Below, piece by piece: positions 1 through 64,000 of a DNA stretch of 64,000 nt; within the stretch, counting starts at the first letter, position 1; each line of letters starts with the position of its first letter. Location of the stretch: IMG/VR virus record IMGVR_UViG_3300042914_002334, positions 77,003-141,002 of that record; one strand, written 5' to 3'. The position numbers and the translations under genes are program-made. Below the pieces are notes generated by a model, which was not told the origin of the DNA, did no database searches, and saw nothing but the letters and a program-made list of their open reading frames with translations. This stretch comes from a virus.

Positions 1-18
1 ATAACAATTTCTGTCAAA

Positions 19-279
19 TCAGAGTTGATTCAGTTCCAGTTGCAATTCAGAAAAGTTCTTAAAAACTTGTGATCCAGTGCGACTGGACCGCAGAATTAGA
101 AAGTTTCGATTGTAAATCTCGACCGTGGCGTCAAGAGTTCGAGCACGGCCAAAAGTGATACTCAAAAACTTGACGCCCTTTTTGTTGATATGACTACCTG
201 TAAGAATTCCGTATGGGGCCGTAAAGTTCTGAGACTTGGCCCACGCTTCTATGGAAGAAAGAATTTCTTGACTGTTCAT
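19..279 (-). CDS. hypothetical protein (86 aa; start revised from 345 to ATG at 279)
   Basis: ATG at 279 directly follows the stop (281) of an upstream small ORF; no recognisable motif. Confidence 0.6.
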   Translation of the reverse strand: MNSQEILSSIEAWAKSQNFTAPYGILTGSHINKKGVKFLSITFGRARTLDATVEIYNRNFLILRSSRTGSQVFKNFSELQLELNQL

Positions 280-280
280 G

Positions 281-394
281 TCAGCCGAACTCCGAATAGA
301 TTTCCATGTCAGTTTCGTATCGCTCGACAAATGCAAAAATTGCATCGTCGTCTTGCGACTCTTGAACTTGAGTTTCGATGTTGTCAGAATTCAT
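281..394 (-). CDS. small acidic hypothetical protein, 37 aa (MNSDNIETQVQESQDDDAIFAFVERYETDMEIYSEFG), not in ORF track
   Basis: GGAG Shine-Dalgarno 6 nt upstream of ATG; sigma70-type promoter just upstream; stop abuts next start. Confidence 0.6.
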   Translation of the reverse strand: MNSDNIETQVQESQDDDAIFAFVERYETDMEIYSEFG

Positions 395-417
395 TTCCGT
401 CTCCAACTAATAAAGAG

Positions 418-446
418 AGTTTATCAAAACTCTTATTTATTGTCAA
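418..446 (-). promoter_or_regulatory. sigma70-type early promoter
   Basis: TTGACA (446-441), 17 nt spacer, TGA-TAAACT extended -10 (423-418). Confidence 0.6.
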
Positions 447-898
447 ACAGAAAAATCCTCCATCCCAGAAACCTTTAGACGAACCAGATGCCCTAACATA
501 AAGTTTTTTGACTCTAAACCTTTCATCACTGCAAGATATCTGTTTCTAAGTAATGCGACCTCGTTGCAAAGCATTTCAGTATCGATTACTTCCTTTTCTC
601 CTTCGACATATCTATCAACATCACGACTTGATAAAGCTCGTTGATAATTCTCCAGATATTTTTTAAAGTAAGAACTTTTGACTTTCTTTAGTTCTAAATT
701 AAGAAAATTCAAAACCGCTTCTACGGTTTGAAGTTGACTAAACCTCAAGTCAGTTATTCCTGGAAGTGCGGCAATATTTTTTTCTATGTTTCCTTTGATG
801 CTTACTTCCTGCTGAGCCGCCACTAACTCATTATCGTAATAAGAAAGAAAATCTGGCAATAATGCCAGATTTTGAGTGACATTGTGATACCAACTCAT
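443..898 (-). CDS. uvsY: UvsY-like recombination mediator
   Basis: 151-aa helical protein with YQRALSSRDVDRYVEGE motif typical of T4-like UvsY; downstream of uvsX. Confidence 0.75.
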   Translation of the reverse strand: MSWYHNVTQNLALLPDFLSYYDNELVAAQQEVSIKGNIEKNIAALPGITDLRFSQLQTVEAVLNFLNLELKKVKSSYFKKYLENYQRALSSRDVDRYVEGEKEVIDTEMLCNEVALLRNRYLAVMKGLESKNFMLGHLVRLKVSGMEDFSV

Positions 899-905
899 TT
901 AGATA

Positions 906-1169
906 TCATTCATCGTAATCTGATTCATAGTCAATATGATACGAATCATCGTCGTCAATTTCTTCCGAAGTATCTTCGACATAGAATTTAATGGCATCCA
1001 ATACCTCGGCGTCACCATCAAATTCTTGTCTAATGTCATCTAAAGAATAATCATTATCCATAAGAATGATAACAAGATTGTCTGCGAGTTGCGCCTTATC
1101 TTCTGGAAGAACATACTCGCTCATTAGATTCCATACATCCGCAATTGCGGTTAAGGTTGATTTACTCAT
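906..1169 (-). CDS. small acidic hypothetical protein
   Basis: 87 aa, D/E-rich tail, overlaps uvsX stop (coupled operon). Confidence 0.7.
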   Translation of the reverse strand: MSKSTLTAIADVWNLMSEYVLPEDKAQLADNLVIILMDNDYSLDDIRQEFDGDAEVLDAIKFYVEDTSEEIDDDDSYHIDYESDYDE

Positions 1170-2220
1170 CTGCTGTTTCCTCCATAGTTTCTGTAGTAGT
1201 CACTTTAGTTCCAAATTCACTCATTACCAAATCCATAATTCCATTCTCGTTTCTGTTCCACTCTTTTCTGAAATACTTATGAATTTCTCCATTGTTATCA
1301 GTATAAGTGTAGCGATTGCCTTCTTTCTTGATCAATTGTCTCTTTTCAATTAGATCAAAAAATCCGCTGTAAGGATTCATTCCAGTTTCGTATGGAATCT
1401 GAATCTGAATATCTTCGAACGGCTTAGCGTATCTGGTCTTCATAATTTTGCATCCAGCACGAATGCCCAATACATCAGTTACCTTGTTGCCGTCTTCGTC
1501 TTCCTTTAGTTTCAATTTCTTCATTGCAACTAAAATAGAACTGGCATATACGAAGCCTTGTCCGCCACTTACTACTGGGTCGGGATTATATGGGTCTTGA
1601 GATGCATAACTATGATTGGTGGCAACTAATCCAACATTATGATTACCAAACATATTGACGCAATTGGTAACCAGTGCCTTGAGAGCCTTTGCCTTTCGTC
1701 CCATATCTCCTTTAAGATCGCCTGCCTCAAACTGATTGAGTTCAGTAGGCGACATCAGCATGCCCAGCGAGTCAACAACGAACAGGACTTTGAAGCGACT
1801 CTCTGCGGGCAATTCCTTATAGTCACTCATGAACTTTGAAATAGTTTTAGCTACATCGTCGATCATGGACATGTTAAGTTTTAGAATTTTGTCTTCACTT
1901 GTGTCAACTCCTAACGCTTTGAGCCAGCTTTCGTCAAGCGCATTTTCGGAATCAATTAGAATAACAAAAATTCCTTGCGCTTGCGCGTTACGAACTAAAT
2001 TGCCACTACATATGTAGGACTTGCCGCTGCCGCTTTCTCCAGCAAACACAGTCACCTTACCCAGTGGCACACCCTTATTGAAGTCACCACTAATAAGATA
2101 GTTGAGTGAGTAGTTGCCCGTGCTGACCCAATCAGTCGGGTCCGAGAAGCCAATGGACAGCCCATCAATTGACTTTGTTATTTCTTTACGGAACTTGGAT
2201 AGATCAAATGGTTTCGTCAT
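1162..2220 (-). CDS. uvsX: UvsX RecA-like recombinase
   Basis: Walker A GESGSGKS, IDSENALD, VVDSLGML, SGGQG motifs of the RecA family. Confidence 0.95.
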   Translation of the reverse strand: MTKPFDLSKFRKEITKSIDGLSIGFSDPTDWVSTGNYSLNYLISGDFNKGVPLGKVTVFAGESGSGKSYICSGNLVRNAQAQGIFVILIDSENALDESWLKALGVDTSEDKILKLNMSMIDDVAKTISKFMSDYKELPAESRFKVLFVVDSLGMLMSPTELNQFEAGDLKGDMGRKAKALKALVTNCVNMFGNHNVGLVATNHSYASQDPYNPDPVVSGGQGFVYASSILVAMKKLKLKEDEDGNKVTDVLGIRAGCKIMKTRYAKPFEDIQIQIPYETGMNPYSGFFDLIEKRQLIKKEGNRYTYTDNNGEIHKYFRKEWNRNENGIMDLVMSEFGTKVTTTETMEETADE

Positions 2221-2222
2221 AA

Positions 2223-2368
2223 TTATTTCCTAAAATAGCAATCTTGATATTTTTCATCTGTTGAATTTAATCTTTTTCTAATTGTTGGTTCACTGATATT
2301 CATCGCTCGGGCAGCCTACATGATACCGTCAAAATCACCAAGTATGTAGGATCGAAGGGTTTTGTCAT
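2223..2368 (-). pseudogene. remnant of a homing-endonuclease-like gene inserted at the uvsX 5' end
   Basis: Starts with a second copy of uvsX codons MTKPFD; another frame reads LGDFDGIM*AARAMNISEPTIRKRLNSTDEKYQDCYFRK* (NUMOD1/HTH-like) with an internal stop. Confidence 0.6.
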
Positions 2369-2370
2369 GT

Positions 2371-2610
2371 TTATTTTCCGTTTACTGCTTGCTTGTTATT
2401 ATACAAGCCAAAGAGTTGTTTGTCTAACAATTCCGGGCAACGATCTGCAAGTCTTTCAAATTCGTATTCCGAAGGATAGTGACGCAATACTCCTCGTGCT
2501 CGTTGTCTAACGATTCCAGGAACTCTTGGTGTTTTACCTGGGTCGCACAATTCTTCTAATAGTTTCTTGCCTTGTTTCAAGGCAAGAAACCTCTCGTCTG
2601 GTAGAGTCAT
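2371..2610 (-). CDS. conserved hypothetical protein (resembles BPSL0761-family small proteins)
   Basis: MTLPDER...RQRARGVLRHYP pattern; AGGAG SD upstream. Confidence 0.6.
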   Translation of the reverse strand: MTLPDERFLALKQGKKLLEELCDPGKTPRVPGIVRQRARGVLRHYPSEYEFERLADRCPELLDKQLFGLYNNKQAVNGK

Positions 2611-2630
2611 GTTTTTCTCCTAAAATAGAT

Positions 2631-2654
2631 AGTAGAGGCATTTCTGCCTCTACT
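2631..2654 (-). terminator. hairpin / probable intrinsic terminator after gp32
   Basis: 10-bp stem AGTAGAGGCA/TGCCTCTACT with GAAA loop on minus strand, weak U tract. Confidence 0.55.
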
Positions 2655-2660
2655 TGTTCA

Positions 2661-3740
2661 TCACGCTGGTTTGTTTTGGCGAGAACGAATCATTGCAAGT
2701 AGGTCTTGCGTCTTGCTGCCTGAAGCAGGCTGCGATGTCGATGCAGAAACTTGACTGACTCGCATAGTTTCATACTCAGTAGTGTCCCAAGGCGGAGAAT
2801 CGTCCTCGACAGTTGATGCAGCCTTTTGAACTGTCTGAGTTGGGTTAGAAACCGGAACACTTACTTTCTTTACAGACTCATAAGAACCTTCTTCGCCCAC
2901 TACATCATCAGAAGATGATCCACCGGTTTGAAGTCCCCATGGCTTGTAGTATGCTGCCCACTTATCTGGGTCATACATGCGTCCGTCAACACTTGCCTCA
3001 AATAGGTCCTTGATGATCTTCAATTCGCTTTCGCTTGGTTCCTTTGGAAGGAAATCACGAAGATTGTAAAGACCGTGCAATTCAATCGCGGCGCGTTCCG
3101 CCTCTGTTAGTGCAGTAGGGCCCTTCATAAATGCCCAATCACTGGTAGACCAGTCGGCATAGCCACCTGGGTTCTTAGTGCGAATGACCTTAAAATCAAG
3201 ACCTTGATTGAAGTCGCTTGGCATGACATTAAAGTCGGGGTCTAGCAAACTCTTCTTGATGTTCTTGAAGATTTGAGGAGTTACGATGAAGCGGCGAATT
3301 GGATTCTCTGGGGTTTCGTCATCTTGAAGACCATTCTGACGAACGAAACCTTGAAGAATATAACTACGCTTCTTCCAATACTTGTTTGCAGTTTCTTCCA
3401 AGGACTTATCCTTATACCAAGTGCGAACTTCTGCAAGAAGTGGGCACTTTTTGGATTCTCCATACATTTCGATGCATGGAACTTGAACCACAACTTCCTT
3501 GTTTTCGTTTTGACCCTTGATGCCAGCGAATGGCAATTTGATCATTTGTCGTTCTGTCCAGAAGTAAACATTTTCTGAGTCTGCATCTGGAAGAAAACGA
3601 AGCAAAGAACTCGATCCGTCTGTTAGGTTCCAGTGCGGAAAGATGGACTTGTCTCCACCGATTTTCTTAGATTGTTGTTGATTTTGTTGTGAACGATTTT
3701 CTTGTGCCTGTAGTTTGGCACGCAATGCGGCTAATGACAT
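2661..3740 (-). CDS. gp32: single-stranded DNA-binding protein (start revised to MSLAALRAK at 3740)
   Basis: LRFLPDAD, PCIEMYG..CP, YWKKRSY, GYADWSTS motifs; low-complexity tail ending LLAMIRSR; GAAGGAG SD. Confidence 0.9.
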   Translation of the reverse strand: MSLAALRAKLQAQENRSQQNQQQSKKIGGDKSIFPHWNLTDGSSSLLRFLPDADSENVYFWTERQMIKLPFAGIKGQNENKEVVVQVPCIEMYGESKKCPLLAEVRTWYKDKSLEETANKYWKKRSYILQGFVRQNGLQDDETPENPIRRFIVTPQIFKNIKKSLLDPDFNVMPSDFNQGLDFKVIRTKNPGGYADWSTSDWAFMKGPTALTEAERAAIELHGLYNLRDFLPKEPSESELKIIKDLFEASVDGRMYDPDKWAAYYKPWGLQTGGSSSDDVVGEEGSYESVKKVSVPVSNPTQTVQKAASTVEDDSPPWDTTEYETMRVSQVSASTSQPASGSKTQDLLAMIRSRQNKPA

Positions 3741-3826
3741 TTTTAATCTCCTTCTAAATTGTAAAAAGTGTATTATAAACCAAGATATAAAGTGTAGTTG
3801 TCGGAGACAACACGACTTATGATTCA

Positions 3827-3865
3827 AGTATAAGATACTTTCGTCATCTGTCAATAGTATTTATC
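3827..3865 (-). promoter_or_regulatory. tandem sigma70 promoter and gp55-type late promoter for gp32
   Basis: TTGACA (3854-3849), 16 nt, TATACT (3832-3827); GATAAATA at 3865-3858. Confidence 0.65.
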
Positions 3866-3900
3866 ACTAATTTGGTAAAGTAGATAAAAATGTTCAAAAA

Positions 3901-5907
3901 TTATGTTTTGTGTCCCATCCACTTTTTTAATTTCTTAAGTTGGATGTCGTATTCCTCAGAGTCATCTGGCTCTGAAGTTTGTTGGTTGGCCTGACTTAAT
4001 GGACTAAGGCTTCCGCCCCCAAAGTAATCTGGATTATCTGCCTCGTTTAGTCCTCCAAGAACTCGATTCAAAATTGCTTTAATCTTTTTTGGTGCCTTGG
4101 CCAATGGATACAAGTCGCTGATAATATCTGTTCTGATGTCATCGTCAGCCGATGTATACATATTTCGTATTTTGCTGGCGCTATCAATAACTTGTCCTGC
4201 AATCTCAAAATCGATTTTTGGAACAATATAAATGTATCCGTGTTTGCTCATTGATTGATCGGAGTCATCTGAATATTGCTGAAAGTAGGAAGGACTTCCA
4301 TCCTTTTTTGGAGCAAAATTAAATCTATCGCTGTCCTTTTCACTGACTGCAAATACCAATATAGTATTTTCTGGATCGTAGTTACTTGTAATCTCGTTTG
4401 CCTTATATGGACTCTTTACTTGCACAAATCGGTCTTTTGGAACACCGCTTTGATTGGCAAGAAATTTTTTATCATCAAAACCAAATGGTCGTTCAGTTTT
4501 AGTGTCAGTGGCCGCCACGAACACTTCTCCACTTGGAAATTTATGTGCTAGATGATCAAATACACTTGCGTGTCCTAAGTGAAATGGATGAAATCCACCT
4601 GGGTAAATGACTAAAACTTTCTTATCGTCAATATTTTCTTTAAGAGTCGGTTGCGCTGATTGTGGTCGTTGTTTGGCTAATCTTGCTTGTGCGTTTTGTC
4701 TGCTAAAACCAAGACGATCTACTATTTTTATTCCGCCACTTACGAATCCTTCTTGACTAGCAGTCATTTCACCATCAGACGTAGTAGATCGTAAATAGCC
4801 CTGTAATGGACTTTGTTGTGCCGCTTTTTCTAGCGATGGAATCAAACTCATTTTGTATCTATAAACTTTTATCCAATTATCCCATATTTTGCTAATAATG
4901 CTGCGATTTTTTTCGTAGTAGTCAATTAAGGCTTCATATTTTCTACGTGATATTGGAAGCTTTGGTTTTGCCAATTCCGAATCCAATCTCAATTTGTAAG
5001 CAGTATCAAATCCAGAATCTAGTGTTTTTAGATCAAGTTTCCCAACATTGATTAATCCATTTACGTAAGTAGTAAATCTGTTGGCAAAATTAGTAGCAGA
5101 TTCGGGCGCGCCTGTAATAAACTTTTTAATCGCTGAGTCATCCGATATAGTTGATTCTGCGACAGATTTTAGTTGTTGATTTACGTTTATAGTTGGAGTC
5201 ACTGGCATACGAACAGGCAACAGTGCTACGTTTCCACGACGACGTAATTTTCCTAATCCTGATAGCCAAGTGATATTACTTTCTGTGGTTGCCGCATTTG
5301 GTGGCAAGTATCTATGTATAGCTATTCCAGCAATTTTATCACGTAAATATTCTCCAAGATCGCTATCAACCGGAACACGATACATTAGTCCTTCTGGGTT
5401 AGCTTGAAACTGATAAACCCGATTTGAATTTATATTTTGTACGGTCAGTGGCTTGCTAGGATAGAATATTAAGTCTCCCATATACCAACCAGTATTACCA
5501 CTATAAGAGGCTTCCAATGATTTCCAAAGTGATGCGACTGTTCTAGACAAATCTGTTCTTGCCTTTTCTCCACGAGCCGCTTCTCGTTGTGCGAATTCTT
5601 CTGGGCTATAAACGGCACGATTTTCGCGATTGGAGCTATTAAACATATGCTTGTCTAGTATAGCAAATCTTCCATCTGACCCACTACCGAATACTAGTGC
5701 TGGCCATCCATCTATTTTTATAGTTACCGCTTGTGGACGCTCTATAGTCGCATTTAGTCCAGCTATTGCTTGAGATAGCGGAGTATATACTTGACCTTTC
5801 CCAGCTTCTAGTCCGCCCCAGATCACCATGTCTTCTGGGTGATCCATATGTCCAGCGGCCTCTAATAGAAGCGTTTTATTTTCTAATATAAGTTCTCTGG
5901 ACAACAT
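3901..5907 (-). CDS. fusion of an RNA-ligase-like nucleotidyltransferase (DUF6267-like) and a HIGH-motif cytidylyl/adenylyltransferase; putative head-packaged protein
   Basis: TIKIDG (KxDG), YMGDLIF, QEGFV..KIV ligase-type motifs; YPGGFHPFHLGH and SASKIR motifs of the HIGH superfamily. Confidence 0.7.
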   Translation of the reverse strand: MLSRELILENKTLLLEAAGHMDHPEDMVIWGGLEAGKGQVYTPLSQAIAGLNATIERPQAVTIKIDGWPALVFGSGSDGRFAILDKHMFNSSNRENRAVYSPEEFAQREAARGEKARTDLSRTVASLWKSLEASYSGNTGWYMGDLIFYPSKPLTVQNINSNRVYQFQANPEGLMYRVPVDSDLGEYLRDKIAGIAIHRYLPPNAATTESNITWLSGLGKLRRRGNVALLPVRMPVTPTINVNQQLKSVAESTISDDSAIKKFITGAPESATNFANRFTTYVNGLINVGKLDLKTLDSGFDTAYKLRLDSELAKPKLPISRRKYEALIDYYEKNRSIISKIWDNWIKVYRYKMSLIPSLEKAAQQSPLQGYLRSTTSDGEMTASQEGFVSGGIKIVDRLGFSRQNAQARLAKQRPQSAQPTLKENIDDKKVLVIYPGGFHPFHLGHASVFDHLAHKFPSGEVFVAATDTKTERPFGFDDKKFLANQSGVPKDRFVQVKSPYKANEITSNYDPENTILVFAVSEKDSDRFNFAPKKDGSPSYFQQYSDDSDQSMSKHGYIYIVPKIDFEIAGQVIDSASKIRNMYTSADDDIRTDIISDLYPLAKAPKKIKAILNRVLGGLNEADNPDYFGGGSLSPLSQANQQTSEPDDSEEYDIQLKKLKKWMGHKT

Positions 5908-5908
5908 A

Positions 5909-7636
5909 TTATTTAATCCACTTTGCTACCTGTTCTCCAACAATCGTGTCTACCATTTTATCAATTGATTCTCTAAAAAGATCGATAGGGGGTAGTGTCG
6001 ATGGCTCATCCGGTTCTAAATGCAACTTTCGAAATTCACGATTAGGTGCGCCACGAGTGTTTAATGGTTCTGGGTTTTTATCACCTTTAGATTTGTCCAA
6101 AAATGCTAAAGTGTTAAGAAGTCTATTTAATTCTAATATTGTGTGTTTAAGAATTATTTTAGAAAACGATCTGTCAGTAGTCAACTCATTTAAACTTTTA
6201 ACGCTGTGATTCGACGATAATCGAACTAATAAATGCAACATAATCGCCTCGGTCGTGTCTGCCAACCGAGTATATTTTTTATCACTTTTTATTTTAACTA
6301 AATCATTTTCCAAGAATCGTAGCACATTAGTGAACAGACGTATAATTGCATCTGCATGCTTATTTTCGTCTTCGTCCGTAGAATCAAGAAGAGAGTTTAG
6401 AGTTAGTACACTCTTGATGTATCGTTCTACAGAGGCTCTGGGAAGCCCAGTTGTGCTCCAAATTTCGTATGGATCAGCCATCTCATTTAACTGATATTTT
6501 TTGTTTTCTTTAAGTTCACTCATTTCTGGCTCTTTTTCAGTTTGAATTTTGCCTGCACCAAATCGTTTTAAGATATTGCGTGCTTTATACTCTGCATCTT
6601 GTTCTTGATCGGGAGTAAAACTAGGCTTAACGTATGGTTCATCTTTTTTTGTTTTCATAGACGAAATTATTGAGATTTTGTCGTTCAGCGCATCAAGTTT
6701 ATTGGAAACTGTATCAAAATTTACAGTGGTCGAGTTGACGAAATCGGGAAATTCTTCGTCAGTTACACTCAGAATTTTTGGCAAATCTTTGTTTAAAAAG
6801 TTTTTAATCAAAGTGCTTGCTTGTTTACTTCTCTTACCAACCGCTTTGCGATATTTTTGTGTTCTGTCAGAAGATATTGCCTGTTTAACTTTATCTTCTA
6901 TTTCTTTTCCTATTTCTTTTTCTCGTTGCTCTAACTCTTGTTGTTTCTTTTCTATCTGAGCAATTTTTCCACTCACATCTGCTTTTTGTGTTTCTATGTC
7001 TTTTTGCTGTGATGTTACTTTTGCAGCAACATCGCCGAGTTGTTTTAACTTTTCTTTTTCTAATGATTGTTCACCAGACATTGTTTTAATCTGACTTACG
7101 AGATTAGTAAACTCTTGTGGGTTTATTTTTTCGATATTTTTCTTAGCGTATTCCAAATCTTGCTTTAATTGATTATATTGCTCATCGTTCATTCCTGGCT
7201 TATTTTTTAACTCTTCTACCTGAGCCAGTGCTTTTTCTACCTCTGTTGCATTTACTTTTCTTTGCTCAACGTCAGTTGATATTTTTCCACTTAGAGTTTT
7301 TAATCTGTTTATTTCAGCGTCAGATTGCTCTCCTGATTGAGCAACCGTTTCTAACTCTTGCTGCATTTTTGTTAGATTAGAGGTTAGTTTCGCGTTTTCT
7401 CTTCGCTGAGCGTTTATAACGGCGTTTTGCTCTAAATCTCTCGTGTCAAACTGCTTTAACTTATCGTCCAGATATAATCCAAGAGCCTGATCTTTTGTTA
7501 GTTCTGGATATGATCTTGTGGCCTGATAAACGATATCACGATCACGAGAAATAGACTTTTCTATTCCAGTTTTTGGATTTACAGCAGCCTCGTATATGTC
7601 ATTTGCCCAACTTTCAAAATCTCTAAGTTGTTTCAT
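5909..7636 (-). CDS. coiled-coil protein, putative internal head protein
   Basis: 575 aa, long Q/E/K-rich heptads, several [IL]xE sites; in late head operon. Confidence 0.6.
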   Translation of the reverse strand: MKQLRDFESWANDIYEAAVNPKTGIEKSISRDRDIVYQATRSYPELTKDQALGLYLDDKLKQFDTRDLEQNAVINAQRRENAKLTSNLTKMQQELETVAQSGEQSDAEINRLKTLSGKISTDVEQRKVNATEVEKALAQVEELKNKPGMNDEQYNQLKQDLEYAKKNIEKINPQEFTNLVSQIKTMSGEQSLEKEKLKQLGDVAAKVTSQQKDIETQKADVSGKIAQIEKKQQELEQREKEIGKEIEDKVKQAISSDRTQKYRKAVGKRSKQASTLIKNFLNKDLPKILSVTDEEFPDFVNSTTVNFDTVSNKLDALNDKISIISSMKTKKDEPYVKPSFTPDQEQDAEYKARNILKRFGAGKIQTEKEPEMSELKENKKYQLNEMADPYEIWSTTGLPRASVERYIKSVLTLNSLLDSTDEDENKHADAIIRLFTNVLRFLENDLVKIKSDKKYTRLADTTEAIMLHLLVRLSSNHSVKSLNELTTDRSFSKIILKHTILELNRLLNTLAFLDKSKGDKNPEPLNTRGAPNREFRKLHLEPDEPSTLPPIDLFRESIDKMVDTIVGEQVAKWIK

Positions 7637-7637
7637 T

Positions 7638-9062
7638 TTACGCTCCGAATTTTAACCCGCTCAATTTTCTAATTCTTGCCAATTCGTCTTCTTTCAAATC
7701 TAAAGGAGGAGCAATTCCCATCTTAGAAGATGCTGGTTCCTGACCAGATTTTGAGCCCATTGATTGCGACTTCTGTGGTGATTGTTTCATTGGACTTGGC
7801 TCTGGGACAGGATTAGATGGCTCAGGCTCATTTTTCACTTCATCTTCTGGCTCAGAGAAATTTTCCTTTTCTTGCAATCTGTCAAGCACATTCTTGAATT
7901 CCGAACGATCATGATGCTCTTCAATCCATCCGATAATAATAGGCTTAGAATCCAAATCTGGGTTTCCAGAAGCCTTTCTTAATCTATCAAACAACTCATC
8001 GTCATCAATATATTGTTTGATTTGTTCTATTGAATTAATTCCATCTGGTCCCACTGGCAATTCTTCACTCGAAGATAAAAGTTCCACTAATTCTTCTACT
8101 TGTGCATCATTTGACAAATCTTCTTCTAATGATGCGTCTTCTGTAATTGCAGTTGGCTTAAGACGACTAAGAACGGAGAACGCTGATTCTATTCTTGGGT
8201 CCAACTTTTGTTGAGTAAACATCTCAGTGAAATTAGTTATCTCATTCGACTCTTCCATTAGAGTTGGAGTCCAATTTTCAAAATAATTTCTGAATCCGCG
8301 ACTGCTGCGAAGTTTTTTCATTGTTTCTCTCAGTCGAATGTATTCACTTGCCGCTTCGTGAATCATCATATTCACGCTTTCATTGAATTGTCCGTTGCGG
8401 GTTGCTCTAATAAATCCGCCTAATTTTTTAATGTCTTCACACATTTGCGCGATGTGTTTACCACGCTCGTCGTATGGGTTGCCACCTTCTGCGATCAATC
8501 TTGCAAAAGCATATCCTTCACTTGGTTTCTTAGTTGGTAAAACAAATCTTTCACCAAACTGATTTTCAACAAATATTTGATCCACATGTCTAAATCGTTG
8601 ATCGGTTTCTTCCATTTGTTTATTGTGTTTAATAACCATCTTTACTGATTCGGGGGTAGAGTCGCTATAACTTTTTGTTTTTGTTCCAAAGTATCCTTCA
8701 TTGATACCCTTTCTATACTCTCTTCTCTCCATCCAGTCATTAAAATTATCAAGTGCGTCTAACTTGAACGATAGTGCCTTTCTGGTTGCCCAATTACTCA
8801 TGTCTTCAACAAAATCTGTCCATTGAGGAGTGACCTCTTTGATAGCGTTCTTGCTAAAGAATATAATCAATTCTTTGACATCATTGATTGCCGCAATAAA
8901 GGTTCCGTGTTTTACTTTTTTAGTCTTGAATGTGAATTTAAAAGCAGTAGCGTTTTCTGCATTCACTGAAGATTTCAAGTCTTTGATTCCAATTGGATCA
9001 AAGTTCTTTATTTGTAGCTCATTTTTGAGTTCAACGTTTAGTGAGTCAATCGTCTTAGGCAT
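7638..9062 (-). CDS. conserved hypothetical, putative head/core-associated protein
   Basis: 474 aa; C-terminal DELARIRKLSGL resembles the scaffold C-terminus; late promoter GATAAATA at 9090-9083. Confidence 0.6.
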   Translation of the reverse strand: MPKTIDSLNVELKNELQIKNFDPIGIKDLKSSVNAENATAFKFTFKTKKVKHGTFIAAINDVKELIIFFSKNAIKEVTPQWTDFVEDMSNWATRKALSFKLDALDNFNDWMERREYRKGINEGYFGTKTKSYSDSTPESVKMVIKHNKQMEETDQRFRHVDQIFVENQFGERFVLPTKKPSEGYAFARLIAEGGNPYDERGKHIAQMCEDIKKLGGFIRATRNGQFNESVNMMIHEAASEYIRLRETMKKLRSSRGFRNYFENWTPTLMEESNEITNFTEMFTQQKLDPRIESAFSVLSRLKPTAITEDASLEEDLSNDAQVEELVELLSSSEELPVGPDGINSIEQIKQYIDDDELFDRLRKASGNPDLDSKPIIIGWIEEHHDRSEFKNVLDRLQEKENFSEPEDEVKNEPEPSNPVPEPSPMKQSPQKSQSMGSKSGQEPASSKMGIAPPLDLKEDELARIRKLSGLKFGA

Positions 9063-9112
9063 TTTTTAGTCCGTTTATATTATATTTATCTATGTTTGTT
9101 TAGCAAACACGA

Positions 9113-9841
9113 TTACGATGGTCCCATACGACCATCAAACAACGCTCTGACATCGCCTACGGTAAAATATCCGCGCTTTTTGATTTCTGGGCGTTCTCTA
9201 AAAACAGGATTTTGATCCCAAACACTACCGCGATTTAACTTATCAGCAGAAATGCTCTTAAACAACGGAATATTATATTGATTTTTTGCTCCAAGAACGA
9301 AACTGTCTGGTTTGTTATGAGTTATCACCGCTGGCATAAATGTTGACAGATAGATGTCGCTTGCTTTTGATCCAGGTGGTAGTTTTTTAACTTTGTAGTA
9401 TTTTAAAACCCAATCGAGTTGTTCAACCGCAGACATTTTTCTTAATGCTTCTGTTGTTGTTCCAAGATATTGAGCCGTTTTTGGCATAAACTGAATCAGT
9501 CCAGTTGCGCCAATTGCGTTTGTTTTACTTGGATCAAAAGTTCCTTTTGTTTCAAACCATATTACTTTAAACAAGTCTTGCGGATTTACTTGTAATGCGT
9601 TAGCGACTTGCTTTAATTTTGCTTGAAATTTTTCACTACGAGCATGTTCTTGCTCTGGATAATTTTTTTGAAGTCGTTCTACTTCTTGCGCGGTGCTGTA
9701 TTTCGAGGGGTCTGATTGTTGATTTTGATAATGTTTATATGCAAGACCACCTATGCCCATACCAGCAGCAATTGCCGCGGCAGTAGCATTTTGTTTCCAT
9801 CCTTCATCTACTTTAGATTCTACTATTTCTTTAACATGCAT
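9113..9841 (-). CDS. SLT-type lytic transglycosylase
   Basis: catalytic Glu in WFET, GATGLIQFM, EQLDWVLKYY motifs; N-terminus MHVKEIVES plus Ala/Gly hydrophobic stretch. Confidence 0.8.
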   Translation of the reverse strand: MHVKEIVESKVDEGWKQNATAAAIAAGMGIGGLAYKHYQNQQSDPSKYSTAQEVERLQKNYPEQEHARSEKFQAKLKQVANALQVNPQDLFKVIWFETKGTFDPSKTNAIGATGLIQFMPKTAQYLGTTTEALRKMSAVEQLDWVLKYYKVKKLPPGSKASDIYLSTFMPAVITHNKPDSFVLGAKNQYNIPLFKSISADKLNRGSVWDQNPVFRERPEIKKRGYFTVGDVRALFDGRMGPS

Positions 9842-9848
9842 CTATTAT

Positions 9849-11408
9849 TTATGATATAACCATAATAAACGGCATCGGTTCAATCTCTTCGCTATGATCT
9901 CTAATATGTGCATCAAGATCAACATTATAATTTTGCAAATGTTGCAGCATTCTAACTATTAGAACCAGTGCCATTACAAGATCGTCTGTTTCTCCAAGTT
10001 TGGCGGCATAACTACCCCCACTACTAACAAATGTTTTTAACTCACTTATCAATGGTTTACTTGATACTTTTAATTTTTTGCTTTCTATTAGATTTTTTAA
10101 TTTGCTACAGGCACTTAGTTTAGATTTGTTTGTGGTATTAAAACCTCTACGATATCGTCTTGCTGATCCAACATTTTTTGGTTCGCTCAACATAGTCCCT
10201 GGTATGTTTTCTTCTCCATACTCGGCTAATGATATGAGTGCTGCTTCTCCAATAGTATTGTTTTCTAAACTATAATATAAATCATTTGGTTGTTTTGTAT
10301 GCTCAACGATTTCTTTATTGATCGTCGCAAGCAGTTTAATTTGTTCTGGAATAGGCGTTCTATTGTGGGTCCACTCAGCAACTTGCTCAGTGGTATCTGC
10401 TTCAAACACTTGTATGGCTGCTGGATCGCCTCCTGTTCCCAAACTCGGGTCTAATGATACTACATATATGTGATTTTTGGACGGCTTCTTAAACCAACGA
10501 ACTTGTCCCGTTTTATAAATTGGTTCTTTAGATTCTAAATTAGATAAGACTATACTATCTATTAAAGTTTCCTCGTCTATCAAGAATTCACAATTGTGTT
10601 CTCGACGAAATCGTTCATCGCCTATCTTACTGCGTTCTTCTTCTGCCCACTTTTCATCACGATCTGGGTGCTGATTCCATAATGCCATATATGGACTGAA
10701 TCCATTTTTGCCTAAATTAGTTGGATTACCGTACGCGTCAACTTTTTTGTTGGCTTCTTTCCATATCTGAGCAAATTGATCCTCGTCGCTATTTGGGGTG
10801 CTGGTAATAATACACTTACCGCCTGTTGCTAACGTAGGAGATATAGAAGTCCAGAATTCTTTTGCAATAGTTGGTCTTACGAATGCGAACTCGTCAAGAT
10901 ACAGCAGTGACAATGACATGCCTCGTCCAGTTTTTTCGGTAGTGGCACGAGCAACAATACGACTTTTGTTCTCAAAGTCGATATTTCCCTGATTGTAACT
11001 TTCTACGCCTGGCTTTAACCACATCGGGCACATTTCATATCCGTATCTAATACGCTGCATGATTTCTTGAGCACCGCTATATTGGTGTGCTGCTATCAAT
11101 ATGGTCTTGTCATAGTTAAACATAGCAAACCACAACAAGTATCCTGCGGCGCTGGTGGTTTTTCCTAACTGACGCCCGAGTAACGATACAGAGAATCGAT
11201 TTTCGTGATAATTTTTAATTAGATCGACTTGATAATCATACGGATCGTATAATACTTGTCCCCGGGTTGGGTGTTGAATGTAGAAGTAATTTCTCATCCA
11301 ATATTCGTATCCAGTAACTGGATCCGCACATTTCAGAACTTCTACTATTTGATCTGGCGTAAGACTTATTACTGCGCCTTTAGAACGAATAAAATTATTA
11401 TCGCTCAT
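9849..11408 (-). CDS. gp17: terminase large subunit (start revised to MSDNNF at 11408)
   Basis: Walker A GRQLGKTT, Walker B LLYLDEFA, ITSTPN, nuclease SLDPS and DDLVMA; ATGA overlap with upstream ORF. Confidence 0.97.
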   Translation of the reverse strand: MSDNNFIRSKGAVISLTPDQIVEVLKCADPVTGYEYWMRNYFYIQHPTRGQVLYDPYDYQVDLIKNYHENRFSVSLLGRQLGKTTSAAGYLLWFAMFNYDKTILIAAHQYSGAQEIMQRIRYGYEMCPMWLKPGVESYNQGNIDFENKSRIVARATTEKTGRGMSLSLLYLDEFAFVRPTIAKEFWTSISPTLATGGKCIITSTPNSDEDQFAQIWKEANKKVDAYGNPTNLGKNGFSPYMALWNQHPDRDEKWAEEERSKIGDERFRREHNCEFLIDEETLIDSIVLSNLESKEPIYKTGQVRWFKKPSKNHIYVVSLDPSLGTGGDPAAIQVFEADTTEQVAEWTHNRTPIPEQIKLLATINKEIVEHTKQPNDLYYSLENNTIGEAALISLAEYGEENIPGTMLSEPKNVGSARRYRRGFNTTNKSKLSACSKLKNLIESKKLKVSSKPLISELKTFVSSGGSYAAKLGETDDLVMALVLIVRMLQHLQNYNVDLDAHIRDHSEEIEPMPFIMVIS

Positions 11409-11602
11409 ATTGGCTTTTCCCCAGTAAGATATGGCTTTGAAAACCACAAACGAAACCATTCATCAGTTCCGGGTCTGATGTTATTCTCTCTCATTAGTCG
11501 TGCCTTTTCTGCGGCAGTAATACTGATGTTGCTACCTTCAGTGGGATTGCTATGTTTAGTTGTTATTCCAGCAATTACGCGCCATCTGTCTAATTCATCC
11601 AT
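11405..11602 (-). CDS. conserved small protein upstream of terminase
   Basis: 65 aa; NIRPGTDEWFRLWF motif; late promoter AATAAATA 4 nt upstream. Confidence 0.7.
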   Translation of the reverse strand: MDELDRWRVIAGITTKHSNPTEGSNISITAAEKARLMRENNIRPGTDEWFRLWFSKPYLTGEKPI

Positions 11603-11632
11603 ATTGTATTTATTGACAATATAACAAATTAC

Positions 11633-12013
11633 TTAAAAACCCTTAAATGGTTTTACTGGACTGACATTTTTGACATGCTTTGGCTCTACACTTTTCTTAC
11701 TACTTGTTTCTATTTTCTTAGTAAGACCCATTGTCTTCATTGCCGCGTCTATGTATCCTTCTAATTCTATGCCGTATCCAATTACAATTTCATTTTCGCC
11801 CCATTGTGATTCAGCAGAAATAGAAGAAACTCCATCTTTCTTTCTTTGCTCTTCTCCACGATGACCGGCGACTAACACTCCAAATCTGTATTGACGATAT
11901 GCATCTTGATTTTTTAATTCTGGAATTGCATACGAATGAGGAAGCGTATCGTAAATATCTGGGTGCGCTTTCTGCTCGTGCTTAGATTCATTGATAAATT
12001 CTCTGGCTCTCAT
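11633..12013 (-). CDS. hypothetical protein with capsid-targeting-like N-terminus
   Basis: starts MRAREFINE, similar to the T4 internal-protein capsid targeting sequence MKTYQEFIAE. Confidence 0.7.
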   Translation of the reverse strand: MRAREFINESKHEQKAHPDIYDTLPHSYAIPELKNQDAYRQYRFGVLVAGHRGEEQRKKDGVSSISAESQWGENEIVIGYGIELEGYIDAAMKTMGLTKKIETSSKKSVEPKHVKNVSPVKPFKGF

Positions 12014-12020
12014 AAGAATC

Positions 12021-12275
12021 TTAGTTTAGGTCTTGCCATATTTGATCAATCCCATTAAATCCACGAAATTTTCCAGTAAGTGGGTTGTAATATATTCGAC
12101 CTGGCTCAGGATTTACCGGATCAACATCTGATTGCGGTACGATGAAACTTGGCGGTGCTTCACTTAGTGTGTATAACTCAGTAAAATTGCTGTTGATTTT
12201 TTGAAACGCCACTCTGAGAGGATCGCCCTGTCTGTCGTTTGCCTGAGTCCCAACATTGATATTTTGCTGTGCCAT
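12021..12275 (-). CDS. short virion structural protein with gp9/gp10-like N-terminal attachment motif
   Basis: NINVGTQANDRQGDPLRVAFQKINSNFTELY; late promoter GATAAATA at 12301-12294. Confidence 0.7.
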   Translation of the reverse strand: MAQQNINVGTQANDRQGDPLRVAFQKINSNFTELYTLSEAPPSFIVPQSDVDPVNPEPGRIYYNPLTGKFRGFNGIDQIWQDLN

Positions 12276-12309
12276 AAATTATCCAATACATACTATTTAT
12301 CACGTACAT

Positions 12310-12371
12310 AAAAAATAGGTTATCATATTTCTACGATAACCTATTAGTCTTCCCATCCCGATTGTGAAGTA
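12310..12371 (-). ncRNA. candidate ~60-nt late small RNA
   Basis: perfect TATAAATA (12383-12376), then CGGGATGGGAAG, then 10-bp terminator stem ATAGGTTATC/GATAACCTAT and U tract; no ORF. Confidence 0.45.
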
Positions 12372-12458
12372 TAAGTATTTATACTTTTTGACCAAAATAG
12401 TTGATTTAACATCACGCATTGTGTATCCTGATATATATTATAGAAAGCGAATACGTCC

Positions 12459-13916
12459 ATGCGTGATCAAATACTTGAAATTATTAATACTCATCCAAAA
12501 CACTATAGTTTATTGATTAAGAAAAACACAGCGTTACACAATTGGATAAAAGATAACTCGCAGATTGAGTGCGATCATTTTCCAACTATGATTTACAGTG
12601 CTGTATACGGAGTTAATCCAATATGTAGTAATAATAATCTAAAAAAGCTAACAAGATGGTCAACAGGGCTTGTTAACTGCGGAGCGGCAAATGTCTGTGC
12701 GTGTACTAAATCTGATATCTCTAAAAATGTAAGCGCAACTAAACAAAATTACAGTGAGCATCGCAAAACAGAAATAGAAGACAAAAGAAAAAGCACAATG
12801 CTTCTCAATTACGGGGTTGAATATAACAGTCAGCGTGAATCGGTAAAGACAATATTAAAAACATCAAAATTAAAAGAACATCAATTTAACACGTTGATTG
12901 ACCGTGATTGGTTAGAGCGTGAGTATGTAGTAAATAAACGTACTGCCGTTGATATTTCTAATGAAATAGGCTGTCACGATAGTGCGGTTAGACGATATGT
13001 AGCTCTACACGGATTTGATATTAGAAAATATAGTCAACGAAGTACATATGAATCAATGATTTGCCGTTGGCTAGACAATAACAATATACAGTATGAGATT
13101 TGTAATAGAACTATTCTGAATGGAGCAGAAATAGACATTTACATACCAGCACACAAGTTAGCTATTGAAGTTAACGGTCTTTTATATCACAGCTATAATC
13201 CAAATTCGTTTCATATTCTAAGACAAAAAAATAAAAAGGAAGAGCGAACAAGACACCTTAATAAAACTTTGTTAGCAAATGAAAAATCTGTTCATCTATT
13301 ACATCTAAATGATAATCAAATAAAAAATAAATGGGATGTTGTAACCAACATACTATCAAGTAAATTAAAACTACAGAATAAAATATGGGCCAGACAATGC
13401 GAAATTGTAGAAGTTAATTCTGCTGAGCAACGAGAATTTTTTAATCGTGTTCATATTCAAGGATGGGTAGCATCAAAAAAAGCATACGGGTTATATTATA
13501 ACAGCAGATTAGTTCAATGTATTAGCGTTGGAAATAATCGGTATCGTTCCAATGAGTTAGAGATTTTAAGATTCGCCAGTGAAATGAATACTACTGTAGT
13601 TGGCGGATTGAGTAGATTACTAAAACATATTCAATCAATATTCTCAGATATCACTATAACAACTTACTGTGATAGAGATATCAGTAACGGTAACGGGTAT
13701 ATCAGTGCTGGATTTAAAATTATTGAGTATACTAAACCTGGATATTTTTGGACTGATGGCACAGATATTATTAGTAGATACAAAACGCAAAAAACTCAAT
13801 TAAGTAAATGGTTGTCGCAATACAACTCTAATGAGAGTGAAAGTGTAAATATGTTTCGTGCTGGGTATCTGAGATATTGGAATACTGGTAATGTAGTATT
13901 ACGCTATGAGAAATAA
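12459..13916 (+). CDS. free-standing homing-endonuclease-like protein: PD-(D/E)xK nuclease plus GNAT/Mom-like C-terminal domain
   Basis: EIDIYIP..KLAIEVNG..YHS nuclease motif, YGVEY repeat, HTH, then ARQCEI..EILRFAS..GGLSRLL..TYCDRD; opposite strand inside head operon. Confidence 0.75.
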   Translation: MRDQILEIINTHPKHYSLLIKKNTALHNWIKDNSQIECDHFPTMIYSAVYGVNPICSNNNLKKLTRWSTGLVNCGAANVCACTKSDISKNVSATKQNYSEHRKTEIEDKRKSTMLLNYGVEYNSQRESVKTILKTSKLKEHQFNTLIDRDWLEREYVVNKRTAVDISNEIGCHDSAVRRYVALHGFDIRKYSQRSTYESMICRWLDNNNIQYEICNRTILNGAEIDIYIPAHKLAIEVNGLLYHSYNPNSFHILRQKNKKEERTRHLNKTLLANEKSVHLLHLNDNQIKNKWDVVTNILSSKLKLQNKIWARQCEIVEVNSAEQREFFNRVHIQGWVASKKAYGLYYNSRLVQCISVGNNRYRSNELEILRFASEMNTTVVGGLSRLLKHIQSIFSDITITTYCDRDISNGNGYISAGFKIIEYTKPGYFWTDGTDIISRYKTQKTQLSKWLSQYNSNESESVNMFRAGYLRYWNTGNVVLRYEK

Positions 13917-13941
13917 AAAGGGAACCGAAGTTCCCTTTTTT
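13915..13941. terminator. bidirectional intrinsic terminator (gp23 / endonuclease)
   Basis: GGGAAC-TTCG-GTTCCC (cUUCGg loop on minus strand) flanked by A and T tracts. Confidence 0.9.
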
Positions 13942-13961
13942 GTTTGAACATAATTCCAATA

Positions 13962-15158
13962 TTATTGAAAAGTGACATTTTGGATTGCGATTTCACCAAC
14001 GTAGTCAGCGGCGTTACCGAAACTACTTGCGGTGTTGGTAAGCTCCACGTAACCATAACGAGTCATGAAGGACACGACTGGTTCGAATGTTGCTGGATCC
14101 AGAACAACACCACTACTCATCAATGGAATGTATGGGCAGTAGAATGCTGCGGCATCAGTTTCTGAAGAACCCTTGTAACCAACCAATACTGGTGTGGTGT
14201 CGCCAGCGTAGCTGTCAACAAACACGCGCATTGCGTTGTTTAGTGTTCCAACCAACTTGGTGTTGGTAGGTGCTTCGAAAGTTCCTTCTGTTGTGCGAGC
14301 AAATGCACTTGTGGTAGCACTTTGCAGAACAGTTAGAGCCTGACTACTTACAACTGCCCAGTTACCAGCACCACGACGAGTGCGCTGAGCAATCAAGTTA
14401 GCAACACGATTGATTAGAACTGCCAATGCGGCGTGCTCATCACCAACGAATGTAGCGGTTCCACTTACTGTTGCTTGGTTGTAAGTGAATTCTGTAGCAG
14501 CAAGACTGCGTAGTGACAAGAGAATTTCTTGATCAATTTCAGCAGTAATTTCTTGTGCCAAAGCGGCCATGATTTCAGCCTCAACATCGATACCGTGTTG
14601 TGACTGGGCATCTTGAGCGGCTTCAAATGTCCAACGAGCTTGCAATTTGCGGCTCTTGGCTTCTACGGCTTGACGTAGAATTTGGACGCTGATCTGCTTA
14701 CCACCATTGCCTTCAAGAGAGGCAGTATCAGCAGCAGTGTATGCACTTGTAGATGCAGCACCACTTGCAGTGCGTGAGTAAGCCTGAGCAATCTTGAATG
14801 GGCTCAATGCTTCTTCGCCAGCAACAACGCTTGTTCCAGCGGCGCTGTTGTCGGTTAGACTGTTGGCATAACGAACACGCAGAGTGTGAATTTGTCCAAC
14901 TGGTCCTGTCATTGGCTGAACGCCTACCAATTCGTTAGCAATAACGGTTGGCATAACACGACGGATAACTGGAAGAATAACACGATTTAGAGTTGCGATG
15001 TTACCTGCAACGGTTGTTCCAGCAGAACTTTCTGCCAGTAACTGCTTGCGAGTGTTTTCGAAAATAACACCCATCATTGAACGACGAGTTCCTTGGAGAC
15101 CTTCCAGGAGGGCTTCCTTTGTTTCGCCCCAACGGCTCTCTAGTAATACTTTTGACAT
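13962..15158 (-). CDS. gp23: major capsid protein
   Basis: LVGVQPMTGPVGQI, EAKSRKLQARWT, EIDQEI, FYCPYIPL, MTRYG motifs. Confidence 0.98.
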   Translation of the reverse strand: MSKVLLESRWGETKEALLEGLQGTRRSMMGVIFENTRKQLLAESSAGTTVAGNIATLNRVILPVIRRVMPTVIANELVGVQPMTGPVGQIHTLRVRYANSLTDNSAAGTSVVAGEEALSPFKIAQAYSRTASGAASTSAYTAADTASLEGNGGKQISVQILRQAVEAKSRKLQARWTFEAAQDAQSQHGIDVEAEIMAALAQEITAEIDQEILLSLRSLAATEFTYNQATVSGTATFVGDEHAALAVLINRVANLIAQRTRRGAGNWAVVSSQALTVLQSATTSAFARTTEGTFEAPTNTKLVGTLNNAMRVFVDSYAGDTTPVLVGYKGSSETDAAAFYCPYIPLMSSGVVLDPATFEPVVSFMTRYGYVELTNTASSFGNAADYVGEIAIQNVTFQ

Positions 15159-15186
15159 TTTTTTAATCTCCTTGTTTAATGTCTAA

Positions 15187-16293
15187 TTAAAGCCCTGCCA
15201 GACGCTTGAAAGCGATCAGATTTTCTTGGTCTTCACTCTCAACTTGATGTTTTTTGGCAGTTTTATCACCAGTCACAACGCTTTCAGCAATAATTTTCTT
15301 CTTTTCAGAAGGCGCATTCTTGCTTGTTCCGTTGTTTAATACTGCTGGTAGATACTTATCGAAAGCGACTTTTAGCTTTGGTGTTTGCACGCTTTCTAGT
15401 AAATTACGCATTACTTCAGATTTTTCTTCGTTCAAAGTTCCTAACAATTCTGTCATCATCTTTTCACGAAGATTGGATTCTTTAATAACACGCACTTCAC
15501 GCTCTTTTGATTCAATCAATTTTTTAGATGATTGAATTTGTTTAACAGATTCTGAAATTAGTTTGTCTTTCTTTGCAAGGTCTGCTTGTAATTTTTTTAC
15601 TTCTGCGTTCTCATTTAAATGAGTCACGCTAAATTCAGCAGCAAATGCTTCGAATAATTTTCGTCCAAACGCGTTTTCTCGTGCGGACTTAATGTCTTCT
15701 GTCAACTGACTAATTTCACCCTTTAACTGCTTGGTTACTCCTGCATTTATCTTCTTGGCAGATTCTGCGATGAATTTTTGCTTGAGTGTTTCTAATTGCT
15801 GTTTAGCTTCTGCAACTAATTTAACTTTAGCCTCAACTACCGCTCTCTTATCCTGCTCGAATTCTTTGATTTCACGAGACAATGCCTTTACGACAAATTG
15901 TTCCAGTTTTTGGCGATTTTCCATTTGTGTTTTGCGATCACCACGCAATTCACTTATTTCTTCTGCCAATTTTGAAACCATAAAATCATTGAACTTTTTA
16001 GCAGATTCGAGCATCTTTGACTGGACTCTAACTCTGTCCTCGTTCAATGATTTACGCTCTTCACGAAACTCGTGAATTTCTGCTTGTAGTCCAGATGTAA
16101 CCATCTTGTCAAGGGCTTCAACCATGATGTTTTTGTCATGTTCATACTTATTAGCGTATTCGACTCTGAGTTCTGCTGCGATTTCTTGTTTTGCCTCATT
16201 TAATTTGGCTTCCCAAGCTTCATTGATCATCTTAGCAGTGTCGTCGGCTATAACGCCACTTTCAAGTAATGTTTTAATGAATTCGGTCTTCAT
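15187..16293 (-). CDS. gp22: prohead core scaffold protein
   Basis: coiled-coil protein between gp21 and gp23 with many [IL]xE-S cleavage-like sites. Confidence 0.85.
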   Translation of the reverse strand: MKTEFIKTLLESGVIADDTAKMINEAWEAKLNEAKQEIAAELRVEYANKYEHDKNIMVEALDKMVTSGLQAEIHEFREERKSLNEDRVRVQSKMLESAKKFNDFMVSKLAEEISELRGDRKTQMENRQKLEQFVVKALSREIKEFEQDKRAVVEAKVKLVAEAKQQLETLKQKFIAESAKKINAGVTKQLKGEISQLTEDIKSARENAFGRKLFEAFAAEFSVTHLNENAEVKKLQADLAKKDKLISESVKQIQSSKKLIESKEREVRVIKESNLREKMMTELLGTLNEEKSEVMRNLLESVQTPKLKVAFDKYLPAVLNNGTSKNAPSEKKKIIAESVVTGDKTAKKHQVESEDQENLIAFKRLAGL

Positions 16294-16414
16294 TAAATGT
16301 CCCCTTTATAGTTTATTCCGTATGTCTCCGGAACAACGAGATGCGTCATTTCAACAACTAATTTGTCAAACAACATGCTTGTTGCAGCACTACAAAAAAC
16401 TATACTTGCAGTGC

Positions 16415-17056
16415 TCATTTGATCTTTAATTCCTTGATTAGTTTAATGACTGATTCTTGTAAATATTTTTGAATCTTTGCATCTTTATTGAGTTCGGCTT
16501 CTTTTAGATTTTGAAATATTTTATGACCGTGCTTCATTCCCATTAGACCTTCATATATGGCTTTAGGATAAGCATTCGGAGCACTTGGTTGAGCAACTAC
16601 ATCAACAGTAACGATTTCAAAATCACTTACTTTTCCCGAAGAGTCATCAACATTACCACTTCCACGACTACTTACCCCCAATTTAACTCCGCTTTCTAAC
16701 ATCGTGCTAACGATTTGTCCCATTGGAGTTGGAAGAATTTTTAGTTTGCCGTATCCGTTTGGACCATCCATCCACATATTACTAATCATGTGACTAACAC
16801 GATCTAAATTGATTTTTAGATCGTCTGGATGATCAACTTCTCCAAGAACGCTGTGTCCTTCAGATATTTGTCTGTTTAAATCTTCAACGGCTCGTTCTAT
16901 TTCAGACACGGGGTAAACGCGCTCATTTGCGTTTTTAACCCCGCCCTGAATGAAGATGCCCTTCATGTAGAGCGCCTTCTGTTCGCCTTCCTTGACATTT
17001 TCTACGATCATGCTTGCACGATCAAATGTCAAGTTTTCTCTCAGATATAAAGCCAT
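16415..17056 (-). CDS. gp21: prohead maturation protease
   Basis: NANERVYP, LGEVDHP, GVSSRGSG, DVVAQPSAPNA. Confidence 0.97.
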   Translation of the reverse strand: MALYLRENLTFDRASMIVENVKEGEQKALYMKGIFIQGGVKNANERVYPVSEIERAVEDLNRQISEGHSVLGEVDHPDDLKINLDRVSHMISNMWMDGPNGYGKLKILPTPMGQIVSTMLESGVKLGVSSRGSGNVDDSSGKVSDFEIVTVDVVAQPSAPNAYPKAIYEGLMGMKHGHKIFQNLKEAELNKDAKIQKYLQESVIKLIKELKIK

Positions 17057-17069
17057 TTACACTGAATCC

Positions 17070-17978
17070 TTAAACTTTGCGTTTCTTACTTAGTTTGCTT
17101 TCTGGAACTGGACTCTTTGCCTTAACAGTTTCGCTTTTTGGCTTAGGTGCAGATTCTCCGTGACCCCCAGCAACTTTCTTTGCTCCATTAGGGGTGTTTC
17201 CAAATTTTCCAGCGTGTGGAAGATTTCCTGCACTACTGGTGTGATATGGAGAACTTGGTCCTTTTGGTCCTGTCGGAACTGTTTCAGATGCTCCGCCAAT
17301 CTTTGTTGGCTTAACAACGCTGCCTACTGGTCCTTTTGCTCCAGCATTTGCTGCTACTGGACTTGTTGCCTTTATAGCCTCATGCTTTGGCTGTGGTGCT
17401 TTTTGAAGTTGAACGCTTTCCATTACTTCTTCTTCTTCGTCTCCCATGCCTTCTTCATCGCCCATGTCTTCTTCATCGCCCATGTCTTCTTCATTGCCCA
17501 TGTCCATGTCTTCTTCACCACTCATGCCTTCTTCTCCGTGCATTAGAGATTCAAACTCGGCCATGAGTTCGTCCAATTTGTCTTCTAAGTTCATGATGTC
17601 TGACTTAGAGGCAGGCTCTTCATCACCCATGCCTTCTTCGTCTCCCATGTCCATGTCTTCTTCGTCTCCCATGTCCATGTCATCGCTCATGTCCATGTCT
17701 TCTTCGTCTCCCATGTCCATGTCTTCTTCGTCTCCCATGTCCATGCCTTCTTCGTCTCCCATGTCCATGTCTTCATCGTTTTCTTCCATCATGTCATCTG
17801 AGCCTTCGCTTTCATGTGATATTTCATCTGAAAGTGACTCGACACTATCTCTATCCATTAGACTTTCATAGATTGCTCGACTTTGCTCAACGACAATCTC
17901 ATGAAATAATTGTTCTGCTTTTTCTTGATTCTCACTTAAGATAAGATCAATAAGTTTTTCGTACTTTGCTGTAGACAT
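17070..17978 (-). CDS. acidic prohead core protein (gp67/68-like position)
   Basis: D/E/M-rich repeats followed by basic tail; AAGGAG SD; late promoter TGTAAATA 18022-18015. Confidence 0.7.
   Translation of the reverse strand: MSTAKYEKLIDLILSENQEKAEQLFHEIVVEQSRAIYESLMDRDSVESLSDEISHESEGSDDMMEENDEDMDMGDEEGMDMGDEEDMDMGDEEDMDMSDDMDMGDEEDMDMGDEEGMGDEEPASKSDIMNLEDKLDELMAEFESLMHGEEGMSGEEDMDMGNEEDMGDEEDMGDEEGMGDEEEEVMESVQLQKAPQPKHEAIKATSPVAANAGAKGPVGSVVKPTKIGGASETVPTGPKGPSSPYHTSSAGNLPHAGKFGNTPNGAKKVAGGHGESAPKPKSETVKAKSPVPESKLSKKRKV
17440..17772 (-). repeat. coding tandem repeats (18-24 nt units, DMDMGDEE / GMGDEE)
   Basis: repeated TTCTTCGTCTCCCATGTCCATGTC-like units on plus strand. Confidence 0.9.
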
Positions 17979-18030
17979 TTCTTCTCCTTTAAGTAAAATG
18001 GCTTTACATAAAACTATTTACACCATAAAC

Positions 18031-18061
18031 AAAAAAACAGCGCAAAATGTGCTGTTTTTTT
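18031..18061 (-). terminator. intrinsic terminator-like hairpin
   Basis: AAAAAAACAGCGCA-AAA-TGTGCTGTTTTTTT. Confidence 0.65.
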
Positions 18062-18096
18062 ACATTTTCTATACTTTTTGATGATAGCAAAAGTAT

Positions 18097-18315
18097 TTAG
18101 AGTGCGGATTGTGCTGGGGGTGCATATTGCTGTCTTATCTTTTTTAGATTCTTTGCCTTTTCATATGCTTGAACTTCGTTCATTCTACGAATTTTGTTTA
18201 TGGCAGCCAGAGTGAGTTTTGTTTTTCGCGTTTCTCCCCAACGAGGCTGACTATTATCATTTTCAACATCTTGAAAATTGGTTGGGACTCGATCATAAAA
18301 TTCTAATAAAAGCAT
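18097..18315 (-). CDS. conserved small head-region protein
   Basis: TRKTKLTL..INKIR motif; late promoter GATAAATA 5 nt upstream. Confidence 0.7.
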   Translation of the reverse strand: MLLLEFYDRVPTNFQDVENDNSQPRWGETRKTKLTLAAINKIRRMNEVQAYEKAKNLKKIRQQYAPPAQSAL

Positions 18316-18329
18316 AAATCTATTTATCC

Positions 18330-20093
18330 TTATGCTGTTGGGACTGGCTCTGGAGGAATTGCCGGGCCCGAGCCTCCAACTCCACCTGGACCACCAATTT
18401 CTTGTCCTGGAACTTGAGTCTCTCCTTCTTCCGGCATATCTTCGACAGTTTCCAAATCACTCTCTATATCGCTGGTGCTTAGACCTATACTTCTAAGATC
18501 AGTGCCCTTAGATGTTTTTTCTTCATCTTCTGGTTTGCTTCTTTCTTCTGCCCATAGTTTTTCGTTCTTCTTGATTTCTTCCTGAGATAGTCCAAGAAAT
18601 CTTTCCATTGCAAATCTGACGCTAATATATGGCAGTTGAGCAACTGAATTAAAGACATTTACTCTAACTTGATCAATTTCACTTTGTCTGTATGCAGCAA
18701 AGTTTTGTGGAGGATTAAATGTTAAATCAAAAAGTCCGCTATCTATGTTAAAGCCACGCCAACGCAAGAATAACTTAAACTCTTCGTTTAATTTTCTTGC
18801 CATATAACTTTGCAATCTTTCGCAGTATTGATTAAATCTATATTCTTGAATTAGTGCAGTTCCTACTTTGCCGTCAACTAAAGGTCTTTCGCTATCTTCT
18901 GGCCCAGTTGGCAAATAACTACTTGGAACTCTGAGTCCACGAGCAAGACGATTGTTAAAGTATTTAAGATCGTCTATTTCTCCGAGATTTTGTCCACCAG
19001 GAAGTGTAGTGACGTCACTTCCACGACCATCTGCCGTTACTGGGAAGAAATAATCTTCATTTATAGATAATGGATTATATGTTGCATCCAGCATACTTTG
19101 ACCACCATTTATTGATGGTATTCTTCTTTGATGTATTTCGTCTTTAATTCGGTTTACAAATGCCATAGCAAGATGACTTGGCATATTTCCAACATCTATC
19201 TTAAATATTCTTCGTTCTGGTGCTCTTTGAACTCGATAAATCAATATGGCATCTTCTAACAGTTCTTTTTGCTTGTAAACTTTGAAGATGTTTTCAAGTA
19301 TGCTTTGTCCAAATGGCCAATAACGGTCAAGACCTTCAGTCAATGACATGTGAACCACATGTTTAGCGTCTATGGCACTTTCATTTATACCCAAACTAAA
19401 TCTGCTGCCAGTAGTTCCATATGGTTCATTCGGCACCGTATAACTATAAGGAGCACTATAACCAGCAGTAGGAGGTTGTGCCTGAAAGTCAGTAGTTGTC
19501 TTTTCTGCTACGCTTAAATTTTGTAAATTTGGATTTATGTCTTTGATAATATATTGTTCAGGTTCTTTTCCTTCGCTTTCATTGACAATGACTTTTACTA
19601 CTTTGGTCATATCAACCCAATACAACTTAAAGTTTTCTGGATCGCGAACAAATACCTGATCGCCGTATTTTACGGTGTTTCTAAATATCTTGAAGATTCT
19701 GGTGTTCATTTCATTTAGATTACACCATTGTTGTAGTTGCTTTTTAATCAACTCTACTTCGGTTGTAGTAGGCTCATCATTGAATTGAATTTCAAACGGA
19801 GTATTGTTTTGTTCATTTTTTTGAGTGCTAAACTCTGACAGAATATCCAAACAAGCATTTATTTCTGGATCCACATCCATCATTTCATACTGATTGTATC
19901 TTTCAATTCTATTTGGATGTCCTGTATATACTTCTGCTAATCTACTTTGATAATTTCTAAACGCAAATTCATTGGTCCAATTTCCAGTTGGTGTTTGATT
20001 CATCCCTGCGTTCCAGGAATTAGAATTGCTGTTGCTTCCGCTTATTGGACTAAGCGCGCCGTGTTGATTGGTAAATTTGCGTTTGTATGACAT
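18330..20093 (-). CDS. gp20: portal vertex protein
   Basis: LLEDAILIYRVQRAPERRIFKIDVGNMP, EDYFFP, LPGGQNLGEIDD, LRVPSS. Confidence 0.97.
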   Translation of the reverse strand: MSYKRKFTNQHGALSPISGSNSNSNSWNAGMNQTPTGNWTNEFAFRNYQSRLAEVYTGHPNRIERYNQYEMMDVDPEINACLDILSEFSTQKNEQNNTPFEIQFNDEPTTTEVELIKKQLQQWCNLNEMNTRIFKIFRNTVKYGDQVFVRDPENFKLYWVDMTKVVKVIVNESEGKEPEQYIIKDINPNLQNLSVAEKTTTDFQAQPPTAGYSAPYSYTVPNEPYGTTGSRFSLGINESAIDAKHVVHMSLTEGLDRYWPFGQSILENIFKVYKQKELLEDAILIYRVQRAPERRIFKIDVGNMPSHLAMAFVNRIKDEIHQRRIPSINGGQSMLDATYNPLSINEDYFFPVTADGRGSDVTTLPGGQNLGEIDDLKYFNNRLARGLRVPSSYLPTGPEDSERPLVDGKVGTALIQEYRFNQYCERLQSYMARKLNEEFKLFLRWRGFNIDSGLFDLTFNPPQNFAAYRQSEIDQVRVNVFNSVAQLPYISVRFAMERFLGLSQEEIKKNEKLWAEERSKPEDEEKTSKGTDLRSIGLSTSDIESDLETVEDMPEEGETQVPGQEIGGPGGVGGSGPAIPPEPVPTA

Positions 20094-20117
20094 TAGAATA
20101 ATACTCTCTTATATTTA

Positions 20118-22538
20118 TCATGACATACTGTGAGTAAGTAGTTTTCCTTGTATGTTTCTACTTGATGTTAGAGTGTCTTGTATCGCTCTGAAGTTTTCAT
20201 TGTTGGATTTCATTTGTTCGATGAGTATTTCCAAATTTGAATTTGTTTCTTCCTGAGAATTTTTTAATTGAGACATGCTGTTCTTTATTGTTTCAGAAAG
20301 ATTTGATATCTCAAAGTCAGTTAGCATTCCAGGCCCATTAAATGCTTGCCCTTTTATTTCAACTGGTATAGTTTTGCCGTCTGGTAGTGGGACTACAGCC
20401 TCTGGACCTGCTTCTCCTGCTATAGAAATTCCTCGTGTGATACCGCCTTTGGCCATCAACTCAGCATGAAAGTGATCTCCTGTTCCGTGTTTTTGTGTGT
20501 GATATCCTTCTACTACTTTTGCAAAACCAAGGTCTTTTAATACCTTTGTTATCGCAATTGCTTCTTCTTTTGTTGGTTTTGGATCAATTGTAAAATCAAC
20601 GGCTTTTCCTTGTCCATGTGCTTTTCCTTTTCGATCTTTATACAGATCGTTAAAAGCAGTTATAGTTGTTCCAGGATACATTTTGACAAATTGTTTCATT
20701 TTGTCAACGACTTCCTGACTTACATCCCCTCCAGCAACCGACTCGTCGCTTTTAATTTTTAATCCCTCAAATCGTTTGTCACTTGCAGTCAATTTAGCGC
20801 CCGATGCAGATGGGCCCGCTGATGCTGCTTCTGTATCTTTTCTTCGTTCTGCTTCTCGTTTTTTGAATTCAACTTCTACTCTTTTTTTTGCTTCTGCAAC
20901 TTCTCTTTCTTTATCTTTTAATTTTTGTTGCTGGCGAGAAATTCTTGAGTCTGACTGAACTGTGGTTGTCTGTTCTTCTGGGCTGGCGGGAGTAACTTGT
21001 TGAGAAGATTCTTTTATTAAACTATTTAATGTTTTTCGTTCTTCTGTTTCTTCCTTCATTGCTTTTCTTAAATCTTGTCTTGCTTTTACATCTGCCGGCA
21101 AATCTTTTCCTACCCAATCATAAATTTTACTAATAGTAGCGTCTACGGCAGTAGCCATTCCTTCGATTGCCCAAGTGGCACCCTCACTACTAACCATTAG
21201 TTTATCAAGATTTGCCGCGGCATTGTATAATTTTTGTTTTGCATTAGCCAACTCCGCATTTTGTCCTTCTGTGGCTTTAAGATTTTTTTCTCTTTCTTTT
21301 ATAATTTTTTCTGCTTGTTGCGGAGTTAGTTCTCCACGATTTACCATATTTCTTAATTGAGCATACTCCTTGGTGTATATGGATGCATCACCAACGTGCT
21401 TGGCGAGTTGTGTTATATTTGGAATAGTCTGCTTGGCTGCTTGTTGAATTAAATTAAATCCATCGGTTGCTTTTAACGTTCCCGATCTTATTTTTTCAAC
21501 TATTTCTACGCCCATTCCACCAGTTTGCATAACAAATTGTCTGGCTGCTTCAGTTCCCACACTTCCACTCATCATGTCGCGAAGTCCCTGTGCAATCGAG
21601 TCAGCACCTGTTGATTTTAGTACTACGTTTAAATCATTTGCCGCATCTTGAACATCTTTTGGCAAATCAGCAAGGGCAGCAGCAAATCTGGTTTCACTCA
21701 TTGCCTGATCGCGAATAGATTGAATGTCTTTTTTCTGCAATCCAGTTAGTTTGCTTAGAGTATCTAATTCTTTAATATATGCTTCGGTCCCCTCTTTTAA
21801 ATCTTTAGTATTTTTATTTCCAATCAAGCCCCATTTTTGCTGTTGACTTAAGTATGTGAGTTGATAATCATTAAAATCACTTACAGAAATACCAAGTTTC
21901 TGAAAGTTTTCTCTCATGTCTCTACTTTCAATTGATATATCTTCAAATCTTTGTCGACCGCTTACTGCACTTCCGCCAAATGCCGCAAGTTCTTTACTAA
22001 ATTTCGTAAGTATTTTAGTGCTATCACTAAAATTCATTCCAGTTCTGTCAACGGTGTCAGTTAAATCTTCAAACTTCTCAAGCACTCCAGATGAAGCAAG
22101 TTGTTCAAAATTTCCATATGCTTTTTCAAAACTCTTTAGTAACTCTTGAGCGATAGTTCCTGCTACTTCTACGCCTGCTTTTGCTATATTTCCAAATATA
22201 GGAACAACGGAAGATATTGCTCCAGCAAGTCCAGATAACCCTTTTGTTGCTACTGATACTAAGCCACTAAGTGCAGTAAATGATCCGGCGGCGCCCTGTA
22301 TTTGATTTGAAAGAGACATGACCGTGTTTGCATATTGCACGGTCGCTTGTTGCATTTTGTTGAGATTTTCTTTTCTCTTTTTTAGTTCCTGTTCAGAAAA
22401 CCCAGCACTTTCTCTCAGTGAGTCGGTTGCCATTCCCCCAGATCGACGAATCGCAGTTCCAAATTGATTTATAGCACTCGATGCACTTATTATGTTTTCG
22501 ATTGCTTCTTGAATTGATTCGGGTGAATTTGTAGCCAT
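20118..22538 (-). CDS. tape-measure-like tail protein with C-terminal Zn-peptidase (M15-like) domain
   Basis: helical Ala/Gln/Lys-rich body; H..GKAVDF and GDHFHAE motifs; GGI..IAGEAGPEAVVPL motif common in tape measures. Confidence 0.7.
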   Translation of the reverse strand: MATNSPESIQEAIENIISASSAINQFGTAIRRSGGMATDSLRESAGFSEQELKKRKENLNKMQQATVQYANTVMSLSNQIQGAAGSFTALSGLVSVATKGLSGLAGAISSVVPIFGNIAKAGVEVAGTIAQELLKSFEKAYGNFEQLASSGVLEKFEDLTDTVDRTGMNFSDSTKILTKFSKELAAFGGSAVSGRQRFEDISIESRDMRENFQKLGISVSDFNDYQLTYLSQQQKWGLIGNKNTKDLKEGTEAYIKELDTLSKLTGLQKKDIQSIRDQAMSETRFAAALADLPKDVQDAANDLNVVLKSTGADSIAQGLRDMMSGSVGTEAARQFVMQTGGMGVEIVEKIRSGTLKATDGFNLIQQAAKQTIPNITQLAKHVGDASIYTKEYAQLRNMVNRGELTPQQAEKIIKEREKNLKATEGQNAELANAKQKLYNAAANLDKLMVSSEGATWAIEGMATAVDATISKIYDWVGKDLPADVKARQDLRKAMKEETEERKTLNSLIKESSQQVTPASPEEQTTTVQSDSRISRQQQKLKDKEREVAEAKKRVEVEFKKREAERRKDTEAASAGPSASGAKLTASDKRFEGLKIKSDESVAGGDVSQEVVDKMKQFVKMYPGTTITAFNDLYKDRKGKAHGQGKAVDFTIDPKPTKEEAIAITKVLKDLGFAKVVEGYHTQKHGTGDHFHAELMAKGGITRGISIAGEAGPEAVVPLPDGKTIPVEIKGQAFNGPGMLTDFEISNLSETIKNSMSQLKNSQEETNSNLEILIEQMKSNNENFRAIQDTLTSSRNIQGKLLTHSMS

Positions 22539-22549
22539 ATTTTATGGAA

Positions 22550-22574
22550 TGTAAATAGTTATATGCTATTTATC
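22550..22574. promoter_or_regulatory. face-to-face pair of late promoters for the tape-measure-like and gp26-like genes
   Basis: TGTAAATA on plus (22550-22557) and GATAAATA on minus (22574-22567). Confidence 0.6.
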
Positions 22575-22592
22575 TAACCAAAAAGGACAAAA

Positions 22593-23417
22593 ATGAGCAA
22601 CAATCCATTAAAACAATATTTTCGTCGCCCTGCTATTTACATCAAATTGCCAAGTGAAGGCAAGTATTACGACAAGTCTGTAGTAGAAACAACAGAAATG
22701 GGCGATATTCCAATTTACCCAATGACTGTACTGGATGAAATAACAAGCAAAACTCCAGACGCCGTTTTCAACGGTCAAGCAGTAGTAGACATCATACATA
22801 GTTGTGTTCCAAACATAAAGAATGCGTGGGAAATAAATGTAATAGACTTAGATGCAATTCTTGTTGCAATCAAAATTGCAAGTGCCGGAGAAAAAATGGG
22901 TGTCTCCACGGTTTGTCCACAATGCTCAACTGAAGCAGAATATGATATCGATCTCATACAAGTATTAAGTAATCAAAAGAATGTTGATTATAGTGTTCCA
23001 TTAAAGATTCGAGAGTTAGAAATAAAATTTAAGCCTCTCACATATTTGGAAACAAACAAAAACAATCTTGCTCAATTTGAATTGCAAAAAGCATTACGCG
23101 ATCTTGACGGATACGAAGATTCCGAAGAAAAACAAAAGATAATAAACAAAACAATGCTAAGTCTAAACAAAAAAGTTGCTGAAATTGTCGCTGCAACTAT
23201 CGAATTCATTAAAACTCCAGAATGTGTAGTATATGAAAAAGAATATATTGCAGAATTTTTAGAAGAATGTGACAAGATGACTAATAGTGCAATCAGAGAC
23301 AGAAGCGTTGATCTAAAGAGTCAAAGTCAATTGAAGCCGCTTCATCTTAAATGTCAAAATTGTTCTACTGAATATTCACAACAACTAACTCTAAATATAA
23401 CCGATTTTTTCGATTAA
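22593..23417 (+). CDS. gp26: gp26-like baseplate hub / tail assembly chaperone
   Basis: NPLKQYFRRP..YIKLPS, two CxxC pairs (CPQC, CQNC), ends TDFFD over slippery T TTT TTC. Confidence 0.75.
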   Translation: MSNNPLKQYFRRPAIYIKLPSEGKYYDKSVVETTEMGDIPIYPMTVLDEITSKTPDAVFNGQAVVDIIHSCVPNIKNAWEINVIDLDAILVAIKIASAGEKMGVSTVCPQCSTEAEYDIDLIQVLSNQKNVDYSVPLKIRELEIKFKPLTYLETNKNNLAQFELQKALRDLDGYEDSEEKQKIINKTMLSLNKKVAEIVAATIEFIKTPECVVYEKEYIAEFLEECDKMTNSAIRDRSVDLKSQSQLKPLHLKCQNCSTEYSQQLTLNITDFFD

Positions 23418-23641
23418 AGCTTCTTAAACTCGATCACGCAGAGATGAAGAAGCTTGGTGATGACATGTGGCGTGAAGCACTTAATATCAGATCAGTTGCA
23501 ATGAAAATGGCTTGGTATAGCCGTGGTAGCATGCAGTATGTCGATGTGCTCAATTTAAGCACTGACGAATTTAATCTGTTCAATAAACTAATAGATTCCA
23601 ATTTGGAAACAACTAAGAAATCAAAACTGCCGTTCTTCTAA
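23411..23641 (+). CDS. -1 frame extension of gp26-like gene (gp51/gpT-like); ORF track start at 23444
   Basis: -1 frame is open from the slippery site (RLKLLKLDHAE) straight into MKKLGDD...LPFF. Confidence 0.65.
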   Translation, partial: RLKLLKLDHAEMKKLGDDMWREALNIRSVAMKMAWYSRGSMQYVDVLNLSTDEFNLFNKLIDSNLETTKKSKLPFF

Positions 23642-24290
23642 AAACGAGAGCCCATGGCCTCGTTTGCCAGATGCCTCTTTGAGGCATCTGGCAATTTTAC
23701 TTCTTCATTCGTGTAATACATACAGAGAATTTAAAGTAGATATATGTGCGCAATATCTATGTTTATTAGTCATATGCATGCACTTATATGTGTGAGATAA
23801 AAGTATAAATGTAAAACTCTGAATTGCTCAGTTGAGCGAAGCGACAGCGGAGTGACTGAGCAATTCTGGCGGAAGAGCGCAGCGAAACCGCCACTAAGAC
23901 AGCATTATTGACTGTAGTTATAACGGATAAAACTCGCTCAGTTGGAAGAAGAGACTTCATCATCCTCCCCCTTGTTCTTTGAAGACGGCTATTTTTCACC
24001 GTGGGAAGAACGTTCGTCGAACCACCAAAACCCTTTAATTTTTTGCCCGTTGATCTGTCAGGCGCAGTTAGAGTCTGGCCTAAGGACGGGAGCATCGGTT
24101 CCGAATCTATTGAGTAAATCCATACTCCATTCGGTGCTCCCCACTAGTTTACCCACTGTGATCTTAGTATTGTCCGATCTTCAACAGTGCTTCTCCGTAA
24201 GCAGTAGAGGCTGTACTTACAACGTTTCTAGTTATTTTATACAGGTCTGTTGTTTGACCTGTGCTAATCTACCTTTTTCGTAGACCCATT
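23642..24290. ncRNA. ~650-nt structured non-coding element (ncRNA or replication origin)
   Basis: no credible CDS, raised GC, at least eight stem-loops (e.g. TTGCCAGATGCCTC/GAGGCATCTGGCAA, GAATTGCTCAGT/ACTGAGCAATTC, GGGAGCATCG/CGGTGCTCCC, ACAGGTC/GACCTGT). Confidence 0.55.
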
Positions 24291-24306
24291 GATCACTGTA
24301 AATATC

Positions 24307-24510
24307 TTACAGTGAAAGTTTCTTTTCTATCAATAAAACTGTTCCATCCTTTTTTATAACTCTAAGAATTGATGGTTTATTCTCATCAATCTTTTTTGAT
24401 TTTAGTTTTAACTTACTGTTATTTTTTCTTGCAGCATCAGCAGCGGCAGAACGCTTTTTTAATTTTTTCGCTTTGTTCCAGCGAATTATGTCTCTTCGGT
24501 CGCAATGCAT
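24307..24510 (-). CDS. small very basic hypothetical protein
   Basis: 67 aa, Lys/Arg-rich, same strand as neighbouring operon. Confidence 0.5.
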   Translation of the reverse strand: MHCDRRDIIRWNKAKKLKKRSAAADAARKNNSKLKLKSKKIDENKPSILRVIKKDGTVLLIEKKLSL

Positions 24511-24583
24511 GATCTGTCTTGTGTTGTTTATAATAGTTATGGGCGTTTTTCTAAAATAAATGTAGACTTTGGTTTAGTATAGA

Positions 24584-25126
24584 CTACGAAATATGATTTG
24601 TTTCTAATAATATTTGTCTGTTTGAAAAGTTTTTGAGTTGAGTAGTGTTGAGATTGAAAAATATATCGAATGAGTAGATAAGCCATGCACCCCAATTTTT
24701 GCTGTGATAGCACAGAACATTGGCACTATTACTATTCCAATTTTCTTTTTCTTGAACTGCAACAAACTTTCCACGACGATTAAACTTTATAAAAAGTATG
24801 TTCAAGTCGTTGGAGTCTGCTGCGGTCATTAGTTGTGCTATCCAATCTTCAAGTTGTTTAGACTCAACGAACAATTGGTGAAAAGCAAAATCAGCGTAGA
24901 ACTTTGCTTCGCAATTAAAATTAGGGAAACTTTCTCCAGGAACAATATCCCCTTTGAAACTTCTAACTTGATTCTCATGCAGAACCTGACGACGAGCACT
25001 GTTTATTCCGCCAGTATACGCTCCACTTCCTGGCGATCTAATAAAAGATTCTCCATAAAGATCACTCAGATATTTTGCAATTTCTCGTTCGAACCCGCTT
25101 CCCTTAATCTTACTCGCTGATGGCAT
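24584..25126 (-). CDS. PD-(D/E)xK Holliday junction resolvase-like nuclease
   Basis: KGSGFEREIA..RSPGSGA..GDI..CEAK motif pattern of Hjc-like resolvases. Confidence 0.75.
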   Translation of the reverse strand: MPSASKIKGSGFEREIAKYLSDLYGESFIRSPGSGAYTGGINSARRQVLHENQVRSFKGDIVPGESFPNFNCEAKFYADFAFHQLFVESKQLEDWIAQLMTAADSNDLNILFIKFNRRGKFVAVQEKENWNSNSANVLCYHSKNWGAWLIYSFDIFFNLNTTQLKNFSNRQILLETNHIS

Positions 25127-25161
25127 GATATTACTTATCTCGACTTTTCAGTCTCAAAAAA

Positions 25162-27240
25162 TTATTCCACATCAACTGCACCAGAGAACGAAGTGAATCC
25201 GCTTTCTTTAATTACTTTTAACACCGAAGATACTCTGTTGATTAGTTCATCGCGATGACTTACTAACCATATTGATTTAGAACGGCGACGAGTCATATCT
25301 TTCAGTAGCGCCAAACTATTTTCTACGCCGATGGAGTCCATTCCATTATCAATCAACTCGTCAATAAACAACAAATTAGAATTATGATATAGATTTTCAT
25401 ATACATCGCGAAACGCGAAACTAAGTCCCAGAATCAATCGATTACGCTCCCCTCTGCTAAGATTATCAAAATCCAAATCTCGTCCTAGTTCAGTAATTTC
25501 AACGCTTAGATCATTTTGAAACACCACACTGTGTGGCAAACCTATTTTGTCCAAGTAGTGAGTCAATCGTGAGTTAAGATACGAAAGATTTTGCTCAATG
25601 ATTTTTTTGCGAACAAACGACTTCTTGTTAGTTAGTAAGTCAAGCAAGTAATCTTGATGTTGAAGAACACTAATCAGATTGTTCATATCAGTGTAATCAA
25701 CCGTCTGAATAGCATTCGTTTGCATTTCAACTATCTGCTCTGCATACGGGTCTTCTTCTGCATGCTTTCGTTCAATTTGTTCCAATAAAGAAGATACTCG
25801 CCCGCTGTGTTTGATCGCTTCTTCTTCGGTATCATAATGAGTTTTTGGCATTTCGCCTATGTTTGTAATAGTATTTTCTGCTAATTGATCTTCATAAGGA
25901 TCAGACTCTGCTTTTTTGGATGCTATCTTTGCACGAATAGATTCAATCTCACTACTATGTCTAATTGCTTCTGTTTCTGTTTTATAGTGAGTGGTTGGTT
26001 TTTCTGGAACAATAATTTCATTAGATACAATGTCCGTCCAATTTTTGAGAGTTCGGTTGTATTCTTTCTCTGAATGCTTCAATTCTTTTCGTTTTTGCTT
26101 CAAGACTATATTATGATTTTTGTCATGAAACTCTTGCCCGCAAGCATAACAACGATGCTCAGTTAGTTCATAAATCTCTTTTGTTAGTTGCTCTGTATTT
26201 TTAACGAACAACAGATTTTCATCATGGGCTTGCTTTTTGGATTTTTCCCACATCTGACGATCTTTGATCGCGTTGTTGTATAGAATCAAATCTCTATGCG
26301 ATTTTAGTTCAGCGTCAATGTCTATCTCGGAAAGAGATACAAGAGAACGCTCCAATTCACTGATTTCTTCTGAAATCTTTTGACGCCATGCAGTTCTTCT
26401 TGCAAGAAGAGAATTGTATCGATTTAATTTTTCTAAATTGGAAACATAAACGGTCAGGTCTTTATGTGCTTTTAGTTCTGAGTCAATATCTATTTTACTC
26501 AACTCGTCATATTCGACCACCAAAGCCGCCAAATCTTCGTTTCTTTTAGCCGTCCATAATTTTTGACGCTTTTTTAGACTTTCGATTTGTTCTGTAATTT
26601 TTTGATTTGCAGTTTGGATTCCGTTTATCTTAAATTCTTCTTTTTGAATCAACTCTTTTGTTGTCTTATTAAGATTCTTTATTGCCTCTGCCTTTTCACT
26701 CAGCAAAGTAATTCCAAGCAATTGCTCGATAATAGGTCGCTGTTCACCAACTCGCATACTTAGAAACGGAGTAGTATAACTGTTCAGACCTACTATGTGA
26801 GGGAATAGATCACCAGACATAGACAATATACGCTCAATCGACGCTTGAGTTTCTTTGTTTTCTCCCTGGGCGTCATTATCAGAATTAGACTGTTCTTTAT
26901 CATTTACAAAGAACTTTAAGATGTTGGGCTTTCTACCTCGTATGATCTTATAATTGACATCGTTTACCGAGAATTCTATGGTTGCTACCATATTCTTGGA
27001 ATTAGTTCGATTTATAAGGTTGTCTTTTTTGATCTGATTTATGGGACTTCCAAATAGAGCATAACTTAGTCCCTGCAAGATAGCCGTCTTTCCAACACCG
27101 TTTCGAGCACCATCTCCGCCCATATCCATGTTCTCACCCAGAATTAGAGTAAGATTTTTGTTTTCAAAGTCTATACTCTGAGTGACATTTCCAATGCTTA
27201 AAAAGTTTTTTAGCGTTAAATTTTTGAATATTATGGTCAT
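25162..27240 (-). CDS. gp46: recombination nuclease ATPase subunit (Rad50/SbcC-like)
   Basis: Walker A NGVGKT, zinc hook CYAC, LSRGE signature, FIDELID, VSH. Confidence 0.95.
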   Translation of the reverse strand: MTIIFKNLTLKNFLSIGNVTQSIDFENKNLTLILGENMDMGGDGARNGVGKTAILQGLSYALFGSPINQIKKDNLINRTNSKNMVATIEFSVNDVNYKIIRGRKPNILKFFVNDKEQSNSDNDAQGENKETQASIERILSMSGDLFPHIVGLNSYTTPFLSMRVGEQRPIIEQLLGITLLSEKAEAIKNLNKTTKELIQKEEFKINGIQTANQKITEQIESLKKRQKLWTAKRNEDLAALVVEYDELSKIDIDSELKAHKDLTVYVSNLEKLNRYNSLLARRTAWRQKISEEISELERSLVSLSEIDIDAELKSHRDLILYNNAIKDRQMWEKSKKQAHDENLLFVKNTEQLTKEIYELTEHRCYACGQEFHDKNHNIVLKQKRKELKHSEKEYNRTLKNWTDIVSNEIIVPEKPTTHYKTETEAIRHSSEIESIRAKIASKKAESDPYEDQLAENTITNIGEMPKTHYDTEEEAIKHSGRVSSLLEQIERKHAEEDPYAEQIVEMQTNAIQTVDYTDMNNLISVLQHQDYLLDLLTNKKSFVRKKIIEQNLSYLNSRLTHYLDKIGLPHSVVFQNDLSVEITELGRDLDFDNLSRGERNRLILGLSFAFRDVYENLYHNSNLLFIDELIDNGMDSIGVENSLALLKDMTRRRSKSIWLVSHRDELINRVSSVLKVIKESGFTSFSGAVDVE

Positions 27241-28250
27241 AGATTTTGGTAGATATCCAATAAAAGTTTCTTGTCAAACTGTCCATCAGACAATTGTTGT
27301 ATTTGTTCTTGTATGATACTATCAACCGACTCAAATTTCATGTTTGTGTAGTCCGTATTGTCTTGTTCAATATCAAGTTTTGTTGGAATCAAGTGCATCT
27401 CTCTTAAATGATATTTTGGAAGAAGTTGCTCTCGTATAAAGTTGCTTTCTTCATACGATACGTCGATGTCCAAATTGATTCGAACGTGCATATCTCGTTG
27501 CAACAATGATTCGTCGCTAAGTATTTCACTTAACTTATACACTCTGAATCTTGGTTGATCGGGCCAACTTAAGAATTCTGACTCGCCATTCCAATCCAAA
27601 ATCATCATTCCACGATCATCATCGTTTACATCGGAGTAATTATGAGGGAATGCGTTACCGATATAGGTAATATTTTTTCTAACTTGTCTTTTGTGAAAAT
27701 GCCCACTGAATACATGCTCAAAAGAACTCATGTGTTCTGCTTGCAGTTCTCCGTGATCTGGCATTTCTACTAACGAATTCATATAAAAATGTGGAAGTTC
27801 AAAATGTCCAAATAAGTATTTTCCGGACATGTTTTTGAGTTTTTTCCAATCATCTTCGACCAACCACGGAGCGATGATTACCTCTCCAGATTGAAAAAAA
27901 TCATCTACAATTTTAACGTTTGATAAATGTTTTGCCCACTCAACGCTGTGAATATCACGTTTGTCTCTATAGTAGAGATCGTGATTTCCAGCAATAAAAA
28001 ACACTTGATCAAACGACTCGTTTAGTCGCTCAAGTGCTCGTAATCCAAATTGAAGAGTTTGTATGTTGATGCTTGCTCTATGATGATTCCAATCACCTAA
28101 AAAGAAGCATACATCGCATCCCTTTTTCTTTGCAGTTTCAATAAACCAATTTACAAAATTGGTGCAATCGATATTGTGTTGTAAACTGTTACTCTTAAGT
28201 CCCCAATGAACATCTGTGAAAACTGCTGCTTTGTTAAATAATTTACTCAT
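27237..28250 (-). CDS. gp47: recombination nuclease subunit (Mre11/SbcD-like); start revised to MSKLF at 28250
   Basis: DVHWG, FLGDW, GNHD, GHFE, SGHFH phosphoesterase motifs. Confidence 0.95.
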   Translation of the reverse strand: MSKLFNKAAVFTDVHWGLKSNSLQHNIDCTNFVNWFIETAKKKGCDVCFFLGDWNHHRASINIQTLQFGLRALERLNESFDQVFFIAGNHDLYYRDKRDIHSVEWAKHLSNVKIVDDFFQSGEVIIAPWLVEDDWKKLKNMSGKYLFGHFELPHFYMNSLVEMPDHGELQAEHMSSFEHVFSGHFHKRQVRKNITYIGNAFPHNYSDVNDDDRGMMILDWNGESEFLSWPDQPRFRVYKLSEILSDESLLQRDMHVRINLDIDVSYEESNFIREQLLPKYHLREMHLIPTKLDIEQDNTDYTNMKFESVDSIIQEQIQQLSDGQFDKKLLLDIYQNL

Positions 28251-28311
28251 CACGACATAATAGCAAAAACCTTGACGATAAATCAAGGCTTATGGTCAGG
28301 TAGTATTTCGA

Positions 28312-29190
28312 TTATTCTTCATAACTTCCCCCGTCGCTGTGTTGTCTGCTCCAGCTAGGATTCAATCCATTCATCTCTAAGATGTCATCTCTGATATTTT
28401 GGTTTCTTTTTTCTGAATTAAGAACTCTTCTAAAACTGTTGTTTATGGCAGCAGTGTAGTATGCAAATGGATTCTGACTTTTGGATTCGTTGAATCGTAA
28501 TCCAACGTATGTCAACTGAAGTATTGCGCTACCTCGCATTTCATCAACATAGGTGTATCCTCTCCAGTTAAAACGCATGGCGTATTTCTCGCACAGCATC
28601 AAATACATTTTGGCCAATTTGTTTGTTATGTGACCGTGATCTTTGGAAAATGTTCCAGAATTTAGATCGCCTGTCCAATGACTTTTTCCGACGCATATTA
28701 CATTGTCGTTGTCATCGTATTTGAAATGTTGGAATGGAGGAAAATTTACTCTGATATGAACCATGTCGTTCATACCCATTTCTTTTGCTAACTCTTGATC
28801 CTCAAGATCGTCAAATGTTGGTTCAACCGTTTCTTCAAAGTCAAAAATTTCCTTGACACTTTTTACTTTGATTTCTTTTCTTGGTTGCTTTGGAGCCACT
28901 GGAATGTGATCCCATGTCATGACTCGAAAAATTAAATCAGTTTTTTTGATGTTACTTGGATCTATTTTTTCTTTGTCTGTTTTTGCTTCTATTGCTTTTA
29001 GAACAGTTTCTGGCCTGCTCAAATATTCTAAGTTTCGCTCCAATGAACTGTTATCTTCTATGTCGATTATGAAGTCATACTTGTCATAGTCTTGAATGGA
29101 AAATGTGCAGTAAGTATTTTTGCTTAGATGAATCTCTTTTAGAATATCTTTGTTGTTTAGATAATTTACGGGTTTCTTTTGTATACTCAT
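28312..29190 (-). CDS. gp55: late transcription sigma factor
   Basis: NYLNNKD, NWRGYTYVDEM, KSQNPFAYYT motifs. Confidence 0.9.
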   Translation of the reverse strand: MSIQKKPVNYLNNKDILKEIHLSKNTYCTFSIQDYDKYDFIIDIEDNSSLERNLEYLSRPETVLKAIEAKTDKEKIDPSNIKKTDLIFRVMTWDHIPVAPKQPRKEIKVKSVKEIFDFEETVEPTFDDLEDQELAKEMGMNDMVHIRVNFPPFQHFKYDDNDNVICVGKSHWTGDLNSGTFSKDHGHITNKLAKMYLMLCEKYAMRFNWRGYTYVDEMRGSAILQLTYVGLRFNESKSQNPFAYYTAAINNSFRRVLNSEKRNQNIRDDILEMNGLNPSWSRQHSDGGSYEE

Positions 29191-29213
29191 TATTAAAAGT
29201 TGTTAGTGTCACT

Positions 29214-29283
29214 ATTGTAGCAAAAAAACAACGCTTGTCAATAGCAGATATGAAATAGTGGCATATTATTTATCGCATAAATA
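29214..29283. promoter_or_regulatory. gp55 control region: sigma70 promoter plus back-to-back late promoters
   Basis: minus: TTGACA (29241-29236), 16 nt, TGC-TACAAT; minus GATAAATA (29274-29267); plus CATAAATA (29276-29283). Confidence 0.65.
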
Positions 29284-29301
29284 ATTAGATGGGGCTTTAA
29301 T

Positions 29302-30696
29302 ATGAGCAATAATGCTGAAATAATTCAACAATGGAAAGATGCTGAGGCAATAGCCAGAACAAATGCTAACTCTTCGAGACAGCAAATCAATATTCTTGGA
29401 AATCAGGTAGATGCTCTTGAACGAAACAAGACCACATTGATACAGCAAAAAAAGCAACTACAAATATCTAATTTAAGTACAGAGTCGGTTGATCAGCAAA
29501 TATCAGAACTTGATAAAAAAATTGAACCTATATACACTCAATTAGAACTTGTAGAAGAGCAAGAAAGACAATATCAGGCAGAAGCAAATAATGCTAAGAA
29601 TCAATACACTCTTGCAGAACGCGCTCCAGACGGCACAGTAAACACGACTGCCCCAGCAGAAGAATCGCTAACTGATGACACTCAGAGTCTTGAAATTCAA
29701 GGTGAAAAATTAAAAACCCCAGAAGTTCTTCCTGTGGACGATTCGGCAGACAATTTTGTTCCCGACGAGCCGGCACCCACAGAAACAATATATGAACAAC
29801 CTCCTACACCAGAGATGGAACCCATATATGAACAACCTCCTACTCCAGAGATGGAACCCATATATGAACAACCTCCTACACCTGAACCAAATCAAATAAT
29901 ACCAGTAACTGCTGGCCGTCCAAAAGAAACAGATTTGCGATTCAGAATCAGCATTGCAGAAACTGCAAATTATTTTTATAGAATCGCAGAACAAGGAGAT
30001 ATCTTATACCCACTAAAAGCAACTAACGGAGTCATATTTCCATATACTCCACAAATAAATGTCACATACACTGCAAATTATGATTCTTTTGATCTAACTC
30101 ATGTGAATTATAAACCGCACACTTACAGAAACAGCAGCGTAGAAAATGTCACGATTACTGGAATTTTTACCGCACAGGACTCTACTGAGGCTCAATATGT
30201 GCTGGCAGTGATGCATTTTTTTAAGAGCGCCACAAAAATGTTTTACGGGCAAGATTCTAATCCAAAAGCCGGAACTCCTCCGCCGCTTTGTTTCTTGCAC
30301 GGGTTCGGTCAATACGCATTTAATAATCATCCGGTAGTGATTAGTAGTTTTACGCTTAACTACCCAGATGATGTAAATTACATATCAACCGAAATAAACG
30401 GTCTTCAAACCGAATTGCCGCAATACAATAAGCCGGTAATAGATACTTCTTCGAGACTTGATAGATTGCTTAAGTCCGGACTGAAACCAAGTGGGTTGCC
30501 AAATTCAACAAGATCGGCCTCACCAACAGGTGTAGTCAAAGCAGTTCAAACATATGTCCCGAGTAAGATTCAAATATCTATAACGGCAACGCCAATGATA
30601 TCGAGAAATGCAATGAGTAATAATTTTAGTTTGAAAAACTATGCTACTGGAGCGTTATTAAACAGCAGACAAACTAAAAAACCAGGAGTTTGGTAA
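29302..30696 (+). CDS. baseplate / tail tube initiator-like protein with N-terminal coiled coil
   Basis: GVIFPYTP..TITGIFTAQ..PPPLCFLHGFG..PVVISSF fold typical of tube-initiator proteins; first gene of baseplate operon. Confidence 0.6.
   Translation: MSNNAEIIQQWKDAEAIARTNANSSRQQINILGNQVDALERNKTTLIQQKKQLQISNLSTESVDQQISELDKKIEPIYTQLELVEEQERQYQAEANNAKNQYTLAERAPDGTVNTTAPAEESLTDDTQSLEIQGEKLKTPEVLPVDDSADNFVPDEPAPTETIYEQPPTPEMEPIYEQPPTPEMEPIYEQPPTPEPNQIIPVTAGRPKETDLRFRISIAETANYFYRIAEQGDILYPLKATNGVIFPYTPQINVTYTANYDSFDLTHVNYKPHTYRNSSVENVTITGIFTAQDSTEAQYVLAVMHFFKSATKMFYGQDSNPKAGTPPPLCFLHGFGQYAFNNHPVVISSFTLNYPDDVNYISTEINGLQTELPQYNKPVIDTSSRLDRLLKSGLKPSGLPNSTRSASPTGVVKAVQTYVPSKIQISITATPMISRNAMSNNFSLKNYATGALLNSRQTKKPGVW
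29788..29888 (+). repeat. coding tandem repeat, 36-nt unit x ~3 (IYEQPPTPEMEP)
   Basis: near-identical ATATATGAACAACCTCCTAC..CCAGAGATGGAACCC units. Confidence 0.9.
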
Positions 30697-30995
30697 TGTC
30701 ATACAACGCGAATAGTCCCTATTACACCACGCAAATTGTCAATGGACAATTTTTAGATATCATGTCTAATCGTCCTATATACGGTGACGCAAATGATGTT
30801 TACTGGTCAATTACCCCGACCTATCACTTAAGACCAGATTTATTAGCATATGATTTGTATAAAGACAGCAAATTATGGTGGGTATTCTCTCAGAGAAATC
30901 CTAACACATTAAAAGACCCACTTTTTGATTTTATAAGTGGAACAAAAATATACATACCAAAACAAGACGCAATCAATCAATCACTTGGATTATAA
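30696..30995 (+). CDS. gp53: gp53-like LysM-fold baseplate wedge protein
   Basis: YHLRPDLLAYDLYKDSKLWWVF..N..G.KIYIP. Confidence 0.75.
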   Translation: MSYNANSPYYTTQIVNGQFLDIMSNRPIYGDANDVYWSITPTYHLRPDLLAYDLYKDSKLWWVFSQRNPNTLKDPLFDFISGTKIYIPKQDAINQSLGL

Positions 30996-33467
30996 ATGGA
31001 AGTCAAAGACGATAAAAAAGCAAATACATCTGCATCTACATCAGCAGACGAATATGTATCTACTGCATTACGCAGAAGAAATCCATTATCAAATTACAGT
31101 AGTTATGCATATAACATAACTATGTATGCGGCAACTCCAGAAGCAATTAGTAGATTCGTTGACAGTCAAAAATTCAACAGAAACGATGATGGGTTCTACA
31201 TAATTGCACAAAGTGGAGGTATAAGAAGCACTGAACCGAGATTTATTACTAACACTGGCAAATTAGGACCAGGAGAAGGATTAGATTTTTACATAGACGA
31301 TCTAAACTTTGAAATTTTATTGCCTGGAGGAGACGCTACGCCGAGTGTTGGCGCCGAGATGCAGTTCAAAATTATTGAACCATATGGATTTACATTTTTT
31401 ACTAAGTGGGCAACGGCTATAAATGCACTCAATCAAAGCAGTGCAATACTAACAAAGAATCCAAAACCAAATTTGTTTCAGCAACATTATGTTATTGGAA
31501 TAAGATTTTATGGATACGACGAAGCCGGAAACATATTGACGGGCAAAGAGTTCAGTGCGTTAGAACGAGGCCAAACAACAGATAATGAAACTGCACTGAC
31601 TGATGATTATGCATCGTTTGAGAGATTTTTCCCAATCTTAGTGTCAAAAGCAACTTACAAATTGGACGGCAGAACTGTAGTTTACAACATAGAAGCGTTG
31701 GCAATGCCACTTCAAGCGGGATTCTCTATTAAAAGAGGGCAACTTTCAAAACCTACAACAATCGTAGCAGAAACAGTTGGAGAGGCTCTTCAAAACGAAA
31801 ACAAATCAAGCACTATCAGAAGTTTGATGGAAATTCTTAATGATCAGCAAGAGGAAGAAAAAAAAGCAAACTTAAGAACAGAAGTAAACAAATACTCAAT
31901 TGAATGGAATCCTACTGAGAATATAAAAAATCAAAAAATAAACTCTGATTCAGACAACACGACTCGCGCTACTACTACCGCAAGTGTTCCAACTACTACG
32001 CAGGGAACTGTTAAAACAGAAACCAAATCACAAACTATACCTCCTGGTAAACAACTTATACCGTTGCCCGCTGGCATATCAATATTAACAGCGATAGATA
32101 ATATCATTAGCAAAAGTGAATATATTTCAAAGGCACTAACTGCAAAAAATACCGAAAATATAGAAACTGAAACAGGAGAAAATCCCGCGGTTACTGAATT
32201 GAAGTGGTTTACAATAAATCCAGTAGTAAAACCTCGTGCATATGATTTTAAGTTAAATGATTGGGCATATGATATTACATATCAGATACAAGAATACAAG
32301 ATACCGTATCTTAGATTTCTTTATAAAGCCAAAACAAGCAGATATTATGGCGCTCACAAAGTCTATGATTTTTTTCTAACTGGTAAAAATACAGAAGTCA
32401 TAAGTTATGAACAAAGTTATGACAGTCAGTTTTACATAATTTCTGCTATGTCTGCTGGAGCAAATGTAGATTCGAGTAATGTTGGAGTTCCAATAAAACC
32501 AATGCCAACAAGTGGGGCTGACCCGACACTCGGTAAACAATTCAAGGGTAGTGAAATAAACAATAACTTTAAAGCAAATGTAGCAAGTGTCGCAGATCAA
32601 GCAATAGCCAATATAAAAATAATCGGCGATCCCGATTATCTGATGCAAAACATTACTGCTTCTCCAAAATTTGTAAGTCAGAACTTCAAAAAGATGTATG
32701 GATCAGACGGCTATAGTATCAATCCATATGGAGGACAAATATTTATTGAAATAAGATTTAGTCTGGCAGAAGACTACAAAGACGACGGTTTGATGGATGT
32801 GAACAATCAAATTAAATTCTATAGCACTTTTACCGCTGAGCAAAGCAAAATTAAAGGTGTAGTTTATAGACTGCTAAAAGTAAAAAATACATTTAGTCGT
32901 GGACAATTTACTCAAACATTAGAGGGAATATTAGTTCAAGAAAATCAATTGAGTGGATTAAAAAGTAGTAATGCCAGTCCAGCCGAACAACAAAGAGAAA
33001 ACAAACCGTCTACACAGCCGAACACTCAGACACAAAGACCAACTGGTGCTCAAGTTGGAAGAATAGCAGCAGGACCAACAAAAGAACAACTAAGCACACT
33101 ATATAGTCCAAGAACACAAAACAAAAAGTATGGCCCTAATTCTACCGCTTCTGAATTACAAACCAGTCCAGTGTATATTGAAGAAGCTAAAAAATTCACA
33201 GGCACCGAGTTAAGTGCAAGAAGAGCACTTGCGGTTGCCGAAGCCGCATATGGAAATACAAAATCAGTTCAGACTCTTGTGGGAACGGTTAGCGATGATG
33301 ATAGCAATGCTTCTGCAATTCGTCGCGTGTATGATGAATCATCGTCAGAGATAGAAAGATTAAAATCAAGATCAACCGATTCTGCTATAGAACGATTAGA
33401 AAAACAAAAACGATTGAGAGTAGACGATGTTGATCCAAAGACTTTGCTACCAAGAAATAGAGGATAA
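30996..33467 (+). CDS. baseplate hub protein (gp27/VgrG-hub-like)
   Basis: position between gp53 and gp5; IKIIGDPDYL and Y..LKVKNTFSRGQFTQTL hub motifs. Confidence 0.6.
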   Translation: MEVKDDKKANTSASTSADEYVSTALRRRNPLSNYSSYAYNITMYAATPEAISRFVDSQKFNRNDDGFYIIAQSGGIRSTEPRFITNTGKLGPGEGLDFYIDDLNFEILLPGGDATPSVGAEMQFKIIEPYGFTFFTKWATAINALNQSSAILTKNPKPNLFQQHYVIGIRFYGYDEAGNILTGKEFSALERGQTTDNETALTDDYASFERFFPILVSKATYKLDGRTVVYNIEALAMPLQAGFSIKRGQLSKPTTIVAETVGEALQNENKSSTIRSLMEILNDQQEEEKKANLRTEVNKYSIEWNPTENIKNQKINSDSDNTTRATTTASVPTTTQGTVKTETKSQTIPPGKQLIPLPAGISILTAIDNIISKSEYISKALTAKNTENIETETGENPAVTELKWFTINPVVKPRAYDFKLNDWAYDITYQIQEYKIPYLRFLYKAKTSRYYGAHKVYDFFLTGKNTEVISYEQSYDSQFYIISAMSAGANVDSSNVGVPIKPMPTSGADPTLGKQFKGSEINNNFKANVASVADQAIANIKIIGDPDYLMQNITASPKFVSQNFKKMYGSDGYSINPYGGQIFIEIRFSLAEDYKDDGLMDVNNQIKFYSTFTAEQSKIKGVVYRLLKVKNTFSRGQFTQTLEGILVQENQLSGLKSSNASPAEQQRENKPSTQPNTQTQRPTGAQVGRIAAGPTKEQLSTLYSPRTQNKKYGPNSTASELQTSPVYIEEAKKFTGTELSARRALAVAEAAYGNTKSVQTLVGTVSDDDSNASAIRRVYDESSSEIERLKSRSTDSAIERLEKQKRLRVDDVDPKTLLPRNRG

Positions 33468-33472
33468 AAAAT

Positions 33473-36244
33473 ATGGCGTTAGATATCACTAAAAAGAAAG
33501 GTGCCCCAAAAGAATTTAGAGATGATCGTGACGGCGCAGTATTGATACCGCACCCAGTAATAGGCATAGTAAAAAACAACATCGATCCAAGTAAAAATGG
33601 AAAAATAGATGTCTATATAGAAAACTACGGGGGTATTGATCCCGACAATGATAAAAACTGGATAAAGGGACTTAGATATATGAGTCCATATTTTGGAAGC
33701 AGCACTCCGGGAACAGATAAAACCGCAGATAAAAAAAATAAACAATCTTCAAAAGTAAAAGATTTTGTTAGTAGTGTTCATAGTTATGGTATGTGGGCAG
33801 GACCTCCAGACATAGGAACAGCAGTAATATGTATCTTTATCAATGGAAGACCAGATATGGGATTTTATATTGGCGCTGTAATGCCAGTAGGAAGTCACGG
33901 AATGGTTCCTGCTATTGGAGCAACAAATAATGTAGTTCCTAATGACGGAGAAGCAAGCAAATATGGCGGTGCAAAACGATTGCCGACTACTGAATCAGAC
34001 ATTGATGATCCAAAAGTCAGAAGTAGTGCAACAATTACACAAGAGCCAAAATCGGTCCATAGCTATCAGTCTGCAATATATGATAGTCAGGGATTGATTA
34101 GAGATAGCATCAGAGGACCTATAGGAAGTAGTAGCACAAGACAAACCAATGGTAAGTTAGTTGGCATGAGCACTTCTGGAAGAGCAATTTTTGCAGGTGG
34201 TTACAACGATAAAACTATAGAAGATGCTATAAAAACTGGAGACGATTCCAAATTACAAAAAATTGGGTATCTCGGTGGACATAGCATTGTAATGGACGAC
34301 GGAGATTTACCGGGACAGGATCAACTAATAAGATTTAGAACTGGGGGCGGACATCAAATACTAATGAGTGATAGCGGTCAGTCGATATTTGTAATACACG
34401 GAAATGGGCATAGTTGGGTAGAATTAGGAAAAGAGGGAACCGTTGATATTTACGCCGCCAATAGTTTTAATGTAAGAACGGTTGGAGATATAAACTTTCA
34501 CGCCGATAGAGACATTAATCTACACGCTGGAAGAAATCTAACAATGCACGGAAAATCTGTTAGGCTTGACAGCGATGAAGGAATAGATTTGTATTCTGCA
34601 AAAGACTTTAGTATTCAAAGTTTTGGAAACTACAATATTACGGTATCTGGAACTTTGAGTATGAACAGCGAGGGAGTTAGCAACTATTCGGCTGGTGGAA
34701 ATCTTTATGTGACTGGAAAACCAATATATCTAAACACCGGATCAGGCCCAGCCTCTGCCTCAGTGACAAAAGTTCCATTCTTTCAGCACAAGGAAACGGT
34801 TTATAGTGAAAAAGTGGGTTGGATTCAACCAGGTCCAAATCCTATAGTAAGTGTGACTTCAAGATGTCCGACACATCATCCTTGGGACGGAGCAAACAAG
34901 GGAGTCGATGTATCTATAAAGCAATCTGCAAGTTCTTCAGTTACGCCTCCGTCAGAGGCGGTGAATACTGCAAATGCAGCGTCGCCTTCAGTTCCAGAAA
35001 CACCCACATCAGAAGCGGCCGTAGCAACCGTGGCGCCACAATCATCTATAAGTGTAGGAGAAAATGCAGTATTAGATGGATCAAGCGTGAAAGCAATGAT
35101 ATCTCAGCAGGCCGCAAGTAACGCAACAAAAACAGATGAAGAAAAAGTAGCATCTGGAATAGTTCCCGGAGTTGGAGGAACGACCGTCAACCAATTAGAA
35201 GGAATAGTAACTAAACCAGGAACAGCAAAGTTTATACAAGACAAAATGGCAGCAGGCTTAAGTTTTACTGAGGCAGCAGGTAACACACTAATGACTGGTG
35301 CAGACGGCGCAAAGACTGCGGCGCAATTTATAAATAATGCTCCTGCACAAATTACAACTATGGCTAAATCATTTGATTCTGCTGCAAAAGAATTGGTATC
35401 AAAAGGTGCTTTGGCTGGGTCAAAGATAACAGATGCAATAACACAGCCTGCTGGTATTATTATGGCAACTGCACAAAAGGGATTTGCTGCGGTATCCAAT
35501 GTATTAAAAGCGCCCGCCACCATGATTAGTGGAGCAATACAGGGAGTTGCTAATTCTGCGAAATCAATGATGGACACAATATCAGGCGGAAATTTTGCTG
35601 CTGGATTATCTAAACTTACTGGCGGAGTTACCGCAGCAGCAAGTGGAGTTGCTGGCATTATCGGAGGAGGACTATCTGGTATTGCATCTGGAGCCGCTGG
35701 AGCAATTACTGCTGCGGTTGGAGGAGCACTTGGAGGATTATTCGGAGGAAAATCAAAACCTGCGTTAGGAGTAGATGCATTGGTCTCTCAATTACAATCT
35801 ATATCAAAGCAAGCATTTGGAGTGGTAGAAAATAGTTTTGCAAAACTTAAAGGCGGACAACCCAATAATCTTGGAGGAAGCGTTGCTAAAAGTTTAACCA
35901 ACTCCGCAAAACAAAACGAATTAGAAGCATTGAGCAATGCAAATAAAGAACGACTTATTGCGGAAGAAAATCTCAGAGAGATGAAAAAATTATCCAGAAC
36001 AGGTAATTCTATCAGCGTCGATCAACTAAAAGATGCAGAAAATCTGGCCGCGTCTGCAATGCAAAAAGAACTACAGACAGCAAGTTCGGTGTTGTTGGAT
36101 ACATCAACTGAAGTTAAATCCGGTATAGATGCTATAGCGGGAGGAGCAGACGCATTTGCTGCTCAAGTAAATAACTCGGCCATCAACTCAATAAATACTA
36201 TAAAATCTGCCGTAAATTCCATAACATCTAACACTAACACTTGA
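33473..36244 (+). CDS. gp5: gp5-like central spike (OB fold plus beta-helix, no recognisable lysozyme domain) with long Ala/Gly-rich tail
   Basis: GIVKNNIDP..GKIDVYI, GMWAGPPDIGTAV, GHSIVMDD, RTGGGHQI, beta-helix repeats. Confidence 0.75.
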   Translation: MALDITKKKGAPKEFRDDRDGAVLIPHPVIGIVKNNIDPSKNGKIDVYIENYGGIDPDNDKNWIKGLRYMSPYFGSSTPGTDKTADKKNKQSSKVKDFVSSVHSYGMWAGPPDIGTAVICIFINGRPDMGFYIGAVMPVGSHGMVPAIGATNNVVPNDGEASKYGGAKRLPTTESDIDDPKVRSSATITQEPKSVHSYQSAIYDSQGLIRDSIRGPIGSSSTRQTNGKLVGMSTSGRAIFAGGYNDKTIEDAIKTGDDSKLQKIGYLGGHSIVMDDGDLPGQDQLIRFRTGGGHQILMSDSGQSIFVIHGNGHSWVELGKEGTVDIYAANSFNVRTVGDINFHADRDINLHAGRNLTMHGKSVRLDSDEGIDLYSAKDFSIQSFGNYNITVSGTLSMNSEGVSNYSAGGNLYVTGKPIYLNTGSGPASASVTKVPFFQHKETVYSEKVGWIQPGPNPIVSVTSRCPTHHPWDGANKGVDVSIKQSASSSVTPPSEAVNTANAASPSVPETPTSEAAVATVAPQSSISVGENAVLDGSSVKAMISQQAASNATKTDEEKVASGIVPGVGGTTVNQLEGIVTKPGTAKFIQDKMAAGLSFTEAAGNTLMTGADGAKTAAQFINNAPAQITTMAKSFDSAAKELVSKGALAGSKITDAITQPAGIIMATAQKGFAAVSNVLKAPATMISGAIQGVANSAKSMMDTISGGNFAAGLSKLTGGVTAAASGVAGIIGGGLSGIASGAAGAITAAVGGALGGLFGGKSKPALGVDALVSQLQSISKQAFGVVENSFAKLKGGQPNNLGGSVAKSLTNSAKQNELEALSNANKERLIAEENLREMKKLSRTGNSISVDQLKDAENLAASAMQKELQTASSVLLDTSTEVKSGIDAIAGGADAFAAQVNNSAINSINTIKSAVNSITSNTNT

Positions 36245-36245
36245 T

Positions 36246-36830
36246 ATGAATAAATTAAGCAAATTAAATGATCTAAAAAAACTATCTGGTAATATTGTTG
36301 GAAATTTTCAGAACCAGTTAGGTGGTTTAGAACGATCTATCAATAGTGAGATTGCCGGTAAATTAACTGGTGAAATTACCAAGTTGTCTGGGTCACTCAA
36401 CTCTGCAATCGGTGGATTATCTGGAGTTGCGTCATCTACTCTTGCTAAAGTTCAAAGTTTGCTCAGTAGTGTTGGTAGCATGGGTGGACAAATCAAAGCA
36501 CCAGTTATGGCATCTGGAACTATAGACACAAGTGCTATCACCGCCGGAATTGCTAAACTATTAGGCGACTCAAGAATTCCAGCGCCTAATTTTACAGAAA
36601 CTGCATATCAGACTAGATCAAATCAATATATTGAAGCACAATCTTCTGCATTAGAAAAAGTCAAAGACGTAGATACCGATATAGAAATACTTAATCTAAA
36701 AATAGCATCATTAAAAATTGATTCAGCCGACTATCAGGAAAAATTAAATCAATATCAAACAGAAATGTATGCTTTAAACAAGCAACTGGTGTCAGCGCAA
36801 CAAAACTACGAAAGAATATTGACTGGATAA
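36246..36830 (+). CDS. helical Gly/Ser-rich protein, possibly split from gp5 C-terminus
   Basis: composition continues gp5 tail; starts 1 nt after gp5 stop. Confidence 0.55.
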   Translation: MNKLSKLNDLKKLSGNIVGNFQNQLGGLERSINSEIAGKLTGEITKLSGSLNSAIGGLSGVASSTLAKVQSLLSSVGSMGGQIKAPVMASGTIDTSAITAGIAKLLGDSRIPAPNFTETAYQTRSNQYIEAQSSALEKVKDVDTDIEILNLKIASLKIDSADYQEKLNQYQTEMYALNKQLVSAQQNYERILTG

Positions 36831-36833
36831 TAT

Positions 36834-37286
36834 ATGGCTATATTTTATGGGTTTAACACAACCAATTTGCAAAAATCTGGTATACCAAATAACGATTATA
36901 TAGATGCTAATCAATCATCTATAAAACAGGCCGTTAGAAAACCAAACAAGTTTCGTTTAACTGACGAGCAATTAGTAATTCAAGACTTGATAAATGCACT
37001 AAGCATCAAAGTCGGTGATAAAGTCGGACAACCAGAATACGGAACCACTCTATGGGAGTATATATTTGATCCCAACACCAGTGATGTCGTTAGTTCAATA
37101 GAAAATGAAATTCGCAGAGTTATAAACAACGAGCCAAGAATCGCTCTTAACGAGTTAAACATCTATACATATGAGAATGGGCTACTCGTAGAAATTCAAG
37201 CAACAGTTCATAACATAGACAACTACTTGAACTTTGGATTATTGATAGACAAGACAACTGGAACCGTGCAGTATATGGCTGCATAA
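36834..37286 (+). CDS. gp25: baseplate wedge subunit
   Basis: DLINALSIKVGDKVGQPEYGT.LW..FDP and EPRI motifs. Confidence 0.85.
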   Translation: MAIFYGFNTTNLQKSGIPNNDYIDANQSSIKQAVRKPNKFRLTDEQLVIQDLINALSIKVGDKVGQPEYGTTLWEYIFDPNTSDVVSSIENEIRRVINNEPRIALNELNIYTYENGLLVEIQATVHNIDNYLNFGLLIDKTTGTVQYMAA

Positions 37287-37309
37287 ATATTAGTATATAG
37301 GATAAAAAC

Positions 37310-40300
37310 ATGGCAACCAGCAGCAGACAAAGTGCTCTATTTGGAATTCAGGATTGGAAAAGATTCTATCAAACATATCGTGAGACTGACTTTCAAAGTT
37401 ATGATTATGAAACTTTGCGTAAAAGTTTCATAGACTATCTTACTACATACTACCCAGAAACTTTTAACGATTACATAGAAAGTAGTGAGTATGTTGCTTT
37501 ACTGGACGTCATTGCATACATGGGACAGGCTCTTTCATTTCGCGGAGACCTGAATGCAAGAGAAAACTTTATAGACACTGCTGAGAGAAGAGACAGCGTT
37601 GTTAAATTGGCCAACTTAGTTGGCTACACTCCAAAAAGAAATATTGCCGGTCAGGGTCTATTAAAGTTGACTGCAATTAGCACTACCGAAAACATACTTG
37701 ATTTGAACGGCAATAACATAGGAAATACTGTTGTGTTGTGGAATGACAGTGCTAATAAGTATTGGCAAGATCAATTCAATTTAATTCTCAACGCAAGTCT
37801 GACTAATAGTCAGAGAATAGGTCGTTCGGGAAATAGTAGCGTCATCAACGGAATAAAAAGCTACGAGTATACAATCAATATTGATCCAACTGAGTTGTCA
37901 GTTTTACCATTTAGTGCTCAAGTAGATGGCACATCTATGAATTTTGAATTAGTAAGTGTAAGTAGTGCTAATAGCGAAAATTATTATGAGTTGCCTCCCG
38001 GAAACAATGGTCAATTTGTTATGCTGCATCGCAATGACAAACTTGGCTACGGTAGCATCAATACTGGTTTCTTTTTTTACTTTAAACAGGGAACAATTCA
38101 AACTGCCGATTTTAGATTTTTGGAAAGTCTTGAAAATAATTTACAGCCGATAGACATTTTAGGCGTAAACAACGACGATACTTGGTTATACGAATTGGAT
38201 TCCGACGGAAATTCACAAACACAATGGACAAAAGTTGACAACATTTACGGAAACTATAGTTCACAAAGTGGCGGAACAAGAAAAGTTTTTGCAGTATCGA
38301 GTAGATTTAACGATCAGGTAAATTATGTTTTTGGCGATGGGACTTTTGGAGAAATTCCAGTCGGATCATTTAGAGCATATGTTCGTGAAAGTAATGCAAG
38401 AACATATACCATATATCCAAGTGAAATGCAGGGTATAGTTGTCAACTTAAATTATATCAGCAGAACAAACAAAGTCGAAACATTGACACTAACTCTGTCA
38501 TTGCAAACAACTTGCAGCACTGCATTAGAACGCGAGTCTATTACCAATATTAAAGATCGTGCTCCAGCAAGATACTATACTCAAAATCGTATGGTCAATG
38601 GAGAAGATTACAGCAATTTTCCATACACCAAATATAACAACATACTAAAAAGTATTGCTCTAAATCGCAGTAGCATAGGAATAACAAGAAACTTGGATTT
38701 GCTTGATCCTACTGCAAAATACAGCAGCGTAAACGTTTTCTCGGACGACGGCGCACTTTACACTGATAACATAGATCGCGTAATTACATTTAATAATACG
38801 AGCGTAAATTTGGCGTTAGAGTTCATAAGTTCAACTCTGAGTGTATCATTGAGTTCCAGAGAATCAATTCAATATTATTTTAGATATTACCCAAGATACT
38901 CTCCCGACTTGTCGGTTACTGGAATTCGATGGAAAACACTAACAGTTTCTAATAACAAAGTTTCTGGATATTTTTATGTAGTAAACGGCGGAATAGAAAT
39001 ACCAATAAATGTTGGTACAGGATCAAGTGGCAACTCAAGATATATAGTTCCAGGCACTCACATAAAATTCTCTGCACCAGCAGGAAAAGTTTTCGACGAT
39101 AACAATAGATTGATAAACGCAACATCAACCAATACAAAAAACTACATATGGGTTGGGGTTTCGGAGGTTATAGGAGATGGATATAATTTTGGAGAAGGGG
39201 CACTTAGCGATGGCAGCGGCCCAGTAAAACTATATGGGTATGTTCCGAGCGGCACCTTAGTAGCAAGCACTAATTCCATAATTCCAGCGTTTGATAATGC
39301 TCTTGATTCTGTAGTGGTCAACGAAGTGGTTGAATACATAAAACAGGGCGTCAGTTTCTGTTTATTATTTGACAACAGTGTAAATCAATCAAGTAGTAGA
39401 TGGTCTGTAAGCACGAAACTTACATCGAACTGGTTTGTCAAGTTCGTCTTTAACAGTCTAAATTCTGAATACACAGTGAACATTCGTAATACTAACTACT
39501 ATTTCGGAAGTGTGAACAATGTTAGATATGTATTTGATAAAAACAAAAAGATTTTTGATTACAAGAGCGGACAAATTCTGTCTGATTTTGTGAATGTGTT
39601 TAGAACTAATAGTAAACCAGATTATAGTTCAACATTAAGTATGGACAATGTATTGAACATAACGGATCAAGTAATGACAAGTGATGGTTACCCAGACGAT
39701 TACCAGGTAAAGGTAAGTAGTATTGGGTTAAACAACATATCGTATGACCCTGATTTTTACAATGCAATTGCCGGAGAAAATTCGGGATATGTGTTTTTCA
39801 AAAAAATAACAGACGCCGATTCTTTAGTCAGAAATGTTTTATTGGATAGCGGCGTGGTAGTATCCAATTACAACACGATTCAGGAAATTAGAGAGCATGT
39901 AAACGAATACTCAACAGGAACGGTATTTCATTATATAGACGGTAATCAGCAATCCGTGTTTTATCAATCACAAAAAAATACAACGGTCACCCAAACTGTC
40001 ACTGATTTAGTAAATGTGTCTGAATACTATTCGCAAAAATCTGGTCGTTCAAGATTGAACTTCCAATATAGACATAATAGCGACAATACTACAAGAATAG
40101 ATATGGCTACAACAAACATTATCGACTTGTATCTTGTGACACAAAGTTATTATACTCAGTATCAAAATTGGTTGATAGATTCTACTGATACTGTAGTAGA
40201 ACCAAGTAAACCAACAATACAAGAATTGCAATTATCATACTCTGAACTGAACAATTTCAAAATGATAAGTGACTCTGTAATTCTGAATAGTGTGACATTC

Positions 40301-40666
40301 AAGCCGCTATTTGGTAAAAAAGCAAGCAATGAATTACGAGGAAAGATAAAAGTAATTAAAAATCCATCAGTCACTGTCAGCGATAGTCAAATTCGAAGCA
40401 GTGTGTTAAACGCATTGAACACATACTTTACACTGGATAAGTGGGATTTTGGAGATACCTTCTATTTCAGTGAACTTAGTTCATATCTACATTACCAACT
40501 CAGTGGACTTATAAGTTCAGTAGTATTGGTTCCGGATAATTCAGATCAAAAATTCGGAGACTTGTATGAAATTAGAAGTGCTCCAAATGAAATCTTCGTA
40601 AACGGAGCCACAGCAACTGATATAGTAGTTATATCCAATTTGAACTCTCAAACGCTGAAACAATAG
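37310..40666 (+). CDS. gp6: baseplate wedge subunit
   Basis: SYDYETLR, DLNARENFIDTA.RRDSV..LA..VGY.P, FGDGTFGEIP, QNRMVNGEDY; late promoter CATAAATA 37282-37289. Confidence 0.9.
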   Translation: MATSSRQSALFGIQDWKRFYQTYRETDFQSYDYETLRKSFIDYLTTYYPETFNDYIESSEYVALLDVIAYMGQALSFRGDLNARENFIDTAERRDSVVKLANLVGYTPKRNIAGQGLLKLTAISTTENILDLNGNNIGNTVVLWNDSANKYWQDQFNLILNASLTNSQRIGRSGNSSVINGIKSYEYTINIDPTELSVLPFSAQVDGTSMNFELVSVSSANSENYYELPPGNNGQFVMLHRNDKLGYGSINTGFFFYFKQGTIQTADFRFLESLENNLQPIDILGVNNDDTWLYELDSDGNSQTQWTKVDNIYGNYSSQSGGTRKVFAVSSRFNDQVNYVFGDGTFGEIPVGSFRAYVRESNARTYTIYPSEMQGIVVNLNYISRTNKVETLTLTLSLQTTCSTALERESITNIKDRAPARYYTQNRMVNGEDYSNFPYTKYNNILKSIALNRSSIGITRNLDLLDPTAKYSSVNVFSDDGALYTDNIDRVITFNNTSVNLALEFISSTLSVSLSSRESIQYYFRYYPRYSPDLSVTGIRWKTLTVSNNKVSGYFYVVNGGIEIPINVGTGSSGNSRYIVPGTHIKFSAPAGKVFDDNNRLINATSTNTKNYIWVGVSEVIGDGYNFGEGALSDGSGPVKLYGYVPSGTLVASTNSIIPAFDNALDSVVVNEVVEYIKQGVSFCLLFDNSVNQSSSRWSVSTKLTSNWFVKFVFNSLNSEYTVNIRNTNYYFGSVNNVRYVFDKNKKIFDYKSGQILSDFVNVFRTNSKPDYSSTLSMDNVLNITDQVMTSDGYPDDYQVKVSSIGLNNISYDPDFYNAIAGENSGYVFFKKITDADSLVRNVLLDSGVVVSNYNTIQEIREHVNEYSTGTVFHYIDGNQQSVFYQSQKNTTVTQTVTDLVNVSEYYSQKSGRSRLNFQYRHNSDNTTRIDMATTNIIDLYLVTQSYYTQYQNWLIDSTDTVVEPSKPTIQELQLSYSELNNFKMISDSVILNSVTFKPLFGKKASNELRGKIKVIKNPSVTVSDSQIRSSVLNALNTYFTLDKWDFGDTFYFSELSSYLHYQLSGLISSVVLVPDNSDQKFGDLYEIRSAPNEIFVNGATATDIVVISNLNSQTLKQ

Positions 40667-40704
40667 TAAATATGATACTATTTAATTGTGATAAGTAATA
40701 GTAT

Positions 40705-43700
40705 ATGAACACTAAAATAAGAACTGTTGATTTTTTACCCGAAATTTTTAGAACTGACAGCAACTCTCAGTTTCTATCCGCGACACTTGATGTTCTTGTA
40801 AATCAGTCTGATCTTGCAAGAGTTCAAGGCTACATAGGAACCGACTACGGATACGGAATAAAATCGTCCGACAAGTATGTTGTAGAGCCTACAAAAAGTA
40901 GAACTGATTATCAGTTAGACCCAAGTGTAATATTTTTGAAAAAAGACACGCAATCTGCTATCGACTTCATCAATTATCCAAGTATGCTCAGAGCATTGGA
41001 TAATAAAGGTGCAAAAGTAGACAACGCAAATCGCTTGTTCAGTAATGAATTTTATAGTTGGGACCCATTTATTGACTATGACAAAATAGTCAATTATTCT
41101 CAATACTATTGGTTGCCGTTTGGTCCAGACTCGATTCCAATAGTAAACAGAACACTAATAGCGGGAACATACAATCTCAGAAGTATAGACTCGGCGTTTC
41201 AATTTACTATAAGACCAGATGAAAATCCAAGTCTTGGTCTTGTCAGAGGAAACACATACACTTTTGTGTTGGAAAGCGATGATCCAGAAGAAAAATTCTA
41301 CATACAGGGTGTTCCAGGATTGTCTGCGTTTCAGGGAACAACTGATACTCGTCTTTTGTATATAGATGAAATTTCATATGAAACTTTGCCGAATGGTAAA
41401 AAAAGTGTAACCTTTACGGTTCCGAGTAGTGACATTCAGAATGACTACATTGTATCTGGTAACTTGACTGTTGATTTAGTTTCTACTCTGACAGTTGCAG
41501 ATATTGACGGAAGAAATGTAAGCGAAATTTATTCAATAGACGAAATAACCGATATAAATGAAAAAACTTTATTGTTTTATAATGGCGATAATGAAGATTC
41601 TTTCTACACGATAAATGTGAACAATGGAGTGATATCTTTAACAAAAGATTTGACTTCGATTCCGTTAAACACAAAAATAACGATAAACAGCGGCGTTGAA
41701 TTTGCAGGACAACAGTTTTTCAGAAATTCTGACGAACAGATAACTCAAGTTCCTTATCTATATTCAATACAAGATGTTCTGTATTATCAGAGTAGTAAGA
41801 ATTCAAAAAGATTCGGATCACTACACATATATGATTCAAATGTTACCACTGAAATAAACATAGATGATATTCTTGACAAGAAAACCTATGTCAGTCCAAA
41901 TGGAATTAAATTCACAAATGGACTAAAAGTAAAATTTGACGATTCGGTAATTCCAAATTCATATGCAAATAAGGAATACTATGTCGAGGGAGTCGGCGAT
42001 GCTATTAAATTGTTGCCGACACTAAAATTTAGAGTAACCGAATTAAGCAGTGAGATTATTTATAACTTGTGGGACGATATTCCATGGGATATGAATAACT
42101 GGGATTCTGATTTGTATGAGTCGATAAAGCCAGATTACATCACCATCAATAGACACAGTAGAGATTATAACGCTTGGACAAGAAGTAACCGCTGGTTTCA
42201 TCAATCAGTGATTGATACTACGATCAATGCATTGGGTTATCTATCGGCAAGAAAAAATAATGTAATGACAAGAGCACTTCGCCCGATAATTGAGTTTCGT
42301 GGAAATTTACAATTACTAAACGGCGGAAAATATAGTCTTGGCTTCATCACGTATATTGATACTACAATCACAAGCGTTGAACAATTTGTTATCGACAACA
42401 CTAAGATGATTGACGGATTTCAGTTGTTAGCGGGAGATAGAGTAGTCTTTGCAAATGCAACAAATCGTGACAACAGAAAAAATGTTTATGTAGTCAGTTA
42501 TAACTCTGATTCAGATGACAGACAGATATTCTTGAATCCAGATGCATCGTATCAAGTTACTGAAGAGACTGAAATACATGTAAAATACGGTAATAATGCT
42601 AAGAGAGGAACAACCTGGCGTTGGATTGAATCAACAGAACAGTGGGTTCAATTACAAAGAAAGATAACAGTCAATCAGCCTCCATTATTTGACATTGTCA
42701 ATGACAATGACATTAGTTTTGCAAACACGAATCATTATCCAAATACTAATTTTGCTGGAACAAAATTATTCAGTTATACTCCAGGAGTTGGGGCGGCAGA
42801 TCAAGTTCTTGGCTTTCCATTAGCATACAGTAGTTTGAACAACATTGCCGACATCAATTTTACTGTAAATTATAATGGTGATGTTTTTTCTTTTACGAAT
42901 CAAGACCAAGCAATCACGCTGAATATAAATTCAGGCTATGTTAAACACAATTTATTGGATGGAACATTTGAATTATTGACTGGATGGGTTTCTGCCGCAG
43001 GAGATAGTTATCAAAAGCAAGTATTTAAATTTGAAATGAATGCGGGAGACTCAATGATGAAAATCAATCTCTCTCCAATACAAAACACTGTTTGGGAACC
43101 ATTTCAGATTTACATAGAGGATCGACTACTTGATAGTTTTGAATATACTTACACGGTGACAAATAATGTCACTACTGTAGTATTAGTGGAACCACTAAGA
43201 ACAAGCGGCGTGGTTACTGTAGCAATCTATTCTAACAGCACAGACCCTAACTCATACTACATAATACCAACCAATCTTTCAAGTAATCCATTTAACGATA
43301 ATATCGTGAATATTGATCTTGGAGATATAAGAAATCAATACAAAACCATATACTCTAATACTCCTGGTATTTCTGGAGTACCATATGGAATAAACAATAT
43401 ACACGATCTTGGAAAAATAAATCAGTATGGAACTTCTATAGTTCAGAACAGTGCCAGTTTGGTTCTTCCTGGAATATTCTTACGAAAGCCAGATATCAAT
43501 TTCTTTGACGCGCTGCAATTCAACAGCGATGAATACTACAATTACAAGACCTTGTTGGTTGAAATTGCCAATAAAAACGATTATAGTATTGAACAAACTC
43601 CACAGCAAATATTGGACAACATAATTTATGAAATAACAACTATAAAAAATAAATCCAATACATTTTTCTGGACCGATATGCTGTATTCTGGCAGCCCGTA

Positions 43701-46700
43701 TGTAACAAATACATACAAATTCAACACTGCGCCAGAAGATAATGTCTTGCAGTTGAGTAAAATGTATGACTTTACAAGTGCTAACTATAGCGGACTCGGA
43801 GTATATCTTACAAGAACGGCATCTGGTAGTAAGACTACAAGACAATTGATAAGAGATATAGATTATGTGATTAGTGATACTGATCCCGCTATAAGAATTC
43901 TTGTCAACATATTGGCTGGCGATAGTATTACGATTTACGAATACAATCAGACATATGGAAGTTATTGCCCGAGCACACCTACAAAATTAGGTCTATACCC
44001 AGCGTATGTTCCAACTATATATCACGATGAGATTGCAGGCCCAAATGTGTATTACATTGTTGGTCATGATGGCAGTTACAATAAATTATACGGAACATAC
44101 GAAAACAACAAACTGAATGACTTTAGAGATATAGCACTATTGGAATTTGAGACACGAATATACAATAACTTGAAGATAAACAGCGACAGTCCACTCACTG
44201 CTGATGATGTGTTCCCTGGACAATTTAGAAAGACTGAATATGCATATGAAGAAATTAATGATATGCATGCTACTAACTTTTTGAATTGGGTTGGAAGTAG
44301 CAGAGTTGATTTTAAGAAGCAATATTATCGCGTAAATAATCGATTCAGTTACAACTATAATCAATCATCTAACAAGTTGTCTGGCGGCTCAATCAAGCAA
44401 GGAAACTGGAGAGGCATTTATCGTTGGTTGTATGATACAGATAGACCGCATACGCATCCTTGGGAATTATTAGGACTGACTATTAAACCGCAATGGTGGG
44501 ACAGTAGATATGGTCCAGCGCCATACACAAGCGACAACTCATATATGTGGAAAGAAATCGCAGATGGCTATGTATGGAATAACGGACAGCCATATGTTGA
44601 TTCTAAGAAAGTACGATCTAAATTGCTAAGCATACTTCCAGTAGATAGTTCTGGAAAATTAGTAAGTCCGTTTGTGACTATAGTTGGTAACTACAATCAA
44701 CTTACATTTAACAATAATTGGAATGTAGGCGACTGCGGCCCAGCAGAATCGGCATACTTGCATAGCAGTTCTTGGCCATTTGATTTGATGAAGATTCTTG
44801 CTCTTACTAAACCAGCAAAGTTCTTTAACTTAATGGTTGATAGAGACAGATATGTTTATGATGATAACTTCAAACAGTATTTGTATGATAAAAAGTATCA
44901 TCTTGATTGTCGCAAATTAGAGTTGTACGGTAATGGTCAAGCAAAGCATAGTTATATCAATTGGGTAATAGACTATGTAAATGTTAAAGGATTGATAGGT
45001 CACGATGTTGTCACTGATTACATTAGAAATATCGATGTCAGACTGACATACAATCTTGGCGGATTCAGTTCTAAAGAATATCTAAAGTTCTACATAGAAA
45101 GAGCCACGCCAAATAGTAAAAATACAAGTTTCTTAATACCAGATGAAAGTTATACGGTTCTATTGTATGACAACATACCAGAAGAAACGATTCAGTATAG
45201 TTCGGTTATATTTCAGAAAGTAAAAGACGGATGGACCGTTTGGGGTAACAATCAATCCAAGAACTATTTTACTACTTTGATTCCAAGAGAAATGGGCCAA
45301 TATAGTAATATTGAATTTGATAACAGAGTTATCAGAGTATCAAAGAGTTGGTATGACAAGACGCAAATCGTGACATATGGAACAGTTTTCTACAGCATAC
45401 AGGCGGTTGCAGATTTTATAAACAACTACGGTCAATATTTAACAAAGCAGGGTGTAGTATTTGACACACAATACAACAATGTTGAATTGAATTGGGAACT
45501 GATGATTCGCGAATTTATGGCCTGGGCATATCAAGATTGGGAAGTAGGCAGCACAATAGCACTGAATCCTAATTCAAGAAAGTTCACCATAAATCGTGAG
45601 GGAGTCATTGTTCAGCCAATGACCGTCAATAATAACAATTATATTCTGAATCAGAATCTAATTCCTATACAAAATGAAAACTCAACAATTTATAGAAATG
45701 AAAAAGAGTTCACGGTAAGAGTCACTAACGCTGGAGATACCATTGGCTTTACAAGTCTGCAACTTAATAGCGTAGAGCATGCAGTTGTTTTTGACAATGT
45801 TTCTATATTTAACGATGTTATTTACAACTTAAAAACTGAGTTGCGTCAACCTCGCCTACTACTAAAAGGATACAAAACTAATAATTGGTCTGGATATTTA
45901 GATGCTCGTGGATTTATACTGAACGAAAATAATGTTAAACAATGGGAGCCAGGAGTTAAGTATCCAAAAGGACAAATAGTATTAAATAAAAATCTATACT
46001 GGTCCGCCACCAAGCTCATAGAACCACAGCAGACTTTTAATTCTATTGAATGGAAACAAATAGACTACGAACGAGTAAAAACAGGATTACTTAGAAATCC
46101 AAGCACTGATGCATACGAAAGCACACTATATTACGATAGCAATCGTTCTAATCTAAAGTTAGACGAGAATCTATTGGCATTTAGTTTGATTGGATACAGA
46201 CCTCGTGATTATTTGTCATCAGCCGACTTGAGCGACATAACACAAATAAATGTGTTCAAGAACATTGTTACCGAAAAGGGAACACTACAAGTTGCCAATG
46301 CATTCAAGAATGTCAAGTTTGATCAAGGAAGTATCGACTACACAATCAGAGAAAACTGGGCCATCAATACGGGAACTTTTGGAAACATACTAAGTAGCAA
46401 CTTCGTGGAGTTCAAGTTAGATCAGAATGCTCTAAATGGAAATCCAACTTTAATCGGATTTAGCGACAATGTCGCGATAGATGACGCTCATCAAACCGTA
46501 AAAATAACAGATATTATCAACTACGAGCGTCCTCCAGTAAGCAGTAATTTCTTGCCACAACTTGACACTTCTGATCCTACATTGGAATATTTGCCGAGCG
46601 CAGGCTATGTAGATATGCGTGATGCTGATTACGCAGTTTATGAGTTTGACAATCTGAATGAAGATAGAACCATAATTGACAATGTGAAGGTCGGAGACAC

Positions 46701-49700
46701 TATATGGATTGCAAAATACAAACACACATGGCAGATTTATACCGTGGTAGGACTGCAATCACAATGTGTAGAAGTAACCAATAACAAAAATGGAACTATA
46801 ATCGCGTCGTTCAATGAACCTCATGGATTGACAGTCAATCAGCATTTCACTATTGGAGATTTTAATAATTCTGTTGATGGGTTCTATACTGTAAAAGAAA
46901 TTAAATCAAACAACTCGGTGATTGCTTATGGATCGTTAGACAGTTCAATAGTAAAATTGTCTGGTCTTGGTATCTCAACTAAGTTAGTTTCTTTAAGACA
47001 TTCTCAGCCGTCCGACGTCATAAACACTAACATACAGTATAGTGAATTTAGAACCAAGAACGCATGGGTGGATAACGATAAGGATAATCATTGGGCTGTA
47101 TATTCTTCAAGTCCAGTATTTGTTGAAAAATCTTTAACTGGATATGTTGCTCCTAATACCATAGTATCGACTGTAGAATACAATGATCAACTCGGAGTAA
47201 TTTATGCCGCTCCAGCAGAGAATAAAGTTTTTTACTACAAAAACGATGTAGTAAAAAACATAACTATATCAAGCGAGTTGGATATTCAATTTGGAAAAAT
47301 ATTAGCAGTTGCTTCTGACAAATTGTTTGTTGGTTCGTTAAACAAGATTTATTACTACAAGTTAAATACCAGCACAAACGAGTTAGAAGCAATACAAATA
47401 TTGAATACTCAAGCAATAGATTTAGCGGCAAGCGTCGATGGAATCTGGCTATATGTTGCAAAGAGTTCAAGAATGATAGATGTATATCACTTGAATAGAA
47501 ATACAAACTCGTATGTAAAAGTTGATTCTGTTCAATGTCCAAATGACATTACCAGCGTCGTCACCAGTGTTGACGGATCAAAAGTGTTATGCGCTTCAAG
47601 CACTGCTACCATATCTAACATTGACAATGTTGGACAAGTTTTTGTGTTTAACAGAATTCGCGAAAGATATGTTGCTGACGGGGTGTCGCGAGAATTTAAT
47701 ACGCACTATTTTGTCCCTTCAAACACTGCTGATGTATATGATAACGGAGTTTTGATTTCAAGTAACAACGTGATCGTAAATGAATCGACGATTACGCTGA
47801 GAAATATTCCCAACGCTGGAAAAAATATAACGGTTGAATACGGAAAATTAGTTCTGTCTCAGACAATCAATAGTCCGACTATTGGAATAGGGGCAAGATT
47901 TGGACAGACTATAGATGTAAATCGTTACGGCGCAACATTCATAGTTGGAAGTCCTTATGAAATTATCAGAAAAAACACCAACAACAACAGTTCTATAACA
48001 GAAGGTGCAGTCTATGTCTATACAAATAGTGGACAACGATATGCACATATAAAACTTATTAATCCAGTCGTGGGCGAAAACGGCGTTATATTTATAAATG
48101 GATACAAAGTTCTTTTCCCTGAATCTGGAACCAACAATCTAAATGTAATATCGCAACTAATAAACAACAGCACACCAACAAACGTTGTGGCTACTGTAGT
48201 TGACAACACAATTGAAATTGGTTTGCGAGAATCAACAGATTCTGTTCCATATAACAACATAGATTTAGTTGGTGATCTTACCGTGCTAACGTCGTTAAAT
48301 TACGCGCCGTACAGCAACACGCAAAAAATTACATCGCCAAATTCAGATCAAAGTAGTCGTTTTGGTTTCTCGATATCAATGAACGAGCGTGATAGCATAG
48401 TAATTGGAGCGCCAACTGCCTCAATGATAGACTATACTACTTTTGATGTCACTAAAAACTGTCAGAATGACAACACTACATTTGACAATGACATCACAAC
48501 ATTTATTGACATTACGCTTAGAACTGGTATGGCATACGCTTATGAGTATCTGCCGGCGCATAACGAATCGATAGAAAATCCAGGACAATACGCATTTGGT
48601 CAGTATATCAAACCAACGATTGGACACTCAGGTTACAGCACGAAATCCAATTTTGCAATTGTTGTTAAACACGGCAACAATACTATTGTATCAGGCTCTC
48701 AAAATTGGATAAATTCACGGGGTTCTGTATTCTTGTTTAATAGTTCAACAGAATCTGCTGATCCTTGTCATGTTATAAAGTCAACGACTTGGTATGTAAA
48801 CAAGAAGCCAATAAACTCGGTGGATATCAACAAGATAAACAATATCAGTATATACAGCACCTCGGAGTCTAATTTTGTTGAGTATTTGGATTATATTGAC
48901 CCACTACGCGGCAAACTTTTCGGTGCTCTATCTACCAATATTGACATAGTTAGCGAACAAGACCCAGCGGGATACGATTCTGTAAGTTTGGCATGGAGTT
49001 CTGATCGTGTTGGAACAATATGGTTAAACCCAACAAATCTTAGATTGATGAACTATCAACAACCAGATGCTCAGTATAACTCAAGATATTGGGGGGTTGC
49101 ATTTAGCGGCAGCAGTGCTGATATATACACCTGGATTGAAAGTGATGTAATTCCTCTAAATTATAGTGGCACTGGATTCCCTATGACATATGACAAGTAT
49201 GCCACTGCCAGTGTAATGAATGATGCAACAAACAGTCTGACTACTAAGTATTACTTCTGGGTAAAAAATTACAGTGAAGTTCCTAAAAACAAAACTCTGA
49301 GTCCTATTGCATTAGAGCAATATCTGTTGAATCCTCAGTCAAGTGGTATTTCTTATCTTGCTCCGATATCTACAAATATGATTGCTCTTTATAATAGCGA
49401 AGAATACATTCGCAATTATGATTCAATAATGCATCTGGGATACGGAAATTCAACTTATGATGATAATAAGCACTATAGTTGGAAATTGATATCAACTGAA
49501 AGCGATGATAATCTAACTGGAATTCCAGACGCTAACAACTTGAAACCTTCTGGATTGTATCTAAAATATATTGACAGTTTCGCTGGAATTGATAGTAATA
49601 ATCTATCTGTCCCAGATACTCGATTGCCCGAAATATTAAGATACGGGGTTGGTTACAACCCAAGACAAAGTATGTTTATTGACAGAAGACAGGCACTAAA

Positions 49701-52005
49701 AAATTATGTTGAGTATGCTAATAAAATTCTTGCTCAGTATCCAATTACTGAGACAAGAACCAACTTAAGTTTGCTGAAAGATAATGGAATCGGATACGAT
49801 GTTAGAAATTATTGGACCTATATCAATTGGTGGGCGGCTGGGTATAGCAACGAAATCAAAGCAGCAGTAGAAGTAAATACTTTTGTTGATTTGCTGAGTA
49901 TAGGCGACAAGCAACTAATAACTGGATCCAATGGATTAGTGCTAACTCTTAGTGATGGTCTAATAGTAAAAGTAAAGTTGAACAGTTCCGGACTTAGCGA
50001 GTATTACATATATGATAATCTTTCTTGGACCAGAATAGGTTTAGAGCGTGGAACCATTCAGATATCGGACGATATATATATCAAAAACTGCCCGAAAGAA
50101 ACAAGAAATGTAATTCGTTGGATAGTAGAACAACTTTACACTCAAGAATTGCGAACATATCGCAACTCAAGTTTAATGTTGATGTTCAACTACATTATTA
50201 GCGAAACCAATAACAAGAACAACTACAATCAGTGGTTAGTAAAAACAAGTTTGGTTGATGTTAAACACAAAATTAGAAGTCTGCTGCAATATAGCAAGTA
50301 TCAAAGAGAAAATAAAGAATTCTTGTTTGGATACTTCAATGAAGTTAAGCCTTATCATGTATATGTTAAAGACTTTATATACAGTTATGATGGCTCTGAG
50401 GTTCTTCCTTTGCATGTCACGGACTTTGATTTGCCAGCAAAATACAATTTTGACAAACTAAAGTTTATTAGTCCTAAGTTAAAAACTACAAAATTAGAAA
50501 TGGCGTCGGATGAATCAAGATATGAATCATCAAGTGATGTTTGGAAATCTCCAGAATATAGTAGTTGGTATCAAAATTTTGGCTTAAGTCTAAGTAGCGG
50601 AGTAAAATCTCCCGTTGCAATTGCTATCACACAAGACTACATAGAAAAAGTAGATCAAGTAATTTCTATATCTAATTTTAGTGGACTTCACGATGGCGAT
50701 GTAGTGATAATCGATGACGAACAAATATATGTTGGCAAAGTCGATAGATATAATGGAGTTTTAACTGATTTAATTCGCGGATACAATAGCACTGTGATTG
50801 CTCGTCATGAGATTAAATCAATCGTCTATATCCCATCTTCAAATATAATTATGATAAATCGTGGTAGAGGATATAGCACTGACACTATTGCAACAATAGA
50901 TTTTGATACTACTAAGTATCTGTCTCCAAGACAAGAGATTATATTGACTCCACAAATTGCCAATGGAGAAATGAATAGTATTGCAATAAATAATCCAGGT
51001 AGTGGATATGTCGCTGCTCCAAATATAACATTGAGTAGTAGCACTATCTCTGTAGAATTCTCTGGCGAGAACATAAGACTGAACAATGTCATCAATAAAC
51101 CAAATCACAAACTAAAAACTGGTGACTCAGTCGTTTATACAATCGATGATGAACTTACTGATTATGGTCTAAAAAATAATGAATATTATTATGTTTTCAA
51201 AATAGACGATAATAATTTTGCATTATACCGTTCTAACTCGCATATTCAACGATCAGAGTTTTATCAAAGAAATAGTGCAGACAAACGCAGAGTTAAATTG
51301 AATATAATCGAATCTACTGTTATAGCAGTGCTGACTATAGCCGCTCGGGTTCAATACATTTATCAAAGTTACCCGATCAGAACTATTAAAACTAAAATTA
51401 AATTTGATAGAACTGGATACACGACCAATCACGGTTGGGATGCTGATAATTGGGACACCGTTGTTTGGGACTTTGAAGATAAAAATAATGCATTGATTCG
51501 TATATTTGATTACTATAACCCAAGTTCAAACATGACTGGAATTATTCCAGAAGCATTGATGACTGGACTCACCAATCCGTCTGTTGTCAAAGGTCCGGAA
51601 TTAAAACTTACCTCTGATGAAGCATTAGATAAGGCAGACAGTCTTATCACTAACGAAGGATTCACTAATAGTGCCACCGATTTTATCATAAACGGCGGTA
51701 AATTCTCAGATGGATATTCTCCAGAAGAATTGGTCGCTGGATATTTAACAGACAGAATAACCATCACGGTAAAAGACGAATCAAATTGGAAATTCACTAT
51801 CGAAATAAATGACAGTGGAAAAATGACGGTTCTGTCCAATAGCGGAGTTAAACTTAAGAAGCAATACTTGAATTACTGGTGGTATAACAATGTCAATTAC
51901 ACTATCGGTCAAAAACCTCCAGAAGATATGCAAATATTAGATTTAAGTCTGAATGAAATAGCAGATGCACATCCAACCAGTATTGCAAACTTCTTGCGAT
52001 CATGA
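40705..52005 (+). CDS. giant 3766-aa baseplate wedge / fibre-platform protein (gp7-like position)
   Basis: follows gp6; EVKPYHV motif, FG-GAP-like propeller segments, CBM-like WEPGVKYPKGQIV, WD-x-x-WD motifs, NPGSGY..AP repeats. Confidence 0.7.
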   Translation: MNTKIRTVDFLPEIFRTDSNSQFLSATLDVLVNQSDLARVQGYIGTDYGYGIKSSDKYVVEPTKSRTDYQLDPSVIFLKKDTQSAIDFINYPSMLRALDNKGAKVDNANRLFSNEFYSWDPFIDYDKIVNYSQYYWLPFGPDSIPIVNRTLIAGTYNLRSIDSAFQFTIRPDENPSLGLVRGNTYTFVLESDDPEEKFYIQGVPGLSAFQGTTDTRLLYIDEISYETLPNGKKSVTFTVPSSDIQNDYIVSGNLTVDLVSTLTVADIDGRNVSEIYSIDEITDINEKTLLFYNGDNEDSFYTINVNNGVISLTKDLTSIPLNTKITINSGVEFAGQQFFRNSDEQITQVPYLYSIQDVLYYQSSKNSKRFGSLHIYDSNVTTEINIDDILDKKTYVSPNGIKFTNGLKVKFDDSVIPNSYANKEYYVEGVGDAIKLLPTLKFRVTELSSEIIYNLWDDIPWDMNNWDSDLYESIKPDYITINRHSRDYNAWTRSNRWFHQSVIDTTINALGYLSARKNNVMTRALRPIIEFRGNLQLLNGGKYSLGFITYIDTTITSVEQFVIDNTKMIDGFQLLAGDRVVFANATNRDNRKNVYVVSYNSDSDDRQIFLNPDASYQVTEETEIHVKYGNNAKRGTTWRWIESTEQWVQLQRKITVNQPPLFDIVNDNDISFANTNHYPNTNFAGTKLFSYTPGVGAADQVLGFPLAYSSLNNIADINFTVNYNGDVFSFTNQDQAITLNINSGYVKHNLLDGTFELLTGWVSAAGDSYQKQVFKFEMNAGDSMMKINLSPIQNTVWEPFQIYIEDRLLDSFEYTYTVTNNVTTVVLVEPLRTSGVVTVAIYSNSTDPNSYYIIPTNLSSNPFNDNIVNIDLGDIRNQYKTIYSNTPGISGVPYGINNIHDLGKINQYGTSIVQNSASLVLPGIFLRKPDINFFDALQFNSDEYYNYKTLLVEIANKNDYSIEQTPQQILDNIIYEITTIKNKSNTFFWTDMLYSGSPYVTNTYKFNTAPEDNVLQLSKMYDFTSANYSGLGVYLTRTASGSKTTRQLIRDIDYVISDTDPAIRILVNILAGDSITIYEYNQTYGSYCPSTPTKLGLYPAYVPTIYHDEIAGPNVYYIVGHDGSYNKLYGTYENNKLNDFRDIALLEFETRIYNNLKINSDSPLTADDVFPGQFRKTEYAYEEINDMHATNFLNWVGSSRVDFKKQYYRVNNRFSYNYNQSSNKLSGGSIKQGNWRGIYRWLYDTDRPHTHPWELLGLTIKPQWWDSRYGPAPYTSDNSYMWKEIADGYVWNNGQPYVDSKKVRSKLLSILPVDSSGKLVSPFVTIVGNYNQLTFNNNWNVGDCGPAESAYLHSSSWPFDLMKILALTKPAKFFNLMVDRDRYVYDDNFKQYLYDKKYHLDCRKLELYGNGQAKHSYINWVIDYVNVKGLIGHDVVTDYIRNIDVRLTYNLGGFSSKEYLKFYIERATPNSKNTSFLIPDESYTVLLYDNIPEETIQYSSVIFQKVKDGWTVWGNNQSKNYFTTLIPREMGQYSNIEFDNRVIRVSKSWYDKTQIVTYGTVFYSIQAVADFINNYGQYLTKQGVVFDTQYNNVELNWELMIREFMAWAYQDWEVGSTIALNPNSRKFTINREGVIVQPMTVNNNNYILNQNLIPIQNENSTIYRNEKEFTVRVTNAGDTIGFTSLQLNSVEHAVVFDNVSIFNDVIYNLKTELRQPRLLLKGYKTNNWSGYLDARGFILNENNVKQWEPGVKYPKGQIVLNKNLYWSATKLIEPQQTFNSIEWKQIDYERVKTGLLRNPSTDAYESTLYYDSNRSNLKLDENLLAFSLIGYRPRDYLSSADLSDITQINVFKNIVTEKGTLQVANAFKNVKFDQGSIDYTIRENWAINTGTFGNILSSNFVEFKLDQNALNGNPTLIGFSDNVAIDDAHQTVKITDIINYERPPVSSNFLPQLDTSDPTLEYLPSAGYVDMRDADYAVYEFDNLNEDRTIIDNVKVGDTIWIAKYKHTWQIYTVVGLQSQCVEVTNNKNGTIIASFNEPHGLTVNQHFTIGDFNNSVDGFYTVKEIKSNNSVIAYGSLDSSIVKLSGLGISTKLVSLRHSQPSDVINTNIQYSEFRTKNAWVDNDKDNHWAVYSSSPVFVEKSLTGYVAPNTIVSTVEYNDQLGVIYAAPAENKVFYYKNDVVKNITISSELDIQFGKILAVASDKLFVGSLNKIYYYKLNTSTNELEAIQILNTQAIDLAASVDGIWLYVAKSSRMIDVYHLNRNTNSYVKVDSVQCPNDITSVVTSVDGSKVLCASSTATISNIDNVGQVFVFNRIRERYVADGVSREFNTHYFVPSNTADVYDNGVLISSNNVIVNESTITLRNIPNAGKNITVEYGKLVLSQTINSPTIGIGARFGQTIDVNRYGATFIVGSPYEIIRKNTNNNSSITEGAVYVYTNSGQRYAHIKLINPVVGENGVIFINGYKVLFPESGTNNLNVISQLINNSTPTNVVATVVDNTIEIGLRESTDSVPYNNIDLVGDLTVLTSLNYAPYSNTQKITSPNSDQSSRFGFSISMNERDSIVIGAPTASMIDYTTFDVTKNCQNDNTTFDNDITTFIDITLRTGMAYAYEYLPAHNESIENPGQYAFGQYIKPTIGHSGYSTKSNFAIVVKHGNNTIVSGSQNWINSRGSVFLFNSSTESADPCHVIKSTTWYVNKKPINSVDINKINNISIYSTSESNFVEYLDYIDPLRGKLFGALSTNIDIVSEQDPAGYDSVSLAWSSDRVGTIWLNPTNLRLMNYQQPDAQYNSRYWGVAFSGSSADIYTWIESDVIPLNYSGTGFPMTYDKYATASVMNDATNSLTTKYYFWVKNYSEVPKNKTLSPIALEQYLLNPQSSGISYLAPISTNMIALYNSEEYIRNYDSIMHLGYGNSTYDDNKHYSWKLISTESDDNLTGIPDANNLKPSGLYLKYIDSFAGIDSNNLSVPDTRLPEILRYGVGYNPRQSMFIDRRQALKNYVEYANKILAQYPITETRTNLSLLKDNGIGYDVRNYWTYINWWAAGYSNEIKAAVEVNTFVDLLSIGDKQLITGSNGLVLTLSDGLIVKVKLNSSGLSEYYIYDNLSWTRIGLERGTIQISDDIYIKNCPKETRNVIRWIVEQLYTQELRTYRNSSLMLMFNYIISETNNKNNYNQWLVKTSLVDVKHKIRSLLQYSKYQRENKEFLFGYFNEVKPYHVYVKDFIYSYDGSEVLPLHVTDFDLPAKYNFDKLKFISPKLKTTKLEMASDESRYESSSDVWKSPEYSSWYQNFGLSLSSGVKSPVAIAITQDYIEKVDQVISISNFSGLHDGDVVIIDDEQIYVGKVDRYNGVLTDLIRGYNSTVIARHEIKSIVYIPSSNIIMINRGRGYSTDTIATIDFDTTKYLSPRQEIILTPQIANGEMNSIAINNPGSGYVAAPNITLSSSTISVEFSGENIRLNNVINKPNHKLKTGDSVVYTIDDELTDYGLKNNEYYYVFKIDDNNFALYRSNSHIQRSEFYQRNSADKRRVKLNIIESTVIAVLTIAARVQYIYQSYPIRTIKTKIKFDRTGYTTNHGWDADNWDTVVWDFEDKNNALIRIFDYYNPSSNMTGIIPEALMTGLTNPSVVKGPELKLTSDEALDKADSLITNEGFTNSATDFIINGGKFSDGYSPEELVAGYLTDRITITVKDESNWKFTIEINDSGKMTVLSNSGVKLKKQYLNYWWYNNVNYTIGQKPPEDMQILDLSLNEIADAHPTSIANFLRS

Positions 52006-52030
52006 TGTTTATCTGAGATAAATAATTAGT

Positions 52031-52177
52031 ATGAAACAAGACGATAGTAAGGAAAACAGCGACTCGGAAAACAACGAGTCGTCTCCAAATGAAACAGGAC
52101 AACTTGAGTTGTCGGGATTTATCAAGATAACTGACCCAAATACTGGTGAAGTATTGTTAAATCAACGAATCGAATAA
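52031..52177 (+). CDS. small 48-aa protein (not in ORF track) resembling the N-terminus of the next gene
   Basis: MKQDD...GFIKITDPNTGEVLLNQRIE; late promoter GATAAATA 6 nt upstream. Confidence 0.7.
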   Translation: MKQDDSKENSDSENNESSPNETGQLELSGFIKITDPNTGEVLLNQRIE

Positions 52178-52188
52178 TAGGATATAAC

Positions 52189-52827
52189 ATGAGTAGCACA
52201 TGTCAATTAGAAGTAATGGGCTTTTTGAAGGTATATGACCCAAATACCAAAGAGATATTCTTAGACAAGAAGAATGCAATTCATTATGAGAACATGTCAT
52301 ATGCGTTAGCAAATACGATTTGTAATCGTGGTATAGGAACCATATATCAAATGGCATTCGGAAATGGTGGATCAAATGTATCATCCACTGGAGTGATTAC
52401 TTACTTGCCACCCAACGCAGTAGGACAAAACTCAAGTTTATACAATCAAACATATAAAAAAATCGTAGACGATACTCTACTATCTAACACTGCGCCAGTA
52501 AATAATAAAATGCTGATCAGTCATGACACTGGAAAATATTACACTGATGTAATAATTCAGTGTTTGTTAGATTACGAGGACCCAATTACTGATTCAGAAG
52601 CGACTGGTGGTCAAGAGGCATTTGACAACGGAACAACCATAAACAGCGAGTATGTGTTTGATGAAATTGGAATATTAGCGAACGACGGAATCGATGAACA
52701 GGGAAATATTGTCACAAGATTGCTGACACATGTAATATTTCATCCAATACAGAAATCATTGAACAGACAACTTCAGATAGACTATGTTATCAGAATTCAA
52801 GCACTGACAAACATGCTAACAATATAA
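52189..52827 (+). CDS. virion structural protein (baseplate-associated)
   Basis: KNAIHYENMS, MAFGNGG, FDEIG, LLTHVIFHPIQKSLNR motifs. Confidence 0.7.
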   Translation: MSSTCQLEVMGFLKVYDPNTKEIFLDKKNAIHYENMSYALANTICNRGIGTIYQMAFGNGGSNVSSTGVITYLPPNAVGQNSSLYNQTYKKIVDDTLLSNTAPVNNKMLISHDTGKYYTDVIIQCLLDYEDPITDSEATGGQEAFDNGTTINSEYVFDEIGILANDGIDEQGNIVTRLLTHVIFHPIQKSLNRQLQIDYVIRIQALTNMLTI

Positions 52828-52856
52828 GACAATAAATACTATAAACGGAGAGACAC

Positions 52857-53678
52857 ATGGCATATACGATTCAATATTTTGGTGGTAACATTATCATTCA
52901 AGATGGAAACATAGATTCAACAACGAGTATAGTATTACCTGGAAGAAACTATGCAGGGTATGGAAGATATGTAAATCAAGACTTGGTAGATATGCTGCAA
53001 AACTTTGCAAGAAGCACCAGTGGACCAGGAAAACCAATAATCGGTCAATTGTGGTATAAAGCAATAGAAGAAGTAGCAACTACTGGACCAGCACCAGTCT
53101 CTATACTCAAAAATAAGTTCTTACATGTATATACGGCCGATCCTTATACATCTGATTCCAGACCAGTTTGGAAAGCACTTGCGTTTGAGGGCGGACTGAT
53201 AAACAAACTTGATGCAGGTGGCGCCGCCGCCCCCGGAACTATAACTGGTAACTGGACGCTTACCGCAGGTTCAAGATTGCAAGCAACATATGCTGACTTG
53301 GCTGAAAGATTCGAAGCAGATTGCGAGTATGATCCAGGAACCGTAGTAGAACTTGGTGGAAAAAAAGAAATCACCGCTGTTAAAGACGAATGCAGCGAAG
53401 AAGTGTTTGGTGTAGTAAGCACTACAGCGGCTTACTTGATGAATTCCGCCGCGGGAGACGATACTACGCATCCAGCGATTGCTATTGCTGGTAGAGTTCC
53501 AGTAAAAGTCAGCGGCAAAATTAAAAAGGGCGACCGATTAGTGTCTGCTGGCAAAGGTAGAGCAAGATCAGCGAAAAAAGGAGAAGCCACTCCTTTTAAC
53601 ACTATAGGTAGATCGTTAGAAGACAAAACAACGGATTCTGATGGATTTGTATTGGCAACTGTAACTGCAAAAATGTAA
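52857..53678 (+). CDS. short tail-fibre-like protein with C-terminal intramolecular chaperone (Peptidase G2-like autocleavage) domain
   Basis: GRNYAGYG..MLQNFA N-terminus; YADLAERF..PGTVV..GVVST..AGRVPVKV.G.IKKGDRLVS. Confidence 0.75.
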   Translation: MAYTIQYFGGNIIIQDGNIDSTTSIVLPGRNYAGYGRYVNQDLVDMLQNFARSTSGPGKPIIGQLWYKAIEEVATTGPAPVSILKNKFLHVYTADPYTSDSRPVWKALAFEGGLINKLDAGGAAAPGTITGNWTLTAGSRLQATYADLAERFEADCEYDPGTVVELGGKKEITAVKDECSEEVFGVVSTTAAYLMNSAAGDDTTHPAIAIAGRVPVKVSGKIKKGDRLVSAGKGRARSAKKGEATPFNTIGRSLEDKTTDSDGFVLATVTAKM

Positions 53679-53680
53679 TT

Positions 53681-56600
53681 ATGGCCTACTCAGTCAATCA
53701 AAAAGTTGAAGCCGTCGATTATAATACACTTTTTGTTAAACATGTAAATCGAGCATGGAGTAGTGGGGATACAAACGATCAATCTTATACATACAGATCG
53801 GATCAGGGATATGGTCAACCAAAACTAACCAATGTGCAGGCTGGAATAGATTTAATACGCGCACGTTCAGCATTTCCGGTAGTAGGAAATCCAAATGAAG
53901 ACATTGATCCTACATGGAATACTGACCCAACTCCTCCAGAGTGGAGAACTCTTGTAAATGTAATAAATCAGATGAGTTTGCATCAAACTGGAATCTCAGC
54001 AATAAGTCCGGGAAGTTTTATAGCGGCTAACAGTTTACCTATATCAACTACTTCTCCTACTGGATTAGTTGCTTGGTCTAATCAATTACAAACTGCTATA
54101 GATACCATTCTTAGTAATCAACGATTAAATTCACATGTTCGTGGAGTTCCTTCTCCCTCAACGGAGATAATAAACACAGTCGGAACTTGGTCAGATCGTG
54201 CAGTATTTACTATAAATGTGAATTTTGATAGTTTAGAGCGCGCAAGATACTTTTTCAATGCTGGAGGTCAAATACGATTTGAGTTCAGTCACTCAGCGTC
54301 AAATAATATCAATACTCTGTTGTCAACGGTTGCGACAGAGGCCGGACAAGTATATTTTAGTAGCACGAATGAATTTCCTATATCAATAGCGGGTGAAACT
54401 TATAACGCCGTTACCAAAACCGGCGGAGGAACACAAAATAGTAGCACTACTATAAATAATGGAGTTCCAGGATATCATCAACTTACCGGGTCGTTGGTGG
54501 AATTATTTAAGCAAACTGGGAGTTTGCAGACTGTTCCAAATGATTCGACTTTCATAACATTGTCAGCCTCGCGTAACGGTGCGGGTATGTTGACATTTGT
54601 AGTAGTTTTTGCTGAAAGTCCCACTGACTATATTATGAACAGTGGGTCTAAAGTTTCTGTCACAATAATGAATCCCAGTACTAATAGAATTGTAAATACC
54701 TGGGGAATTCCAGAAATTACATCTACGGTCGAGTTATTTCAAGCATCATTATGTATTACTCCAACGGTCGGACAAGCAACATCGACCAATATTCAAGCAG
54801 CAGTTCCTTTTAATTCAAGTATCACAGTCGTTAATGCGACATCATTGACTCTTATTGGTTCTTTTCCCAGTGGAATATCAGCGACTTTTCAAAAAGTCGG
54901 TAACGACATCGTAGTAAATATATCTGGAACTACTTTCGCGAGTTTGTTATTCTATGATATTAAAATAAATGCGACTAATGACACGGTAGGATGTTTGCCA
55001 TCAAATGTTATCAATCAACCAACTGGACTAACTGGAAATGTTATCGCTTCTCCAGTATGCACATCTCCGGTAATTGGTCAAGTTACTCCTACGGTAATTA
55101 AACCTGGAGTTCCATACAACGGAACTATATCAGTCACTAATGCAACATCAGCGTCGATTTCTAATTTACCACCGGGTCTATCACATATAGGAACTACATC
55201 TAATGGCACTGGTTTAACTTTAAATATTGCAGGAACTCCAACAGTTGCAGCAAGTAATAATTCTTACACTATAACAGTTAGCGCAACAAATAATTGCGGG
55301 GGAGGATATACAACAAGTTCCACCACATCTACTGCTGGAACATTCACATCACAAGCGGCTGATAATTGTCCTACTCCAGTAGTCGGACAGTTGATAGAAG
55401 CAACGCCTCCAGCACCGCCACCACCGCCCCCACCACCTCCTGCTGCAACATATTCACTGACAGCAGATAAAACATCGGTGAATGAGGGTGAATCAGTTCT
55501 TATTTCTCTCGCTGCAACAAATGTAAGCAATAGTGATTTAATTGGCTATACAATTAGCGGCGTTTCTTCTTCTGATATTTCAGATCAGCCGTTGGGTGGG
55601 TCATTTTTGCCTGGTTTACTAATGTCCAGACTGATTACCGTTAGTCAAGATAATTTGTCAGAAGGAGTCGAAGTCATGACTTTTGCGTTAAGTAACGGGC
55701 AAGCGTCAGTTCAAGTATCAATAAATGATACATCAACAGTTGGATGTGACTTGATAATCAACGAGTCATCAAGTCCATCTCCTACGGCAGATGTTATGTT
55801 TACTCTTCAGCACAGTGGAGAGTTTGGATTAGTATATTGGAAGGTAGTTTCTTTATCTGGAACTGTAAATGCGTCAGATTTTTCAGCAAGCACCTTTCCA
55901 ATGTCTGGTTCGGCTTCAATAGGAAATTTCGCGCCTGGCGAAGGAGGCGGAGGAGGCACTGGTCATGGAATTATACTTATAGCAGTAAACGAACTGTCAT
56001 CCGAGGGCGTCGAAAAGTTTACCATAAACATGTATTCTGATCCATATTATAACAATTTGATATGTTCTGGCCCGACTATATGTATAGTTGATGGTTCTAC
56101 CTCGGTACCTTCAAATCAACCTCCAAAAACAACTAATCAAGGCGCATATTCTATTGTCGCTGATGTAAATCAGCCAATAGAAAACTGGACTCCAGTTGCT
56201 CCGGGACCAGCCCCAAATCCTGCCCCGCAACCCTCTGTCGGCGAAAATTATAGTATAACAGCAGATAAAACTACGATTAACGAAACAGTAAATAGACAAG
56301 TTGCATTTACACTTAGTGTATCAAGCACTGGTCAGCATGTCGTTTATTGGAGAATAGAGACAATTTCTGGAAATATTTCATCAGCAGATTTTACGTCAGC
56401 GTTTTCTGGAAGTGCATATATAGGAGATACGGGACCTGGAGAGGGCGGAAACGCCAACATGGCAGAGAGTATATTAGTAATCACCGCACAAGATATGATT
56501 CTGGAAGGAGTTGAATCATTTACTATAAAAATGTATTCTAACTCTAATTATACCGGATTGCTTGCAACAGGGCCCACTGTTACTATTGGAGACACTTCTA

Positions 56601-56695
56601 CGGCCCCCGCTCCCGCTCCAGCACCTGCTCCAGCACCTGCTCCTCCGAATGGTGGAGGCGACGAATCTAATAATTTTGAGTTTAACTGGCTATAA
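53681..56695 (+). CDS. fibre protein: N-terminal virion-attachment domain, two Ig-like repeats, poly-Pro, three Calx-beta-like repeats
   Basis: ARYFFNAGGQIRF domain; C.TP.VGQ..NATS..PxG..ATN repeats; TADKTSVNEG..D...EGVE repeats. Confidence 0.7.
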   Translation: MAYSVNQKVEAVDYNTLFVKHVNRAWSSGDTNDQSYTYRSDQGYGQPKLTNVQAGIDLIRARSAFPVVGNPNEDIDPTWNTDPTPPEWRTLVNVINQMSLHQTGISAISPGSFIAANSLPISTTSPTGLVAWSNQLQTAIDTILSNQRLNSHVRGVPSPSTEIINTVGTWSDRAVFTINVNFDSLERARYFFNAGGQIRFEFSHSASNNINTLLSTVATEAGQVYFSSTNEFPISIAGETYNAVTKTGGGTQNSSTTINNGVPGYHQLTGSLVELFKQTGSLQTVPNDSTFITLSASRNGAGMLTFVVVFAESPTDYIMNSGSKVSVTIMNPSTNRIVNTWGIPEITSTVELFQASLCITPTVGQATSTNIQAAVPFNSSITVVNATSLTLIGSFPSGISATFQKVGNDIVVNISGTTFASLLFYDIKINATNDTVGCLPSNVINQPTGLTGNVIASPVCTSPVIGQVTPTVIKPGVPYNGTISVTNATSASISNLPPGLSHIGTTSNGTGLTLNIAGTPTVAASNNSYTITVSATNNCGGGYTTSSTTSTAGTFTSQAADNCPTPVVGQLIEATPPAPPPPPPPPPAATYSLTADKTSVNEGESVLISLAATNVSNSDLIGYTISGVSSSDISDQPLGGSFLPGLLMSRLITVSQDNLSEGVEVMTFALSNGQASVQVSINDTSTVGCDLIINESSSPSPTADVMFTLQHSGEFGLVYWKVVSLSGTVNASDFSASTFPMSGSASIGNFAPGEGGGGGTGHGIILIAVNELSSEGVEKFTINMYSDPYYNNLICSGPTICIVDGSTSVPSNQPPKTTNQGAYSIVADVNQPIENWTPVAPGPAPNPAPQPSVGENYSITADKTTINETVNRQVAFTLSVSSTGQHVVYWRIETISGNISSADFTSAFSGSAYIGDTGPGEGGNANMAESILVITAQDMILEGVESFTIKMYSNSNYTGLLATGPTVTIGDTSTAPAPAPAPAPAPAPPNGGGDESNNFEFNWL

Positions 56696-56718
56696 CACCC
56701 GTGTAAGGAACACAACAA

Positions 56719-57927
56719 ATGTCATTTACCGCTAATCAGTCATATTCTGCTTACATACCATTATCTAATGCAACAAGCGCGACGATTGGCGGTAGTGTTC
56801 CATCGGGTATATCGGCAACAGTAGACATTCCAGGACAAAAAGTTGTAATTAGTGGAATCCCAACTGTTCCAGGGCAGGTGTTTAACTTTACGATTACTGC
56901 AACAAACGATTGTAATCCAAATTACTCTACATCTACTACAGCAGTTGGAACTTATGCTGGTTTTGTTATAACGCCCCCATCGCCACCCCCTCCGCCATTG
57001 CCGCCGGGATGTATTATATTTAACAGTTTATATCCGCCTGCTGGACAACCAGAAGTATATAAAATGTCCAATGGAAATTGGACAGCATTTTTGAATACTT
57101 ATGGAGTGTGGGAAAGCAATACATATGTTGCTTCTTTTGACAGAATCTATACCTTTTATGTTCCTATATCTGAGACTTATAAAATAATATGTAGTTGCGA
57201 TAATATCGGATATGTCTATATTGACGGTGGATTAGTTCTTACTGCACCCGGTTTTGGGGCCGATTACTCAGTGAACATAGCACTGAGCGTTGGAAATCAT
57301 ACAATTAGAACATATGGAGTAAATAGCGGTGGCCCAGGAAGTATGGCAACAGTAGTCACCAGACAATCAAATACAGGATGTTCTGCATATCCATCATTTT
57401 CTTCTCCGCCCGACGATAGTGGACCTACTGTTCCCGATGCTGGCGGCACGGACTTCTTTTCTGGAGGAGGTTATGAAGCACCTGAAGGTGGAGGTGGAGG
57501 TGGAGGAGGAAAAGTAATTTGCACAGAATTATATCATATGGGTATGATGTCCAGTGATATATTTAAGTTAGATCAGGAATACGGCCAGTGGTTGGTTCAG
57601 AACGATCCTAAGACTTATTGGGGATATAGAGCATGGGCAGATATTTTAATAGACCTCATGCGCGGTGATCGTGGGCCCTACATTCCAAAATTATTTTTCT
57701 GGATGTCAGATAAACGACAGCGAGAAATCAGTCGTTCGTGGGCTCTGACCGTGGCTAATTTCTTGGGACAACCTTTTGCAGAAGAATTGGCCTATAGAGT
57801 AAATTCTAAGAAAGGTAGACGCACGTGGTTAGGATATGCGTTAGTTCAGTATGGTCAACCTATATGTTCTTTAATAGGAACATTTTCCAATAAATATAGA
57901 AAAAAGAAAAAACAAAATGTTATTTAA
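56719..57927 (+). CDS. fibre tip paralogue A: N-truncated Ig domain, poly-Pro, PA14-like lectin domain, poly-Gly, KVICT-type C-terminal domain
   Basis: CSCDN.GYVYIDG..GNHTIR beta-sandwich; GGGGGGGGKVICTELY; AAGGA SD. Confidence 0.7.
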   Translation: MSFTANQSYSAYIPLSNATSATIGGSVPSGISATVDIPGQKVVISGIPTVPGQVFNFTITATNDCNPNYSTSTTAVGTYAGFVITPPSPPPPPLPPGCIIFNSLYPPAGQPEVYKMSNGNWTAFLNTYGVWESNTYVASFDRIYTFYVPISETYKIICSCDNIGYVYIDGGLVLTAPGFGADYSVNIALSVGNHTIRTYGVNSGGPGSMATVVTRQSNTGCSAYPSFSSPPDDSGPTVPDAGGTDFFSGGGYEAPEGGGGGGGGKVICTELYHMGMMSSDIFKLDQEYGQWLVQNDPKTYWGYRAWADILIDLMRGDRGPYIPKLFFWMSDKRQREISRSWALTVANFLGQPFAEELAYRVNSKKGRRTWLGYALVQYGQPICSLIGTFSNKYRKKKKQNVI

Positions 57928-57952
57928 TAAAGTTGAATTATATTTCTTATAA
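57917..57952 (+). pseudogene. truncated copy of the 59507 small gene (MLFNKVELYFL*)
   Basis: matches MLFNTTEADFL at the equivalent position after the paralogous fibre gene; stop lies at the palindrome centre. Confidence 0.5.
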
Positions 57953-57964
57953 GAAATATAATTC
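57935..57964. repeat. perfect 30-bp palindrome
   Basis: GAATTATATTTCTTA|TAAGAAATATAATTC with no spacer. Confidence 0.95.
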
Positions 57965-57995
57965 TCTGTGACTTAATGAAAAAGTTTGAAATAAA

Positions 57996-59462
57996 ATGCC
58001 AATTACAGTAAATCAGCAATATGACGCCTACATACCGCTAACTAATGTGACCGATGCCACATTGAGTGGAACGGTTCCAACTGGACTATCGGTCAATATA
58101 GACATTTCAGGACAGCGAGTTACAATTAGTGGAGTTCCAACGATTACTGGACAGGCGTATAACTTTACTATATCAGCGACAAATTCTTGCAAGCCAAATT
58201 TTTCTAATACTACCACAGGAGCGGGAACCTTTTCTGGGTTTGTGGTAAATCCACCTCCACCTCCTCCTCCACCTCCACCTCCTCCCCCAACACAGTGTAT
58301 AGCGTTTAACAGTTTATATCCACCTGACGGACAGCCTACTGTATACAAGAAATCCCATGGAAATTATACTGCATTTCTGAACACATATGGTGTGTGGGAG
58401 GCAGTATATGTTGGAAGTTTTGACAGAACTTATACTTTCAATGCGCCTGTATCAGGCACATACACAGTTCTGTGCAGTTGCGATAATTTTGGTTTTGTAT
58501 ATATCAATGGGATTGAAGTTCTTCAGGCGCCCGACTTTGTCGCTGATTATTCAACGACTGTTTATCTCGATGCTGGAAATCATACCGTAAGAACATATGG
58601 AGTAAATTACCACGGAGAAGCGAGTATGGCAACAGTAATTACCTTGCCACAAAATTCTGGATGTGTTGGATTTCCAGGAACGACCCCGCCACCCGCCGCC
58701 TTTGATAGTCCAAATGGTGAATTTACTGGAATCAATGCCGGAGACGGTGGAGGGTACGACGCCACGCCCGATGGCGGCGGTGGGGGCGGAGAATGCTTCA
58801 AGATTGGAACCCTAATATCTATGGCCGACGGCTCATTTAAGAGAATAGAAGACATTTTAGTTGATGATATGGTGTTGTCAGCAGATGGAAAACGAATAAA
58901 CAAAGTCAGATATGTCGAGCATTCTTCTATTCTCGGAACTGCATATAAAACTTTCTATGCCCCAAAGGGAATCACTCCTTTTGCCACTGAAAATCATCCA
59001 ATAGTAGTAAATAAAAAATGGGTAAGTTCTAACGCCGAACTTTCTCAAAAGCTGTATCCTTGGATTGAAACTACTCAGTTGGAAGAATTTGATACTGAGC
59101 CCACTAACAATCAGATCGTTTGGAACATTTGGGTTGATGGGGATCACACTTATCAAGTCAATGGATTTGGAACAAACAGTCTTGTAGATGACGGCGGATG
59201 GCTAAGAATATCAGTCGAACAGGGATACATGACAAAAGATCAAATAACAGAAGTCACTCATGCAGTGTCTAATTCCAGTTCTGCGGTGGCATATGGAGCA
59301 CTTATACTAAGTAATTTGGTGGCAACAATCAATCTTCCCTTACTAACAAAATATGTTGCAGATATGATGTTAGGCAAAAAGTCTAAGGTTCCTATGAACA
59401 TTGCAATAATCACAGTCGGCTCTTTGGCGATGTATCTTAAAAAAATCAAAAATATTTTTTGA
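57996..59462 (+). CDS. fibre tip paralogue B: N-truncated Ig domain, poly-Pro, PA14-like domain, poly-Gly, Hint domain and hydrophobic tail
   Basis: paralogous to 56719 up to the poly-Gly; CFKIGTLISMADG (block A), ATENHP (block B), HTYQVNGFGTNS (C-terminal block). Confidence 0.8.
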   Translation: MPITVNQQYDAYIPLTNVTDATLSGTVPTGLSVNIDISGQRVTISGVPTITGQAYNFTISATNSCKPNFSNTTTGAGTFSGFVVNPPPPPPPPPPPPPTQCIAFNSLYPPDGQPTVYKKSHGNYTAFLNTYGVWEAVYVGSFDRTYTFNAPVSGTYTVLCSCDNFGFVYINGIEVLQAPDFVADYSTTVYLDAGNHTVRTYGVNYHGEASMATVITLPQNSGCVGFPGTTPPPAAFDSPNGEFTGINAGDGGGYDATPDGGGGGGECFKIGTLISMADGSFKRIEDILVDDMVLSADGKRINKVRYVEHSSILGTAYKTFYAPKGITPFATENHPIVVNKKWVSSNAELSQKLYPWIETTQLEEFDTEPTNNQIVWNIWVDGDHTYQVNGFGTNSLVDDGGWLRISVEQGYMTKDQITEVTHAVSNSSSAVAYGALILSNLVATINLPLLTKYVADMMLGKKSKVPMNIAIITVGSLAMYLKKIKNIF

Positions 59463-59506
59463 CATTATGTCACGATTAAATAAACTTAGTTGAAAAGGAA
59501 AAATAT

Positions 59507-59704
59507 ATGTTATTCAATACTACCGAAGCCGATTTCTTAAACAGAATGTCACTAATGTCTGACGATGGCAAGAAAAAGTTATACGATGGAATCAGTTTAG
59601 AAGCAGCAGAAATTATAGCCGCATTGTTTAATAAACATCCTGCTATCACTAACTTTTTGGCCAAAAAAAGAGAAGAAGCAGCAGCCTCACAACAAAATCA
59701 ATAA
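59507..59704 (+). CDS. small hypothetical protein, possible fibre assembly chaperone
   Basis: 65 aa, AAGGA SD, directly after fibre tip gene. Confidence 0.6.
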   Translation: MLFNTTEADFLNRMSLMSDDGKKKLYDGISLEAAEIIAALFNKHPAITNFLAKKREEAAASQQNQ

Positions 59705-59741
59705 TTTTTAGAAGCGATTAGATTCAGTGTAAATAGCGTAT

Positions 59742-61085
59742 ATGCAATTTACACCTATGAAATATCTGATAACTGCCAATTTCAACATAACCGCTCAAGA
59801 TGTCGAGAAATACTTCGCGTCTAATAATATAAACATATTGGAGCAATTCTCAAATCTAAAAAATACTTACTTGATTGAGACTTCGATAGATTCCTTTGAT
59901 AACAACATAGTAGAATACTACGAAGAAGATTCTGAATTGATTATGGCTCAACTTGGAACAAATTGTACAGAAATAACTGATGATGAGAGTAATTGGTGGA
60001 GGTTATCATCTCTCAACATCAATGACTTTAACAAACAAACCTACGCTCACTGTAAAAATTCTATACCAGTCAATGTCTACTTATTTGATGACGGCATCTC
60101 CGATCATATAGAATTCAACAATATCAGCGTAGAACGCTTGTATTCTTATGATGACAATTTTGATGATTCTACTGGGCACGGAACGCATGTGGCGTCACTT
60201 ATAGCAGGAAATACACTTAGTTTATCAAGAGTAAATCTTAAAGTAGTAAAAATATTTGGCCCTAAACCTACTATACTATCAGATTTGATAAAAGCATTAA
60301 ATGCGGTAGTAGGACATCATGAAAGTTTGAACACTACTTCAATATGTAATTTTAGTTTTTCAATCAAATCTGATTTCTTTGTAAATCAATTAAGAAGTCT
60401 GATGAATTCGGGACTAATAATAGTATCGGCTGCTGCGGAAGAGAATGATTTGGCAAAAGTCGAATCTTCTTACTATGTCGGCGCTTACGATAAAGACTTT
60501 AGACCGATGATTCAAGAGTCAATGCTAAGTTCAGTGAATACATATGCGCCAGGAGATAGTGTTCTCGCCGCAATAAATTCTAACGATTATGTAATGATGT
60601 CTGGCACATCGGTAAGTGCTGCTATACATACCTCTTGTCTTGCCTATGCAATTGGAAGTTATTACTCTAACAAGATTCCAAAATTGTCTAATGACGAATT
60701 TAATAATATCGCAAGACGAATAGCACTTACCGATACGAGTATGATTGACTTCGACGAGTTGTCAAAACCATCTGACTGTTCGATGAGCATGATAAAGTCT
60801 CAATCGTATAATGCCACTGATTTGGTGTTAGTCGATGACATTATAACAACTAACAAACAACATATAAATATCAAGTGCTTGATTACCAATCGTGTAAGCA
60901 ACATGTCTTACTCTGACCTACCAAATGGTTTGAGTATCATTGATGGGTGGATAACTGGAACCGTAGACGTTGATATAGATCACGGCGTTTCTCAAAGAAC
61001 ATATTATTCAATGATTCAATTTGAGTTATTGCATGAAAATGCAATAAATGCATTCACTCTTCCAATAACAATTTTTAAGGAATAA
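59742..61085 (+). CDS. subtilisin-like (S8) serine protease with prodomain and C-terminal Ig-like domain
   Basis: catalytic triad FDDG, GHGTHVAS, SGTS; late promoter TGTAAATA 6 nt upstream. Confidence 0.85.
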   Translation: MQFTPMKYLITANFNITAQDVEKYFASNNINILEQFSNLKNTYLIETSIDSFDNNIVEYYEEDSELIMAQLGTNCTEITDDESNWWRLSSLNINDFNKQTYAHCKNSIPVNVYLFDDGISDHIEFNNISVERLYSYDDNFDDSTGHGTHVASLIAGNTLSLSRVNLKVVKIFGPKPTILSDLIKALNAVVGHHESLNTTSICNFSFSIKSDFFVNQLRSLMNSGLIIVSAAAEENDLAKVESSYYVGAYDKDFRPMIQESMLSSVNTYAPGDSVLAAINSNDYVMMSGTSVSAAIHTSCLAYAIGSYYSNKIPKLSNDEFNNIARRIALTDTSMIDFDELSKPSDCSMSMIKSQSYNATDLVLVDDIITTNKQHINIKCLITNRVSNMSYSDLPNGLSIIDGWITGTVDVDIDHGVSQRTYYSMIQFELLHENAINAFTLPITIFKE

Positions 61086-61087
61086 TT

Positions 61088-61354
61088 ATGAGTTTCTTGA
61101 ACAAGTTAAAACAACGAAAACAGGAAGTAGAAAACAAAATCTACACAGTAGCCACAACCGTGGTAGATACCGTCAAAGAGCATGTAATACAGCCTGTAAT
61201 CCAATTGGATGAAAGTGCTGTAGAGCGTAGATTGGAAATATGCAGATCATGTGATTACTATATTAAAGATAGTAGTCGCTGTAGTTTGTGTGGATGCTTT
61301 ATGAACTTTAAAACCAGACTCACTCAATCAAGTTGTCCAATTGGAAAATGGTAA
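61088..61354 (+). CDS. small Cys-rich (metal-binding) protein
   Basis: RLEICRSC..RCSLCGCFM..K....SCPIGKW. Confidence 0.75.
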   Translation: MSFLNKLKQRKQEVENKIYTVATTVVDTVKEHVIQPVIQLDESAVERRLEICRSCDYYIKDSSRCSLCGCFMNFKTRLTQSSCPIGKW

Positions 61355-61405
61355 TTTGCTCAAAACGATTGACTCGAACATCGCGATTCTATTAGAATCA
61401 CGCAT

Positions 61406-61597
61406 ATGAGCGAACAAATAGAACAACCAATTTTTGATTTTAGTGCTCTGCCCCCAAAAAAGAAAAAGAATGTAGTAGATGATGTCAGAAACATTCTGAT
61501 AGTCGAGTTTTCGGGTGATAAGCAGGGTGAACAGCAAGCAAAACAACTATTTGAGGAATTGCGTGAGCGCGGTTTTAAATTAAAGATAATGACATGA
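61406..61597 (+). CDS. small partner protein of ABC-GNAT module
   Basis: LIVEF...EQQAKQLFEELRERGFKLKIM, a small alpha/beta domain directly upstream of the ATPase. Confidence 0.6.
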   Translation: MSEQIEQPIFDFSALPPKKKKNVVDDVRNILIVEFSGDKQGEQQAKQLFEELRERGFKLKIMT

Positions 61598-61687
61598 ATA
61601 GAAAAACGCATAATGCAAAATCTGCGTATATTAAAGCCTATATAGAACGTCACTCTAAAAAGTGCAAATTAGCAAAAGAGATTAATA

Positions 61688-62803
61688 ATGCAAACATTTG
61701 AAGTAACTCTAAAAACGCAGGCTCCAACAAGTTTTTATTGTTTGCGAGCAGCCAATAGTGTAGATTTAGATATTGAAAAGAAATTAACACATCATTTAAA
61801 GGTTACTGTTGATTTAGAAACGCCCTACAATGTAGGACTTATAATAGGAAACAGCGGTTCTGGCAAGTCAACTCTGGCAAAAACTATATGGGGCAATGAA
61901 TGTTTTGATTCATTGTTAAATTATGAGTTACCGGTAATTGACCAATTTGATGATTCGTATTCCTACGATGAACGAGTGCATTTTTTATCTGGTGTCGGAT
62001 TGGGGTCTCCAGTAACATGGATTCAGCCTGCAAAAACACTATCTAATGGACAACAATCAAGAGCCGAAGTCGCTCTTCAAATGGCCAGAACTGATGGAAA
62101 ATTTACCGTCATTGATGAATTTACATCAGTTGTTGATAGAACCGTTGCAAAAGCAATGAGTCATTCTGTTCAAAAAGTTGTCAGAAAAAATCAAAAGAGA
62201 ATCGTTCTAATCAGTTGTCATTATGACATAGTAGATTGGTTAAATCCAGATTGGATAATTGATTGTAATACTCAAGATTACATTGACCGGAGGTTGAAAT
62301 GTCCAAGGTATTCCGGGCCCGAGCAGCTTATTTTCAGGGTTAGAGAACTTCGAGAAACAAAAAGTTGGGCCTCCTTTAGCAGATATCATTATCTCTCCGA
62401 CAAATTAGCGGGTGGAAAAAATTATCTATTCGGGCTATTTACTGAAGAGGAACAGCAAATTGGATTTATAGCCTATAGCAATTATGTTCTTCACAAACAA
62501 GAACATAAAGACAAGAATCTTCCTATGATTATGCATGCCAATAGAATCGTGGTACACCCAGATTATTGTGGATTTGGTCTTGGAGGTAAATTGACAGACA
62601 TTACTGCTGATTACATGAAACATGTTTTAAAATATGATGTTCAAATAAAACTAAGTAGTGCCAGTATGGCTAACTTACTCAAGAAAAATACTCGTTGGGA
62701 ATTACGCGATGTCAGTAGAAATGTCAACAATATTTGGGGCAATCACGTTGGCAGAACAGGCCGTATAGACGTTAAGACTTATAGTTTTAAGTTTTTAGAC
62801 TAA
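61688..62803 (+). CDS. soluble ABC-type ATPase fused to GNAT acetyltransferase
   Basis: GNSGSGKST, LSNGQ, VIDEF, SCH; then YHYLS and RIVVHPDYCGFGLG acetyl-CoA motif. Confidence 0.85.
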   Translation: MQTFEVTLKTQAPTSFYCLRAANSVDLDIEKKLTHHLKVTVDLETPYNVGLIIGNSGSGKSTLAKTIWGNECFDSLLNYELPVIDQFDDSYSYDERVHFLSGVGLGSPVTWIQPAKTLSNGQQSRAEVALQMARTDGKFTVIDEFTSVVDRTVAKAMSHSVQKVVRKNQKRIVLISCHYDIVDWLNPDWIIDCNTQDYIDRRLKCPRYSGPEQLIFRVRELRETKSWASFSRYHYLSDKLAGGKNYLFGLFTEEEQQIGFIAYSNYVLHKQEHKDKNLPMIMHANRIVVHPDYCGFGLGGKLTDITADYMKHVLKYDVQIKLSSASMANLLKKNTRWELRDVSRNVNNIWGNHVGRTGRIDVKTYSFKFLD

Positions 62804-62814
62804 ATAAAATAAGT

Positions 62815-62925
62815 ATGAGCATACTTATTAAAACACTAATCTACGCCGTAATCGGAGTCATATTGTATCTGATGGTCTATGCACATGATAAATGGGTAGA
62901 TATCGATCCTGACGATAATATGTGA
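62815..62925 (+). CDS. 36-aa single-TM membrane protein (not in ORF track)
   Basis: MSILIKTLIYAVIGVILYLMVYAHDKWVDIDPDDNM. Confidence 0.5.
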   Translation: MSILIKTLIYAVIGVILYLMVYAHDKWVDIDPDDNM

Positions 62926-62950
62926 TATACTATTTTAAGGAGCCACGATT

Positions 62951-63304
62951 ATGTTTAAAAAAATATCTGTGGCGTTCCTATTCTGCTTAGCAAGCACCAT
63001 AGCCAACGCCCAGCAATTTGAAGTTCAAAGAACTTTACAATGTAGCACATTAGATGCGTTGATAAAAGTGTTGGAAAAGTTTGGAGAAACTCCTATATGG
63101 AGCGGAAAGAATAGTGCTGGACTTGTCACAATAATCACCGTAAATCCAACAACAAAGACATGGACATATTCCATGTCTGACGGTAAACAGGCATGTATTC
63201 TTGACTCTGGTGACGGATATAACATTGAGAAGCAGTCACGACAATCAGAGTCTGTCCCAAAACAAAAACAAAATCAAAAGTTAGTAGATATACAACACAA
63301 ATAA
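62951..63304 (+). CDS. secreted/periplasmic hypothetical protein
   Basis: signal peptide MFKKISVAFLFCLASTIANA; TAAGGAG SD; two mature Cys. Confidence 0.7.
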   Translation: MFKKISVAFLFCLASTIANAQQFEVQRTLQCSTLDALIKVLEKFGETPIWSGKNSAGLVTIITVNPTTKTWTYSMSDGKQACILDSGDGYNIEKQSRQSESVPKQKQNQKLVDIQHK

Positions 63305-63332
63305 TAATGTAGTATTTGCATAAATATTATTT

Positions 63333-63542
63333 ATGAGAATACTTGTAATTATGCTGCTTCTACTTGGCAGCGTTCTGTCACATGCGGCCGTTCGTTGGAA
63401 TCCTCATTACAGAGTCTGGGAAGGAAATGTCTGTATGAACAGTGCTGGTTGGCAAATTGTTGAATGGCAGCCACTAGGTAGTTTGTGTATCATAAATCTT
63501 CCAGGTTTAAGACCCATGCAGGGCATTATAGTGAATGTTTAA
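63333..63542 (+). CDS. small secreted protein
   Basis: signal peptide MRILVIMLLLLGSVLSHA; two Cys; late promoter CATAAATA 6 nt upstream. Confidence 0.65.
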   Translation: MRILVIMLLLLGSVLSHAAVRWNPHYRVWEGNVCMNSAGWQIVEWQPLGSLCIINLPGLRPMQGIIVNV

Positions 63543-63544
63543 TT

Positions 63545-63901
63545 ATGCCAGTAGATATAGATAAAACTAAGGGAATCATTGATACGCTAAAAGGAATGTC
63601 AAGCAAAGAATTGGCAGTCACGATATTTCTTATCGTTAGTGCTGTTATACTGGCGTTTTGGATTGAAGGTCGCTATGCAAAAATAGAAGAGACTCGTGCA
63701 GAGATACAAAAAACAGAAGCATATATAAGACGAACTGAAGCAGAAATAAAAAAGCACAAACACGAAATACTACAAATGCATATCAAGACTCTTGAACTAA
63801 TAAAGTTGCAGCCAAAGCACGTTCAAGAGTCTATAGATAGAAGCAGCAAGTTGTTTATGGAAAACTTCAGAAGATTGGAATCTTCTGAAGAACAGAAATA
63901 G
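63545..63901 (+). CDS. membrane-anchored coiled-coil protein (start revised to MPVDID at 63545)
   Basis: one TM segment LAVTIFLIVSAVILAFW followed by coiled coil. Confidence 0.65.
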   Translation: MPVDIDKTKGIIDTLKGMSSKELAVTIFLIVSAVILAFWIEGRYAKIEETRAEIQKTEAYIRRTEAEIKKHKHEILQMHIKTLELIKLQPKHVQESIDRSSKLFMENFRRLESSEEQK

Positions 63902-63914
63902 TTGACTGATAGCT

Positions 63915-64000
63915 ATGATAATTAGCGAAATAACTTCTATACAACAGAATTATTTTGTGGGAGGAAGTGAAGCACTTGACGTTGTTTCACCCTCTGAATA
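63915..64000 (+). CDS. partial CDS running off the window (MIISEITS...)
   Basis: open to window end; N-terminus resembles the capsid-targeting-like starts seen elsewhere. Confidence 0.45.
   Translation, partial: MIISEITSIQQNYFVGGSEALDVVSPSE

What the first reader, a model, noticed from the sequence alone, without database searches (positions are those of the whole stretch)
54752..59704. Possible plug-and-socket fibre system: orphan Ig strand in one protein, two alternative tip proteins missing that strand
Seen: the 1004-aa fibre has two full Ig-like repeats beginning C.(T/S)P.(V/I)GQ (54752, 55058), each with a later ATN..C. A third repeat starts CPTPVVGQL (55367-55393) and then breaks off into poly-Pro. 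Both downstream genes (56719, 57996) begin with the remainder of that same repeat (F/ITxNQxYxAYIPLxNxT..P.G...ATNxC) and lack the Cys-bearing first strand. Known: chaperone-usher pili link subunits by donor-strand complementation of incomplete Ig folds. Inference: tip A or tip B docks on the fibre in trans via the orphan strand, possibly locked by an inter-chain disulfide, giving interchangeable PA14-like receptor-binding tips. Alternative: an ancestral fusion split by insertion of the Calx-beta block.
Basis: partly seen in the sequence, partly recalled or inferred. Interest (0 to 1): 0.85.

Follow-up and report, generated by a model that had tools for sequence, protein, structure and literature searches.

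The report
Split Ig domain joins fibre and tips
In an uncultured jumbo phage, the tail-fibre protein carries one spare beta-strand, and the two tip proteins encoded after it begin with an immunoglobulin-like domain that lacks exactly that strand. The tips therefore most likely plug onto the fibre by completing the domain. The same split recurs in several other phages, but it is predicted here, not shown by experiment.

Summary
The 1004-aa fibre (53681-56695) has two intact Ig-like repeats, starting at C358 and C460. A third copy holds only the first 12 residues (C563-A574, 55367-55402) and then runs into poly-Pro. Tip A (56719) and tip B (57996) start, right after in-frame stops, with the rest of that domain.

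The split is not unique. Four relatives of the fibre end exactly with the spare strand, and the next gene starts with the strand-less domain. In three the distance from the Cys to the conserved Tyr matches intact repeats once the initiator Met is removed; the two others differ by one residue. An unrelated phage has an 84-aa protein with two spare strands followed by two such genes.

A complex prediction puts fibre residues 560-575 against the B and F strands of tip A, with C563 touching tip C65. Score 0.75, best control 0.07 (mark reached by 58 of 80 solved complexes and 2 of 110 mismatched pairs).

The two Cys co-vary in intact repeats, and the strand-less domains keep their now unpaired Cys.

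The 'PA14' and 'Calx-beta' labels are unconfirmed. A solved precedent of the same principle exists (Tuc2009 BppU-BppA, PMC4742702). This scan has also noted similar split-Ig joints in other phages.

The parts
53681..56695 (+). Fibre gene (P0001, 1004 aa)
   Evidence: ORF and translation. It is 42% identical over 586 aa to the fibre P0189 of a syntenic phage.
53681..54739 (+). N-terminal fibre domain (aa 1-353, motif RYFFNAGG). Many other phage fibres share it and carry other distal parts.
   Evidence: No Pfam family above threshold.
54752..55057 (+). Intact Ig-like repeat R1 (C358 to V459). Cys pair C358/C438.
55058..55366 (+). Intact Ig-like repeat R2 (C460 to N562). Cys pair C460/C539.
   Evidence: AlphaFold2 model with 26-row alignment has mean pLDDT 95.2. 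Ig-like sandwich by Foldseek, TM about 0.6 to Siglec-like, ICAM and cadherin domains, none below E 0.001.
55367..55402 (+). Spare first strand ('plug'), C563-A574, CPTPVVGQLIEA
   Evidence: Partial profile hit. Aligned with the C-terminal plugs of relatives; Cys and Pro are invariant. It is the core of the predicted interface with tip A.
55403..55447 (+). Pro-rich linker (T575-A589) leading away from the plug
   Evidence: Its length varies in the close relative L001.
55448..56692 (+). C-terminal extension of three related beta-rich blocks ('Calx-like' by pattern only) joined by Pro-rich linkers. Absent from the relatives whose fibre ends at the plug.
   Evidence: (L001 has one block fewer). 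No Pfam match.
56719..57927 (+). Tip A gene (P0002, 402 aa)
56719..56976 (+). Tip A 'socket': Ig-like domain without its first strand (aa 1-86). Unpaired C65 at 56911-56913.
   Evidence: Predicted to bind the plug.
57010..57393 (+). Tip A middle domain (about aa 98-225). 58% identical overall between the two tips. Possible PA14-like fold, weak lead only.
   Evidence: No Pfam match.
57520..57927 (+). Tip A C-terminal module, starting at C268 after poly-Gly (KVICTELY...)
   Evidence: The module is found behind many different N-terminal parts.
57996..59462 (+). Tip B gene (P0003, 488 aa)
57996..58253 (+). Tip B 'socket': the same strand-less Ig-like domain. Unpaired C65 at 58188-58190.
   Evidence: Not itself tested in a complex.
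58794..59462 (+). Tip B C-terminal Hint-like domain, starting at C267 after poly-Gly
   Evidence: Pfam Hom_end_hint E 2.4e-6, below the curated cut-off. A clear Hint match is seen in the relative P0191.

Best explanation
The fibre and its tips are joined by a split Ig-like domain.

The fibre ends its Ig-repeat stalk with one spare first strand (strand A, C563-A574). Each tip protein starts, after removal of its initiator Met, with strands A' to G of the same domain type.

The spare strand lies antiparallel against the B strand of the tip domain and packs on its F strand, which completes the sandwich in trans. C563 comes next to tip C65. That is the position of the Cys pair of intact repeats, so a disulfide could lock the joint once the virion is outside the cell.

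Tip A and tip B carry the same socket, so they compete for or share the same kind of site.

In this phage the fibre continues past the plug through a poly-Pro linker into extra domains, so the tip would sit as a side branch. In relatives the plug is the fibre's last 11-13 residues.

- **Shown:** the sequence anatomy, its recurrence, the Cys co-variation.
- **Predicted:** the interface.
- **Inferred:** the disulfide, the alternative occupancy, the receptor-binding role of the tips.
For: **1. Anatomy.** Exact as described.

**2. Recurrence in the same fibre family.**
- L002, L004, L012 and L014 fibres end with the plug: ...CPSPTFGALTDN, ...CPAPTYGTVVEN, ...CANPVIAANIIEV, ...CSTPVSGAITI.
- In each, the next gene starts with the strand-less domain.
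- L012 again has two such tips.
- All six known family members with Ig repeats carry an orphan plug after the last intact repeat.

**3. Complementary lengths.** In intact repeats the plug Cys is 19 residues before the conserved aromatic. Plug plus tip without Met gives 19 in the window, L002, L004 and L006. It gives one residue more than in intact repeats in L012 and L014 (sequences).

**4. Unrelated phages.**
- L006 has an 84-aa protein with two plugs, followed by two socket-first genes.
- L018 and L020 have an orphan plug inside the gene upstream of a socket-first gene.

**5. Complex prediction.**
- ipSAE 0.75, best of 3 controls 0.07. The mark was reached by 58 of 80 solved complexes and 2 of 110 mismatched pairs.
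- Runs agree in at least 91% of contacts. Partner pLDDT is at least 84.
- The interface is fibre 560-575 with tip A 9-18, 59-66 and 68-77. C563 contacts C65.

**6. Cys co-variation.** Of 206 internal repeats, 132 have both Cys, 0 have the first only, 25 the second only and 49 neither. Twelve of 14 N-terminal sockets keep the second Cys alone.

**7. Strand belongs to the following domain.** In the intact R2 model the first segment has pLDDT 94-96.
Against: - No experiment supports it, and no virion proteomics exists.
- The complex score may simply reflect likeness to the intact repeats, which the model can complete from memory of the fold. My own alignments were used, so the calibration counts hold only roughly.
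- Only tip A was tested.
- One plug for two tips in the 40%-complete record leaves the stoichiometry open.
- One socket-first protein (L022) has no plug in the 232 upstream residues available. Some proteins start with the intact domain (P0045, P0060, L016). The first strand may therefore be dispensable for folding.
- The Cys statistics are not corrected for shared ancestry.
- Cys-Cys distance in the intact model could not be measured.
- Disulfides do not form in the cytoplasm.
Confidence: 0.65

Rival explanations
1. The strand-less N-terminal domain folds and works on its own, and the plug is only a linker remnant of a lost or transferred repeat. The tips attach to the virion by some other surface, or not to this fibre at all.
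For: Socket-first proteins exist with no visible plug next to them (L022). Ig-like domains can often tolerate loss of an edge strand (general knowledge). In the control run without the fibre, the tip domain still had pLDDT 77.
Against: A useless C-terminal remnant would be lost quickly. Instead it is kept, with its Cys, Pro and hydrophobic pattern, in fibres only 42-57% identical. It is also kept in unrelated phages. The sockets keep the otherwise unpaired Cys. The lengths add up to within one residue.
Confidence: 0.2
2. Fibre and tip are made as one chain by read-through, frameshift or ribosome hopping over the gene boundary, so the domain is complete in cis.
For: In L002, L012 and L006 the tip gene is in the same frame as the upstream gene, and the gaps are short at 18-42 nt. 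T4 gene 60 is a known hop in a related phage group (general knowledge).
Against: - In the window the plug lies 1.3 kb before the fibre's stop, so no recoding can join it to a tip.
- L004 and L014 are in other frames, and L014 overlaps by ATGA.
- The in-frame gaps hold one to two further stops, and read-through would add 6-14 residues to an otherwise exact spacing.
- L002 and L004 have a T4-late-promoter-like TATAAATA in the gap.
- L012 has two tips for one plug.
Confidence: 0.03
3. The joint is real but not covalent. The paired Cys have another role, such as metal binding or stability of intact repeats, and the strand alone holds the tip.
For: Phage assembly takes place in a reducing cytoplasm. 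The solved precedent Tuc2009 BppU-BppA needs no covalent bond (PMC4742702).
Against: The strict co-occurrence of the two Cys, the retention of the unpaired Cys in sockets and plugs, and the predicted C563-C65 contact all fit a disulfide that forms after lysis.
Confidence: 0.3

Closest known systems
Lactococcus phage Tuc2009 baseplate joint BppU-BppA (crystal structure, mBio 2016, PMC4742702)
   Same: A C-terminal extension of the anchoring protein completes a beta-sheet of a small beta-sandwich domain of an accessory carbohydrate-binding protein. The composite resembles a titin Ig domain (read). It is a solved case of a phage adhesion protein attached by an Ig-like domain completed in trans.
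   Different: [quoted passage not shown] Here a single first strand is donated to the N-terminal domain of the tip.
- No sequence relation was found (no PDB hit).
- That joint has no Cys pair.
- It is in a siphophage baseplate, not a myophage fibre.
- It was not described as a recurrent exchangeable standard.
Donor-strand complementation/exchange in chaperone-usher pili (Fim, Pap, Caf1); general knowledge
   Same: An incomplete Ig-like fold is completed by a strand from the neighbouring subunit, giving a very stable joint.
   Different: - Pilins lack the last (G) strand, and the donor is the N-terminal extension of the next subunit.
- Assembly there is periplasmic, with a chaperone and an usher, and is repetitive.
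- Here the first (A) strand is missing and the donor lies C-terminal to the preceding protein's repeats.
- The joint occurs once per fibre, and no chaperone or usher genes were seen.
Type V pili of Bacteroidia (FimA/Mfa1) and TasA fibres of Bacillus subtilis (Nat Commun 2022, PMC9674648)
   Same: Strand exchange between beta-sandwich subunits builds fibres outside the chaperone-usher system.
   Different: Those are homopolymers of one subunit type, primed by proteolysis in type V pili. Here the joint is heterotypic, between a fibre and alternative tips.
SpyTag/SpyCatcher-type split domains (engineered from CnaB2; general knowledge)
   Same: A peptide strand and a strand-deficient Ig-like domain rebuild the fold and lock covalently.
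   Different: That system is engineered, its lock is an isopeptide bond, and the fold family differs. Here the split is natural and the lock is a presumed disulfide.
Conserved N-terminal anchor domains of alternative receptor-binding proteins in branched phage fibres (e.g. CBA120, G7C, RaK2-like jumbo phages; general knowledge)
   Same: Several tips with different distal parts share an N-terminal adaptor for one docking site. The portal protein places this phage near Atu_ph07/121Q-like jumbo phages.
   Different: Known anchors are complete domains that dock surface to surface. No homologue of this fibre or these tips exists in 50,697 deposited phage records.

Membership tests
Chaperone-usher donor-strand complementation | The acceptor Ig-like fold lacks its C-terminal G strand | tested here: not met
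   The tips lack the N-terminal first strand and their G strand is present.
Chaperone-usher donor-strand complementation | The donor is an N-terminal extension of the next subunit | tested here: not met
   The donor follows the last repeat of the upstream protein. It is C-terminal in relatives and internal here.
Chaperone-usher donor-strand complementation | A dedicated periplasmic chaperone and an outer-membrane usher are encoded alongside | tested here: not met
   Pfam and PHROG scans of the neighbouring genes show phage structural and protease genes only.
Trans-completed Ig-like joint of phage adhesion devices (Tuc2009 BppU-BppA type) | A short extension of the anchoring protein completes a beta-sheet of a sandwich domain of the attached protein | tested here: met
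   Met by prediction only. The interface is fibre 560-575 with tip A strands B and F, score 0.75 against control 0.07. The precedent was read.
Trans-completed Ig-like joint of phage adhesion devices (Tuc2009 BppU-BppA type) | Sequence homology to BppU/BppA | tested here: not met
   A profile of the repeats finds no PDB chain at E up to 1.
He_PIG (PF05345) putative Ig domain | Match to the Pfam model above the gathering score | tested here: inconclusive
   There is no He_PIG hit for the window's proteins. Three of 26 related repeats match, best E 9.9e-6. The profile search also pulls in generic He_PIG-like arrays.
Ig-like beta-sandwich fold | Two-sheet sandwich of about seven strands | tested here: met
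   The R2 model has pLDDT 95.2 and six long strands plus an extended first segment. The best Foldseek matches are Ig-like domains, TM 0.55-0.67, E about 0.01.
PA14 domain (PF07691) in the tips | Match to the Pfam model | tested here: inconclusive
   There is no Pfam match at E up to 1. The nearest Atlas cluster scores 0.92, with PA14 on 13% of its members.
Calx-beta domain in the fibre's C-terminal extension | Match to the Pfam model | tested here: not met
   There is no Calx-beta hit at E up to 1. The resemblance is by pattern only.
Hint domain (tip B C-terminus) | Match to Hint-clan models, with a Cys at the first position after the cleavage site | tested here: inconclusive
   Five Hint-clan families match below their cut-offs, best E 2.4e-6, all starting at C267 after GGGGGE. 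The relative P0191 matches Hint_2, Intein_splicing and PT-HINT in the same place.

The most novel reading that the evidence does not exclude
The Cys-bearing first strand and the strand-less Ig-like domain form a portable docking standard that locks covalently by a disulfide. Unrelated uncultured phages share it: jumbo T4-like fibres, and small phages with an 84-aa two-plug adaptor. It lets whole tip genes be swapped between genomes without touching the fibre gene. It also lets one fibre carry either of two tips, or be branched when the chain continues past the plug.
Probability: 0.35. Interest if true: 0.8.

Novelty: new variant of a known kind. Interest (0 to 1): 0.7.

Why it matters
- **Host-range evolution.** Tips could be exchanged as whole genes because the docking interface is a standard strand-and-socket pair.
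- **Annotation rule.** An orphan Cys-x-[TS]-Pro strand upstream and a Met-Pro socket start downstream would identify which proteins sit on which fibre in uncultured jumbo phages.
- **Protein engineering.** It would be a natural split Ig-like pair, possibly locked by a disulfide. It is small (a 12-residue tag and an 86-residue catcher) and could be tried as a coupling tool.
- **Known principle, wider use.** It would extend a principle known from one solved lactococcal phage baseplate, and from bacterial pili, to a different strand, polarity and fold family.

Tried and rejected
- **Alternative repeat register.** I tested whether 'C.TP.VGQ' is the end of the preceding repeat, with a disulfide from ATNxC to the next Cys. 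Rejected. In the R2 model the segment belongs confidently to its own following domain. In the complex it goes to the tip, not back to R2. In an Ig fold, the start of strand A and the F-G turn lie at the same end.
- **Insertion of the Calx-like block as the cause of the split.** Rejected.
- **Recoding across the gene boundary.** Rejected.
- **Single-sequence fold of fibre 340-610.** Too poor to use, pLDDT 50.
- **Word-indexed homologue search with fibre region 340-600.** It found nothing, probably swamped by poly-Pro words.
- **Pattern scans of viral contigs and metagenome contigs with the tip alignment.** They gave only further copies of known loci or unrelated proteins.
- **Deposited phages.** No match for fibre, tips or their relatives, apart from the C-terminal module of tip A in one cyanophage.
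- **Sequence search of PDB with the repeat profile.** No hit.
- **Literature searches.** Searches for donor-strand or strand complementation in phage tails found no description of this system.
- **P0058 as a possible fused form.** It turned out to carry an internal plug-like motif followed by another domain and a Hint domain. The DNA of its two downstream genes was not available.
Full report
**Context**

The window is the right-hand 64 kb of a 141-kb IMG/VR virus record estimated 40% complete. It carries UvsX-like recombinase, large terminase, portal, gp46-like nuclease and a gp6-like baseplate protein. The portal is 45-55% identical to those of Atu_ph07-, PAC2- and 121Q-like jumbo myophages.

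The finding lies in the baseplate/fibre module. The gene order is: a 3766-aa protein, a 212-aa protein, a Peptidase_G2-like 273-aa protein, the 1004-aa fibre, tip A, tip B, an S8 subtilase-like protein, a small Cys-rich protein and an ABC/GNAT protein.

**The observation**

The fibre (P0001) has Cys at 358, 438, 460, 539, 563, 689, 795 and 801.

- R1 (358-459) and R2 (460-562) are full repeats. Each has C-x-[TS]-P-x-[VI]-G-Q at the start and ATN..C near the end.
- The third copy is CPTPVVGQLIEA only, followed by a Pro-rich linker and 415 further residues.
- Tip A and tip B begin at ATGs that lie 4 and 2 codons after in-frame stops.
- The tips align with the repeats from the 17th column on. They lack only the Cys-bearing first segment and keep the late Cys, C65.
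- In the whole record the strand motif occurs in a real gene only at the three sites named.

**What the domain is**

With an alignment of 26 repeats, AlphaFold2 gives R2 a mean pLDDT of 95.2, with 94-96 for the first 20 residues. Foldseek places it among Ig-like sandwiches (Siglec-like adhesin domains, ICAM, cadherin). TM is 0.55-0.67 and no match is below E 0.001.

Sequence searches find no solved relative. Pfam gives only sporadic He_PIG matches, in 3 of 26 repeats. An exhaustive profile search finds 265 representative proteins with this repeat, many as long tandem arrays.

**The split recurs**

Among the hits, a class of proteins starts at Met with the domain from profile position 15-17 on. 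Their genomic contexts are as follows.

| Locus | Relation to the window | Plug | Following gene(s) |
|---|---|---|---|
| L002 | syntenic | fibre ends ...CPSPTFGALTDN | starts with the strand-less domain (MPLTEGQSY...) |
| L004 | syntenic | fibre ends ...CPAPTYGTVVEN | starts with the strand-less domain (MPLTVGVSY...) |
| L012 | syntenic | fibre ends ...CANPVIAANIIEV | two socket-first tips, one with LCCL and Hint domains |
| L014 | same fibre family | fibre ends ...CSTPVSGAITI | start overlaps the fibre's stop; begins with the strand-less domain |
| L001 | 90% identical to the window | internal plug, as in the window; one C-terminal block fewer | two tips |
| L006 | unrelated (holin, GH19 lysin) | 84-aa protein ends with two plugs (CPTPVINQAVDG, CPTPAVNPATP) | two socket-first proteins |
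| L018 | unrelated | orphan plug inside the gene upstream | socket-first gene |
| L020 | S8 peptidase gene after the tip, as in the window | orphan plug inside the gene upstream | socket-first gene |
| L022 | not determined (1.6-kb contig) | none in the part of the upstream gene that the contig holds | socket-first gene |

All six known fibres that combine the RYFFNAGG N-domain with these repeats have an orphan plug after the last intact repeat. Fibres with that N-domain but other distal parts have none.

**Exact complementarity**

In intact repeats the first Cys lies 19 residues before the conserved aromatic of the B strand. Adding the plug (12, 12, 12 and 11 residues in the window, L002, L004 and L006) to the tip's N-terminus without its Met gives 19 in each case. 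L012 and L014 give one residue more than in intact repeats. These counts come from the sequences.

The tips start Met-Pro or Met-Ser. Methionine aminopeptidase trims such starts (general knowledge). So the cut is a clean break between strand A and strand A', with nothing lost or gained.

**Prediction of the joint**

I folded fibre 455-590 (with five relatives as alignment) together with tip A 1-95 (with ten relatives).

- The score (ipSAE) was 0.60, 0.76 and 0.75 in three runs, median 0.75. The best of three controls scored 0.07.
- The mark was reached by 58 of 80 solved complexes and 2 of 110 mismatched pairs in the tool's calibration. Those counts hold only roughly because I supplied my own alignments.
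- The runs agree in at least 91% of contacts, and partner pLDDT is at least 84.
- The confident interface is fibre 560-575 with tip A 9-18 (B strand), 59-66 (F strand with C65) and 68-77.
- The pairing is antiparallel: 566 with 17/18, 568 with 15, 569 with 13/14. C563 touches N63, C65 and 71-73.

This is the geometry expected for strand A of the intact domain. The pass may stem from the model's knowledge of the intact repeat. It shows that the pieces fit, not that they bind in the cell.

**The Cys pair**

I aligned 220 repeats from the representatives to the profile.

- Of 206 internal repeats, 132 have both Cys, none has the first alone, 25 have the second alone and 49 have neither. In several of the 25, an insertion moved the first Cys out of the aligned stretch. 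Fisher's test gives 4e-29, uncorrected for ancestry.
- Twelve of 14 N-terminal socket domains keep the second Cys with no partner in their own chain.
- The plug Cys is invariant in the fibre alignment.

In Ig folds the start of strand A and the F-G turn lie at the same end (general knowledge). An intradomain disulfide in intact repeats, and an interchain one at the joint, are therefore plausible. I could not measure distances, and the bond could form only after lysis.

**Rivals**

- **Recoding across the boundary** is excluded for the window, because the plug is 1.3 kb upstream of the fibre's stop. It is also unlikely elsewhere. Frames differ, further stops lie in the gaps, read-through would spoil the spacing, and L002 and L004 have TATAAATA (like a T4 late promoter) in the gap.
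Relatives are split without any such block, so the block is an addition behind the plug.
- **A vestigial plug with a self-sufficient socket** remains possible, at about 0.2. It has to explain why plug, Cys and spacing are kept in fibres only 42-57% identical and in unrelated phages.

**Comparison with what is known**

The principle, an Ig-like fold completed in trans, is that of chaperone-usher pili. The defining features of that system are not met: a different strand is missing, the polarity is opposite, and there is no chaperone or usher.

The nearest solved case in a phage is Tuc2009, where a C-terminal hairpin of BppU completes a sheet of the titin-like domain 2 of BppA (PMC4742702, read).

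The scan has also reported split-Ig joints in other phages, with other Ig families and other cut points. Those notes are unchecked by me.

I found no paper describing this family or a first-strand plug with a paired Cys. No deposited phage carries it. I therefore rate it a new variant of a known kind.

**Verdict**

Confidence is 0.65 that the plug completes the tip domain in trans, and lower, about 0.45, that a disulfide locks it.

Noticed in passing
57480-59462; also L001:1937-3430, L012:9664-11322: Both tips end in a module that starts with Cys directly after a poly-Gly run: KVICTELY... in tip A, and a Hint-like domain in tip B. A 90%-identical copy of tip A's N-part in L001 carries a Hint domain instead. 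The KVICTELY module sits behind many unrelated N-terminal parts. Several relatives end natively in poly-Gly. This suggests self-cleaving C-terminal modules that leave a poly-Gly end.
   Followed up: partly
59742-62803; L002:9378-12457; L004:9472-12572; L012:11328-14316; L020:1699-3126: In all syntenic relatives, an S8 subtilase-like gene, a small Cys-rich DUF6171-like gene, a 60-aa gene and an ABC-ATPase/GNAT fusion follow the tip genes in the same order. L020 holds the subtilase gene and a small gene after it.
   Followed up: no
L006:7728-7982: An 84-aa Cys-rich protein consists of a short N-terminal part and two consecutive spare strands. Two genes that start with the strand-less domain follow it directly. 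It could be a minimal two-plug adaptor.
   Followed up: partly
L002:7959-8000; L004:7960-8000: The gaps between fibre and tip genes hold TATAAATA, the T4 late-promoter word. The tips are probably transcribed on their own.
   Followed up: no
L020:611-739: Between the plug-bearing gene and the socket-first gene lies a short ORF that encodes only a fragment of the same Ig repeat (LSPTSATVGTAYSATIAVSNCT...). It looks like a decayed repeat.
   Followed up: no
40705-52005; L002:1-2631: The giant protein upstream (3766 aa here, 4698 aa in L002) has no copy of the repeat in this phage. In L002 its tail holds several intact repeats of the same family, plus an LCCL-like stretch.
   Followed up: no
53681-54739: The fibre's N-terminal domain (RYFFNAGG motif) is shared by many metagenomic fibres. 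In those it is fused directly to other distal domains, including ones ending in the KVICTELY module. It is probably the part that anchors to the baseplate.
   Followed up: partly
12459-13916: An HNH homing-endonuclease-like gene lies on the opposite strand within the head/packaging gene block.
   Followed up: no
52857-53678: The 273-aa protein just before the fibre matches the autoproteolytic intramolecular-chaperone domain of Peptidase_G2. It is conserved at this place in all syntenic relatives.
   Followed up: no
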